DNA of 52,024 bases from IMG/VR virus record IMGVR_UViG_3300017913_001692, positions 1-52,024 of that record. The stretch is one strand, 5' to 3'. Made by a program: the position numbers and the translations under genes. The notes beneath the pieces are model-generated. The model was not told where the DNA came from, did no database searches, and saw only the letters and a list, made by a program, of their open reading frames with translations. Below are positions 1 to 52,024 of this stretch, one piece after another. Positions within the stretch are counted from its first letter, which is position 1, and every line of letters begins with the position of its first letter. Origin of the DNA: a virus (taxonomy: Duplodnaviria; Caudoviricetes).

Positions 1-559
1 GGGTCGTAAGCCTAAGGCATTGACTGCACTTGTTCGTAACACAGTAAACATGATTGGTTCGCATAACGTAGGACTTGTATGTACTAACCATACATACGCA
101 TCGCAAGATATGTTTGATCCAGATGATAAGATTTCAGGAGGTCAAGGCTTTATCTATGCATCTTCAATCGTTGTAGCAATGAAAAAACTAAAACTTAAAG
201 AAGATGAAGATGGTAATAAGATCAGCGAAGTGCGTGGTATTCGTGCAGGTTGTAAAGTAATGAAAACACGTTACGCAAAACCTTTTGAAGGCGTACAGGT
301 AAAGATTCCATACGAAACAGGTATGAATCCTTACAGTGGACTACTTGAACTTTTTGAGAAAAAAGGACTTATTGTTAAGTCAGGAAACAGACTTGCGTAC
401 ACAACTTTAGATGGTGAAGAGTTGCTTGACTATCGTAAGAAATGGACTGGAGAACTCCTTGACAAGGTTATGTCAGACTACCTCATAAAAGAGCAGACTA
501 AGGTAAATATCGAAGAAACTGCTGATGAAGAAGTAGTTGAAGAAGTTACTGAGGAGTAA
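1..559 (+). CDS. uvsX: UvsX/RecA-like recombinase, C-terminal part (5' truncated by window)
   Basis: GRKPKALTALVRN, TNHTY, ISGGQGFIYASSIVV, KTRYAKPF motifs of phage UvsX; followed by uvsY. Confidence 0.9.
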   Translation, partial: GRKPKALTALVRNTVNMIGSHNVGLVCTNHTYASQDMFDPDDKISGGQGFIYASSIVVAMKKLKLKEDEDGNKISEVRGIRAGCKVMKTRYAKPFEGVQVKIPYETGMNPYSGLLELFEKKGLIVKSGNRLAYTTLDGEELLDYRKKWTGELLDKVMSDYLIKEQTKVNIEETADEEVVEEVTEE

Positions 560-562
560 ACT

Positions 563-802
563 ATGGACGAAAATCATATTGTAGACATCTGGATGGTTTT
601 TAAAGATTCCGTTGATTCTAAAAAGATTGAAACTGTTGCTGAACGGTATGTAGATGTGTGTGCTGATTATGGTACAACAGATAGAGCGTTTCGTGATGCA
701 TTAGGCACATGTACAGAACTTGATGCCGCAATTAATTATTACTTAGATATTGGCGATGAATACGACGACGAAGATGACTACAACAATGAATGGGAAGACT
801 AA
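563..802 (+). CDS. acidic hypothetical protein
   Basis: GAGGAG RBS; tightly packed between uvsX and uvsY. Confidence 0.75.
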   Translation: MDENHIVDIWMVFKDSVDSKKIETVAERYVDVCADYGTTDRAFRDALGTCTELDAAINYYLDIGDEYDDEDDYNNEWED

Positions 803-1258
803 ATGGGTTGGTACTCAGAAGTAAGTAGAGATATTGGTAAGATTCCTAATGCTGTTGCATTCTTTGAAAATGAACTTGAAGAGGCAAGAGTAGAATGTAA
901 ACTTAGTGGTAACTTAGAACGTGCTTCTGCGTCTATGCCTGGTATAGTTGAGCATCGCTTTAATCAATTGCAAGAGATTGAAGCGATTCTCAACTACTTA
1001 AACATTGAGCTACGCAGATTACGTAGCCAGTATTTCAAAAAATATTTAGAAAATTATCAACGTGCTTTGTCAAGTAGAGATGTTGACAGGTATGTTGACG
1101 GTGAAGCAGACGTTGTTGATTATGAAAAGATCATCAACGAATTTGCACTGCTACGTAACAAATGGCTAGGTGTACTCAAAGCACTTGATCAAAAGCAGTG
1201 GCAAATAACAAACATCACAAAACTACGTGTAGCAGGTATGGAAGATGCTACTCTATGA
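803..1258 (+). CDS. uvsY: UvsY-like recombination mediator
   Basis: Helical 151 aa protein with YVDGE..V and KALDQKQWQI motifs; lies near uvsX. Confidence 0.75.
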   Translation: MGWYSEVSRDIGKIPNAVAFFENELEEARVECKLSGNLERASASMPGIVEHRFNQLQEIEAILNYLNIELRRLRSQYFKKYLENYQRALSSRDVDRYVDGEADVVDYEKIINEFALLRNKWLGVLKALDQKQWQITNITKLRVAGMEDATL

Positions 1259-1911
1259 TAAAAGTGGGAAATTGGTACGTACCTGACGAACATTGTCCAA
1301 AAGGTCTTGAGCAAGAACTTTTATCTAACATATTTCATTGTGCTGATCCGTTAGCAGAAGCATTTAAATACTGTAAAAAATTTGAAAATGCTATAGATGT
1401 TGGTGCCTGGGTAGGTGATTCAACACTACTAATGTCACAACAGTTTCAAAATGTTTTTGCTTTTGAAGCACTACCAGAAACTTATAATTGTTGTGTAAAA
1501 AATATTTTTGCGTATCATTTACAAAATACTATAATGTATAATGTAGGATTAAGTAACAAAATAGGTGTACAAGATTTTTATCATGGTAAAGCAGGATATG
1601 CAGGATTTATTTCAGGAAAAGAAAACACAGGATTTGATAAAACAAAAATTTTAACTTCTACACTAGACTATTACAATTTTACAGATGTTGATTTTATTAA
1701 AATAGATGTTGATAGCCACGAAGCATATGTCCTTTTAGGAGCAAAAAAGTTTTTCGAAAATAATAATCCTGTTGTTATGATGGAAAGCAAATCAAGAATT
1801 TTTGATAGACAGCCGGATGATTTGCCTGATCCACACAAAATACTAGAAGATTACGGATATATACGTATGAGTAAAATAGCAAAAGCGGACTGTGTTTATA
1901 CAAGGGAGTAA
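1255..1911 (+). CDS. FkbM-family methyltransferase
   Basis: IDVGAWVG, FEA, DFIKIDVDSHE; ATG at 1255 overlaps the uvsY stop. Confidence 0.85.
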   Translation: MIKVGNWYVPDEHCPKGLEQELLSNIFHCADPLAEAFKYCKKFENAIDVGAWVGDSTLLMSQQFQNVFAFEALPETYNCCVKNIFAYHLQNTIMYNVGLSNKIGVQDFYHGKAGYAGFISGKENTGFDKTKILTSTLDYYNFTDVDFIKIDVDSHEAYVLLGAKKFFENNNPVVMMESKSRIFDRQPDDLPDPHKILEDYGYIRMSKIAKADCVYTRE

Positions 1912-1914
1912 CAT

Positions 1915-2490
1915 ATGAAAAACAACATTAGCCAAGATTATGTTGAGCAACTTAAAGTTCTACATGATGGAAAAACTTTTGGTACAGCGGCAAGACTGCC
2001 AGAAGATTTTGTTAAGATAGTAGAAGAAAAAGGTGTCAAGAGCATATTAGATTTTGGCTGTGGCAAAGGCAATACAACTATTGCAATGCAAGAAAAATGG
2101 CCTGACATGAAAATTTATAGTTACGATCCAGTAACATCGCCAATTGATTTGCCTCAACAGGTTGATATGGTATATAGCAGTGATGTGCTAGAGCATGTTG
2201 AGCCAAATGAAATTGATCAAACATTAGACAATTTATTAAAAATTAGTAATCACCAATATCATTACATTGCTTGTCATTTAGCAAAGAAAACACTCACCGA
2301 CGGACGTAATGCACATCTTATTGTAGAACCTAGTGCTTGGTGGAAAGACAAAATTAGTAACAAACTCAACGACAGTTGGAAAATAAGTCATTCAGAAACC
2401 AGAACTAAGGTAGGAAAAACTAAAAAACCTTTTATGGGCTCTACTAGAGTTGTTCAAGAAAAGTTTCTAATCATATTAGAACGAATTTAG
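1915..2490 (+). CDS. class I SAM-dependent methyltransferase
   Basis: LDFGCGKG, DVLEHVEP, DGRNAH. Confidence 0.85.
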   Translation: MKNNISQDYVEQLKVLHDGKTFGTAARLPEDFVKIVEEKGVKSILDFGCGKGNTTIAMQEKWPDMKIYSYDPVTSPIDLPQQVDMVYSSDVLEHVEPNEIDQTLDNLLKISNHQYHYIACHLAKKTLTDGRNAHLIVEPSAWWKDKISNKLNDSWKISHSETRTKVGKTKKPFMGSTRVVQEKFLIILERI

Positions 2491-2513
2491 TATGCAGTTA
2501 ATTAAATAACTGT

Positions 2514-3293
2514 ATGAAACGTATCGTATTAGTAACCGGTGGGTTTGATCCCCTACATTCAGGACATATTGCTTACTTCAAAGCCGCAAAGAAACTTGGC
2601 GACGAATTATGGGTAGGCATAAACAGTGATGCATGGCTAGAACGTAAAAAAGGTCAAGCATTTATGCCATACGAAGAAAGATTAGAAATAATCCGCAACT
2701 TAAATATGGTAGACGACATAGCAATTTGTTACAATGATGCAGAATCAAATGATGCTTGCGGAGCAATACATCATGTAATGAATACTAGTCCAGCAGATAC
2801 AAAAATTATTTTTGCAAATGGTGGAGATAGGAAATCTGGAAATGTTCCTGAAGAAAAAATTTATGGTGACAATCCTAGAGTAGAATTTGCTTGGGGCGTA
2901 GGAGGTGATGATAAGAAAAATTCATCTAGTTGGATCTTACGTGAATGGAAAGAACCAAAAACAGAAAGACAATGGGGGTATTATAGAGTGTTACATGAAA
3001 ATGGACCTGGAGTAAAAGTTAAAGAACTTACTGTCGAACCAGGTAAAAGATTGAGTATGCAAAGGCACGAAGATCGTTCAGAGCATTGGTTTGTAAGTGA
3101 AGGAACAGCACATGTGTATACTCTAAATGTAAGTTCAGATGCTGAACTAAAAGGTATATATAACAAGCATGACAGTTTGCATATACCAGTTACTGAATGG
3201 CATCAGCTTGCTAATGAAACTGACAAACCACTTAAGATAGTGGAAATACAATACGGCACTAATTGTGTGGAGGAAGATATTGAGCGATTATAA
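2514..3293 (+). CDS. cytidylyltransferase fused to a mannose-6-phosphate isomerase-type cupin
   Basis: GGFDPLHSGH nucleotidyltransferase motif and FANGGDR; C-terminal WGYY...LSMQRH.DRSEHW..IVEIQYG..EEDIER. Confidence 0.85.
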   Translation: MKRIVLVTGGFDPLHSGHIAYFKAAKKLGDELWVGINSDAWLERKKGQAFMPYEERLEIIRNLNMVDDIAICYNDAESNDACGAIHHVMNTSPADTKIIFANGGDRKSGNVPEEKIYGDNPRVEFAWGVGGDDKKNSSSWILREWKEPKTERQWGYYRVLHENGPGVKVKELTVEPGKRLSMQRHEDRSEHWFVSEGTAHVYTLNVSSDAELKGIYNKHDSLHIPVTEWHQLANETDKPLKIVEIQYGTNCVEEDIERL

Positions 3294-4983
3294 ATTTAAA
3301 ATCTTTATTGGTTGGGACAGCAGAGAAGATATTGCTTACCAAGTATGTAAACAAAGTTTGTTAGCTAGTTGTAAGTATCCTGAACAACTAGAAATTATCC
3401 CTTTAAAACTCAAAGACTTGCAGAAAAAAGATCACTACACACGACAAGTAGATCCGCTTGCAAGCACAGAATTTACGTTCAGTAGATTTTTAATTCCTCA
3501 TCTTTGTGATTACGAAGGCTGGGCACTATTCATTGACTGTGATTTCTTATATATGGATGACGTTAGAAAACTATTCCAAGAAAGAGATGACAGATATGCA
3601 GTAATGTGTGCCCAACATGAATACCGTCCTAAAGAAGGAACAAAAATGGATGGTCAAGAGCAACATATCTATCCACGTAAGAATTGGAGTTCTATGGTAT
3701 TATGGAACTGCGGTCATCCTAGCAACAGAGCATGTAACAAAGAACTTGTAAACAATCCAGACATTTCGGGTGCATACATGCACAGATTTAGTTGGCTAGC
3801 AGATAAAGAAATTGGTGCAATATCACATGAGTGGAATTGGTTAGTAGGTTGGTATAAGGAACCTATGGACGGTAAGCCGAGAGCATTACATTATACCGAA
3901 GGTGGTCCTTGGTTTAAAGAAACACAAAAATGTGAGTATGCAGTTGACTGGATGCTTATGGAACAACGTTATCAAAAAATTAAGATGCGTGAAGAAAAAC
4001 ATAAAGAAGCAGGCGCACTTGAAAATTTATCTCCAGAAACTGAACAATTTCTTTTAGATTGTTTACAATACAAAGTTGACCCGGAAGGAAATTTTTACAA
4101 AAAAGATATTGAACATATAAAGAGAAAGGTGGAAAAGGGTATGGGAAAAGTAGCGGCTATTGACAGTGACGGCGGCATTGCATACAAGAAGATGGGCGAA
4201 TCATATGACGGCTTACTTGCCTCGTTCATACAAGGCAGTGGCGGCAAAATCAGTAACTATGATAGAGAAGAAAAAAGCGACAACGAACTAGTAATTAGAG
4301 GACTAGGCGGCGGCAGTCGTAAAGCTCTTCACTTGTGTAATAAAACAGGTAGGACATTCTACTATATTGATACAGGGTATTTTGGTAACTGGAAAAACAA
4401 ATACATCCACCGCGTTACAAAGAATCATGTACAATATCAAGGACCTATTCTTTATAGAGACAATGACAGAGCAAAACGTTTTGGTTGGAAATATAAAAAA
4501 TTTACGCCTGGAAAAAGTATTTTAATCTGCCCACCAAGTGTAAAAGTAATGAATTACTTTGGTGTAGACTTAGATGAATGGATGGCAGAAACTGTTGCTA
4601 CGATTAAAAAGCGTAGTGATAGACCTATCATAATTAGACAAAAACCTGGAAGAACAGATAGAATTTCCACAAACACAATTCAACAAGCACTACATGCAAA
4701 TGTACACTGTCTTGTAACTTACAACAGTATTGCGGCCATTGAAGCAATGATGGAAGGTAAACCTGCTATCGCAGTTGGCCCAAATGCAGCAAGTGCAATT
4801 TGTGAAACGTCACTAGATAACATTGAAAATCCAAGAGTGCCATATCGCGAAGAAATGGATGCATTCATGCACCACATAGCATATTGTCAATTTACAGTAG
4901 ATGAAATGAAGAGTGGCTTTGCCTGGAGAACAATCAATGAGAGTGACAGCATACCTCGCTGGAATCCCACAGCAGAACAATAA
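3265..4983 (+). CDS. two-domain glycosyltransferase (GT-A N-terminal domain plus KpsS/KpsC-like C-terminal domain)
   Basis: IFIGWDSRE, STEFTFSRF, DCD, YPRKNWSS, HYTEGGPW; C-terminal IIRQKP and VTYNSIAAIEAMMEGKP; exact start uncertain. Confidence 0.75.
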   Translation: MWRKILSDYKFKIFIGWDSREDIAYQVCKQSLLASCKYPEQLEIIPLKLKDLQKKDHYTRQVDPLASTEFTFSRFLIPHLCDYEGWALFIDCDFLYMDDVRKLFQERDDRYAVMCAQHEYRPKEGTKMDGQEQHIYPRKNWSSMVLWNCGHPSNRACNKELVNNPDISGAYMHRFSWLADKEIGAISHEWNWLVGWYKEPMDGKPRALHYTEGGPWFKETQKCEYAVDWMLMEQRYQKIKMREEKHKEAGALENLSPETEQFLLDCLQYKVDPEGNFYKKDIEHIKRKVEKGMGKVAAIDSDGGIAYKKMGESYDGLLASFIQGSGGKISNYDREEKSDNELVIRGLGGGSRKALHLCNKTGRTFYYIDTGYFGNWKNKYIHRVTKNHVQYQGPILYRDNDRAKRFGWKYKKFTPGKSILICPPSVKVMNYFGVDLDEWMAETVATIKKRSDRPIIIRQKPGRTDRISTNTIQQALHANVHCLVTYNSIAAIEAMMEGKPAIAVGPNAASAICETSLDNIENPRVPYREEMDAFMHHIAYCQFTVDEMKSGFAWRTINESDSIPRWNPTAEQ

Positions 4984-5872
4984 TAAAGAAAAGACTAACT
5001 GTCTTAACTTTTATATACAAGGTGTAAACGCTTGTGGAGATCAAGGTATAGTAAATCCTACTATGCAATTAGATCCATGTGATGTTGCTGTTATACAAGG
5101 ATATACACACGAAACAGGCAAACAACTTCCTCACTTACAGTTACGCAATAATGTTTTACAAAGACAACGTGAAACAAACGGACGTACATTAATCATTGAT
5201 AGTAATCTTTTCCTTTACATACCAGGCAAAGAAAATGGGCCACATCATTATCTAAGATACAGTTTTGACGGTGTGTTTAAGAACACAGGCTTTTATTTTG
5301 ATACAGAAATAGATCCAAGCCGCTGGCAGAAAATAAAACGCAATTACGGAATTGAACTTAAAGACTATCGTACAAAAGGTGAACATATACTTGTATGCCT
5401 ACAACGTAATGGCGGTTGGAGTATGCGAGGCTTACCTGTGATGCAATGGTTAGAAGAAACAATTAGGAAAATTAAAGCATTTACTGATAGACCAATTGTA
5501 GTTAGAGCTCATCCTGGAGATAAAAAAGCAATAGCCTATCTTAAAGTTAATCATCCAAATGTGCGAGTAAGCCCAATAGGAAAAAACATACCAATACAAT
5601 ATGATTTAAGACATGCGTGGGCAACTGTTACATACAACAGCAGTCCTGGTGTTGCAAGTTTAATTGAAGGTGTACCTGTGTTTATGACAGATCCAGATCC
5701 TAATTATAGTCAATACGGTGAAGTTGCAAACACAACTCTTAAAAGATTAGAAAATCCAAAGTTGCATGATAGGCAGAATTGGGTTGAACGGATTAGTATG
5801 TTCCATTGGAGTTTTCCAGAAACGCAAAGCGGTGAAGCATGGGCTCACATGCGTAACTATGTACGCCAGTAA
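4937..5872 (+). CDS. capsule-synthesis (KpsC/KpsS-like) glycosyltransferase
   Basis: LVCLQ, IVVRAHPGD, VTYNSSPGVASLIEGVPVF. Confidence 0.65.
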   Translation: MRVTAYLAGIPQQNNNKEKTNCLNFYIQGVNACGDQGIVNPTMQLDPCDVAVIQGYTHETGKQLPHLQLRNNVLQRQRETNGRTLIIDSNLFLYIPGKENGPHHYLRYSFDGVFKNTGFYFDTEIDPSRWQKIKRNYGIELKDYRTKGEHILVCLQRNGGWSMRGLPVMQWLEETIRKIKAFTDRPIVVRAHPGDKKAIAYLKVNHPNVRVSPIGKNIPIQYDLRHAWATVTYNSSPGVASLIEGVPVFMTDPDPNYSQYGEVANTTLKRLENPKLHDRQNWVERISMFHWSFPETQSGEAWAHMRNYVRQ

Positions 5873-6702
5873 TCTTCAGTGCGTTTTACCATAATGTCTG
5901 TGCGCTTACTTTTACCTGTAGTCTTACGATCACCTTTCATATGATCGATATACTTTCCTAATTCTGTATTAATTAATGGATGGCCGCCGCCGCCGGTTTT
6001 TGCTTCTTTAAGATACATGTTAGCACTGTAATCTAGTACATTAGGATATTTTTTCTTCATTAAATTTAAGATATGCCCAAACACAAAACTATCATGCCAT
6101 TCTTCTAACATGAATATTCCATTATCTGGATCTTCATAATATCTTTCAAATTCATTTAAAAATTCTCTACAAACTTTGTTTGTAGTGTTCAATCCATAGA
6201 AGCCGCATTCTGGCCAAGTCTGTGATCCTTTACCTCTACCTACATAGGTAATCCAAGTGTCTTCTGGTAACAGTCTTGCAAAATCTTCATAGCTCCAATA
6301 ACTGTGAACATATGTATCTGCGTCCATCCATACTGTCCAGTCACCATAAATGTTACATGCTTCAAATACTGCATATGTCTTGTTTGCAAAACGTATAGCG
6401 TCCCATTTGAATTTTTTATGCCAGTCTCTTGGACGCTTTGCTTTTATATTGTCCGGTGGAATACCGTTTGCTTTAGGATCATCTTTGTGTATCCATTTAA
6501 AATTCTGTAACTTAGGCAAATTTTCATCTGCGTCTAATATAGTAATACTCTCTGGATCAGGATTAATTGGTGTGCATTTTTCTGCATATACTACTAGTTT
6601 GATCCTTGAATCTACGTTCTCTGCCCAACTGTCTAAAAAACGTTGTCCGTATAATTCTAGTCCTGGTTTGTGAAAAGTGGTAACCACAGTTATGTTCTTC
6701 AT
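5857..6702 (-). CDS. GT-A glycosyltransferase
   Basis: VTTF, RFANK, WMDAD (DxD), ECGF, EWHDS, DHMKG. Confidence 0.75.
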   Translation of the reverse strand: MKNITVVTTFHKPGLELYGQRFLDSWAENVDSRIKLVVYAEKCTPINPDPESITILDADENLPKLQNFKWIHKDDPKANGIPPDNIKAKRPRDWHKKFKWDAIRFANKTYAVFEACNIYGDWTVWMDADTYVHSYWSYEDFARLLPEDTWITYVGRGKGSQTWPECGFYGLNTTNKVCREFLNEFERYYEDPDNGIFMLEEWHDSFVFGHILNLMKKKYPNVLDYSANMYLKEAKTGGGGHPLINTELGKYIDHMKGDRKTTGKSKRTDIMVKRTEDYWRT

Positions 6703-6741
6703 TACTAATCCTTTGTAAATAGCTTACAGGAGTATTTAACG

Positions 6742-7590
6742 ATGAGATTTGGTCTTTGGACAGATTATGGCGCAATGAACAGTTCAGCAGTATTTGCCGC
6801 GTTTGCAGAAGGTGCAAAAAAACAAGGGCATGAAATTGTCTTTAATAATTTAGATGCAGACGTTGCAGTGATATGGAGTTTGTTGTGGAATGGAAGAATG
6901 GCAAAAAACAAACGTATTTGGGATCATTTCCAATATAATGACAAGCCAGTTATTGTGCTAGAAGTAGGTGGAATCAAAAGAGGTGAAACTTGGAAAGTTG
7001 GTGTAAATGGCATAAACGGAGCCGCTTATTTCGGACCAAAAGGAAATGATAACACAAGAGCAAAAGAACTAGGATTAAAATTACAGCCATGGAGAGAAAA
7101 TGACGACGGCGATATTATTATATGTTGCCAACATCCAAAAAGTCATCAATGGCGAGATCAGCCTCCACTATCAAAATGGGTAGGCGAACTTATAGATAAT
7201 ATTAGATTTTACAGTGGGCGAAGAATTGTAATACGACCACATCCAAGATATCCATTAGAAGCTATAGAACACGAATGGGATAATGTACTACGTCAATTAC
7301 CAAGACATGTGCCAAACACATATGATGATTTTGATTTTGCTCCTAGAAATGCTTGGGCTGTGATAAGTTGGAACAGCAATCCAGGTCCACAAAGTGTCAT
7401 CCAAGGCATTCCTGTTTTTGTAGGACCAGAAAGTTTAGCTGCACCTGTTGGCAATTCTAATGTGCAATTTATTGAAACACCTCAACGTCCAGATAGAGAA
7501 CAATGGCTTAATGATTATGCATACACTGAATGGACCGTTGAAGAAATTAGTACAGGTCTTCCACTTAAACGCTTGACTTCTAAGTTATAA
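6742..7590 (+). CDS. capsule-synthesis (KpsC/KpsS-like) glycosyltransferase
   Basis: IICCQ, IVIRPHP, ISWNSNPG..SVIQGIPVF; resembles 4937..5872. Confidence 0.65.
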   Translation: MRFGLWTDYGAMNSSAVFAAFAEGAKKQGHEIVFNNLDADVAVIWSLLWNGRMAKNKRIWDHFQYNDKPVIVLEVGGIKRGETWKVGVNGINGAAYFGPKGNDNTRAKELGLKLQPWRENDDGDIIICCQHPKSHQWRDQPPLSKWVGELIDNIRFYSGRRIVIRPHPRYPLEAIEHEWDNVLRQLPRHVPNTYDDFDFAPRNAWAVISWNSNPGPQSVIQGIPVFVGPESLAAPVGNSNVQFIETPQRPDREQWLNDYAYTEWTVEEISTGLPLKRLTSKL

Positions 7591-7601
7591 TCAAGTATAC
7601 T
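7573..7601 (+). promoter_or_regulatory. sigma70-type promoter, leaderless configuration
   Basis: TTGACT-17-TATACT, with ATG 7608 about 6 nt downstream. Confidence 0.7.
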
Positions 7602-7607
7602 AATAAC

Positions 7608-8819
7608 ATGAAAAAAGATTACACAATAGAAGATTGTCTAAAAATACTTGCCGGCTATGACGAGCATCATGAAGTTAGCATAAGCCAACTTGAAAAAAGT
7701 GATGTTAATCTTATACAAAGTTTAGGCAGGCAAACTTGGAGAGGCACCGCTCTTACCGATAGACAGTATGACCTTGCTGTAAAAAAATGCAACGACTATA
7801 ATAATATATTTTATGATTTAGGTATAGAAAAGTCAGCATTTGAAAAATTAAAAATGCCATTACGTGAAGTTGACAGAAGTAAATGGGTACGTAAGGTAGA
7901 ACATCAAGGAGAAACAGCTCTTGGTGTAAGATTTACATTTAACAAAAAACTTATAGAATTATTAGACAAAACACGACACAAAGAAAAGGCATATGATAGG
8001 GAACAAAAAATTCATTACTTTCCTTATGACGAGCAAACACTATTCAGTATTATGCAACTACTAGAAGGCAAAAACTTTGAAGTAGAGGAAAGTTTACAAA
8101 AAGTATACGGGGAAATTTTACAAATGTATAATAATAAAAAAGAACATGTACCTGGTATATATGGTTTGAAATTAAAAAATTTTACTGACAATGCTGTAGA
8201 TTATATGGTTAATGATATAGGTGAACCTACAGAAAAAAACTTACCACTATATGCTGACAGAAAACATGTATACGGTGTAACACATATTGATGAAGATGAT
8301 CTACATAACGCTGTTGCAGGACTTTCAACACTTACTAAAAAAATAATTCAAAGACAGAACACACATATTTTTATTAATAAGAATACCTACAATTACAACA
8401 TGCTTGCAGAAAGTATGCTAGAATTATTACGGTGGCCTATTCTTGTTGTATGTAATGATAAGTTTGAATTAAATGATATACAACCGATGCATGAAACATT
8501 CAAAGGTGTGTTTCCAGAAGATGACTTTAGTGTGCTGTTTAGAAAAGAAAATGATACAGCAGAAGGACAAGAAATCAACAACTATATCAAAGATAAAAAG
8601 ATAAACGCACCACTTGACACATTTACAAAAATAGTATATATTAATGGAGATAAATTACCTAAGCCTTTGCTTGCAAGTGATTGGAAGCCAAGGGCAGTAA
8701 TTTTAAGTGGAAGCAAAATGAGCAATCAAAAATTACGTGCATATCTAAATGAGTTTGATTTAGTTATACATTATGATACTGATATCAGTCCATTCCACAG
8801 AGATGTAGAAAAGATATAA
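7608..8819 (+). CDS. hypothetical protein upstream of uvsW
   Basis: 403 aa ORF with its own promoter, abutting uvsW. Confidence 0.75.
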   Translation: MKKDYTIEDCLKILAGYDEHHEVSISQLEKSDVNLIQSLGRQTWRGTALTDRQYDLAVKKCNDYNNIFYDLGIEKSAFEKLKMPLREVDRSKWVRKVEHQGETALGVRFTFNKKLIELLDKTRHKEKAYDREQKIHYFPYDEQTLFSIMQLLEGKNFEVEESLQKVYGEILQMYNNKKEHVPGIYGLKLKNFTDNAVDYMVNDIGEPTEKNLPLYADRKHVYGVTHIDEDDLHNAVAGLSTLTKKIIQRQNTHIFINKNTYNYNMLAESMLELLRWPILVVCNDKFELNDIQPMHETFKGVFPEDDFSVLFRKENDTAEGQEINNYIKDKKINAPLDTFTKIVYINGDKLPKPLLASDWKPRAVILSGSKMSNQKLRAYLNEFDLVIHYDTDISPFHRDVEKI

Positions 8820-10283
8820 ATGGCAACCTGTAGACTTATTATTGAAGATGAAGTAAACATCAAACTAGAAGGACTAGAAGTAGATGTACGCAGAAAGCTC
8901 TCAAATGCTCTCAAGTTTGAGGTGCCTTATGCAAGATATATGCCTCAGTACAAACTTGGAAGATGGGACGGTAAAGTTGCTTTCTTTGGTATTGGCGGTT
9001 CTGGCTATGTTAATCATCTCGATACTATTGTCGAAGTGCTTACTAAACAAGGTGTTGAAATAGTTGATATTGATGACAGGCGACATCCAGTCAAACTTAA
9101 CTTTCAACCCATTACTGAAAACTATTGGAAGGATCAAGATGTACGTTGGCCTAAAGGACATCCTGCCGAGGGCGAACATATTGTACTACGAGATTATCAA
9201 GTTGAGGCGATAAATAATTTTTTAAACACTCCACAAAGCCTACAAGAAATTGCAACTGGCGCAGGAAAAACTATTACAACTGCGACACTAAGTCATATAG
9301 CGGAAGAACATGGACGAACACTTGTCATTGTACCAAACAAAAGTCTTGTCACTCAAACTGAAGAGGATTACATCAATTGCGGGCTGGACGTCGGCGTATA
9401 CTTCGGTGATAGGAAAGAGTTGGGAAAAACTCACACAATTTGCACATGGCAGTCACTAAACATTCTAGATAAAAAGTTCAAGGATGGTGATGCTGTATTA
9501 AGTCTTGCAGAATTTTTAGAAGGTGTAAGTACAATAATTATTGACGAAGTACACCAAGCAAAAGCAGAAGTATTGAAAAACTTGCTGACACGCAACCTAC
9601 GCAACGCACCTATACGCTGGGGGCTAACAGGCACTATTCCAAAAGAACGTTTTGAGTTTGAAAGCATACACGCAAGTATTGGGCCTGTTATAGGTCAAAT
9701 CAGTGCAAAAGAGTTACAAGACAAAGGCGTATTATCACAGTGTCATGTAAACATTGTACAACTTGTTGACACACAAGTACACAGAGATTATCAGTCTGAA
9801 CTAAAATATCTAGTTACAAATGAAGCTAGAGTAGCATACCTAGGCAAACTTCTCAACAAAGTAAAACAAGATGGTAATACACTTATACTTGTTGATCGTA
9901 TTAGTGCAGGCGAAATGCTACAAGAACTTATTCCAGGATCAACATTTGTTAAAGGTGATGTTAAATTAAAAGACAGAAAGGAAGCATACGATGAAATCAA
10001 TGAAGGAACTAACCATGTGGTTATCGCAACCTATGGAGTTGCGGCGGTGGGAATTAATATTCCTCGCATTTTTAATCTCGTCCTTATTGAGCCTGGCAAG
10101 TCTTTTGTAAGGGTAATACAGTCAATCGGCAGAGGCGTTCGCAAAGCCAAAGACAAAGACTTTGTACAGATATGGGACTTAACAAGTACCTGTAAATTTG
10201 CAAAGCGACATCTAACACAACGTAAGAAGTTTTACAAAGAAGCACAGTATCCATTTACAATAGAGAAAGTAGATTGGCAATAA
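8820..10283 (+). CDS. uvsW: UvsW-like SF2 DNA helicase
   Basis: LRDYQ, ATGAGKT, DEVH, GLTGT, QSIGRGVR. Confidence 0.9.
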   Translation: MATCRLIIEDEVNIKLEGLEVDVRRKLSNALKFEVPYARYMPQYKLGRWDGKVAFFGIGGSGYVNHLDTIVEVLTKQGVEIVDIDDRRHPVKLNFQPITENYWKDQDVRWPKGHPAEGEHIVLRDYQVEAINNFLNTPQSLQEIATGAGKTITTATLSHIAEEHGRTLVIVPNKSLVTQTEEDYINCGLDVGVYFGDRKELGKTHTICTWQSLNILDKKFKDGDAVLSLAEFLEGVSTIIIDEVHQAKAEVLKNLLTRNLRNAPIRWGLTGTIPKERFEFESIHASIGPVIGQISAKELQDKGVLSQCHVNIVQLVDTQVHRDYQSELKYLVTNEARVAYLGKLLNKVKQDGNTLILVDRISAGEMLQELIPGSTFVKGDVKLKDRKEAYDEINEGTNHVVIATYGVAAVGINIPRIFNLVLIEPGKSFVRVIQSIGRGVRKAKDKDFVQIWDLTSTCKFAKRHLTQRKKFYKEAQYPFTIEKVDWQ

Positions 10284-10287
10284 ATGG

Positions 10288-10316
10288 TTGACATTTTGGT
10301 AAGTCTTTGTTATACT
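10288..10316 (+). promoter_or_regulatory. sigma70-type promoter
   Basis: TTGACA-17-TATACT upstream of an AAGGA RBS. Confidence 0.7.
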
Positions 10317-10337
10317 TTATAAAATTAAGGATAATAC

Positions 10338-10844
10338 ATGCATATACTGAGTTTAGAAAACAAAGCGTTTTCACTTACTAATTTACCTGATGAACTTGAA
10401 GATGATGTACGTTTTGCAATACTGGACAACAGCGACCCTAAAGAGCCAGACTTCTTTTTCATTCCCCTAATATTTTTAGAATCATTTAGTTCACCTGCAA
10501 TGGTAATGGAAATTAACGGCAAAGAAATTATGATGCCAGTTGATTGGAGCATTGCTGTTGGAGATAGTCAAACTGGAATGGACTTAGAAATACTTCCGCT
10601 AACTAGTATAAACGACAGAGGGTTCCAATCATTCTTATTCAATCCTCTTACAAGTTACAAAATAGAATTTGGTAGTATTGAGATAACAAATTTTTATAAT
10701 GACGTTAAATGGTACTTCCCAAAACTTAAGAACGGACAGTTACTAGGAGTTCCTATTACAGAAGGAGAAAATCCTTTGTGTGCATATTTCATCAAAGACA
10801 TAAGCAGACAAAGTGAATTGATTGACTACGGCAAACTACTATGA
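10338..10844 (+). CDS. hypothetical protein, possible degenerate Hint-like fold
   Basis: Clear ORF with RBS; fold call is inference from residue pattern. Confidence 0.7.
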   Translation: MHILSLENKAFSLTNLPDELEDDVRFAILDNSDPKEPDFFFIPLIFLESFSSPAMVMEINGKEIMMPVDWSIAVGDSQTGMDLEILPLTSINDRGFQSFLFNPLTSYKIEFGSIEITNFYNDVKWYFPKLKNGQLLGVPITEGENPLCAYFIKDISRQSELIDYGKLL

Positions 10845-11605
10845 GCAAAACAGTAACTATTGTAACTACATTCAGCGATAAAAACTTTGAAGATTATGCA
10901 AAGCATTGCGTAACAAGTTTACAAAGATATGCTGAAAAAGACATAAAAGTAAAAGTGTATACTGACACACCTTACCTGTGGTTACAAGGAGATAACTGGG
11001 AAAATCTTATCTTAGAAACCCAAGTTCCTGAATTACGTGCATTTAAAAAACGTAATGGTGGAAGACCTGTACCTCCTGGATCAAAAGGATTTACAAAAGA
11101 CGGCGTAAGGTTTTCACACAAGAGTTATGCATGGTGCCATGCAGGTTTAAACTGTGATACTGATGTATTGATGTGGCTAGATGCAGACTCAGAAATTATT
11201 GATACTCTCACCTCTAACTATCTTACAAAATTTGTTAGAGACGGATATGTATCAAGCTACCTAGGAAGAAAAGGCAGATTTACTGAGACAGGTTACTTAG
11301 GTTGGAATATGAATCATCCTGATACTAAACGTATGTTTTTACGTATGAAACAGTACTATGATGAAGACCTATTATACAAGATGCGTTGGCAAACTGATTG
11401 TCATGTTTATGATGCAGTCAGAGAAGAATTTGAAGGTGATGGTGCTAGATTTTTAAATCTGACACCTGATCTTACATCAGGACATTTCAACGAAACATTT
11501 GTTGGATATATTACACACTACAAGGGTAATGATAAAAACGAAAGAAAAAGACACTTTCGCGAAGCCATGCGTAGAAAAAGAGAACAAGTAAGGAGCAAAA
11601 AATGA
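10841..11605 (+). CDS. GT-A glycosyltransferase (similar to 5857..6702)
   Basis: VTTF, RFSHK, WLDAD, ETG, THYKG. Confidence 0.75.
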   Translation: MSKTVTIVTTFSDKNFEDYAKHCVTSLQRYAEKDIKVKVYTDTPYLWLQGDNWENLILETQVPELRAFKKRNGGRPVPPGSKGFTKDGVRFSHKSYAWCHAGLNCDTDVLMWLDADSEIIDTLTSNYLTKFVRDGYVSSYLGRKGRFTETGYLGWNMNHPDTKRMFLRMKQYYDEDLLYKMRWQTDCHVYDAVREEFEGDGARFLNLTPDLTSGHFNETFVGYITHYKGNDKNERKRHFREAMRRKREQVRSKK

Positions 11606-11952
11606 AAGCTGGTAAGATTTGGGGTCAAACAGAGTTGATCCATGCAAACGGAGTTTTAGAATTCCACCGCATTGAATACAAAGCGGGATACAAATGTTCA
11701 GAACATGAACATAAATTTAAATGGAACGGGTTCTTTGTTGAATCGGGCAAGATGATTGTCCGTGTTTGGCAAGATGAAGATCAAGAAGGTTTAGTAGATG
11801 AAACTATTCTTGAAGCAGGTGACTTCACGCAAGTGAAGCCAGGAAAGGTCCATCAATTTGAAGGTTTAGAAGACGGTGTCGCTTTTGAACTGTATTGGGC
11901 CGAGTTTAACCACAACGACATTGTTCGTCGTACAGTCGGCACCAAAACATAA
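11602..11952 (+). CDS. cupin-domain protein
   Basis: CSEHEHKFK.NGFFVESG and VKPGKVHQF cupin motifs. Confidence 0.8.
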   Translation: MKAGKIWGQTELIHANGVLEFHRIEYKAGYKCSEHEHKFKWNGFFVESGKMIVRVWQDEDQEGLVDETILEAGDFTQVKPGKVHQFEGLEDGVAFELYWAEFNHNDIVRRTVGTKT

Positions 11953-11967
11953 ACGGAGAGAGTTAAT

Positions 11968-13263
11968 ATGTTAGAAAAACTTTTCGGCTTATCTAAAGCC
12001 GGTACATCCGTGAAGACAGAAGTAATGGCAGGTATTGCTACATTCCTTACAATGGCTTACATTACTGTTGTCAATCCAGCTATCCTTTCAACTGAAGGAA
12101 CAGGTATGGGATTTGGCGCTGTGTTCACGGCAACAATCATTGCCGCAGTGATCGGTACGCTGATCATGGGCTTATGGGCTAACTGGCCTGTAGCACTTGC
12201 GCCAGGTATGGGACTTAATGCGTTCTTTACTTTTGGTGTTATCTTTGGTATGGGATATACCTTCCAACAAGCCTTAGCGGCTGTATTTGTAGCGGGTCTT
12301 GTGTTCATAGCGTTAAGCGTAACACCAGCTCGTAAATATATTATTAACAGTATTCCTAAGTCAATGAAACTTGGTGTAGGTGCAGGCATAGGCTTGTTCC
12401 TTGCTATTATTGGACTTAAGAATGCAGGCGTAGTTGTTGATAATCCAGCAACACTAGTTGGATTAGGTGATGTAGCAAGTTGGCCTGTACTATTAACAGG
12501 ACTTGGATTTGTTATCATGGCTATGCTAGACAAAAGAAAAGTACCAGGTGCAATTATCATTGGTATTCTTGCAGTAAGTATTATTGCTTGGATTTTTGGT
12601 ATTGCCGATCTAAACGGATTTGCAGGTGCTATTCCTAGTCCAGAACATGCCTTTAGCTTAGACTTTAGCATGATTGCAACAGCAGGGTTTATTGGTACTG
12701 CATTTGCTTTTCTATTTGTTGACTTCTTTGATACTGCTGGTACACTTACAAGTGTTGCTAATTTGACAGGCAAAGTAGACAAGAAAACAGGAGAAGTAGC
12801 AGGTATTGATAGAGCTCTACTAGCAGACTCCGTAGCAACTTCGGCAGGAGCCTTAGTAGGTACTTCAAATACTACTTCTTATATTGAAAGCGGTGCAGGA
12901 ATTAAAGAAGGTGGAAAAACTGGTTTGACAGCAGTAGTAGTTGCTATTCTGTTTGGTGCATGTCTATTCTTTGCTCCTTTGGCACAGAGCATTCCAGCTT
13001 TTGCTACAGCACCAGCCTTAATCTTTATTGCTACATATTTCTTACGCAACATTGCAGACATTGACTGGGATGATGTAACTGAATATGCACCAGCAGTATT
13101 GGCGGCTGTGCTTATGCCGTTGACTTTTAGTATCGCACACGGTATTGCTTTAGGCTTTATTGCTTACGCAGTGATAAAAGCTCTAAGTGGTAAGTTTGAT
13201 GAACTTAACGCAGGTAGCATTGCTATCGCGGCAGTAAGTGTTGTATACTTTGTAGCTGTCTAA
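11968..13263 (+). CDS. NCS2/AzgA-family nucleobase permease
   Basis: TFLTMAYI.VNP, APGMGLNAFF, DFFDTAGT, TSYIESGAG, GGKTGL; many TM helices. Confidence 0.92.
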   Translation: MLEKLFGLSKAGTSVKTEVMAGIATFLTMAYITVVNPAILSTEGTGMGFGAVFTATIIAAVIGTLIMGLWANWPVALAPGMGLNAFFTFGVIFGMGYTFQQALAAVFVAGLVFIALSVTPARKYIINSIPKSMKLGVGAGIGLFLAIIGLKNAGVVVDNPATLVGLGDVASWPVLLTGLGFVIMAMLDKRKVPGAIIIGILAVSIIAWIFGIADLNGFAGAIPSPEHAFSLDFSMIATAGFIGTAFAFLFVDFFDTAGTLTSVANLTGKVDKKTGEVAGIDRALLADSVATSAGALVGTSNTTSYIESGAGIKEGGKTGLTAVVVAILFGACLFFAPLAQSIPAFATAPALIFIATYFLRNIADIDWDDVTEYAPAVLAAVLMPLTFSIAHGIALGFIAYAVIKALSGKFDELNAGSIAIAAVSVVYFVAV

Positions 13264-13806
13264 ATGAAATTGGTTTCCGAGTCATATAAGAAGCTGTTAG
13301 AAGATTTACATTTATCTTCTAGAAAAGGATTTGGCGGCAAAGTTAAACCCTTAAAACAACTAGCAGAATATTTGGAACAATGGAAACCAAAAACATTTTT
13401 GGATTATGGATGCGGCAAGGGCGCAATGCTCGAATCTATTGCCGCATCCTATCCTAATATGAAATGCACAGGATATGATCCGGGTTGGGGCAAGTACAGA
13501 AGAATGCCAGAGGGCAAGTTTGAATGTGTTATGTGTGTGGATGTGTTAGAGCACGTAGAACCAAAATTTTTAGATAATGTTCTTAAACACATTAACCAAC
13601 TTTCCACAAAATATATTTGGATATGTGTAGATACTATACCTGCAAAGAAAAAACTTGCAGATGGAAGGAATGCACATTTGATAATAAAACATAATTGGTG
13701 GTGGAAAGAAAAATTACAAGCACTTGATGGTGAATTTATATTTGAACATTTCACAGAAATAAAAGGAAAATATTATGTCGCAATCGACAAAACTTCAACC
13801 AGGTGA
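13264..13806 (+). CDS. class I SAM-dependent methyltransferase (similar to 1915..2490)
   Basis: LDYGCGKG, DVLEHVEP, DGRNAH. Confidence 0.85.
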   Translation: MKLVSESYKKLLEDLHLSSRKGFGGKVKPLKQLAEYLEQWKPKTFLDYGCGKGAMLESIAASYPNMKCTGYDPGWGKYRRMPEGKFECVMCVDVLEHVEPKFLDNVLKHINQLSTKYIWICVDTIPAKKKLADGRNAHLIIKHNWWWKEKLQALDGEFIFEHFTEIKGKYYVAIDKTSTR

Positions 13807-14041
13807 AAAATTAATATATGAAAGAAATGACGGTGTTGTATATGCACGTTATGCTGATAAGCCAGAAGTTAAAAGATGGATAGTAGGTGGTGATCCAGCA
13901 GGAGTAGCAAGAGCACAAGGCAAATTATTAGATTATGCAGAGTGGCAAAAGTTGTGCGAACTTGCACAAACAAATGAAACATTAAAAAAACAACTAAGAA
14001 ACTTAGTAAACACATACTATATGGTAAAGGAAAAACAATGA
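13775..14041 (+). CDS. hypothetical protein
   Basis: AGGA RBS; fills the operon gap. Confidence 0.7.
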   Translation: MSQSTKLQPGEKLIYERNDGVVYARYADKPEVKRWIVGGDPAGVARAQGKLLDYAEWQKLCELAQTNETLKKQLRNLVNTYYMVKEKQ

Positions 14042-14811
14042 GAATCATAGCAGGCCCATGCCAACATGAATCACTTACACAGAGTTTAGAGATAGCACAA
14101 GAATGTAAACGTGTATGCGATAACCTTGGCATTGATTATATATTTAAAGCTAGTTTTGATAAAGCAAATAGAACAAGTATGAAAGGCCAAAGAGGCAAAG
14201 GACTTGATATAACACTAGAAGCGTTTAGAACAATGAAGTTGCAAATTAATGATTTGCAAACCCTAACAGATGTACATGACACTAAACAAGTAGAAACAAT
14301 CAAAGAGAACTATAATGATGCTGTAGATGTATTACAGATTCCTGCTTTCTTATGCAGACAAACTGATTTGATTAGAGCTTGTGCAGACACTGATAAAATT
14401 TTAAATATCAAAAAAGGCCAATTCCTTGCACCTTGGGACATTGGCGGAATATTATCAAAAACAGAAGGTGCAAAAAGAGTATGGATTACAGAAAGGGGAA
14501 CTAGCTTTGGATACAACACTTTGGTCGTGGACTTCACAGGAATGGCTTATATTATGGATAACTACGGCCCCGATCTTATTTTTGATGTTACACACAGCGT
14601 ACAAAAACCTGGAGGCATGGGTAACTCGTCAGGTGGAAACAGATCTTACGTTCCAGGGCTGGCGAGAGCGGGAGCAGCGTTGGGCATCAGAAGTTTCTTC
14701 ATCGAAGTCCACGCGGACCCAGAAGTAGCACCTAGCGATGGACCTAACATGTTAAAATTAGATGACTTTGAAAAAGTTGCAACAGATATTGCCAAACATG
14801 GAAATATGTAA
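14038..14811 (+). CDS. kdsA: KDO-8-phosphate synthase
   Basis: IAGPC, FKASFDKANRTS, QIPAFLCRQTDL, KKGQF, ERGTSFGY, DVTHSVQ, SDGPN. Confidence 0.95.
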   Translation: MRIIAGPCQHESLTQSLEIAQECKRVCDNLGIDYIFKASFDKANRTSMKGQRGKGLDITLEAFRTMKLQINDLQTLTDVHDTKQVETIKENYNDAVDVLQIPAFLCRQTDLIRACADTDKILNIKKGQFLAPWDIGGILSKTEGAKRVWITERGTSFGYNTLVVDFTGMAYIMDNYGPDLIFDVTHSVQKPGGMGNSSGGNRSYVPGLARAGAALGIRSFFIEVHADPEVAPSDGPNMLKLDDFEKVATDIAKHGNM

Positions 14812-15980
14812 TGTACAGTTTAGCACACGACACATGGGACGAAAAAGAAGTTAATGCACTTCAGCGTGTGATTGCAAGTGGCCGATATACTATGGGTCCT
14901 GAGGTTGCAAAGTTTGAACAACAGTTTGCAGAATATGTTGGTAGCAAACACGCTGTAATGACTAACAGCGGTAGTAGTGCAAATCTTATAGCACTTACTA
15001 GTATTGTGCAAAATCCAAATTATAATCTAAATGCAGGAGACGAAGTTATTGTTCCAGCAGTAAGTTGGAGTACAACATTTTTTCCTGTGCATCAAAATGG
15101 ACTTGTGTTAAAATTTGTAGATGTAGATAGAGACAGTTTAAACATCGATGTCTCTTTGGTAGAACAAGCAATCACAGAAAAAACAAAAGCAATCTTTGCT
15201 GTAAACTTGTTAGGTAACAGTTGCGAACTAGCAGAACTTAATAGGATTTGTGTAGAGCATGGCCTAGTGCTAATAGAAGATAACTGCGAAAGTTTTGGTG
15301 CAAAATACAATGAAAGATTTTGTGCAACATGGGGAACAGCAGGAACATTTAGTTTCTTTTTTAGCCATCACTTACAAACTATGGAAGGTGGTATGATTGT
15401 TACTGATGATTCAGATCTTGCAGATTATATGCGTAGTTTAAGAGCGCACGGATGGGTAAGAGACATAGGAGATTTTAGTCAATTGTATTCTAAAACTGGA
15501 GATCCTTTTGAAGATAGTTTTAGATTTGTGCTTCCAGGTTACTGTGTGCGACCTTTAGAAATGAGTGGTGCTGTAGGTCAAGTACAATTACAGAAAGCAG
15601 ATGAAATGCTGTTACAACGTAAACAGAACAGTAAAGTATATCATGCATTGTTTGATTTTGTAGACTATGCACTAACACAACTTCCAACTGAAAAAAGTAC
15701 ACACAGTTATTTCGGTTTCAGTTTTATTTTGACAGGCAGATTTAAAGATCGACGAAATGAAATTATTCAATTGTTTAGAGATAATGACATTGAATGTCGT
15801 CCTATTGTTGCAGGAAACTTTATGCGTAATCCTGTTATTGAAAGACTAAATTATAGTACGTTTGGCACATACGATGTTGCAAATGAAATACATGACCAAG
15901 GATTTTTCTTAGGTAATGACAACAGAGATTTGAATAACAATTTGCACAAAGTAAAAGAATTATTGGAGACACTACAATGA
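14811..15980 (+). CDS. DegT/DnrJ PLP enzyme, ColD-like GDP-4-keto-6-deoxymannose 3-dehydratase
   Basis: NSGSSANL, PAVSWSTT, EDNCES, FSFFFSHHLQTMEGG (His at the usual PLP-Lys position). Confidence 0.8.
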   Translation: MYSLAHDTWDEKEVNALQRVIASGRYTMGPEVAKFEQQFAEYVGSKHAVMTNSGSSANLIALTSIVQNPNYNLNAGDEVIVPAVSWSTTFFPVHQNGLVLKFVDVDRDSLNIDVSLVEQAITEKTKAIFAVNLLGNSCELAELNRICVEHGLVLIEDNCESFGAKYNERFCATWGTAGTFSFFFSHHLQTMEGGMIVTDDSDLADYMRSLRAHGWVRDIGDFSQLYSKTGDPFEDSFRFVLPGYCVRPLEMSGAVGQVQLQKADEMLLQRKQNSKVYHALFDFVDYALTQLPTEKSTHSYFGFSFILTGRFKDRRNEIIQLFRDNDIECRPIVAGNFMRNPVIERLNYSTFGTYDVANEIHDQGFFLGNDNRDLNNNLHKVKELLETLQ

Positions 15981-16948
15981 AAACAGCTATAATCACAGGT
16001 ATACCCGGACAAGATGCATGTTACCTTGCTGACTTTTTATTGAATAAAGGTTATATAGTAATAGGTGTAATGAAAAGATACACAGCACCTAATTGGACTA
16101 ACCTAGATTATTTTGATTTACGCCAGCGTGGCTTAGTTATAGAAACTGGAGATGTAACAGACATAGGAAGTATGTTTGATATTGTAGACAAGTATCAGCC
16201 AGATGAATTTTATAACTTAGCCGCACAGAGTTATGTAGGCGGCAGTTGGCGCCTTACACATGTAACTACAGATGTGGATGCAATAGGTCCATTAAATTGT
16301 TTACAAGCAATTCGCAGAATGAAGCCTAGTTGTAAATTTTATCAAGCAGGCACAAGTGAAATGTTTGGTAATAGCAATGACGATGGTTGGCAAAGTGAAA
16401 CAACTAATATGTTGCCACGTTCTCCTTATGGCGTTGCAAAGTTGTACGGCTTTCATATCACACGTAATATGCGCGAAAGTTACAATATGTTTGCATGTAG
16501 CGGAATATTATTCAACCATGAATCGCCTATCCGTGGTATTGAATTTGTGACAAGAAAAATTACAAACGCTGTTGCGAATATACGAAAAGATGATAATCAC
16601 AGATTGAATCTTGGTAACTTAGAAGCAAAAAGAGATTGGGGCTTTGCAGGAGATTATGTAGAAGCAATGTGGATGATGTTACAAACTGATACACCAAAAG
16701 ATTATGTTTGTGCAACAGGCGAAACACACAGCGTTGCCGATGTATGTAGATTAGCTTTTGCTCATGCAGGTATTACGGATTGGCAAAAATATGTTACAAT
16801 AGATAAAGAATTAATCCGTCCTGCAGAACTAAATTATTTGAGAGGCGATGCGCATGAACTTCGCAAAGATTTAAACTGGTCACCGAAAACTTCTTTCAAA
16901 CAGTTAATTACTAACATGGTTGATGAAGATATCAGAAGGCTCAAATGA
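15977..16948 (+). CDS. gmd: GDP-mannose 4,6-dehydratase
   Basis: ITGIPGQD, NLAAQS, YQAGTSEMFG, PRSPYGVAK, FNHESP, FVTRKIT, RDWG. Confidence 0.93.
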   Translation: MKTAIITGIPGQDACYLADFLLNKGYIVIGVMKRYTAPNWTNLDYFDLRQRGLVIETGDVTDIGSMFDIVDKYQPDEFYNLAAQSYVGGSWRLTHVTTDVDAIGPLNCLQAIRRMKPSCKFYQAGTSEMFGNSNDDGWQSETTNMLPRSPYGVAKLYGFHITRNMRESYNMFACSGILFNHESPIRGIEFVTRKITNAVANIRKDDNHRLNLGNLEAKRDWGFAGDYVEAMWMMLQTDTPKDYVCATGETHSVADVCRLAFAHAGITDWQKYVTIDKELIRPAELNYLRGDAHELRKDLNWSPKTSFKQLITNMVDEDIRRLK

Positions 16949-17490
16949 TGAATGTATTTGTTACAGGACATACAAGCGGATTAGGTAAAGCAATATTTGA
17001 TACTTGTAAGAGTTATGAATATCTTACAAACGGACTTAGTAGAAGCAACGGTTATGATTTGAACGGAGATTTGAATGATTTTTTGTTGCAAGATAATTGG
17101 GATGTCTTTGTAAACAATGCTTATGCAGGCTGGCGGCAAGTAGACTTACTTTACAAGTTATTTGAGCAAAATAAGAAACGCCCTTGCACAATAATAAACA
17201 TAGGCAGTGTCAGTGCTGACGGTAACTATGATGTAGTAAATCCTTACGCAGTACACAAAGCCGCATTAGACAAAGCATGTATGCAACTACAACTAATAGA
17301 CAGTGAATGTAAGGTTGTACAAATTAAATTAGGACGTATGGACACACCTTTAGTTGCGCATAAGCAAGCACGAAAAATGGATACATTGCAGATTGCAAAG
17401 TATATTATAAATCATGTCATGCTTGCACCAAAAGACATGCTTATGAAAAATATTACAATAGATGTTATGCACAGTAGGAGACCATTATGA
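16945..17490 (+). CDS. short-chain dehydrogenase/reductase
   Basis: TGHTSGLG, NNAY, NIGS, YAVHK (YxxxK). Confidence 0.8.
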   Translation: MMNVFVTGHTSGLGKAIFDTCKSYEYLTNGLSRSNGYDLNGDLNDFLLQDNWDVFVNNAYAGWRQVDLLYKLFEQNKKRPCTIINIGSVSADGNYDVVNPYAVHKAALDKACMQLQLIDSECKVVQIKLGRMDTPLVAHKQARKMDTLQIAKYIINHVMLAPKDMLMKNITIDVMHSRRPL

Positions 17491-18158
17491 GTGTAGCAAT
17501 TTTAATACCAGCTCGTTGGGGCAGTACAAGATTTCCAGGAAAGCCATTAGCTAAACTTAACGGTGTACCGTTAATTAAGCGTGTATATAATATTTGTAAA
17601 AGCACAGGTATAGACACATATGTTTTAACTGACAATCAAGAGATTTATAATGTTATTGGTCCTGACTGTATATTAGATTATGATCCTTATGATAACGGTA
17701 CAGAAAGATGTAAAGGCGCACATATGAAGCGTTATGTAAATTATGAGCATTATGTAAACGTGCAAGGAGATATGGCTGACGTCACTCCAGAAATAATAGT
17801 AGCGGCTATAAATGCACTTGATGGATTTGAAGTAGCAAGTGTATATACAGAAATGCCTAAAGAAAAACAAAACGATCCTAACACTGTAAAACTTGTACGT
17901 GCAGACAACAAAGCACTTTGGTTTGGTAGAGGAATGACGGGCTATGGTGAATGGCATCTTGGAATATATGCATATTCGAGCAATGCTCTTGAACAATACC
18001 CACTAGTAATGAGCCAAGAAGAAGTGGTTGAAAAACTTGAGCAAATAAGATGGCTAAAAAATGGTTGGCAAATGGGCTGTAAGAGTGTACAATATACAGG
18101 TACAGAGATTAATACACCTGAGGATTTAGAAGAATGGCACAGCAAAAACTCCCAATAA
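17487..18158 (+). CDS. kdsB: CMP-KDO synthetase
   Basis: IPARWGSTRFPGKPLA, GTERC, NVQGD, HLGIYAY, EKLEQIRW, INTPED. Confidence 0.92.
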   Translation: MSVAILIPARWGSTRFPGKPLAKLNGVPLIKRVYNICKSTGIDTYVLTDNQEIYNVIGPDCILDYDPYDNGTERCKGAHMKRYVNYEHYVNVQGDMADVTPEIIVAAINALDGFEVASVYTEMPKEKQNDPNTVKLVRADNKALWFGRGMTGYGEWHLGIYAYSSNALEQYPLVMSQEEVVEKLEQIRWLKNGWQMGCKSVQYTGTEINTPEDLEEWHSKNSQ

Positions 18159-18586
18159 AAGACATACTAGCAGCCATTGATATGGGTGCAAAGTCTGTGT
18201 GGGACGAGCTTGATACAGAAGAACGCAAACAAGTAGGCTTTTGGTTACTTAACAGATATGTAAGTTCTGTCAAAGGCAGTAGAGATGATCAAGAACTTGC
18301 AGTGTTTAAGACAAACGAATACTATAATAAAAACTATATGGAAGTAAGCAAACATCAAAAATTACAATGGCAATTATTATGTATGAGTGGAAACACACAA
18401 CGTATAGAATATCATCCTTGGATAGGATTCAAAAAGAAAACACAAGACAACAATAAACTTGTAAAAGTAATTGAACAAATTTATCCTAATATGAAAAGTG
18501 ACGAGGCAGAATTACTTGCTAGAATATCTACAAAAAAAGAAATCAAACAACTTGCAGAAGAACACAACATTGAAACAAAACTCTGA
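18134..18586 (+). CDS. putative clamp-loader small subunit (gp62-like)
   Basis: FWLLNRYVS..N..KLQWQLL..HPWI pattern resembles T4-type gp62. Confidence 0.55.
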   Translation: MAQQKLPIKDILAAIDMGAKSVWDELDTEERKQVGFWLLNRYVSSVKGSRDDQELAVFKTNEYYNKNYMEVSKHQKLQWQLLCMSGNTQRIEYHPWIGFKKKTQDNNKLVKVIEQIYPNMKSDEAELLARISTKKEIKQLAEEHNIETKL

Positions 18587-19265
18587 CAAACCATACAAGT
18601 GTGAATACTGCGGAAGCAGTTTTGTAAGAGAAAAAACTCTTGCGGCGCATATGTGTGAGAAGAAACGTAGACACTTACAAAAGGATGAAAAGCGTGTGCG
18701 TTATGGAATGTATGCGTTCAACAGATTTTATAAATTAAGTGCAGGTGCAAAGAAAGAAAAAACATATGAAGACTTTTGTAACTCGCAGTACTACAATGCT
18801 TTCGTCAAGTTTGGTTCGTTTATCAATAATGTGCGCCCTTTATATCCTGAGCGTTATATTGATTATGTCGTAACAAGCGGAGTAAAACTTGACCATTGGT
18901 GTAGAGACGAACTGTATGAAAAATACGCACTTGAGTTTATACTAAAAGAAGATGTTACAACTGCACTTGAACGCAGTGTACAAACTATGATGGACTGGGC
19001 AAGTGAAAATGAACCAGCGGCTTGGAATCATTATTTTAATTATATAAGTTTGAACAAAGCAGTTTGGGATATTAAAGATGGTAAGATAAGTCCATGGTTA
19101 TTGTTAAATTGTGCAAGCGGCAAAACTATGCTAAGTAAATTTAATGATGAGCAACTTGAGATGGTGTATCATGTCATTAATCCTGAGCATTGGGCAATGC
19201 GCTTTCGCAAACTACAAAAAGATGTAGAGCTTGCAAAGCAGGTTGCAAAGGAAAGTAATCTATGA
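18498..19265 (+). CDS. hypothetical protein with N-terminal C2HC/C2H2 zinc finger
   Basis: YKCEYCGSSF..EKTL..HMC; true start may be TTG near 18570. Confidence 0.7.
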   Translation: MTRQNYLLEYLQKKKSNNLQKNTTLKQNSDKPYKCEYCGSSFVREKTLAAHMCEKKRRHLQKDEKRVRYGMYAFNRFYKLSAGAKKEKTYEDFCNSQYYNAFVKFGSFINNVRPLYPERYIDYVVTSGVKLDHWCRDELYEKYALEFILKEDVTTALERSVQTMMDWASENEPAAWNHYFNYISLNKAVWDIKDGKISPWLLLNCASGKTMLSKFNDEQLEMVYHVINPEHWAMRFRKLQKDVELAKQVAKESNL

Positions 19266-19453
19266 AAATGTTTAGAAAACTAAAAGACGGTACTGAAGTA
19301 AAACAGTATCCAAATAATATTGTCTTGCAAATTGTTACTAAGTGTCCGGGTAAGTACAAATTAGTTGATATGGAAACAGGACAAGAATACATTGGACAAA
19401 ATCCAGGTATGGGTGAAAAAGTTATGCACTGGAAGAAAGTAAAAGATGCCTGA
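19262..19453 (+). CDS. hypothetical protein
   Basis: Overlapping start and stop with both neighbours. Confidence 0.65.
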   Translation: MKMFRKLKDGTEVKQYPNNIVLQIVTKCPGKYKLVDMETGQEYIGQNPGMGEKVMHWKKVKDA

Positions 19454-20021
19454 TATTGATATAGACTTTGCTGACAGAACGGTATTGTTAGAGAAACTAA
19501 AACATCGTGTGGCAAAGTTACCTACTGGAAAGAAACACAATACTGGCGTGTATGCTACAGAAATACCACACAACCCAGTAGATAAATTATCTACAATCGA
19601 TTACGAAAGAGCAGAAGATAGAGGATACTTTAAATTAGATTTTCTAAATGTGTCTATATACAAAGATGTAAAAGATGAGACACATTTAATGAGCCTAATG
19701 AGAAAGGAGCCATTATGGGAACTATTGGAGCAAAAGGACTTCGTCGATCTAGTCTTTCATCTAAGCGGACACAGCAGTCTATTAAAACAATTGAAGCCTA
19801 CCTCGGTCAGTCAATTGGCGGCAGCACTAGCGATAATACGTCCAGCAAAGAGGCATCTAGCAAATCAAGATTGGCCAACGATAATGAAAGAAGTCTGGAC
19901 AAAACCACAAAACGGTGAATACTATTTTAAGAAAGCACACGCTATGAGCTATGCAATGGCGTGTGTTGTACACATGAATCTTATTTGTGAAAAGGCATCT
20001 GCACAATCGGCAGGTAGTTAA
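19446..20021 (+). CDS. very short DnaE (Pol III alpha)-like protein
   Basis: MPDIDIDF, HNTGVY, GYFKLDFL, ALAIIRP, YYFKKAHAMSYA. Confidence 0.8.
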   Translation: MPDIDIDFADRTVLLEKLKHRVAKLPTGKKHNTGVYATEIPHNPVDKLSTIDYERAEDRGYFKLDFLNVSIYKDVKDETHLMSLMRKEPLWELLEQKDFVDLVFHLSGHSSLLKQLKPTSVSQLAAALAIIRPAKRHLANQDWPTIMKEVWTKPQNGEYYFKKAHAMSYAMACVVHMNLICEKASAQSAGS

Positions 20022-20386
20022 GTAGGCTTACGCAACAGCTGAACGCTTTTACGTTTTACTCTCTTTACAGTTAAATTATGTATGTTAGTTACAGGCCCTA
20101 TTGTAACTTTAACATCTTTACTATTCATTGTCATCAAGCAATGATTAAGTTGTCTCATATCATCTCGCAAGAATATATTGATAGGTATCATTCTATTTGA
20201 TTCCCACCACCATACGCTTCCTAGATCTAATAAGCGTTGTTTTTCTTTCTCAGTCTTCAATGAGTTATACACAAACATTGTAGTCACATATTGATCTTGA
20301 TTGGCAATGATCCCTACGTATTCATTGCCGCCATACGTCACCACGCTTATATATGGAAAATTTTGTTCTATATCTTTTGTTAACAT
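20018..20386 (-). CDS. hypothetical protein
   Basis: Likely start MLTKD at 20386, downstream of a - strand TAAATA motif. Confidence 0.7.
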   Translation of the reverse strand: MLTKDIEQNFPYISVVTYGGNEYVGIIANQDQYVTTMFVYNSLKTEKEKQRLLDLGSVWWWESNRMIPINIFLRDDMRQLNHCLMTMNSKDVKVTIGPVTNIHNLTVKRVKRKSVQLLRKPT

Positions 20387-20405
20387 TAATCCGATAAATA
20401 TTAGT

Positions 20406-21179
20406 ATGCTTATACCAAGATATTTAGTCAATAACAAAATTACTCTTGTCGCAAACGGCGAGGGTTTCGTAACGGAGTATAGACCAGTGTACCAAAAACA
20501 ATTAGAAGTATTTAAAGGCATTGACAACACATTAGAGTTTCGTGTTTTAAATGCAGATCAAAAACCATTAGACATTCAAAACTACACACCTAAGTTTGTA
20601 GCATTTGATGAAAACAATAAACTTGTAATAGAACATGATGGAGTTGTGTTAGATGACAGTTCAGATACTAGAGGCAAGTTCAAAGTTACAATTACGGAAA
20701 ATGATTTATTAAATGTTCCGTCACAGTTTTTGACTTACAATACATACTTGGTAGACAGCAACAATGCAAAAACACTGACATACGCATACTCACATTTTGA
20801 CGCAAACGGTATAATAAAAGTAAGCAAAGATGCTTTTCCTGCACCAGCAGAAAGTGCAAGTGTAACAACATTCACAGAAACTGAAGATGATGTTTGGACT
20901 ACAGAAGGTATCAACGCAGAACCTGCTATTAATGGCAATGAAGCCTTGCATACTGCTGCATTCTATACAGATAGCTTTGTAGGCGATGTTACAATACAAG
21001 CAACGTTAGACAATCAATTATCTAGCACAAACAACTGGGCAGATGTTGCAACAGTTACATTCACAGGCACTGAAACTGACCCTACGCCACAAAATTACAC
21101 AGGTGTGTTCAGTTACATACGTTTCAAAACAACCACTGACCCAGCAAGTAAAATAACAAAAATATTGGTTAGAAACTAG
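20406..21179 (+). CDS. probable virion structural protein (beta-rich)
   Basis: TAAATA motif 5 nt before ATG 20406; Thr/Asp-rich; function inferred. Confidence 0.55.
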   Translation: MLIPRYLVNNKITLVANGEGFVTEYRPVYQKQLEVFKGIDNTLEFRVLNADQKPLDIQNYTPKFVAFDENNKLVIEHDGVVLDDSSDTRGKFKVTITENDLLNVPSQFLTYNTYLVDSNNAKTLTYAYSHFDANGIIKVSKDAFPAPAESASVTTFTETEDDVWTTEGINAEPAINGNEALHTAAFYTDSFVGDVTIQATLDNQLSSTNNWADVATVTFTGTETDPTPQNYTGVFSYIRFKTTTDPASKITKILVRN

Positions 21180-21208
21180 TTGACAAACTAGACGAGTTAC
21201 GCTATACT
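21180..21208 (+). promoter_or_regulatory. sigma70-type promoter, leaderless configuration
   Basis: TTGACA-17-TATACT, with primase ATG about 6 nt later. Confidence 0.7.
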
Positions 21209-21214
21209 AACAAT

Positions 21215-22219
21215 ATGAGTGTAGTCGTAGAAACAGTTCTGACATTTTTGCCTCCTAAGCGCAAGACAACGCCTAGTGGGTGGACTTCATTCAATGCTCC
21301 GTGTTGCCACCACAATGGTCATACAGCTGACACACGTGGACGTGGAGGCGTCATACAAAATGACGGCGGGATCTCCTATCACTGTTTTAACTGTGGATTC
21401 AAAGCAAGTTGGCAGCCGGGGCGACCATTTTCACATAAGATGCGTAAACTATTACAATGGTTAAACACTCCTGATGATGTTATTAACAAAACAGCATTAG
21501 ACGTTATGCGTGAAAACGAAGGTGTACAAGCACAAGAACGTTCTGTGCTATTGCCAACATTTAATACTGTAAGTTTGCCAGACTCTGCACGTAAATTACA
21601 AGACTGGGCAGATTACTGTGCATTAGAACCAACAGGTGTTGATAAAAATCTAGTTAAGATTTTTGAATACATGAAACAACGTGATTTATATCTCGATGAT
21701 ACTGATTACTATTGGACACCTGAACTTGCATACAGAGACAGATTAATCATTCCTTTTTATTATGAAGGACGTATTGTTGGTTGGACTGCACGTACTGTCA
21801 ACCCTGACAAGAAGTTAAAGTATCTTACAGAAGTACAGCCAGGCTTTGTATATGGATTAGATGAACAACGTCCTAACAAAGTATTTTGTGTTGTAGTTGA
21901 AGGACAAGTAGATGCAATACACGTTGAAGGGTGTGCTTTAGGTGGCAGTGAAATTAATGATGCACAAGCACTTTTACTAAACAGATTACAAAAACAAATT
22001 ATTGTTGTTCCTGACAGAGACAAAGCAGGTAGTAAACTTGTAGAACAAGCAATTGACTACGGATGGACTGTTAGCTTACCAGACTGGAGTCAGGAAATTA
22101 ATGACGTAGGTGATGCTGTTAGTAAATACGGTAGGCTATATGCATTGCATAGTATTGTAACAGCGGCAGAAGAGTCGCCGCTAAAAATTAGATTAAGGGC
22201 TAAGAAATGGTTTGGTTAA
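21215..22219 (+). CDS. DNA primase (gp61-like)
   Basis: Zn-binding APCC...YHCFNCG, RLIIPF, TOPRIM VEGQVDA and PDRDKAG. Confidence 0.88.
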   Translation: MSVVVETVLTFLPPKRKTTPSGWTSFNAPCCHHNGHTADTRGRGGVIQNDGGISYHCFNCGFKASWQPGRPFSHKMRKLLQWLNTPDDVINKTALDVMRENEGVQAQERSVLLPTFNTVSLPDSARKLQDWADYCALEPTGVDKNLVKIFEYMKQRDLYLDDTDYYWTPELAYRDRLIIPFYYEGRIVGWTARTVNPDKKLKYLTEVQPGFVYGLDEQRPNKVFCVVVEGQVDAIHVEGCALGGSEINDAQALLLNRLQKQIIVVPDRDKAGSKLVEQAIDYGWTVSLPDWSQEINDVGDAVSKYGRLYALHSIVTAAEESPLKIRLRAKKWFG

Positions 22220-22317
22220 GAAAAATTTGGCACGTTATTAGATGGCCATATGACGAATATAAGTTACGCAAAAGAATAAAAGAACTAAAAAAACAAGATC
22301 CGTTTATTTACAAGTAG
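22207..22317 (+). CDS. small basic protein, 36 aa (MVWLRKIW...KKQDPFIYK)
   Basis: Hand-translated ORF filling the gap; below the ORF-track cutoff. Confidence 0.55.
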   Translation: MVWLRKIWHVIRWPYDEYKLRKRIKELKKQDPFIYK

Positions 22318-22320
22318 GAG

Positions 22321-22560
22321 GTGTACATGCTAGAACTAACAACCGGAATGTGGAATACATTCAAAAGAATTGCAGGGACAAGCAGTGTGCTTCTTGCAAT
22401 TATATTTTTTATTGGGCATGTGCTAATTGCTATGGCAGTTGTTAAAATTATGACAGGTGCAAGCATATATGAAGCAGGTACAGTTGCACTTGTTGAACCT
22501 GCTATAAACAGCATATGGTTCTACGTGTTACACAAGCTATGGAGCAAATTTAGTGATTAA
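22321..22560 (+). CDS. DUF2061-like small membrane protein
   Basis: Two hydrophobic segments, ALVEPAINSIWFY..H..W; AGGAGG RBS. Confidence 0.6.
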   Translation: MYMLELTTGMWNTFKRIAGTSSVLLAIIFFIGHVLIAMAVVKIMTGASIYEAGTVALVEPAINSIWFYVLHKLWSKFSD

Positions 22561-23515
22561 ATGGGGAATGGTTGGCAACAGTCACGATGCAAGTCTTGCA
22601 GTTTTTGATGACAACAAACTACTGTGGGCTGGCCTTAGCAAAGACTTTAGTAAAATAGATCATGACCCTCATTTCAATTATACAATTATTAACGTAGCCC
22701 TATCTAGTTACGGACCGCCTACAGAAGTGTATTGGTACGAACGTCCATTCTTAAAAACTCTACGTCAATTACGTGCAGGACAGGGTTGGCTTCATAAAGA
22801 AAATAATATACGCAGATATCTTAACAAATGGGATATTACTGCCCCTATTAAATATACCCAACATCATTTGAGTCATGCGGCTTATGCTTACTATACACAG
22901 CCCCATGATAACTGTGCAGTTATATGTTTGGATAGTATTGGTGAATTTGAAACCCTCACCATATGGCACGGCAAGGATGGTAAGTTACGTAAGATTTACA
23001 AGCAAGGGTATCCACATAGCCTAGGACTTTTTTACAGTGCCATGACGCAACGTGTAGGATTACAACCGCAACGTGACGAATACAAAATAGCAGATTGGGC
23101 AAATAAAGGTGACCCTCTGAGATTATATAAATGCATGAATAGAGATCTACTTGGTTGGGGCAGAGGGCTTATGTTTCACACTAAAGAAAATATGCACAGA
23201 GGAATACGGTGGTGGAGACGTGACTTACACACCCAACAGGATATGTACGATATTGCGGCCACTACCCAGATGGTTTTTGAAGAAAACCTACGTGGCCTTA
23301 GTTACAAAGCATTTAATGAAACTGACGCTCATAATCTTGCACTAGCAGGCGGCGGTGCATTAAATAAAAATGGTGTTGATAATATACGCAAAGATTGGGA
23401 AAGCGTATGGGTACCACCTAATCCGGGTGATCCAGGATCGTGTATTGGTGCTGTGTTAGCACACACCAAAACCAGAATCGTTTCGGTTGACAAGGCATGG
23501 TATCAGAAAGTATAA
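22553..23515 (+). CDS. carbamoyltransferase, N-terminal (Kae1-like) domain only
   Basis: SHDAS, HHLSHA, DSIGE, SLGLFY, AGGGALN, PGDPG..IGA; C-terminal domain absent. Confidence 0.8.
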   Translation: MIKWGMVGNSHDASLAVFDDNKLLWAGLSKDFSKIDHDPHFNYTIINVALSSYGPPTEVYWYERPFLKTLRQLRAGQGWLHKENNIRRYLNKWDITAPIKYTQHHLSHAAYAYYTQPHDNCAVICLDSIGEFETLTIWHGKDGKLRKIYKQGYPHSLGLFYSAMTQRVGLQPQRDEYKIADWANKGDPLRLYKCMNRDLLGWGRGLMFHTKENMHRGIRWWRRDLHTQQDMYDIAATTQMVFEENLRGLSYKAFNETDAHNLALAGGGALNKNGVDNIRKDWESVWVPPNPGDPGSCIGAVLAHTKTRIVSVDKAWYQKV

Positions 23516-23647
23516 TAAACAAAAAACTTACAGAACAATTTCCTAAAATGATGGAGATTGTAAACAGTGATAAGTTTACAGACGATGAAAAAAGAAAAGC
23601 AGTGTATGAATATACAGATATACTATGGGAATTAACAAAGGTATTAA

Positions 23648-25075
23648 ATGACAAGACAGAACACTGATTATGGATATGATATACAAAAAGTATATCTTGA
23701 AATGATGATGACAGATGCAGAATCTTTTGTGCGTTGTCAAGCAGTATTTGATCCACAAACATTTGATAGAAGACTACAAGATACTGCAAAGTTTTTAAAT
23801 GATTATGTAACAGAACACAATGCACTGCCTACATTTGATATGATTAACGCCGCAACTGATGGCGACTTGAAACATCCAGGTGAACTAATGGAGAATCACT
23901 ATGATTGGTTGTTGCAAGAATTTGAAACATTTAGTAAACACAAAGCACTAGAGGCAGCTATCCTTAAGAGTGCAGACTTGCTTGAGAAAGGTGAGTATGG
24001 TAGTTGTGAAGACTTAGTCAAGAAGGCTGTACAAATTGGATTACAAAAAGATTTAGGTACAGACTATTGGGCAGATCCTAAGAGCAGACTAGAAGCAATC
24101 AAAGACAAGAACGGACAGGTAAGCACAGGCTGGCCAGCACTTGATAAGAAACTATTTGGTGGATTCAACAGAGGCGAACTGAATATATTCGCAGGTGGTA
24201 GTGGTAGTGGTAAGAGTTTGTTCTTAGCAAACTTAGGTGTGAACTGGGCACTAGCAGGATTGAATGTAATTTATTTGACGTTTGAACTTTCAGAGAACTT
24301 GGTTAGTATGCGTGTAGATAGCATGACTACAGATATTCCAAGCAGAGACATTTTCAAAAGTATTGATGATGTTGAAATGAAAGTTAAGATGATTGGCAAG
24401 AAAGCAGGTGCGTTTCAAGTCAAATATATGCCAACTGGTAAGAACGCAAACGATATTAGAAGTTTCTTAAAAGAATATGAGATTAAAACAGGCAAGAAGG
24501 TAGACGTATTGCTTGTTGACTATTTGGATTTGATGCATCCTATTGCGGCAAAGATTAGTGCAGAAAACTTGTTTGTTAAAGACAAGTATGTGTCTGAAGA
24601 ACTACGTAACTTGGCAATGGAACTTAACACATTGTTTGTAACAGCATCGCAATTGAATAGAAGTTCTGTAGAAGAGATTGAATTTGATCACTCGCATATA
24701 TCGGGTGGTATTAGTAAGATTAACACTGCTGACAACTTGATTGGTATCTTTACAAGTCGTGCTATGCGTGAGCGCGGACGCTATCAGATACAGCTAATGA
24801 AGACTAGAAGTTCAAGTGGTGTTGGACAAAAGATTGACTTAGAGTTTGATGTAGATAGTCTACGTATTCGCGACTTAGGTGAAGACGAAGAATATCAAGA
24901 GTTTCAAAAGCGTAAGAGTACTGTGTTTGATCAAATCAAACGTGGCAACACTATGACGCCTACTGAAACAAGTGAGGATCCGAGCGAAGGTGATACTGTC
25001 GGTAAGATTAAAGCACAAACAGATTCTACTAAGTTGAGATCATTTATCAACAACCTAGGAGGAGATGAAGTATAA
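23648..25075 (+). CDS. replicative DnaB-family helicase (gp41-like)
   Basis: STGW..LD, GGSGSGKS, FELSE, VDYLDL, TASQLNR, KTRSS. Confidence 0.92.
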   Translation: MTRQNTDYGYDIQKVYLEMMMTDAESFVRCQAVFDPQTFDRRLQDTAKFLNDYVTEHNALPTFDMINAATDGDLKHPGELMENHYDWLLQEFETFSKHKALEAAILKSADLLEKGEYGSCEDLVKKAVQIGLQKDLGTDYWADPKSRLEAIKDKNGQVSTGWPALDKKLFGGFNRGELNIFAGGSGSGKSLFLANLGVNWALAGLNVIYLTFELSENLVSMRVDSMTTDIPSRDIFKSIDDVEMKVKMIGKKAGAFQVKYMPTGKNANDIRSFLKEYEIKTGKKVDVLLVDYLDLMHPIAAKISAENLFVKDKYVSEELRNLAMELNTLFVTASQLNRSSVEEIEFDHSHISGGISKINTADNLIGIFTSRAMRERGRYQIQLMKTRSSSGVGQKIDLEFDVDSLRIRDLGEDEEYQEFQKRKSTVFDQIKRGNTMTPTETSEDPSEGDTVGKIKAQTDSTKLRSFINNLGGDEV

Positions 25076-25506
25076 TGTTGATGCAATTACAACCACACAT
25101 CGTAAAAGAGGTGATTGTGGACGATCCTGTTCGTCCGCATATTAGTGCTGAATGGAGAACAAGGGCCGGAAGAGAGGTCTATGGATTATTTGAAGATGAA
25201 TCAGCAGAAACTTTACGTGCGGTTATTTGTGTTGCTTATACAGACGAAGTGCCTACATGTGAACGTGACTTAGGTTGGGTAGGAACATCTTGTGCAGTGT
25301 TTTATACTGTATGGAGTTATGATAAAGGCGCTGGTAGAGAAATAGTAAACAGCGTAGCTGACCATATTAAACTTACAGACCCAGATGTAAAAAGATATGT
25401 AACACTAAGCCCTCTTACAGAAATGGCGAAGAACTTCCATTTGCGCAACGGCGCTAAGTTTATAGGAAAACATACTGACTGTCAAAATTTTGAGTACACA
25501 GTTTAG
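25075..25506 (+). CDS. GNAT-fold protein resembling the malonyl-CoA decarboxylase catalytic core
   Basis: AVFYTVWS..GAG..IV...P.VKRYVTLSP. Confidence 0.5.
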   Translation: MLMQLQPHIVKEVIVDDPVRPHISAEWRTRAGREVYGLFEDESAETLRAVICVAYTDEVPTCERDLGWVGTSCAVFYTVWSYDKGAGREIVNSVADHIKLTDPDVKRYVTLSPLTEMAKNFHLRNGAKFIGKHTDCQNFEYTV

Positions 25507-25560
25507 CCTTGATAAATATCTTGCGTTAGAAATAACGACTAGGCAAGAAAAGAGGCTATT

Positions 25561-27192
25561 ATGGCATATACAGATTTAGAAAACATACAAAGGCTATTGG
25601 ACAGATTTAAAAGGCCTATTCCACTCGGAGACGATTATCAAACTCGTTTAGTTGAAGAATTTGAGCTCATTCTCTCTCAACGTTTCACTGATTACTTCCT
25701 ACAAATTTGTGACATCATAGACTTAACCGAGGACCTCGTACACATGACACGTGGGTCTGCAGGTTCAAGCCTAGTTTGCTATCTATTAGGTATTACTGAT
25801 GTAGATCCTATAGAATGGAAGATACCTGTGGCACGGTTTATGAATCCCTTTAGGGACGACCTACCGGACGTGGATATAGACTTTGAACATCACCGACAGA
25901 CAGAAGTCATGGAAAGGATATTCCGCAAATGGCCAGGTAAAACCGCACGACTATCAAACTATGTTACATACAAAGAAAAGAGTGCAAGGCGCGAGGCTGC
26001 CAAACGCCTCGGTGCCACAGGTAAACTTCCACGCAACTTTACATATGAAAGCGTAGGAGTTGATCCTAAAGAAGCAAAGCGTATTGAACGCAAGCTCATG
26101 GGCAAAAAGCGAGCTATATCAAAACACTGCGGTGGTGTGATAATGTTCGACAGGCAGTTGCCTAAGAGTCTTATAAGTCAAGACAATCAAATATTACTAG
26201 ACAAGCACGAAGTAGAGGACTTGGAACATCTCAAGGTAGACGTGCTTGCCAACAGAGGATTAAGTCAACTGCTTGAAATCGATCCTTATACAGCATTGGC
26301 CGATTATCCCCGCACAGACGCCCGTACAAGCGCCTTGTTAAGTAGAGGTGACGTATTGGGCGTGACCCAAGGAGAAAGCCCTGCTATGCGGCGTTTATTC
26401 AGGGCTATACAGCCAAATAGCGTAGAGGATTGTGTGTTTGCAACAGCACTTGTACGTCCTGTTGCTATGAGTGGCAGACAAAAAGCGGCTATGTTCCAAG
26501 ACTGGTCAACAGAAGCTGTACAGGACACTGTGGTGTTTGAAGATGATGCTATTGATATTATCGCAGATATAATTGACGTAGACATGTACGAAGCAGATAT
26601 GTATAGGAGAGCGTTTGCTAAAAAGAATGATGAAAAGATTATGGAGTTCGTTGAACGTATTGGTCACCACCCTAAGAAACAACAAGCAATGGCTGCACTA
26701 CAGGAACTATCCGGTTTCGGACTATGCAGGGCACACGCTGTTAATCTTGGACGTCTTATATGGGCACTCGCATACCAGAAAGCACACAACCCAAAACAGT
26801 TCTGGCAAGCAAATCTAAAACACTGTGAAGGATCATACCGTTCATGGGTGTATCAGTGTGAAGCACATAGATTAGACATACCTACTAAAAGTGGTTGGTG
26901 GTGGTATGGCTTCCCAAGATCGTTAGGTGTGCGTCAGCAGTGGTTAGACAGGGTAGAGTTTGCAGGTGTTATTGCAAATGGCAGGGTATTCAAAGGACGT
27001 AACGGACGTTGGGTAACGTTCCTTACACTGGGTACAAACTACGGTGAATATATAGATGTAGTAGTGCAAAAGCCCATAAGTTATAGAGATGGTGATATTG
27101 TTGCTGGCTCAGGACGAGTCAAACATCAGAACAATTCCGACTATATAGATGCAAGTACTGTTGATTCTTATACATTTGGAGAATGGAGATAA
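25561..27192 (+). CDS. dnaE: compact DnaE-like family C DNA polymerase (no PHP domain)
   Basis: RGSAGSSLVCYLLGITDVDP, RF.NP.R..LPDVDIDF, SKHCGG, LKVDVL, ALVRP; OB-like C-terminus. Confidence 0.88.
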   Translation: MAYTDLENIQRLLDRFKRPIPLGDDYQTRLVEEFELILSQRFTDYFLQICDIIDLTEDLVHMTRGSAGSSLVCYLLGITDVDPIEWKIPVARFMNPFRDDLPDVDIDFEHHRQTEVMERIFRKWPGKTARLSNYVTYKEKSARREAAKRLGATGKLPRNFTYESVGVDPKEAKRIERKLMGKKRAISKHCGGVIMFDRQLPKSLISQDNQILLDKHEVEDLEHLKVDVLANRGLSQLLEIDPYTALADYPRTDARTSALLSRGDVLGVTQGESPAMRRLFRAIQPNSVEDCVFATALVRPVAMSGRQKAAMFQDWSTEAVQDTVVFEDDAIDIIADIIDVDMYEADMYRRAFAKKNDEKIMEFVERIGHHPKKQQAMAALQELSGFGLCRAHAVNLGRLIWALAYQKAHNPKQFWQANLKHCEGSYRSWVYQCEAHRLDIPTKSGWWWYGFPRSLGVRQQWLDRVEFAGVIANGRVFKGRNGRWVTFLTLGTNYGEYIDVVVQKPISYRDGDIVAGSGRVKHQNNSDYIDASTVDSYTFGEWR

Positions 27193-27828
27193 ATGCACAT
27201 TACACCTATGTTTGCTAACTTTATAGCAGAAGAGATGATTGACGTCAACAATGACGAACTGTTAGAATATATCAAACAACTTGAACACAAACAAAGACAG
27301 CCTGCGTTCAACAACATAACAGATTGGAATTACGAAGGTGGTTGGCAAAGTGGCATACTAGATATGTCAGACCAAGCCATGCAACCATTGTTAGAAATAG
27401 TCAATAACCGTGCTGAAGAAATAAGCAAGATGCTGATGATAAATCAACCTTGCGAAATAGCAAACTGTTGGGTCAACCGTACAGCACCAGTTACACAGCA
27501 GAGCATAGAGCTTGCAAGCTCACCGCCACATGCACATGCAGGATATTACATAGCATTTGTATACTATCCTCAAGCAACTGATCGCAGTGGCAACTTGGTA
27601 ATACTGCCTCCTACAAACACACAGGATATGGCTATACCAAGAACATACATAGAAGAGGACAACATGTATACAGCATCACGTATGCATATACCACCACGCT
27701 CAGGATTGCTTGTAGCATTTCCAGCATGGCTAACACACTATGTGGAACCGAATAGGACTGAAGAGGATAGGATATCCATAGCGATAAACACACGCCTACC
27801 TCATTTGAATAAGGAGTATGATCTATGA
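27193..27828 (+). CDS. 2OG-Fe(II) oxygenase (TIGR02466-like)
   Basis: GGWQS, WVN, PHAH, VYY, FPAWLTHYV.PN..DRISIAIN. Confidence 0.82.
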   Translation: MHITPMFANFIAEEMIDVNNDELLEYIKQLEHKQRQPAFNNITDWNYEGGWQSGILDMSDQAMQPLLEIVNNRAEEISKMLMINQPCEIANCWVNRTAPVTQQSIELASSPPHAHAGYYIAFVYYPQATDRSGNLVILPPTNTQDMAIPRTYIEEDNMYTASRMHIPPRSGLLVAFPAWLTHYVEPNRTEEDRISIAINTRLPHLNKEYDL

Positions 27829-28409
27829 GCTACGAGCTTTATCAACATATCATGACATTCGAAAAGGCAATACCTGATGAAGTGTGTGACGACATAGTAG
27901 CACACTATAACATTCTAAAAGAAAGCAACCTTACACTCAGCAGACGTCAGATGCAAGACGGCACTGAACTAACAAAGAAAGATGAAACAGGCTTTGCACT
28001 AGAACCAGAAGCAATGAGACTAAGCAGTAACCAAAAGTTCCTGCATCCGTTCTTAGACGAGTTTTGGAATCTCTACAACATGTACCAAGATGCACATCCA
28101 CAAATAAAAAATCAACACGAAGTTTACTGTAGGTTCATGCGTATACAAGAAACACATCCAGGCGGCGGCTATCACATATGGCATCACGAAGCAGACACAC
28201 CTGATCATGCTAATCGTATCACAGCATGGGGCCTATATTTGAATGATGTAGAAGGTGGAGGCGAAACAGAATTTTTACATCAACACGTAAGGATACCTGC
28301 TGTAAAAGGCACAATGGTGATATGGCCTGCAGGCTTTACACATCCACACAGAGGCAATCCGCCACTGAGCGGCACCAAGTATCTATTGACAGGATGGACT
28401 GAATTCTAA
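27825..28409 (+). CDS. 2OG-Fe(II) oxygenase (prolyl-hydroxylase-like)
   Basis: GGGYHIWHHE, YLNDVEGGGETEF, WPAGFTHPHRG, KYLLTGW. Confidence 0.88.
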   Translation: MSYELYQHIMTFEKAIPDEVCDDIVAHYNILKESNLTLSRRQMQDGTELTKKDETGFALEPEAMRLSSNQKFLHPFLDEFWNLYNMYQDAHPQIKNQHEVYCRFMRIQETHPGGGYHIWHHEADTPDHANRITAWGLYLNDVEGGGETEFLHQHVRIPAVKGTMVIWPAGFTHPHRGNPPLSGTKYLLTGWTEF

Positions 28410-29887
28410 TGCTACTAGGAATGCGTGTTTGTGAACACGACACTAACTTTGCTCTATGGGACGGAGAACGTGTGCGCTATCACAAAACAGAACGCACACT
28501 CAAACAAAAACATCATGCCCAAGACAACCTATGGGAATGGCAAGAAACTATCAAACGTGTGTTTGGCATATACCCTGACCAACTCAAAGAAATAGCTATA
28601 GCAGTTGATCCGTGGAGACACAAACTGCCAACAGACGAAGAACAGTTCTTTCCTAGCAAACCTTTTCCTTACATAGACGCACCTTGTCCTGTTACTAGGG
28701 TCAATCATCATTGGGCTCATGCACTCAGCACATGGATGATACAACCTCAAACAGATGTACAGATTGTTATAGATGGCTTTGGTGATTATGATGTAGCATG
28801 GAGTGTGTTTCGCAACAATGAACTAGTAGACACAGGTTCAGTAGAACAAGATGGTAGCATAGGACATCTAATGTATTGGGCAGGCACACATCTAGGTGTT
28901 AAAGCGGACCATGCAGAAGATATAGCTGGCAAGCTCATGGGACTACAGAGCTACGGTAGATTGGACCAAACGTATTTAGAATACACTAGACGCTTTGGCA
29001 TGCGTGACCTACACGAACTGTTTGATCTACGCACATGGAACAAACACTTAGATTCAGACGTACTGGCAGGCTTGCGTTCAATTGACTGGATACGCACACT
29101 GCATGAACGTGTGGGAGAACTGTTGGTTGACTTTGTGGGCAAGTATGCACAGCCATATGAAAGCATCAGTTACACAGGTGGTGTAGCACAGAATGTGATA
29201 TGGAACACAGGCATACTACATGCGTTTCCACAGACTGTTATACCTCCACACTGTGCCGACGAAGGTTTGAGCCTAGGCTTGTTGGAGTTCCTACGACAGA
29301 AGCACAACCTAGCACCATTCACACTGCCCGATTTTCCTTATGTACAGACTGATGTAGCACCTGACTCGCAACCAAGCCTAGACACCATACGCAAGACAGC
29401 AGCCGCACTTGCAGACGGACGAGTTGTAGCATGGTACCAAGGCCGTGGAGAAGTTGGACCTAGAGCATTGGGCAACAGAAGCATACTGGCACATCCTGGG
29501 TTAGATCGCTCAAAGATAAACGCAATCAAACGCAGAGAAGGCTATCGTCCGTTCGGCGCAACCATACTAGAAGAACACAAAGACACATTCACAGGCTTGG
29601 TCAACAATCCCTACATGCTGAGTGTTGGACACACTGACAGCACAGACTATCCTGCTGTTACTCACGTAGACGGAACCTGTAGAGCACAAACACTGGGCAC
29701 AGAGAATCCTCTGTTCCGCAGGTTATTAGAAGAGTTTCATCGACTCACAGGCTTACCACTAGTGCTGAACACAAGCCTTAACCTAGCAGGCCAGCCAATT
29801 GCGGCTACACCTGAACAGGCACGTGAACTGTTTGAGACTACAGATATAGATGTACTTGTGATAGGTGATGAATATGAGACTGCCTGA
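28409..29887 (+). CDS. carbamoyltransferase (NodU/CmcH family), two-domain
   Basis: HD, HHWAH, DGFGD, GKLMGL, GGVAQN, E.GPRALGNRS, KRRE.YRPF, HVDGTCR.Q, LNTSLN. Confidence 0.9.
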   Translation: MLLGMRVCEHDTNFALWDGERVRYHKTERTLKQKHHAQDNLWEWQETIKRVFGIYPDQLKEIAIAVDPWRHKLPTDEEQFFPSKPFPYIDAPCPVTRVNHHWAHALSTWMIQPQTDVQIVIDGFGDYDVAWSVFRNNELVDTGSVEQDGSIGHLMYWAGTHLGVKADHAEDIAGKLMGLQSYGRLDQTYLEYTRRFGMRDLHELFDLRTWNKHLDSDVLAGLRSIDWIRTLHERVGELLVDFVGKYAQPYESISYTGGVAQNVIWNTGILHAFPQTVIPPHCADEGLSLGLLEFLRQKHNLAPFTLPDFPYVQTDVAPDSQPSLDTIRKTAAALADGRVVAWYQGRGEVGPRALGNRSILAHPGLDRSKINAIKRREGYRPFGATILEEHKDTFTGLVNNPYMLSVGHTDSTDYPAVTHVDGTCRAQTLGTENPLFRRLLEEFHRLTGLPLVLNTSLNLAGQPIAATPEQARELFETTDIDVLVIGDEYETA

Positions 29888-30452
29888 TTCAGACACACAC
29901 TTCCAAGATATCGAAACCTATCAACAGCGTCAATGGCAAGCAGGAGTTGATGCAACACAGGGACGCAGTGTAGCAGTTGACATAGGCGCACATGTGGGAT
30001 CGTTCACAGTTAGATACGCGGCTGTGTTTGATACTGTGATCGCTATAGAACCCGTAAACACAGAATATCTATTTGACAACATTGCACACCTAGGCAACGT
30101 GATAGTACAGCCTGTGGGCTGTTCAAACACACGCACAACTCTGTATGCACACAATCCTGCTCCAGGCAATTCAGGCGCATGGGAACTACACGCACAACCA
30201 CAGTATGAGTATGATGCACCCATCCGAGTAATACCACTGGACGACATAGAACTACACGCATGTGATCTAATCAAAGTGGACTGCCAAGGACACGAAACAC
30301 AAGTGGTAGAAGGTGCCCAAGCCACAATAGAAAGATTCCGTCCTACACTACAGCTAGAACTGCCAAGTGAACAGCTACAGAAACACCTAGAAGGTCTAGA
30401 CTACTACAGGGCAGTCACCGTAGGCAAGGACTGGATCTACACCAGCAGATAA
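29865..30452 (+). CDS. FkbM-family methyltransferase
   Basis: VDIGAHVG, IEP, DLIKVDCQGHE. Confidence 0.85.
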   Translation: MMNMRLPDSDTHFQDIETYQQRQWQAGVDATQGRSVAVDIGAHVGSFTVRYAAVFDTVIAIEPVNTEYLFDNIAHLGNVIVQPVGCSNTRTTLYAHNPAPGNSGAWELHAQPQYEYDAPIRVIPLDDIELHACDLIKVDCQGHETQVVEGAQATIERFRPTLQLELPSEQLQKHLEGLDYYRAVTVGKDWIYTSR

Positions 30453-30454
30453 CA

Positions 30455-30670
30455 GCGCGAAGCGCGGCCTGCGGCCAAAAAGCCGCTTGCGGTAAACGCG
30501 ATTTTTCAAGAGCTACGAAGTAGTTTGCGGTGCGGTTTTCTGCTGACTAGTACCAATGTACTAGACTGTAAGTCTTACTGTGTTTTGAGTGTATCGCCAT
30601 TGTACGCCTCTTGCAGTGCTACGCAATACACCTTAAACAGCATTTTATAAAAAGATGAGTCTTTTGACTC
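30455..30670. repeat. cluster of short inverted repeats and GNA-triloop mini-hairpins
   Basis: GCGC-GAA-GCGC, GGCC-TGC-GGCC, CCGC-TT-GCGG, CTAC-GAA-GTAG, CTAGTAC-CAAT-GTACTAG, AGACT-GTA-AGTCT, GAGTC-TTTT-GACTC. Confidence 0.75.
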
Positions 30671-30718
30671 CAATCGTTCGTTACACTCCGTGTACTCTAG
30701 CAACTGTAGTAGAGGGGT

Positions 30719-30961
30719 TCATATGCACTGTACAGTAAACTCTTTTGCATCTGACAATGCTAATACTGCTAGTGTGCGAGCCTGTTCTGATTCAAACACT
30801 AGTACACTAGCTGATGGCTGTGTTGTGTGTATACCGTATGTAGTTAACAGTTCTAGTGATGTAGCACATGTAACAGTTTCTTTGTAGGTTTGACTGATCC
30901 ATGCAGGAGCATGTTGCTTGCGTTGTGGATATACTAGCTTTAGCTTATATTCCGACAGCAT
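30719..30961 (-). CDS. hypothetical protein
   Basis: Overlaps the stop of the upstream ORF; start MLSEY. Confidence 0.5.
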   Translation of the reverse strand: MLSEYKLKLVYPQRKQHAPAWISQTYKETVTCATSLELLTTYGIHTTQPSASVLVFESEQARTLAVLALSDAKEFTVQCI

Positions 30962-31142
30962 GATTCTGCTCGCTGGTAACATCCTTGCATACTAGTGCCA
31001 TGTAACTATACAGCGGATGAGTAACATCTAACCAAAAGCGTGTACGGTTAACATGATACTCACACGGTATTGAATGACTGCGCAGCAATGTTATTACTGT
31101 GGCGAACTGTGGGTCCTTAGTGTAGATAGCAAGATGTCGCAT
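30945..31142 (-). CDS. hypothetical protein
   Basis: TAAATA motif just upstream of the ATG. Confidence 0.6.
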   Translation of the reverse strand: MRHLAIYTKDPQFATVITLLRSHSIPCEYHVNRTRFWLDVTHPLYSYMALVCKDVTSEQNHAVGI

Positions 31143-31421
31143 ACAGTATTTACACTGTGCGCACACACTGTTGCCCGAAATGGGTCCTACACCCAAAAAA
31201 TCTGTCGCGCGGATTTTTTTAGGGAAGTACTTACAGATTCGTGGTGGTGATTTTGCATCGGTGGATTTTTTTAGGCTTAAGGGCTAATTTTAGTTAATGT
31301 TTACAAACACTTATACGCCCCATGCCCCGAGAAAAATTTTTTTATTTTTATTTCTCTCAAGAGAAAAGGTACAAATTTCTTTGTACCTCTCTCCGTCCTT
31401 TCGGTTGTTGCTAGACTTTTA

Positions 31422-31745
31422 TTAGTCTAGTCTTGAACCTGCGTATGCTGTAATGCCATGTGAGTTAAGCACAGCTGCTGCTGCACGAGCACCAGCTTCT
31501 AGTGTGTCCACATTCTGTGTTCCGTACTTTGAAGGATTCCACAGTTGGAAACCTGTACGCCAATGCTTGCTTACACCTGCTGCTTTCAGCGCACGACCTA
31601 GCTTGGTGTTACCCTTTACTGGGATGTCTACCCAAGCAAAGCCACACGCACCCCAACCACCGTTGGGGAAGTATTCGTTCTCAAAGTCGTCTGCTGCTTT
31701 GTATGCTGCTTCTTGTGCTTCTTGGATGATTGCTGTAATGTTCAT
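31422..31745 (-). CDS. small early protein (CGFAWV motif)
   Basis: Own promoter and GAGGGCAAC leader. Confidence 0.85.
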   Translation of the reverse strand: MNITAIIQEAQEAAYKAADDFENEYFPNGGWGACGFAWVDIPVKGNTKLGRALKAAGVSKHWRTGFQLWNPSKYGTQNVDTLEAGARAAAAVLNSHGITAYAGSRLD

Positions 31746-31811
31746 GTTGCCCTCGTGTTGTTTTGTTTAACTTACTCTTATATACTACTGTCAAAGTGTG
31801 TGTAGGTCAAC

Positions 31812-32141
31812 CTAAAATGGTTGCCTACATTCGATCTTATCAGCAGGCTCAAAGCCCACTGCCGCACACTTGTAGAGTGTGCCGTCTACTAGGAAGTGAT
31901 CGCCCATTGCACTTGAACGGTGACCCCATTCGTTGCCCTGCTCGTCTACGTGAAGAGGTTCAACAACAGTTACACGATCGTTGCCATCTGCTGGCATGTT
32001 CTTTGACCAGCTGTCCATGATGTTCTGTGTCCAACGGTAAGCATATTCACATGCTTCCTCGTATACTGCACACGGTGTGTCCACTGTTGCAATGTGTACT
32101 GGTGTCTCTTCAAACGCTGTGTGGTAAACTTTAACTTGCAT
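31812..32141 (-). CDS. small early protein
   Basis: Own promoter and GAGGGC leader; RSSAMGD motif. Confidence 0.82.
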   Translation of the reverse strand: MQVKVYHTAFEETPVHIATVDTPCAVYEEACEYAYRWTQNIMDSWSKNMPADGNDRVTVVEPLHVDEQGNEWGHRSSAMGDHFLVDGTLYKCAAVGFEPADKIECRQPF

Positions 32142-32212
32142 ATTGCCCTCGCTTTGTTAGTTTATATATAGATAATAACTTCATAATAAGGAGAAGTCAA
32201 CCTTTTTTGGAT

Positions 32213-32333
32213 AAAAAAATGCCCGGGGAGAGCTACATGAGGGCGGTGAGCTCAATCCCCGGGCCAAGTGCAGAAGAGCGTGAGGGCTTACGTCTTCTGC
32301 GAGATCACTGCGAGCGTTGAGGGCGTTAACGCT
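32213..32333 (-). ncRNA. three tandem hairpins with GCCCUC loops ending in an intrinsic terminator (candidate 3'UTR-derived sRNA)
   Basis: Stems AGCGTT/AACGCT, GCAGAAGA/TCTTCTGC, GCCCGGGGA/TCCCCGGGC; U7 tract follows on the - strand. Confidence 0.6.
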
Positions 32334-33327
32334 TCATCACAGTGTTCTCAGCCATAGCTTCCCACTTAGCAGGAAATGCTTTGGCCAAGTCGGCAACCTT
32401 CAGTACTGTTCTTAGCGACAGCTCACGAAGCCTTGCCTTATTAATGTCCACGAAATCGATGATGTCCTGGACAATATCGTCTGAGAACATATACTCTGTG
32501 AGCATGCCGTCTCTGACGATCTGTTTGATACGGAGCATCTTCTCTCGCTCGGTATCAATCGTTAAGTCCACGTAGTGGCATCTACTCTCTAGTGCCATAA
32601 GGTGCTCTCGGATCTTGCCTTTGGCTTTGTCAAATTTAAGGTTAGTGATAAAGATAGCACTGCCCTTAAATTCAAATGAATCCGGTACACCTTCGTTACG
32701 CAACTTGAACGAATCTGTGTTCCAATGTATACGTCTTGTCTTCTTGGAATCTAACGCCGCTTTGAGGATGTTCAAGCTCAGCTCATCGCTGAAGATTGAA
32801 TCACAGTCATCGAACACGATAACGTTATCCTTGTCTGCGTACTTGTATAGCTTGACGTAGAGTCCAATAGCACTCATAGCACCTTTGACTACCTCATACT
32901 TGGCAGGTCTGTCGCCAAGTTGCGCAATCAAGTCATGCTTGCCTAGTACTTTTTCTACACCAAACGATTTACCAACACCTGGAGGTCCTGATACGATCAT
33001 AGCTCGCACATCACCTTTCTTGGTAGCGCGAGTCATGTCCTCCAACATGTCAAATCTCTCACGTAGCCTTTCGATAACTTCTTCGTCCGACTCTTCACGC
33101 ACATGTACTTCTGAACCTGTGGTCTTGTACGCATTCTCGCTTGAGACTGAAATCTTAATATTACGATCTGGGAAGCCTGCTACACTCTTGCCATCTACTG
33201 TTACGTAGCCGCCCTTGGCTCCTACTTTAAAATGTTCTACTAGAGGGAACACCATACCTGCGAGGTCTACGTCTTTGCCTCTGATCTTGTATGTGCCTTC
33301 TAGTATTTCGATATTGCCCTGTTTCAT
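32326..33327 (-). CDS. AAA+/P-loop ATPase
   Basis: GPPGVGKS Walker A, IVFDDCD Walker B, FITN sensor, ALESR Arg finger; start MKQGN after AAGGGCAAC. Confidence 0.88.
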   Translation of the reverse strand: MKQGNIEILEGTYKIRGKDVDLAGMVFPLVEHFKVGAKGGYVTVDGKSVAGFPDRNIKISVSSENAYKTTGSEVHVREESDEEVIERLRERFDMLEDMTRATKKGDVRAMIVSGPPGVGKSFGVEKVLGKHDLIAQLGDRPAKYEVVKGAMSAIGLYVKLYKYADKDNVIVFDDCDSIFSDELSLNILKAALDSKKTRRIHWNTDSFKLRNEGVPDSFEFKGSAIFITNLKFDKAKGKIREHLMALESRCHYVDLTIDTEREKMLRIKQIVRDGMLTEYMFSDDIVQDIIDFVDINKARLRELSLRTVLKVADLAKAFPAKWEAMAENTVMKR

Positions 33328-33409
33328 AAAGTTGCCCTTCTGTTTTGTTAACTTACTCTTATACATTACTATCTTATGCCCTCAATGTCAACCTCTTTGT
33401 TACCAAAAT

Positions 33410-33467
33410 GTTACGGGGGAATCCTATTCCTGGATGAGGGCGTCCTTGGAGGACTCTACCCCGTAAC
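33410..33467 (-). ncRNA. hairpin with a CGCCCUCA loop directly 3' of tRNA-Leu
   Basis: GTTACGGGG/CCCCGTAAC outer stem with a GGA/TCC inner stem. Confidence 0.55.
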
Positions 33468-33468
33468 T

Positions 33469-33554
33469 TGGTACTCGCGGCCGGACTCGAACCGGCACGG
33501 CCTAAGGCCTACGGATTTTAAGTCCGTTATGTCTACCTATTCCATCACGCGAGC
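33469..33554 (-). tRNA. tRNA-Leu(TAA)
   Basis: GCTCGCGTGATGGAATAGGTAGACA..ACGGA-CTTAAAA-TCCGT, long variable arm, GTTCGAGTC, encoded CCA. Confidence 0.95.
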
Positions 33555-33557
33555 GAT

Positions 33558-33634
<77 letters not shown>

Positions 33635-33635
33635 T

Positions 33636-33712
33636 TGGTAGGCCGTACAGGACTCGAACCTGTAACCGACGGATTATGAGTCCGGCGCTCTAACCAATTG
33701 AGCTAACGGCCC
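33636..33712 (-). tRNA. tRNA with CAT anticodon (probably Ile2/lysidine type, or elongator Met)
   Basis: GGGCCGTTAGCTCAATTGGTTAGAGC, CTCATAA loop, GTTCGAGTC, CCA; lacks the initiator GGG/CCC anticodon stem. Confidence 0.9.
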
Positions 33713-33722
33713 TGAGTGCTGA

Positions 33723-34019
33723 CTATGCCTCCTCCAACATCTTATTTTCTATTTCGGATTTGATCTCACGGCAGTTTCTAACTACGAACTCGTAGATGGC
33801 TCCCTGCTGGTCCTCTGATTGGAACTTCTCGTGATTCATTAAGATCTGGCAGACCTCTGCCTTTGTAAACTCTCCGCCAAGCTCGATCAGCTCAACGTTC
33901 TCGTGACCGTTCTTGAAAAGGATCTTCAATCGGCTTACGAAGTCGTTAGCGAATCGCACCTTTGTGATGCCATTCAATGTTGATGTGCCTGCTACGGAAT
34001 ATGTTTTAGTTGTTGCCAT
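33723..34019 (-). CDS. small early protein, upstream of and probably co-transcribed with the tRNAs
   Basis: Own promoter and GGAGGGCAAC leader. Confidence 0.82.
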   Translation of the reverse strand: MATTKTYSVAGTSTLNGITKVRFANDFVSRLKILFKNGHENVELIELGGEFTKAEVCQILMNHEKFQSEDQQGAIYEFVVRNCREIKSEIENKMLEEA

Positions 34020-34091
34020 GTTGCCCTCCAGCGTTTAGCGTTTATTGTCTTTACAGTATATGACCAATTGAATCAAAGGTCAACCTCTTTT

Positions 34092-34271
34092 TTACCAATT
34101 TTCTCTAATTAGTAATACAGCCCCAATCGCGAACACGCTAAGACCGCCACCTGCGATCAGAAGCATTGTTCCTAGATCGTTACCTGGACCACAAGCACCA
34201 TCACAGTCGCCGCCAGCGCCTGCCATTGCTATGATCCCTACCATTACTAAAATTGAACCTAATATTTGCAT
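34092..34271 (-). CDS. small two-TM membrane protein (59 aa, GDCDGAC loop)
   Basis: Hand-translated; own promoter and GGAGGGC leader. Confidence 0.7.
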   Translation of the reverse strand: MQILGSILVMVGIIAMAGAGGDCDGACGPGNDLGTMLLIAGGGLSVFAIGAVLLIRENW

Positions 34272-34352
34272 TTGTTTGCCCTCCTAATTATGTTTATACT
34301 ATAGCACCAGCTACTGTATAAGTCAACCCCTAATTTACCGCAAGATCATTGA

Positions 34353-34541
34353 CTAATTTAAGTCTGCTTGCCAATAAGTTCCGTCGAATTCAGCTCGCAA
34401 AGCCCCTAGAGGGAAGTCTGTGTGTTCGAACAGGATATATGGCGCCGAAGTCCACTGGCAGATCTCCTGCGTGTGGATGTTAACCTCGCTCAGTGGAATG
34501 AACCGTTCGCCTTCTTGCCCTGTGGTAAAGATTCTAATCAT
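34353..34541 (-). CDS. small early protein
   Basis: Own promoter and GAGGGC leader. Confidence 0.72.
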   Translation of the reverse strand: MIRIFTTGQEGERFIPLSEVNIHTQEICQWTSAPYILFEHTDFPLGALRAEFDGTYWQADLN

Positions 34542-34770
34542 TGTGCGGCCCTCTTCATAAAATTAAATTCTAATTGCAGCTTAGACTCTTTTACAACCTG
34601 TGTCAACCCCTTTTTAGAATAAAGTTTAGGTGGATTGAACATCCGGCGATTGTTGAGACGACTAATTTTTATTTTGCTACGAATGATTTGCATTTTGCCC
34701 TCTTTTGCAATTTATATGTACACTGTAGCACAGGTGCGCTACAGTGTCAACCTTTTTTTTAAGTTTTGCA

Positions 34771-34962
34771 TTATGTTTGCCACCCTACTACGTTTCCGTT
34801 TTGCACACTAACAGTACATTTTTGTGTAGTGCCTTTGTAGTGCAAGTTTGCATAGTAATAGCAAACGTCTCCGTCTGCGTCCTTAACTTTATTGTAAAAG
34901 TTAAAGTTTGTAAAAACGGCATTGCCGTCACGCAGTAGTTTTTTGTTGCAAAGTGTAAGCAT
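34771..34962 (-). CDS. small early protein inside the GA-free island
   Basis: TTGCAC/TATAGT promoter and GGAGGGC leader. Confidence 0.7.
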   Translation of the reverse strand: MLTLCNKKLLRDGNAVFTNFNFYNKVKDADGDVCYYYANLHYKGTTQKCTVSVQNGNVVGWQT

Positions 34963-35040
34963 ATAAGCCCTCCATATGCTTGTTTAGTTTATAGTTACAC
35001 TATAGCACACAATGCGCTATAGTGCAACCATTTTTTTTTG

Positions 35041-35400
35041 CTATGCAACACGCTTTTTTTGCTGTGCGTTTACAATGCGTTTGCGCTGTAGTGCAACATA
35101 ACGCTCCCACTGTGCTGTTGTTATGTTTAGTATGTAACATGCATTTTCATGCAAGCACTCACATACATACGTATCCATGTGTGTGCTTTCAAGCAAATAC
35201 TGTACAAATGCAAACTTGCTTTTGCGTTTTGTATTATAACGCAATAGTGCAGCTATGCAATCTGCATTATCACGCATAAGTGCTTGTGTTTGTTGCATAA
35301 ATTCCGGCTGCATTAGCTGTTGCAAGTTGTTGTTGCTGTTAAGCGTGTATTGTGTTACAAGTGCGTTAATTGCTTGCTGTACAGTTACATTGTTTTGCAT
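35041..35400 (-). CDS. early protein inside the GA-free island (Q/N/A-rich)
   Basis: TTGCTT/TATAAC promoter; 119 aa ORF. Confidence 0.7.
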   Translation of the reverse strand: MQNNVTVQQAINALVTQYTLNSNNNLQQLMQPEFMQQTQALMRDNADCIAALLRYNTKRKSKFAFVQYLLESTHMDTYVCECLHENACYILNITTAQWERYVALQRKRIVNAQQKKRVA

Positions 35401-35575
35401 GTTTTGCTTCCGCTGTGTTGTTTTAACGTTGTTTTAGTTATAGCAAACAAACGCACACAAAGCAAGTAAAAAATGGCAGCAAATATCTAACAAAAACAAA
35501 CACTTATAAAATAATTTTTTTTTATTTTTTTTGCTAACCTCTTGAAAACATTGGATTCTTTTTTCGCCTCAGAGG

Positions 35576-35604
35576 TTGACATTTAGACAGTTCTCAGTTA
35601 TAGT
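35576..35604 (+). promoter_or_regulatory. early-type promoter on the + strand with no downstream ORF
   Basis: TTGACA-17-TATAGT followed by ATAAGAACAATAAGGGCA, the same leader start as several - strand cassettes. Confidence 0.8.
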
Positions 35605-35741
35605 ATAAGAACAATAAGGGCAACGAAGGAGGGAAAACACTACATAAGGCGAGATGCCAAAAAGCCGGGAACGTAATCCAAAAGGTTGATACCGGAGTTC
35701 AATACACTCCCGATGCCTGCAATTCCGTTGAGGGAATAGTC

Positions 35742-35778
35742 AAAAAAAGAGGGAGGCCTTTCTACGAGGGCGCCTCCC
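35742..35778 (-). terminator. intrinsic terminator hairpin with GCCCUC in the loop
   Basis: GGGAGGC/GCCTCCC stem followed by a U7 tract on the - strand. Confidence 0.7.
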
Positions 35779-35857
35779 AAGTCTCCCGCCTGAACTCGTA
35801 TGTAGGGGTCAGGCCTAACCACGTTTTTACTCGTTCCCTTTTGTGGGAGGTCAGTGC

Positions 35858-36112
35858 CTATTCATAGCACTCACCAAAGTCCTCCCACTCTTGTTCCCAA
35901 GAAGGTTGACCGTCGTCTTCGTCCTCCTCCTCGTCAAAATCCTCGTCCATGAACCGCGAACTCAATTCGTTCGCATCCAGCATGTCGGCCACGTCATCGG
36001 TCGACATATACTTCAGAGCCATCGTGGCCAATTGCTCCCACGATACTGTGCCATTCTCGGCCAACTCATATGCCTCATCCCGGCTGTTCGGTGTGTGTCT
36101 GTAAATGCTCAT
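35858..36112 (-). CDS. small acidic early protein
   Basis: Own promoter and GAGGGC leader; acidic DGQP..EQEW.DF tail. Confidence 0.82.
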   Translation of the reverse strand: MSIYRHTPNSRDEAYELAENGTVSWEQLATMALKYMSTDDVADMLDANELSSRFMDEDFDEEEDEDDGQPSWEQEWEDFGECYE

Positions 36113-36181
36113 CTTGCCCTCTTTCTGTTGTCTAACTATACCTTACTATAGCACCTCTCCTGGTGCAGGTCAACCCCTAGT

Positions 36182-36502
36182 TTACCGTTTTCGATAGGTT
36201 CGCGGATCAACGTGCTTGGCCGACTCCATCTGATACTCACGATAGTCCTCTGAGTCGTCAGCCATCTCGGCCAACCATTCATCGTAGGTTGTGTAGTGGC
36301 AGGGGAACTCCTTCCAGCCAATACCATTGTCGAGTGCGATCGCACCCACGAACGCAACCGCGTCCTGGATACGGTCCAAGCCGTCCACGACATATGTGTC
36401 GCCTCCCTTGAACTTCCAATAAGCGGCCCCATCGGAGAACTTACCGCTCTCGCTATGTGCGCCATAATTTTCAAGAACCTGTGTGTGAACTACGAATTGC
36501 AT
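36182..36502 (-). CDS. small early protein (TQ..ENYGAH / WKFKGG motifs)
   Basis: Own promoter and GAGGGC leader. Confidence 0.85.
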   Translation of the reverse strand: MQFVVHTQVLENYGAHSESGKFSDGAAYWKFKGGDTYVVDGLDRIQDAVAFVGAIALDNGIGWKEFPCHYTTYDEWLAEMADDSEDYREYQMESAKHVDPRTYRKR

Positions 36503-36564
36503 AATTTTGCCCTCTCTAATGCGTTATTGTCTCTACAGTATAAGACCTCTCTAGAGTAAAGTCA

Positions 36565-37264
36565 ACAGAAAAATGCACGAGATCTCGAAAGAACTTACCA
36601 AAAAATGCCAGAACAAAAAGAACCCTTATATATCAATGACTTAGCCACCAAACGAACAAAAGACCCCTGATCTGCTGCAGCGTGAGAGTGACTCTGAAGA
36701 TACACCAAGGAAAAAATCCAATGATTTCAAAGAGTTAGCCTAGCAGCTATGTGTTGAAACCCCTCTTGAACCTCTAGTGAGTCTATTGAGTGTAGTGAGT
36801 GCAGAGTCCCAAGAGTGGATGCAGAGTGTTGACTGTGACTGTGTAGTGTTGAACCATAATGAGGCCCCTGCTGGCCAGATTTTTCTCAATGATTTCAAAC
36901 ACTTACAGAGGCCCCTGCGGGGCCGAATTTTGGGCGAACTCTCTCTTGACACGGTGCTAAACCACCATTTAAACGTGGTTTAAGGGCCCTATATGGGGTG
37001 TTAAATGGTGGTGTGGTGTGAATAAACCATAGATTTCTACACTCGATCTACGGTCTCTATAGCATAAAAATTTTTTCTTGACCGTGGTGACGAGAGGTAT
37101 AGTTCAAATACTCTGCACACTCTCTCGCCACAGTTCTCGCCACACTCGTCCGACTCTATCTACGGAAGTCTTTGGACCGTTAGTTTGAGCTCTAAACGAG
37201 TTAGGTCACATAGCAGCGGGGCCTACGGTGGACCACCCGACTAGCAGCGGGGCCTTACGCTATT
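36565..37264. other. structured non-coding block (IHF-like boxes, inverted and direct repeats)
   Basis: TATCAATGACTTA at 36631; near matches at 36725 and 36893; ACCACCATTTAA/TTAAATGGTGGT IR; TCTCGCCACA x2; TAGCAGCGGGGCCT x2. Confidence 0.7.
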
Positions 37265-37444
37265 CTAGTCTACACAAGGATTCATGCTCAACAGTCGCTC
37301 GCGTTTAAGCATATCTAACACAATACCTAACTCACTAGTCGCTTTTGAGATGATCATAGTGTTTTCTTCACTAGCATTCTTGCTCAGCTCTTCGTTCAGT
37401 TGATCTATGCGGATTTCAATGTATTTTATCGTCTTTGTCGTCAT
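37265..37444 (-). CDS. hypothetical protein (59 aa)
   Basis: Hand-translated ORF overlapping the end of the upstream gene. Confidence 0.5.
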   Translation of the reverse strand: MTTKTIKYIEIRIDQLNEELSKNASEENTMIISKATSELGIVLDMLKRERLLSMNPCVD

Positions 37445-37709
37445 TAGATATAACCCTTAATTTTGGCTTACGGACCGCAGGCTCTTCGAGCTCTTCGTCT
37501 TTTACTGTGACCGTGATGGTTCCGTCTTCATGCTCTTTGATATACATTTCGTGGGTTTCGATCGCAAATAGGTCAGCCATATCAAGCAGTAGGTTCTGGA
37601 GTTCTTGCTCTACGTCTTGATCATACTGTAGGTCAACAACCCTTTGCGCCATTGCTAGGACTGATTCAACAAGTTCGCGATCCGCATCATCTAGTTCGTA
37701 TTTGGCCAT
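37416..37709 (-). CDS. hypothetical acidic protein
   Basis: TGATG coupling with the upstream ORF. Confidence 0.75.
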   Translation of the reverse strand: MAKYELDDADRELVESVLAMAQRVVDLQYDQDVEQELQNLLLDMADLFAIETHEMYIKEHEDGTITVTVKDEELEEPAVRKPKLRVISNDDKDDKIH

Positions 37710-37918
37710 CAGTCACGTTCCGGAAGAAAGTCTACAAGCACCTGGGTGGGAACCTGTTTGAGCAGTTCTTCAATCGCAGTGACATCACCTTTGGCCACAT
37801 CTTCTTGTATCTGATCCAACACACGATCTATGAGTGAATCGTGCTTCTGAGTGGCCACTACGCCGTTTCCGACGTAGATGCCTGTGTTCCAATCTGGAGT
37901 CACTTGGGGAGTTTTCAT
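37709..37918 (-). CDS. hypothetical protein
   Basis: ATGA coupling; GDVTAIEELL. Confidence 0.75.
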   Translation of the reverse strand: MKTPQVTPDWNTGIYVGNGVVATQKHDSLIDRVLDQIQEDVAKGDVTAIEELLKQVPTQVLVDFLPERD

Positions 37919-38490
37919 TGTTCTGTTACCTCTTCTTCATCATCTAATAGGTATTCTCTTGCTTCAACTAGATCCAACTCTGCATCTAGTTTCTGGAATA
38001 ACTCTGGGGTATCTTCTAAGGCGCAAGTGCCTTTGAGCACCGCAAGACTCCATTCGTTTACGCCGTCCATGCAGTCGTCTCCGCCGTTAACATATATCCC
38101 TGCGAAATCCATACCGCCTTCTTCGTATGTGGCAGTGAGATCACAGTTATCGTTGGCATCCAACCATGTGTTGTAAGCATCAATAGGTGGAGACCATGCA
38201 CTATCAAACCAACCTACGATAGCGGCTGTGCCGTCACCATTGTCCTGGAATTCTAGTCCTTCATCTGAGATGTCCCACTTGGTACCCCAATTGTTCACAC
38301 GCCACTGATACCAGTCCATGCTTCCGTCCGGGCTTGGGCTGGTGGTGCCTTCAAGCTCTTGTGGCATAGGAACCATTGCGTTCAGCAGTCCGAACTCACC
38401 GTCTTGTGAGGTCTTTGCTTCTTCCCAAAGAGTTTTGATTGTCTCTGTAGGACCTTGGATAGTTATCGAATTATTGCACCAATTTGGCAT
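37915..38490 (-). CDS. DUF1281/YubB-like protein
   Basis: MPNWCNN, WYQWRVNNWGTKWD, FDSAWSPP, YEEGGMDFAG. Confidence 0.78.
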   Translation of the reverse strand: MPNWCNNSITIQGPTETIKTLWEEAKTSQDGEFGLLNAMVPMPQELEGTTSPSPDGSMDWYQWRVNNWGTKWDISDEGLEFQDNGDGTAAIVGWFDSAWSPPIDAYNTWLDANDNCDLTATYEEGGMDFAGIYVNGGDDCMDGVNEWSLAVLKGTCALEDTPELFQKLDAELDLVEAREYLLDDEEEVTEQ

Positions 38491-38584
38491 ATTGCCCTCC
38501 TTCTGTTAGTGTCTGTGCCCTTATTGTTCTTATACTATAACATCACCAGGGGCATATTGCAACCCCTGATGATGCCAATAACGA

Positions 38585-38863
38585 TTACTTCACATTCAAA
38601 CTGACACCAGCCATTTTGAACGCTTCGACCATCTTGGCCTTCTTTGCAAGGCCTTCCGTCTTCGGTAAGTCAAGCTCTACATCACTCACACGAATGTCTT
38701 TGATGTCTGCACGATAAAGAGCATCATAGATAGGTGCTCTGTGTCCTGCCTTGTAGCCGGTGATTCCGTCTACATGAACTTGATTAGCATCTCTGTGATC
38801 ACCTCTAAGTGATACAAAGAATTTTCCGTTGATTTCGATAGTTTGAAGATTATATTGTCCCAT
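38585..38863 (-). CDS. small early protein
   Basis: Own promoter; AGGAGG RBS before MGQYN. Confidence 0.72.
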   Translation of the reverse strand: MGQYNLQTIEINGKFFVSLRGDHRDANQVHVDGITGYKAGHRAPIYDALYRADIKDIRVSDVELDLPKTEGLAKKAKMVEAFKMAGVSLNVK

Positions 38864-38949
38864 TGTGGACCTCCTGTCTGTTTCTTCGTTATTCAATAAA
38901 GCCCTTGTGCCTTATTGTTCTTACAGTATACGATCTATCTAGACAAAAG

Positions 38950-39246
38950 TCAACTAGAATTGGCTAACTGAATCGTCTGGAGTTTGATCATGATCCCTGT
39001 GACGTCTTCAGGTGTGAGATAGGGGATCACGTCATCTACCACATCGTCCTCGTTCTCTGGTGTCCTATGGATGCCTGGTAATTGCACGAAGTTTAGATCC
39101 TTGTCAAATACAGCCGCTTCATAGAAGTTCTTTTGAGGTTCTTTGATCACACTCAATTGATAGTCACCAAAGCCGTATCTGCTTCTTTCGATCTTGTCTT
39201 CGGCGTATGATCTAAACACTAGGTCGTCAAATGTTACTTTTCTCAT
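38950..39246 (-). CDS. hypothetical protein
   Basis: GAGG RBS; DDVIPYLT motif. Confidence 0.75.
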   Translation of the reverse strand: MRKVTFDDLVFRSYAEDKIERSRYGFGDYQLSVIKEPQKNFYEAAVFDKDLNFVQLPGIHRTPENEDDVVDDVIPYLTPEDVTGIMIKLQTIQLANSS

Positions 39247-39322
39247 TTCGGATCCTCATTGTTCCACATGATAAGCATACCTACAGGTATCGCTATGATT
39301 ATGATGCTCAGTATCAAACCTT

Positions 39323-39523
39323 CTAGCATCCACTACCTCTGTTTCCAGGATCAAAGATGTCTTTGATGCAGTTCGACGCATCTTCTTTGACTCCTGCGGT
39401 TGTGATCTTACTCACGTTCATCGCGGTGTTCACGCCTCTTATGATGTCTTTTCCACTCAGTGTGGTCACACCACAGCCAGAGGTCATCACCGCAATCACA
39501 GCCAATAAGATCGCTCGCTTCAT
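39323..39523 (-). CDS. putative lipoprotein
   Basis: MKRAILLAVIAVMTSG-C lipobox-like signal. Confidence 0.65.
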   Translation of the reverse strand: MKRAILLAVIAVMTSGCGVTTLSGKDIIRGVNTAMNVSKITTAGVKEDASNCIKDIFDPGNRGSGC

Positions 39524-39696
39524 CCTAGCTCTCTCCATTCGTCATAGGTAAGATAGGTGTCCGTGTCCGGATCATAATAACTACCTTCCTTGGGATCGTA
39601 ATAGACCACCTTGTTGGCCATGGTCTGAAAAGGACCTTCAAGTCCTTCTCGTGCCGTGTATCTTTCGGGGATAGGTTCTAGGATGGTGTAGCCCAT
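39520..39696 (-). CDS. small protein (GLEGPF...YYDPKEGSYYD)
   Basis: Hand-translated 58 aa ORF coupled to neighbours; GGAGG RBS. Confidence 0.72.
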   Translation of the reverse strand: MGYTILEPIPERYTAREGLEGPFQTMANKVVYYDPKEGSYYDPDTDTYLTYDEWRELG

Positions 39697-39893
39697 TAAA
39701 CTTCCTCCACTGTGACCATATATGTTTTGCCGTTGCGGTCAGTGACGCTCATGGTCTTTTTGGTTGAAAGGAAATATCCTTCTGTTGGATGCAGATCCAT
39801 GTTGATCGGACCTGCCTTTGAAATAAGACCGTATTCATCTTTGGGCAGAGCCTCTTTGATGATTGCGGCAATTCTATCACAGTATGCTAACAT
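39696..39893 (-). CDS. hypothetical protein
   Basis: GGAGG RBS; operon-coupled. Confidence 0.75.
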   Translation of the reverse strand: MLAYCDRIAAIIKEALPKDEYGLISKAGPINMDLHPTEGYFLSTKKTMSVTDRNGKTYMVTVEEV

Positions 39894-40193
39894 CTAAACC
39901 TCCATGCTCGCTTTGAAATCGTTCTGCATACCTTGCTCAGTAAAGCCAAGGTCTGCAATGCCGGTGAACTCTTGTGCAGCCTTTTCAAAGGCTGAGTCTG
40001 TATAGACGTCCCATGTGCTGTCGTGATCAACAGTAACATGACCAATCATCGCACCTGGATGATCAGCACCAACTTCGTTGTAATCATCATCGAGATAGTA
40101 GTCAATGTTGAAACCGCTAATGGTTACGGAACGACCTTTTTCTGCACCCCAGAAACCGTCGCCGTTAAGTGTAAAAGTAAGTGATTTTGACAT
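39894..40193 (-). CDS. small early protein
   Basis: Own promoter; GGAGGGC leader before MSKSL. Confidence 0.8.
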   Translation of the reverse strand: MSKSLTFTLNGDGFWGAEKGRSVTISGFNIDYYLDDDYNEVGADHPGAMIGHVTVDHDSTWDVYTDSAFEKAAQEFTGIADLGFTEQGMQNDFKASMEV

Positions 40194-40268
40194 ATAGCCC
40201 TCCATGTCGTTGTTTCTAATTATGTTACTAATATAACACCACATAGAGTAAAGGTCAACCTATTTTGG

Positions 40269-40517
40269 TTAACATATATGACCTTGGATTGTGCCTGACC
40301 CATCTTTTAGATAGTAGCCATGACGTTTAGGATCGCCTTCTTTGTGCCAATGATGTTCTGCGATCTCTTCGTATAATTCTTCTGCTCTGTCGGAGCAACT
40401 CAGCACGATTTCACCGTCTGTAAAGCCCTTAGAGCCGTCGTAGTCCTTGGGAGTGTAGTCAAAGGGTATAAGTGTCGTCTGCCCTGTGAATAATAATACT
40501 ATTAACCAACCTTTCAT
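40269..40517 (-). CDS. putative exported protein
   Basis: Hydrophobic N-terminus; AGGA RBS. Confidence 0.68.
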   Translation of the reverse strand: MKGWLIVLLFTGQTTLIPFDYTPKDYDGSKGFTDGEIVLSCSDRAEELYEEIAEHHWHKEGDPKRHGYYLKDGSGTIQGHIC

Positions 40518-40523
40518 ACAATC

Positions 40524-40772
40524 CTAAAAGCACCTACATGAGTAGGCTTCAATAGAACATACCTCAACACCATCTGGAATGATCTGTGGTTCGTATCCTG
40601 GGCAAGCAGAGAATGGATCACCTAGCACGAAGTTACCTTTTTTGGCTTCTTCCACAGCCTTGCTCATCAGGACAATAGCCTTGTCTAATTTTTGTTCTGT
40701 AGGGCTAGGCTCAGCCATTGCAGTTCCAAAGGTGATACAGATGCCTGCGATCATCGCGATACAATTATTCAT
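40524..40772 (-). CDS. putative exported Cys-containing protein
   Basis: Signal peptide ending AMA; Cys cluster at the C-terminus. Confidence 0.62.
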   Translation of the reverse strand: MNNCIAMIAGICITFGTAMAEPSPTEQKLDKAIVLMSKAVEEAKKGNFVLGDPFSACPGYEPQIIPDGVEVCSIEAYSCRCF

Positions 40773-41040
40773 TGGCTTCTACCCAATCCACAGTATCGAT
40801 GTCCCAGATGTCGTCGAATGATACGACAAAATCTTTCTTGCTCTTTTCATCTTTGAGCTTGACCAATCGAGTGTTCATGTCTCTTGCCTCTAGCACGCCA
40901 AACCCTTCATAGGTGCCTACACCTTTCAAAGGCTGATCCGAAAGGTTAGGAGCCGGACGACCTAGATCGTCGAGCATCGTTTGGACCTTAAATTTGCAGG
41001 CATATGAATTGCCTGGCACCACATCCTCTATCTTAATCAT
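40765..41040 (-). CDS. hypothetical protein
   Basis: AGGAG RBS. Confidence 0.78.
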   Translation of the reverse strand: MIKIEDVVPGNSYACKFKVQTMLDDLGRPAPNLSDQPLKGVGTYEGFGVLEARDMNTRLVKLKDEKSKKDFVVSFDDIWDIDTVDWVEANE

Positions 41041-41173
41041 TCTGTCATCTCCTTGACAATACTAGCACCTTGATTGATGCTATCTTTACCCATATCCATC
41101 ATGCCATCAATATCTCCGGGATTAAGGTATAGGTAACAAGCGGCCGCACCTAGTGCGAAAAATATAATCGCTC

Positions 41174-41398
41174 TCATTTTAACCATCCTTTCTTTAATCT
41201 TTCAATCATAGCCTCTGCATCAGGGTATCTTTCCATCAAATCAATCTGTTCATCGATCGAAGCGATACGATCCAGTTCTTTTTGTGTCGTTTGGTCGACA
41301 CGTTCTTTTGGTGTATCGAACAAGCCAAACCCTTGCATTTCTACATAGGGCTGGGTCCATGACCAATCATAACTCCATTTGCCGTTAGGTTTACTCAT
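41174..41398 (-). CDS. hypothetical protein
   Basis: ATGA coupling with the upstream ORF. Confidence 0.7.
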   Translation of the reverse strand: MSKPNGKWSYDWSWTQPYVEMQGFGLFDTPKERVDQTTQKELDRIASIDEQIDLMERYPDAEAMIERLKKGWLK

Positions 41399-41619
41399 GC
41401 CATTGCTCCTTCTACTTGGGCCACCACTGCCTTAGAATGTTTGCAATAGCCATGATAACCAAAGCCCATGCAATCACATTCAAAGCCTTTGTCTGTCAGT
41501 TCGACAGAATATTCGTTGCCTTTTGAGCCTTTCATAGGCCAGACAATGCCTACCATCCAATGATCCTTAGGATCAAAGGACTTGGGCTTCAAATACTTCT
41601 TCTGGAATTTCCGGCTCAT
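41395..41619 (-). CDS. SWIM zinc-finger protein
   Basis: GSKGNEYSV...CDC..F....CKH (CxCx(n)CxH). Confidence 0.78.
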   Translation of the reverse strand: MSRKFQKKYLKPKSFDPKDHWMVGIVWPMKGSKGNEYSVELTDKGFECDCMGFGYHGYCKHSKAVVAQVEGAMA

Positions 41620-41739
41620 ATTCTTCCTCTTCGTTTTGAACTCTATCAAAGATATCCACCTGGTGAATACCGTGAGCTCTGATAAAAACATCTCTGCTCA
41701 TCCATGCGGCATCTTCTTCCATGCCCAAGATCCAATCAC

Positions 41740-41940
41740 TTACTCTTCCCATATTACCCTCTGTCCTTTGAAATTTTTGTAAATCTCAGCCACCCTATAA
41801 TTGTATTGGGCTTCATTACGGCTGAGGTTCCTAAGATGCATCTCCCAGATAGCTCTAGTATCATCTGGCAAATCTGACTTCAAGAGCCTCGCTATCGAAT
41901 CCGCTCTTTGAAACTGTCGTTCTTCTGAATAAGGACCCAT
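41740..41940 (-). CDS. hypothetical protein
   Basis: AGGAG RBS before MGPYS. Confidence 0.7.
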   Translation of the reverse strand: MGPYSEERQFQRADSIARLLKSDLPDDTRAIWEMHLRNLSRNEAQYNYRVAEIYKNFKGQRVIWEE

Positions 41941-42230
41941 TATGCGATCTCCTTGATATGGGTCAGCATTGTTGCCGGCACTCGCCATTGTTGACCGCCG
42001 ATATGTGCTGTCACTACCACATACTTTCTGTTGACCTTTTTCACAGTGGCATTCACTTTGCCGCCTGTCTTAGAACTTGTAAATTGAACCATGTCGCCAA
42101 CCATAAAATTGCGAACAGCCTGACGTGATAGATACTGTCGCTTGAGCTTGATAGCCTCAACGACTTGACTCAGCTCGTCGTTGTCCATTTGATAGATTGC
42201 TTCTACCGCCTTCGTAACATTATTTGACAT
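41940..42230 (-). CDS. small early protein (SH3/KOW-like C-terminus)
   Basis: Own promoter; VGDMVQF..V.KVNRK..V..WRVP. Confidence 0.8.
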   Translation of the reverse strand: MSNNVTKAVEAIYQMDNDELSQVVEAIKLKRQYLSRQAVRNFMVGDMVQFTSSKTGGKVNATVKKVNRKYVVVTAHIGGQQWRVPATMLTHIKEIA

Positions 42231-42295
42231 ATTGCACCTCTGTTGTTTTGTCCTCATTGTCTATACAGTATATGACCAACAAGACATAAAGTCAA

Positions 42296-42487
42296 CTAGT
42301 TTTGGTAATCATTCCATTTGAGAATTTCGATCTCACCCTTGTCGTCTTTCTTGTATTTCAAGAAACCTTGTGCGATCAAACTGTCAATGGTCTTACCAAT
42401 TGACTTTTCTGCTATCTGTGGGCCAAGCCACCATAGGGTAAAGAAGGTGCCGCTAAGATAAGCGACACCCATCCATAGATAATCCAT
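42296..42487 (-). CDS. small membrane-anchored protein
   Basis: N-terminal TM segment; TAATG coupling. Confidence 0.72.
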   Translation of the reverse strand: MDYLWMGVAYLSGTFFTLWWLGPQIAEKSIGKTIDSLIAQGFLKYKKDDKGEIEILKWNDYQN

Positions 42488-42939
42488 TATGCTTCGTCCC
42501 AACCCATGTTCTTCATAACTTCTTGTGATTGAGCTTGCTCAACATAGTCGAACAGTGGAAAGCCACCTTGCTCTTTACCGTGGTCGTTTACGATCCAACC
42601 ATTGTCTGTGTAAAGATATGCATATTCTTCCATGTCTGCAATCCAACTTGGAATGTCATCATATTCGGAGATGTGCAGTTCTTCACCACGATCTCTGTGG
42701 TATGCGATTGTGATTTCATCCGCAGGTGTTTCAAAACTATGACCTGCTGTCTGTGAATTTAGATTAGGCTTGAGTGCCGAAATAGAACCTAGTTCGACGA
42801 GTGCAACCGCACGGTCGAATGAATTATAGTGTCGCTTGAGCATCTCACCATTGTGCTCTGGGTAACCATCCCAATGACAATATACTGAACGGATCTTTCC
42901 TTCTGGTGTTTTGTAAGCGATGTTTGAACGTGTAGCCAT
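42487..42939 (-). CDS. phage early protein (TRS.I / YCHWDGY motif)
   Basis: Own promoter and GGAGGGC leader. Confidence 0.85.
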   Translation of the reverse strand: MATRSNIAYKTPEGKIRSVYCHWDGYPEHNGEMLKRHYNSFDRAVALVELGSISALKPNLNSQTAGHSFETPADEITIAYHRDRGEELHISEYDDIPSWIADMEEYAYLYTDNGWIVNDHGKEQGGFPLFDYVEQAQSQEVMKNMGWDEA

Positions 42940-43023
42940 TTGTTGGAGCCCTCCTTAGGCAGTTTTGTGTTTCATTGTTCTTATACTATAATGTCGGTTG
43001 ACGCAAAGGTCAACCACATTTGG

Positions 43024-43197
43024 TTAAGTAGGACAAGGATAGTCAAACAATTCTGCTTGACGTTCTAAGTCCTCTTCAGCAGTCTTGAACCTTGACTTAT
43101 ATTTGCCAATCAGGAATTCAAGATGAGCTTCACGCGATACTGTGTCGAGTGCCTCGAGCATTTCGAGATCTTCGATCATTTCGATAAGGTCGTTCAT
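43024..43197 (-). CDS. hypothetical protein (57 aa)
   Basis: Hand-translated; TAATG coupling; GGAGG RBS. Confidence 0.65.
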   Translation of the reverse strand: MNDLIEMIEDLEMLEALDTVSREAHLEFLIGKYKSRFKTAEEDLERQAELFDYPCPT

Positions 43198-43427
43198 TAT
43201 AGGTCCTCCTGTTCTCTACCTTGTGCGAAGTCCTGCAAGTCAGCAGCCAATGCCGCCGCTTGAGCTCTAGTCAATTGAAGTGAATCAAAAAACTTATCTG
43301 CAGGTCCTCTGTTTTCTGTAGGGTCAAATCTTTTCTGAGTGACTTGAACACATGACCCTCGATCTTTGCCACCAAAGAATCTTGTTAATGAAACGCCTTT
43401 TGCGTGTGATTGTAATTCTGTTGACAT
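43197..43427 (-). CDS. small early protein
   Basis: Own promoter; LTRFFGGKDRG motif. Confidence 0.8.
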   Translation of the reverse strand: MSTELQSHAKGVSLTRFFGGKDRGSCVQVTQKRFDPTENRGPADKFFDSLQLTRAQAAALAADLQDFAQGREQEDL

Positions 43428-43490
43428 AACCTACCCTCCTTATTGTCTTTACAGTATATTCTCAGTCTGCTGAGAAGTCAACTGAAATGG

Positions 43491-43700
43491 TTAACTAATG
43501 TTCCACTTCAGTTGGACCTTGCCCTTCTGTAAGCATTCTTTGAAATACTCAAGATATTCCACTGTTCGGCCCTCTTCGATCATTTTATCGATATTTCGGA
43601 CCATGTTATTTTCTGCCTCACCGAAGTTGAAAAACATTTGACCGGTTTCATCTTCAACGGTGAGTTTCTTGTGTTTCCAATCGTCATAAAAATAAGCCAT
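43491..43700 (-). CDS. hypothetical protein
   Basis: AGGAGG RBS. Confidence 0.75.
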   Translation of the reverse strand: MAYFYDDWKHKKLTVEDETGQMFFNFGEAENNMVRNIDKMIEEGRTVEYLEYFKECLQKGKVQLKWNIS

Positions 43701-43709
43701 ATTTCCTCC

Positions 43710-44039
43710 TTACATTGACCAATATGATTCGCAAGCCGGGCTCATATAACTAGGTGTATTCACCGGCTCCATAAATTCTTTTGTAGGATCCATCATGTTC
43801 TTTCTTTTGATCTTTTTCTCAACCAATTGATGAAACATTTCTGTTTCGCAGATTGCATACCTAAAGTCTGCATAATTTGGATCTGTTGGCAGTAAATTTT
43901 CTGCCTTTTTAATTCTAGTTAGGCCTGCCTTCGCCGCGGCCATTGTTTTATACATCTGCCTATGATCAGGCCTTGCAACACCTTTTGAATCAGGCTTGCC
44001 AATAATATATGTGGTTGATTTTTCGTAAATGTAAAACAT
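43710..44039 (-). CDS. small early protein
   Basis: Own promoter; C-terminal NTP...P..ESYWSM. Confidence 0.82.
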   Translation of the reverse strand: MFYIYEKSTTYIIGKPDSKGVARPDHRQMYKTMAAAKAGLTRIKKAENLLPTDPNYADFRYAICETEMFHQLVEKKIKRKNMMDPTKEFMEPVNTPSYMSPACESYWSM

Positions 44040-44085
44040 AATTCCCTCTGTCTGTTGCCCTTATTGTCCTCTTAATATAATGTCT

Positions 44086-44253
44086 CTATGACAAAAGGTC
44101 AACCTGTTTTGGATGTTTTTTCTTGCGAGAATAGATATTTTTATCTCGCACTGATTTCGGACGATACGGTCCGTCAGGGTCTCGCACCGCTTTGGCAACC
44201 CAATTCCTTTGCTTTGGGGCCTGGGGTCTCCTATTGGTTTTTCTTTTTGGCAT
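44086..44253 (-). CDS. small basic protein resembling ArfA-like peptides
   Basis: RNWVAKAV...YRPKSV.DK..YSRKKKH. Confidence 0.55.
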   Translation of the reverse strand: MPKRKTNRRPQAPKQRNWVAKAVRDPDGPYRPKSVRDKNIYSRKKKHPKQVDLLS

Positions 44254-44452
44254 ATCTTTCAAAAACCGCTTGGGGATGATTCTCAGGATCATCTTGGTAA
44301 AGATATCTCATCGAGTCCTTTTGGGACATTGGATAAGTGCCAGGAGCATAGAGCCCGGTAGGTGTGCAGTTGTCGTAGGAACGACATCCATAAGGCACTG
44401 AGCTACAGGCGCCGAGCATTGAAAGTGCCACTAAGGCTATTAAGACTCTCAT
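44231..44452 (-). CDS. putative lipoprotein
   Basis: MRVLIALVALSMLGA-C lipobox. Confidence 0.7.
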   Translation of the reverse strand: MRVLIALVALSMLGACSSVPYGCRSYDNCTPTGLYAPGTYPMSQKDSMRYLYQDDPENHPQAVFERYAKKKNQ

Positions 44453-44651
44453 TAAGAACACCCCGATACACAAACCATTAAGGCCTCATTGCCAAAGACT
44501 TGATTCACAAGCCATATTAAACCTAAAATTTCTACATAACCCATTTGCGTCTCCTTATTGTCTCTGCATTATAATATATAGATCTGCAGAAGTCAATGCA
44601 TTTTGGTGATAAATATTTTTAGCACATTCGATGCGATAAAGGAGAACTCCA

Positions 44652-44870
44652 ATGACATATTCAAATTTAGCACTAAACCTAGAAGTAGGTCAAGAAATCC
44701 TTGTGGGTAAAAACAATGAGAGAGCCCGCATTACAAAGATAGAATTTCACGAGAAGTCAGGAGAGGTGTCCTTAAACACAACCAAGGGTCCACGAAAGGC
44801 ACTTACCTTCCGTCTAGCCGCAGACCGTAGCAGCGGGGCCTATGAAAACGCGGCCGACAAGTATAGGTAA
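44652..44870 (+). CDS. hypothetical protein
   Basis: TAAATA motif upstream; AAGGAG RBS. Confidence 0.75.
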   Translation: MTYSNLALNLEVGQEILVGKNNERARITKIEFHEKSGEVSLNTTKGPRKALTFRLAADRSSGAYENAADKYR

Positions 44871-44883
44871 GATAAATACTTAT

Positions 44884-45105
44884 ATGAAAGTATACCAAGT
44901 CGTCGAACGTAAACCTACCAAAGCCTATTGCAAGAACACACCTAAGTCAAAGATGGGTGTGAGTGACCTGGCCAGTTGTAAGAGCAGAGGTCTTGTTGCT
45001 AGGGATGGTGATAAGTCGCACAAGATAGGTAAGAAGCGTATCAAAGTAGGAAACCGTAAGTTAAAGGGCGCAAGATACGGAGGCCCTTTGCCAGACTACT
45101 CATGA
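44884..45105 (+). CDS. small basic protein (probably late)
   Basis: TAAATA 4 nt before ATG 44884; YGGPLPDYS. Confidence 0.72.
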   Translation: MKVYQVVERKPTKAYCKNTPKSKMGVSDLASCKSRGLVARDGDKSHKIGKKRIKVGNRKLKGARYGGPLPDYS

Positions 45106-45650
45106 CACGTCGAGGAAAAATTTTAATATCACATCCGAATTTACCCTTAGACAATCCATTTCATAAGACAGCAATTTATTTGTATCAAGATGATGAAAAT
45201 GGTAGTGTTGGCGTATGCCTGAATAGGCAAAGCAATATTCCTATAAGAGACATAGCAGAAGACAAAGGTGTAATATTTGACACCACTAATACTTTACATA
45301 GAGGCGGCCCTGTGAACCAAGGCGCCCTAGTTCTACTCCATACAGATGAATGGCAAAGTAAAAATACAGCAGAAGCAGGAAAAGGATATCGTATCACAAG
45401 TGATGATATCATGCTAGAAAAATTGGCGCAAGGCAACACTCCAGTCTATTGGAGACTGATGAGTGGATTTGCCGCATGGGCACCGAACCAATTGAACATG
45501 GAAATAAATGGCACCTTTCCTTACAAGACAGAAAATAGATGGTTGACTTGTGATGCGAATGATAGTATAGTGTATGAGTATGATGGAGAAGAACAATGGC
45601 AAAGATGCCTGGAAATCGCAACGAAACAGATGGTCGACTATTACTTCTAA
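45102..45650 (+). CDS. YqgE/AlgH (DUF179) family protein
   Basis: G..LI..P, F.KT.IYL, GSVGVCLNR, GGPV, GFAAWAPNQL..EI, W. Confidence 0.85.
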   Translation: MTRRGKILISHPNLPLDNPFHKTAIYLYQDDENGSVGVCLNRQSNIPIRDIAEDKGVIFDTTNTLHRGGPVNQGALVLLHTDEWQSKNTAEAGKGYRITSDDIMLEKLAQGNTPVYWRLMSGFAAWAPNQLNMEINGTFPYKTENRWLTCDANDSIVYEYDGEEQWQRCLEIATKQMVDYYF

Positions 45651-45775
45651 AACAGTTTCGTAGCCAATTAGAAAAAGAAAAAAATCATTCAAAGATTGTT
45701 GCATTGCAATATAAAATAGATGAGATAGTATCTCAGAGATACCTTGAGTATCTAAATAGATAGAGGAGAAAACTT

Positions 45776-46108
45776 ATGGCCAGACTAACTACGGCACTAA
45801 CGGCTCTGCTTGTGGTTTGGTTTGGGGGAGCCGCAAGTGCCCAAGAGCAAGAGAAAATGTTACTAACCCAAGCACCATGTGCTCAATTCTTAAAGATGAG
45901 TGACTTGGTAGAAAAACATAACGAACAACCCTTGTTCATAGGCGAAGGATTTACATTTGAAGCAGGCACATCAAAACCTTACAAAGGTGGAATGCTTTTT
46001 GTTGTAGATCAAGATGCAGGCAATTGGACTATGTTCCAAGTGTTTCAAGATGGTATGGCTTGTATGCTATTCAATGGCGGCAAGTTCCAACCTTTTATGG
46101 GAGATTGA
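45776..46108 (+). CDS. exported protein
   Basis: Signal peptide ASA-QE; AGGAG RBS. Confidence 0.78.
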   Translation: MARLTTALTALLVVWFGGAASAQEQEKMLLTQAPCAQFLKMSDLVEKHNEQPLFIGEGFTFEAGTSKPYKGGMLFVVDQDAGNWTMFQVFQDGMACMLFNGGKFQPFMGD

Positions 46109-46109
46109 T

Positions 46110-46370
46110 ATGTGGTTTTTAGTAGCAATTATGACACTCATTCATAACGGAGATGAGAAGGATATCTACGTTTGGGAAAATCCACGTTTCGTTACTTCGG
46201 AACAATGTTTAGATTTTGTAAGAAATAACAGTTATGATATTTTTGATCATCTCAAAACAGAAATGCCAGCAGACAAATTAGATAGGCTCTTGTGTGTTGA
46301 AAAGGAAAAACTTAGACAATTTATAGTTGAAGGTGAAGGTAAGGTTGTGCCTGAAGGAGATAGCATATGA
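46110..46370 (+). CDS. small exported protein (MW.LV / F.T.EQC type)
   Basis: GGAG RBS; hydrophobic start; two Cys. Confidence 0.72.
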   Translation: MWFLVAIMTLIHNGDEKDIYVWENPRFVTSEQCLDFVRNNSYDIFDHLKTEMPADKLDRLLCVEKEKLRQFIVEGEGKVVPEGDSI

Positions 46371-46654
46371 AATGGGCAATAATTTTTTATGCAGTATTTT
46401 CTATAAATGGTGAGCCAGTTGAACACATCAGTTGGGGACTGACTTTCCCTCATCATGAAAATTGTATTGAATTCTATGATAACAATAAAAACCGTATCAT
46501 TGCAGGCGCCGGCGACTATGCTAAGAATAACCTAGATAAAGATGCTGTCTTACAAGAATTAGGTTGTGCTCATGCCACAGCTGATTTTGAAGGCCCTTCA
46601 AGTGATGCAATGGTTACATTAAGAATGCCTTTATGGCAAGGAGAGAACACATGA
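46367..46654 (+). CDS. small exported protein (MKW / F...ENC type)
   Basis: ATGA coupling; AGGAG RBS. Confidence 0.72.
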   Translation: MKWAIIFYAVFSINGEPVEHISWGLTFPHHENCIEFYDNNKNRIIAGAGDYAKNNLDKDAVLQELGCAHATADFEGPSSDAMVTLRMPLWQGENT

Positions 46655-46842
46655 AATGGATTTTAGTCCACATCCTTCTTTCAACAAATGGAGGATTAGA
46701 TGCTAGTACGGTTGGTTCGTTCGAAAGTATGGAAGATTGTTTTTGGGCTAGAGACTATTATAGTGTCGAACGAGGAGGAGAAGATGGGTTTTATCCTCTT
46801 AATGAACAAGCGATTTGTATCGCCTCAGATGTATTTGAATAA
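46651..46842 (+). CDS. small exported protein (MKW / FESMEDC type)
   Basis: ATGA coupling; AGGAG RBS. Confidence 0.72.
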   Translation: MKWILVHILLSTNGGLDASTVGSFESMEDCFWARDYYSVERGGEDGFYPLNEQAICIASDVFE

Positions 46843-46869
46843 ATATTTGAGGATAAAGGAGATTCATTC

Positions 46870-47379
46870 GTGTCCGATGTGTTGGTCCTCAACGCAGATG
46901 CTCAACCAGTAAGTTACCTTCCATTGAGTGCGGTTCAATGGAAAGAAGCAATCACATACATGTATTTAGACAAGTGTGATGTGTTGGAATGGTATGACGA
47001 TTGGGTAGTGAGCAGTGCTAATTGGGAAACAAAGGTGCCGGCAGTGATACTGCTCAAAGAGTTCCAACGGCGACGGCGTACGCCGAGATTTTCTAAGACT
47101 AACCTTTACCTCCGCGACCTTTATACCTGTCAATACTGTGACACTCCTCAACCAAGAAAACTTTTAACAATGGACCACGTAAGGCCTTTGAGCTTAGGTG
47201 GTAGAACCAATTGGGAAAACATTGTAGCCGCCTGTGGACCTTGCAACACACGCAAAGGAAACAAGATGACTATGAAGCCAAAAAGAATGCCGTACCGTCC
47301 TGACTACTATGAACTTGTTAACAAGCGTAAGCAGTTAGAAATCGATGTACGGCATCCTAGTTGGCGTAATTATCTCTAG
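46870..47379 (+). CDS. HNH endonuclease
   Basis: VLVLNA, RD.YTCQYC, TMDHVRP.SLGG..NWEN.V.AC..CN..K. Confidence 0.92.
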   Translation: MSDVLVLNADAQPVSYLPLSAVQWKEAITYMYLDKCDVLEWYDDWVVSSANWETKVPAVILLKEFQRRRRTPRFSKTNLYLRDLYTCQYCDTPQPRKLLTMDHVRPLSLGGRTNWENIVAACGPCNTRKGNKMTMKPKRMPYRPDYYELVNKRKQLEIDVRHPSWRNYL

Positions 47380-47393
47380 GCCTGCAGCGGGGT

Positions 47394-47807
47394 CTACTTA
47401 ATCCAGCCTATCTTTTTGCCAGCTTTCACTCTAGCTTTATGTTCTTCGACTGTTCCGGGGAACCTCCAAGCCCATATAGCAACAAGTGCCATAAATCCAC
47501 CGCTCCACATAACTGCTTTTATATTTTCTGTAGTGAACCATAAAAAGGCAAGTGAAGATGCCATAACAGCAACCATTAGGTATTTTCCCTTTGTGGGAAA
47601 TACTTTCTTCTGTACCCAGTTTGTTAAGAACGGGCCAAAGTATTTGTGATTGTATAACCAGTCATGCATCCGCTTAGAGCTTTTAGCAAAGCAATATGCC
47701 GCGAATACAAGAAATATAGAAAAAGGAATGCCTGGAACAACTACACCAACGTAAGCCATGCCCAAGGACAAAAATCCTAGTCCCATCCAAAAGTATTTTT
47801 TAATCAT
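47394..47807 (-). CDS. YbaN (DUF454) membrane protein
   Basis: GVVVPGIP...F...[18 protein letters not shown]. Confidence 0.88.
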
Positions 47808-49033
47808 AGATTTTCTTTCTCTTTCCGATGTTGACCTTTACACCTTTTGAATGTTTTTCTCAGTGCTTCTACTAGATCATACATCATTGCATCTGTGTGA
47901 AGCGGAGTAGGCGCGATGCGTAAACGCTCTTCTCCGACAGCAACAGTTGGGTAATTTATAGGTTGGATATAAATGTTATAATCTTCTAACAGCATATCAC
48001 TCATCTTCTTACACAACTTTGCATCTCTAACCATAACCGGTACTATATGAGTACAAGCATCATCTAACACTTCTATACCTACATCATTCAACATCTTCTT
48101 AAGTGTGTTAGCTCTTTCTTGATGCTTTATTCTTAGATCGTTATGGTCTTTTAGATATTTGATAGAGGCTAAGGCACCAGAACAAATAACTGGACTTGTG
48201 CTGGTTGTGAATATAAATCCACTAGCTACACTACGGATCGCGTCTATGACTGTCCTATCACCTGCAATGTAACCACCTTGAACTCCATAGGCTTTGCCAA
48301 GGGTACCATTTGTAATATCGACTCTAGCTTCGCCCACCTTCTCACAATACCCTGCGCCTGTATCCCCATACAAGCCGACAGCGTGGACTTCATCAATATA
48401 TGTAATGGCTCCGTACTCTTCTGCCAAGTCGCAAACACGAGAAATAGGAGAGACATCGCCATCCATGCTATACACGGATTCAAAGACTATGCAGGGTTTA
48501 AGTCCTAGTGCGGTAACCTCCTGAAGTTTCTCTTCTAAATCGCTCATATCATTATGCGTCCAAATACGTTTTTCTGCTCCTGAGTGTCGAATACCTTGGA
48601 TAAGTGAAGCATGATTCTTAGAATCTGAAAGAAAACATAGGTTAGGAATGATCCTGTTTAAAGCGATGAGTGTCCACTCATTGGCAACATAGGCACTGGT
48701 GTAGAGTAAAGCCGCTCCTTTGCTATGCAGCTGGGCGAGTTCGTGTTCTAATGCAACGTGATAATGACTTGTGCCGCCAATGTTTCTAGTTCCACCTGAT
48801 CCACTTCCTGTCTGATCAAGTGCAGTATGCATAGCATCAATCACAACCTTATGCTGACCCATACCAAGATAATCATTAGAACACCAGTTAACAATATTTT
48901 TTATGTTGTAAGGACCATACCAGATAGCTTCCGGAAAAGCTCCTCGCTCCCTTACAATGTCATTGAAAACTCTATACTTGCCTTCTTGTTGAAGTGACTC
49001 AAGTATACGATTAAATGGTTCTAAATCTATCAC
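47804..49033 (-). CDS. hemA: 5-aminolevulinate synthase (C4 pathway)
   Basis: [59 protein letters not shown]; GTG start. Confidence 0.95.
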
Positions 49034-49075
49034 GCAGTATTTATCATATTATATGCGTACATTATAGAAAAGATT

Positions 49076-49149
49076 AACCCCTACTAACTTTTGGAACGTT
49101 GACAGCCAATGGCAATGAATCTCTGTTCTCGATTTCGTTAGTAGGGGTT
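49076..49149. repeat. 13 bp perfect inverted repeat enclosing 48 nt
   Basis: AACCCCTACTAAC ... GTTAGTAGGGGTT. Confidence 0.8.
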
Positions 49150-49208
49150 GCTACTTTACTATACTATGTTAGAGGGCTATGCCCAATGTTCTATATTGTT
49201 GTTATATT

Positions 49209-49517
49209 TTATTTACCGTTTACAAATTTGTAAAAGGCTTCGGCAGTATCTAGAACTTCTTTTGTGCCAGGTACATCTGGCATCTCCACCTTAGTTACAA
49301 CTTCGTCACCTTCTTTGGTAACAACTGTTGACCAACCTGCGAACTTTGCATGATAGTCGCTCCATACATTGTCCTTGGCCATTTCTAAGACTTTAGTTCT
49401 AATCTCATAACCGTTTTTATTTGTTGATACTTTTGGCATTGCTTGCTTGAACATATCTGCAATTTCTTGCGTCTGTTTCAAGATAGTCTCGCCGTATGTG
49501 GTTTCTACTTTTGACAT
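49209..49517 (-). CDS. hypothetical protein
   Basis: AAGGAG RBS; NGYEIR..VLEMA...A..FY.FV. Confidence 0.8.
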   Translation of the reverse strand: MSKVETTYGETILKQTQEIADMFKQAMPKVSTNKNGYEIRTKVLEMAKDNVWSDYHAKFAGWSTVVTKEGDEVVTKVEMPDVPGTKEVLDTAEAFYKFVNGK

Positions 49518-49584
49518 TATTTTCTCCTTGTGTGTCTGTGTGTAGTGTTACTAATGTAACAAATTTATTTAGCAATGTCAAGTA

Positions 49585-50019
49585 TTAAAGTTCTCCAATA
49601 AGAGCCTTTAGTTTCTTTTTGCTCTTTCCGACTGCCTTCGCCTTAGCAACTGCGTCTTTGTTTGAAGTGTCATCACCAACTACGATAAGAGCAATCATGC
49701 CCATTGACTTGTGTGGTGTACACTGATATAGATATACTCCAGGTGTGTCAAACGTAATTGAAACTTCTTTGTTGTTCTTTGACTTTTTAGGAATGTCAAA
49801 GCCTTCTGGTGCCGCAACGATTTCTACGTTGTGACCTTTTGATGTTGGCACCCAAGTAATTGTGTCGCCTACATCAATGCGTGTGATGTCTTCGGAGTAA
49901 ACCATCTTTGCTCCGTCATCACGTTTATTCAACATTTCGATTGTTGTGTCTGCGGCATATGCTAGACTTGAAATGAATACCAAGCCAAACACTGCCATAA
50001 AAAAAGTTAGTACTTTCAT
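49585..50019 (-). CDS. pseudoazurin (type-1 blue copper protein)
   Basis: Signal peptide, EMLNK, GD.ITWVPT.KGHNVE, Y.CTPH.SMGM. Confidence 0.92.
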   Translation of the reverse strand: MKVLTFFMAVFGLVFISSLAYAADTTIEMLNKRDDGAKMVYSEDITRIDVGDTITWVPTSKGHNVEIVAAPEGFDIPKKSKNNKEVSITFDTPGVYLYQCTPHKSMGMIALIVVGDDTSNKDAVAKAKAVGKSKKKLKALIGEL

Positions 50020-50383
50020 TTGTTTTCTGTCCTTTATGTCTGTGTAAATCTACTTATGTAATTTTAAGCGTTCACGATGTCGTTTAGAATTTTTCATTCC
50101 TAGGTAATGATCCGAAGGTTCATAGTTCCATCGCTTGCCGTGATGTCCACGTAGGTCCGCGTAGGCCATACGTAGCTGAACTATGAACTTTACCATAGGG
50201 TTTGGATTAATCTTCACTGCTCTCTTTCGCTGGTTTAGGATTTGAAAGCATATCGTTTTCTTCATCTGTGTAAGGCCACATTATAGTATACCTCCCCAGA
50301 ATAATCCGTTAAGAACCATCATGCCAGTAAGTATCGCCATCATCAATGAAAAGGCAAACGCTCCGTGTAAGAAGTTTTTCCAA

Positions 50384-50584
50384 TTAGGATTCATTGTGTG
50401 TCTCCTCTTTCTGTAACATTAGATTCTTTGCTTCGTCATAATAGCCCATACGTGCTAGTTCAGAAGCGGCTCTTGAACGTCCTGCTTGTTCGCCCATTGC
50501 TATCATGCCAGCCCAGATACCTGCTAGTACTAAGCCAACTGAATAAAATGGATTCTTAAATGCTCTTATAACTAATGCAGTCAT
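50384..50584 (-). CDS. small protein downstream of the DUF1127 gene
   Basis: TAATG coupling; GRSRAASELARMGY. Confidence 0.72.
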   Translation of the reverse strand: MTALVIRAFKNPFYSVGLVLAGIWAGMIAMGEQAGRSRAASELARMGYYDEAKNLMLQKEETHNES

Positions 50585-50841
50585 TACACCCATCCTTTCA
50601 AGTTTTTGTTTACTTCTACTTCGTCTTTGTAATCTCTGTAAAAGTTTCCGCTTGCGATCGATCTAATGTCTGAACGCCCAATACCCATGTCCCAAAGCTC
50701 TCTATCAGAAAGTCTTGAAAGTTCTGCGTAAGTTTGTTTTTCTAATCTACGTGCTTGAAGTTTTTGATTTAGGTTCTTAAACCAAGTCGCTAAACCTGGT
50801 AGGCCAACCCAAGTGGCCGTTCTCATTGCTAGTGCAGTCAT
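50584..50841 (-). CDS. DUF1127 protein
   Basis: TYAELSRLSDRELWDMGIGRSDI. Confidence 0.88.
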   Translation of the reverse strand: MTALAMRTATWVGLPGLATWFKNLNQKLQARRLEKQTYAELSRLSDRELWDMGIGRSDIRSIASGNFYRDYKDEVEVNKNLKGWV

Positions 50842-51010
50842 CCTGCAGTCTCCTTTATGTGTCTATATGTATGTGTGAATTTAGGTATGTCACGACCCCG
50901 GTCTCTCCCGGCGCTACCACGGTACCCTAAAGATGGCACCACTTGTATGGCATGGGTTATGCCCTTCATTTTTTCTGAGCTGAAGACGCTCTAAAGCATT
51001 GCGCTTCGTC
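50842..51010 (-). ncRNA. candidate structured 5' leader RNA
   Basis: ORF-free GC-richer stretch with several stems between a TAAATA motif (51013-51018) and the DUF1127 RBS. Confidence 0.4.
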
Positions 51011-51092
51011 TATATTTATCTAATAGTACAGCCATGCTTACTATTTTCCTAGTGCTATTTTTGCATGGCTGTATCAACATTTTTGCAACAGT

Positions 51093-51266
51093 CTATCTAT
51101 TGTCAGGTTTGATGTTATTCATTAGACAATAATAAGCATAAGGATCTCCCTTATACTCAACTTCAGCCCATCTACGGATGTCGTTGTCGTTTGTTTTATT
51201 CTTCTGAGTCAAGAATGAGACCGCAGTCATCATTACATGACCCATAGCATTTGCTATCTGTGTCAT
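51093..51266 (-). CDS. small protein, 57 aa (RWAEVEY..D.YAY)
   Basis: Hand-translated; GGAG RBS. Confidence 0.65.
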   Translation of the reverse strand: MTQIANAMGHVMMTAVSFLTQKNKTNDNDIRRWAEVEYKGDPYAYYCLMNNIKPDNR

Positions 51267-51508
51267 TGTTTTTCTCCATTGTAATGATGTTTTGTAAGGC
51301 GAACGCCCGTTGTCTTTTCAACGTGTCAGGTCGAGGTGTGAATAGTTTCTCTTTCAGGCCGATATATTTATTTCTTTGTAATAAAAGTTTAATCTTTTCG
51401 AACTTGACGTTGTTATTACCTTGTGTTATAAATAAAGGTGAAGAGCAAAAAAAGTTCTTCACTTATGACGATGGCCCAACAGGGCAAACCAGAATAAGGA
51501 GATATTAA

Positions 51509-52024
51509 ATGGTACGTTCATTCGTAGCCGCACTCTTGGCGGTGTTCGCAGTGACCTCAGTCGCTGAAGCAAGAGAAATTAGAATTGTTGGTTCCTCAAC
51601 AGTTTATCCTTTCACAACAATCGTAGGAGAAACATTTGCCGCAGAGGGCAACACTGCTCCAGTTATTGAATCAACTGGTACTGGCGGTGGTATGAAACTT
51701 TTCTGTGCTGGTACAGGTGTTGATCATCCTGACTTTACTAATGCTTCACGGGCAATTAAGTCAAGTGAAAAAGAAAAGTGTGCCGCAAATGGTGTTACTC
51801 CTCTTGAGATGATGGTAGGTTATGACGGCATTGTTTTTGCTGTAGCAAACACAGGCGAAGCAATGGAAATTACTCCACGTGAGTTATTCCAGGCACTTGC
51901 TAAAGATGTTCCGCAGGAAAACGGTGACCTTGTTCCTAACCCATTCACAACTTGGAACCAAATTAATCCCGAGTTTCCAAACATCAAGATTGAAGTTTTA
52001 GGTCCTCCACCAAGTTCAGGTACA
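51509..52024 (+). CDS. pstS: phosphate ABC transporter substrate-binding protein (3' truncated by window)
   Basis: Hand translation: signal peptide, IVGSSTVYPF, ESTGTGGGMKLFC.G, NASRAIK, GYDGIV, GPPPSSGT; AAGGAG RBS. Confidence 0.93.
   Translation, partial: MVRSFVAALLAVFAVTSVAEAREIRIVGSSTVYPFTTIVGETFAAEGNTAPVIESTGTGGGMKLFCAGTGVDHPDFTNASRAIKSSEKEKCAANGVTPLEMMVGYDGIVFAVANTGEAMEITPRELFQALAKDVPQENGDLVPNPFTTWNQINPEFPNIKIEVLGPPPSSGT

Follow-up and report, generated by a model that had tools for sequence, protein, structure and literature searches.

A block of gene cassettes nearly free of template-strand GA and GG in uncultured jumbo phages, and its possible relation to a predicted deazaguanine modification

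Introduction

A short run of genes may bear on how heavily modified phage DNA first becomes readable for the host RNA polymerase; it lies within the 52,024-nucleotide stretch of viral DNA analysed here (IMG/VR record IMGVR_UViG_3300017913_001692, positions 1 to 52,024; the window). The window comes from an uncultured jumbo phage, at 15% completeness, and encodes a recombinase, helicases, a primase, a DnaE-type polymerase, enzymes acting on sugar nucleotides, tRNAs and a series of small genes, each behind a promoter of its own. Its relatives are up to 357 kb long, and the group is probably aquatic, since TARA occurs in the names of some of the relatives' records. Among the sugar-nucleotide genes, a xanthine/uracil-type permease and two carbamoyltransferase genes are found (11968-13263, 22553-23515 and 28409-29887). 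In the following, GR denotes GA plus GG and YC denotes TC plus CC, and for the window's island the + strand is the predicted template and the - strand the sense strand.

The island in the window

Between 34687 and 35543, the template strand contains no GA and four GG, besides 20 TC and 21 CC, and the sense strand holds no TC and four CC (dinucleotide counts). GA starts at 34685 and again at 35544, leaving an 859-base gap, compared to 152 bases for the next-longest GA gap in the window. The initial annotation had reported the GA-free segment with its GG and TC counts, all of which were exact, and 2000 mononucleotide shuffles gave a mean of 38.8 GA (sd 4.8, minimum 18). Its claim of strong local selection is likewise supported, against amino-acid composition as the cause: resampling codons with the protein held fixed (5000 rounds) predicts 10.1 ± 2.8 sense-strand TC (minimum 1) in the 119-aa open reading frame (ORF) instead of the observed 0. 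For the 63-aa ORF, 0 TC versus 3.9 ± 1.7 (minimum 0) is alone not significant. The proposed rule had to be widened, as GA is indeed absent while the banned words are GA plus GG, not GA alone.

As had been noted, the bias runs across two genes and their spacers; three sigma70-type promoters and two ORFs, all on the - strand, lie inside the island. The features referred to below are:

35576..35850, + strand: divergent promoter (TTGACA/TATAGT) and non-coding stretch, GA/TC content normal
35437..35465, - strand: first promoter, sigma70-type, -35 TTGCTT (35465-35460), -10 TATAAC
35041..35400, - strand: 119-aa ORF without known family; four close homologs at 88-93% identity
34999..35027, - strand: second promoter, -35 TTGCAC (35027-35022), -10 TATAGT; a 9-base inverted repeat separates the two
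34771..34962, - strand: 63-aa ORF without known family
34722..34750, - strand: third promoter, -35 TTGACA (34750-34745), -10 TACAGT
32326..33712, - strand: conserved gene for an AAA ATPase, plus three tRNA genes, downstream of the island; anchor for finding relatives
39894..40244, - strand: internal control gene outside the island, 22 TC/CC per 348 bases

An ATG at 34693 follows the third promoter, and the island stops just past it. Over the 47 bases preceding the predicted start of the first promoter, the sense strand has neither GA nor GG. The remaining promoters at 30-45 kb carry TTGAC in 12 of 14 cases; against these, the deviating boxes TTGCAC and TTGCTT highlighted in the initial annotation are present, although the third island promoter has TTGACA. 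Inverted repeats lie between -35 and -10 of two island promoters (34999-35026 and 34722-34744), and the ribosome-site word GAGGGC is common to many early cassettes in the region 30000-45000.

Neither island protein matched a family in Pfam, PHROGs or NCBIfam or gave a usable atlas match, and a direct search for them in viral or metagenome contigs returned no loci. Both ORFs, initially put forward as candidate anti-defence factors, belong to small families recurring in the islands of relatives. The family of the 63-aa ORF is present in 7 of 31 compared islands and in a second YC-free block of locus L024, and the 119-aa ORF, whose four close homologs all sit on short contigs, shares the words D-N-x6-L and D-T-x-V-x-E-C with a family from other islands in an 18-25% alignment.

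At the upstream edge, where an IHF-like site had been proposed, a word which we take to be IHF-like from its consensus is indeed located (35535..35547, - strand). Three further, presumably IHF-like words follow upstream at 36631, 36725 and 36893; the region 36631-36905 containing them is a long gene-poor stretch, and words we read in the same way occur in relatives. The non-coding part of 35576-35850, about 240 bases long, folds into hairpins; no Rfam family matched this stretch, and 35741-35922 is 74% like locus L342.

Occurrence among relatives

Using the neighbouring ATPase as anchor, 160 loci were retrieved, 107 of them distinct. Close relatives were defined as distinct loci with an identity of at least 70% and at least 5 kb of upstream DNA. 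Equivalent islands in related phages, a check suggested at the outset, do occur: a block lacking sense-strand TC and CC is present in 13 of 17 distinct close relatives, and neither an absence from relatives nor a chimera was found. Among the other four, weaker blocks are seen in L333 (358 bases) and L307 (poor on both strands), and none in L016 and L018. Below 70% identity, 3 of 15 loci carry such a block. In each of four long carrier records the island occupies a single place, the gaps measuring 650-2000 bases, and the complete record G004 has no island. The window's ATPase is placed among the island carriers in a quick tree, which was used for placement only and for which rows were picked as clear positives or long negatives.

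In total, 31 blocks of 456-3567 bases were compared, encoding 112 proteins in about 42 small families; no family is common to every island, the most widespread being present in 10 of 31. The island of L024 is split (381-1844 and 3403-4169), and in L313, L369, L023 and L044 the island lies downstream instead of upstream of the ATPase gene.

Strand bias, codon choice and promoters

When the 31 islands were pooled (42,116 bases), the template strand was found to contain 104 GA and 102 GG versus 1824 and 1423 expected from the flanks, i.e., a retention of 5.7 and 7.2%, figures which are partly given by construction, as the islands were picked on low TC/CC. On the sense strand, 0.72 of the expected GA and 0.62 of the expected GG are retained. 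At synonymous sense-strand positions, G is used at 0.18 before a purine versus 0.41 before a pyrimidine inside islands, compared to 0.41 versus 0.45 outside. Hence, GR is avoided on both strands, and far more strictly on the template. Third-position C following a pyrimidine is encountered in 30 of 1501 cases inside islands and in 2026 of 4555 outside; inside, serine TCN codons give way to AGY, ACC and GCC mostly to ACA and GCA, and a purine takes the place before C. Residue usage shifts as well, with proline decreasing from 2.9 to 0.3% and glycine from 6.6 to 3.9%, and Asp and Glu staying nearly constant.

The islands cover whole promoter-gene cassettes, their borders coincide with cassette borders, and neighbouring cassettes with the same promoter type outside have normal GR. 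Mostly, the ban begins upstream of the first -35 box, before the first transcript: the 47 bases before the predicted start are free of TC/CC in 9 of 14 first island promoters versus 22 of 143 promoters outside, three other first promoters have one TC/CC site, and L031, with three, is a clear exception. A -35 box of type TTGCxx instead of TTGACx is found in 16 of 47 island promoters versus 6 of 143 outside. The family of the control gene at 39894-40244 has 22 TC/CC in the window and 13 in L052, versus 0-2 in six island homologs, and for three families, this one included, the in-island and outside counts are 0-2 vs 22, 1-2 vs 19 and 4 vs 18. Since the same family obeys the rule inside and breaks it outside, the rule follows cassette position, not gene identity.

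Predicted deazaguanine pathway in relatives

Among five long relatives, FolE was found in four, a QueE-like protein in four (with matches under the curated cut-offs) and QueD in two; the preQ0 transporter YhhQ occurs in one of the five, G001, and QueC scored above cut-off in none of them. A protein with the signature LxxxHRHxF, which is that of DpdL (PMC10516641), is present whole in three and cut in one. The genes form an operon of FolE, a QueE-like radical SAM protein, the DpdL-signature protein, a glycosyltransferase-like protein and a DpdA-like protein of 485-519 aa in which TGT motifs occur; the QueD gene lies elsewhere. The DpdA-like gene is carried by three of the five (G001, G003 and G004); G002 ends just before the gene's place and G005 is 44% complete. 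Each long island record with enough coverage carries the pathway. No pathway gene is located on the window's own 52-kb contig (15% complete), whose proteins share 53-58% identity with those of the pathway carriers; under the reading favoured below, the window phage would carry the same genes. The pathway was missed by the Pfam TGT, QueC and NF041059 profiles and located through the word DSGGF; of 423 protein clusters from relatives and 110 confined to G004, the Pfam scan covered about 290, all from the first set.

The DpdA-like proteins of all three carriers share the motif set DSGGF / D / QG / HFLG / D, which aligns by eye with the DpdA proteins of phages CAjan and iggy at an HMM score that is not significant. 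The Pfam TGT and NF041059 profiles and PDB sequence searches gave no match to this protein. By structure, the top 50 PDB matches of a model with pLDDT 64 are all TGT or DpdA, including 7ui4 (E 1e-6 to 5e-5, TM-scores 0.28-0.37); a single-sequence fold (pLDDT 33) was useless. In the atlas, the protein falls into a TGT-like cluster (0.93), with PF01702 on 17% of the members. The glycosyltransferase label of the 351-367-aa operon gene is a weak one, with a Pfam E of 0.08 in one of three homologs and no PDB match. The genes for the DpdA-like, DpdL-motif and glycosyltransferase-like proteins are found close together in G001 (L110:16156-19492 and L111:19-780), G004 (L092:10515-14533) and phage PA5oct (L148:8998-12143), and in phage Phosso DpdL, glycosyltransferase-like and FolE genes are adjacent. 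Clustering of the three genes could point to a sugar-modified deazaguanine; the combination of FolE, QueD, QueE and DpdL without QueC has been proposed, not proven, to yield plain 7-deazaguanine (PMC10516641). As for other modifications, C5-methyltransferase PF00145 was found in 0 of 5 long relatives, one of them a complete record, with a positive control that responded; PF12851 (TET/JBP) was likewise found in 0 of 5, with a positive control that did not respond.

G004 contains the whole operon and the promoter array and has no island. No gene separating it from the carriers was found, nor another short-word desert in G004 that would account for the missing island. Three proteins seemingly restricted to island carriers were checked by tblastn and found in G004 as well.

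Cultured phages as controls

The measured DpdA motif is GA in iggy (PMC10484667) and GA and GGC in CAjan (PMC7544227). In iggy, the most depleted 500-base window over all dinucleotide measures is that for GA+TC, near the record end; positions 59,900-60,626 (L153:29900-30626; 727 bases) contain 5 GA versus 45.5 expected and 12 TC versus 43.6, with GG and CC above expectation. This GA/TC-poor, GG/CC-normal stretch matches the measured GA-only motif. The window scores of iggy and PA5oct are both z -5.5, and that of GAP32, which has no DpdA, is not far off at z -4.8. GAP32, XacN1 and RaK2, related jumbo phages without FolE and a DpdA-like gene, have no GR/YC gap above 159 bases. CAjan, Vibrio 2.275.O and Phosso carry DpdA or a homolog, yet no long desert. 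Hence, considering these three and G004, having the pathway does not entail having an island. Stretches of low complexity, about 500-600 bases long and without TT and several other dinucleotides, occur in G005 (58,957-59,559) and Phosso (215,716-216,229).

The closest cultured relative found is PA5oct, a Pseudomonas jumbo phage (Wroclawvirus) to which 94 G004 proteins match and which has been listed with a deazaguanine system (PMC7824862). Its DpdA-like gp168 (37% identity) adjoins gp167 and gp166, homologs of the DpdL-motif and glycosyltransferase-like genes, and it has short GR/YC-poor blocks at L167:7250-7560, L155:7620-7900 and L165:19310-19500, the one preceding the tRNA genes harbouring two TTGCAA/TATAAT promoters. 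In contrast to the islands, these blocks span 190-330 bases, affect both strands and are mostly non-coding, and there is no kilobase island. PA5oct is transcribed by the host RNA polymerase, on which it depends, and small genes located in the terminal repeat are expressed early (PMC7318152).

Discussion

We favour, with moderate confidence, the reading that the block escapes the phage's own predicted modification of G at GR and thereby stays legible to host RNA polymerase. The predicted DpdA-like enzyme, whose motif would be GR, would swap G in GA and GG for a 7-deazaguanine derivative, and modified G in the template would hinder the host sigma70 RNA polymerase, slowing or blocking it. In cassettes that presumably must be read first, GR would have been removed nearly fully from the predicted template and partly from the sense strand, where it would survive as Asp, Glu and Gly codons and ribosome sites require it; template GR could be avoided by choosing Ser AGY and Phe TTT, by giving up proline and in similar ways. 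The remaining early cassettes would be read later, either on newly copied DNA or after the island products have acted.

When G with a bulky 7-substituent was assayed in vitro, it blocked the two RNA polymerases examined, the bacterial one included, with G of the -35 box being important; the bulky groups interfered with initiation rather than elongation, and plain 7-deazaguanine, to which the gene set of the relatives points, was tolerated (PMC4838386). An effect at the initiation stage agrees with the TTGC promoters but does not account for the ban within gene bodies; for the latter, the base would have to be bulkier, or something else would have to read the template strand. Besides this gene-body ban, G004 without island and the lack of the operon on the window's contig are the main gaps in the favoured reading; the normal GR of neighbouring cassettes with the same promoter type also counts against it, as do the DpdA carriers without a long desert and the score of GAP32. 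A more specific version, in which GA and GG carry a bulky, perhaps sugar-linked 7-deazaguanine made by a new DpdA subfamily and the glycosyltransferase-like protein, is speculative; here, the template would stop host RNA polymerase, and the island would be a strand-aware start-up block, the sole part readable before the phage lifts the block.

If the escape from self-modification is real, a large group of uncultured jumbo phages rewrites one gene block, giving up -35 consensus and proline for it, and the enzyme's motif (GR) can be predicted from the desert. Under the bulky-base version, deserts would reveal motifs of unknown DNA-modifying enzymes from sequence alone. The roughly 42 island protein families would be candidates for first-acting phage functions, and PA5oct, as a cultured relative, puts the reading within experimental reach.

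Alternatively, the same GR modification could leave the island free for another job, which we consider unlikely: lying next to an origin or packaging site, the block would have to stay unmodified so that primers or R-loops can form, replication can start or the DNA can enter. The single island in each of the four long carriers would suit such a site, and at least seven contigs whose first base falls within a YC-free block or at its border are suggestive only, as strain variation also breaks contigs. Clusters which we take to be DnaA-box-like lie within about 2 kb of the island or array start in G001, G002, G005 and G004, and presumably IHF-like words flank the island. Tandem TGTGGATAA words, to our reading DnaA-box-like, are situated just upstream of the early promoter array, whether an island is present or not (L011:3440-3700, L021:200-260, L016:280-380 and G004 10-12 kb). 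The window, however, has no DnaA-like cluster at its island, borders track promoter-gene cassettes, and whether the rule applies depends on where a cassette lies. Moreover, the poor blocks of PA5oct, at 27.5, 239 and 267 kb, are away from its genome ends (for the ends, see PMC7318152).

The strict ban can equally be written as YC on the non-template strand, and the sequence alone cannot assign it to G or C. As the non-template strand is displaced in transcription, a host or phage enzyme (deaminase, nuclease or ADP-ribosyltransferase) might attack TC/CC there during first transcription until neutralised by island proteins. This is still less probable, since promoter DNA is covered too, with -35 boxes altered at sense-strand GA, and no protein family recurs in all islands. 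A motif shared by distant lineages would also be easier to explain by a core enzyme of the phages than by host defences, which vary. Deamination is excluded as a mutational cause, a TC-specific deaminase having been among the selective agents initially proposed: TT stands at 1.30 but CT at 0.85, giving no CT gain to match the TC/CC loss, serine moved to AGY, and purines precede C. Avoidance of UV dimers was considered as well and rejected, given that TT is enriched on both counts (AA 1.49, TT 1.30).

A rule at the RNA level, by which a nuclease or modifier acting at UC/CC spares island transcripts, is very unlikely. Island mRNAs would indeed be without UC, CC and nearly all Pro codons, but depletion begins upstream of the predicted start in the 9 of 14 first promoters (vs 22 of 143 controls) mentioned above, and the GA-directed CmdT, which acts on mRNA (10.1101/2024.02.24.581662), would find GA retained at 0.72.

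Highly improbable is the avoidance of restriction palindromes or of DarT-type TNTC sites on first-entering DNA, both of which the initial annotation had put forward. GATC, TCGA, GGCC and CTAG are absent from the window's island, its - strand is without TNTC, and first-injected DNA is known to lose restriction sites (PMC12455610). Yet most 4-base palindromes are kept or enriched (TGCA 20 times), eight TNTC remain on the + strand, CC/GG are banned too, and a strict one-stranded loss of all GA and GG goes far beyond what site avoidance needs. An assembly chimera or compositional accident, as the few close homologs of the 119-aa protein on short contigs might suggest, has a negligible probability: it is refuted by recurrence of the block at the same place, with the same genes on either side, in relatives, the ATPase groups with carriers, and shuffles and codon resampling fail to reproduce the island.

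Comparison with known systems

Phage DpdA systems are the nearest known parallel. Relatives of the window phage share with them FolE, QueD, QueE, the DpdL-motif protein and a TGT-fold enzyme, and GA/GG overlaps their measured motifs; in contrast, the enzyme here, at 485-519 aa, falls outside Pfam TGT and NF041059, and its motif is a predicted one. The available text of three papers on these systems (PMC10484667, PMC7544227 and PMC10516641) describes no motif-free island, and no description of a modification-motif-free island was found in a literature search that covered few subscription papers. A related thought was voiced in the accessible part of PMC6884629, according to which such bases might block sigma factors and promoters are AT-rich; the idea was set aside there. 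What is added here are the clade-wide count, the template-strand bias, the comparison of genes inside and outside, the operon and named positive and negative controls.

In phage defence, CmdTAC resembles the island rule in being GA-directed and differs from it in targeting mRNA. The system in PMC12783734 concerns, in the part available, a GC motif and does not fit a GR island.

Avoidance of restriction sites is a feature of the leading regions of T7 and T5. Loss of such sites in first-injected DNA has also been documented for Murciavirus (PMC12455610), and these regions resemble the islands in being short and early, under a local sequence ban and equipped with variable small genes. In contrast, the island ban concerns two dinucleotides, is strand-biased and overrides -35 boxes and amino-acid choice, and, unlike the restriction-site-free regions, it likely answers the phage's own enzyme.
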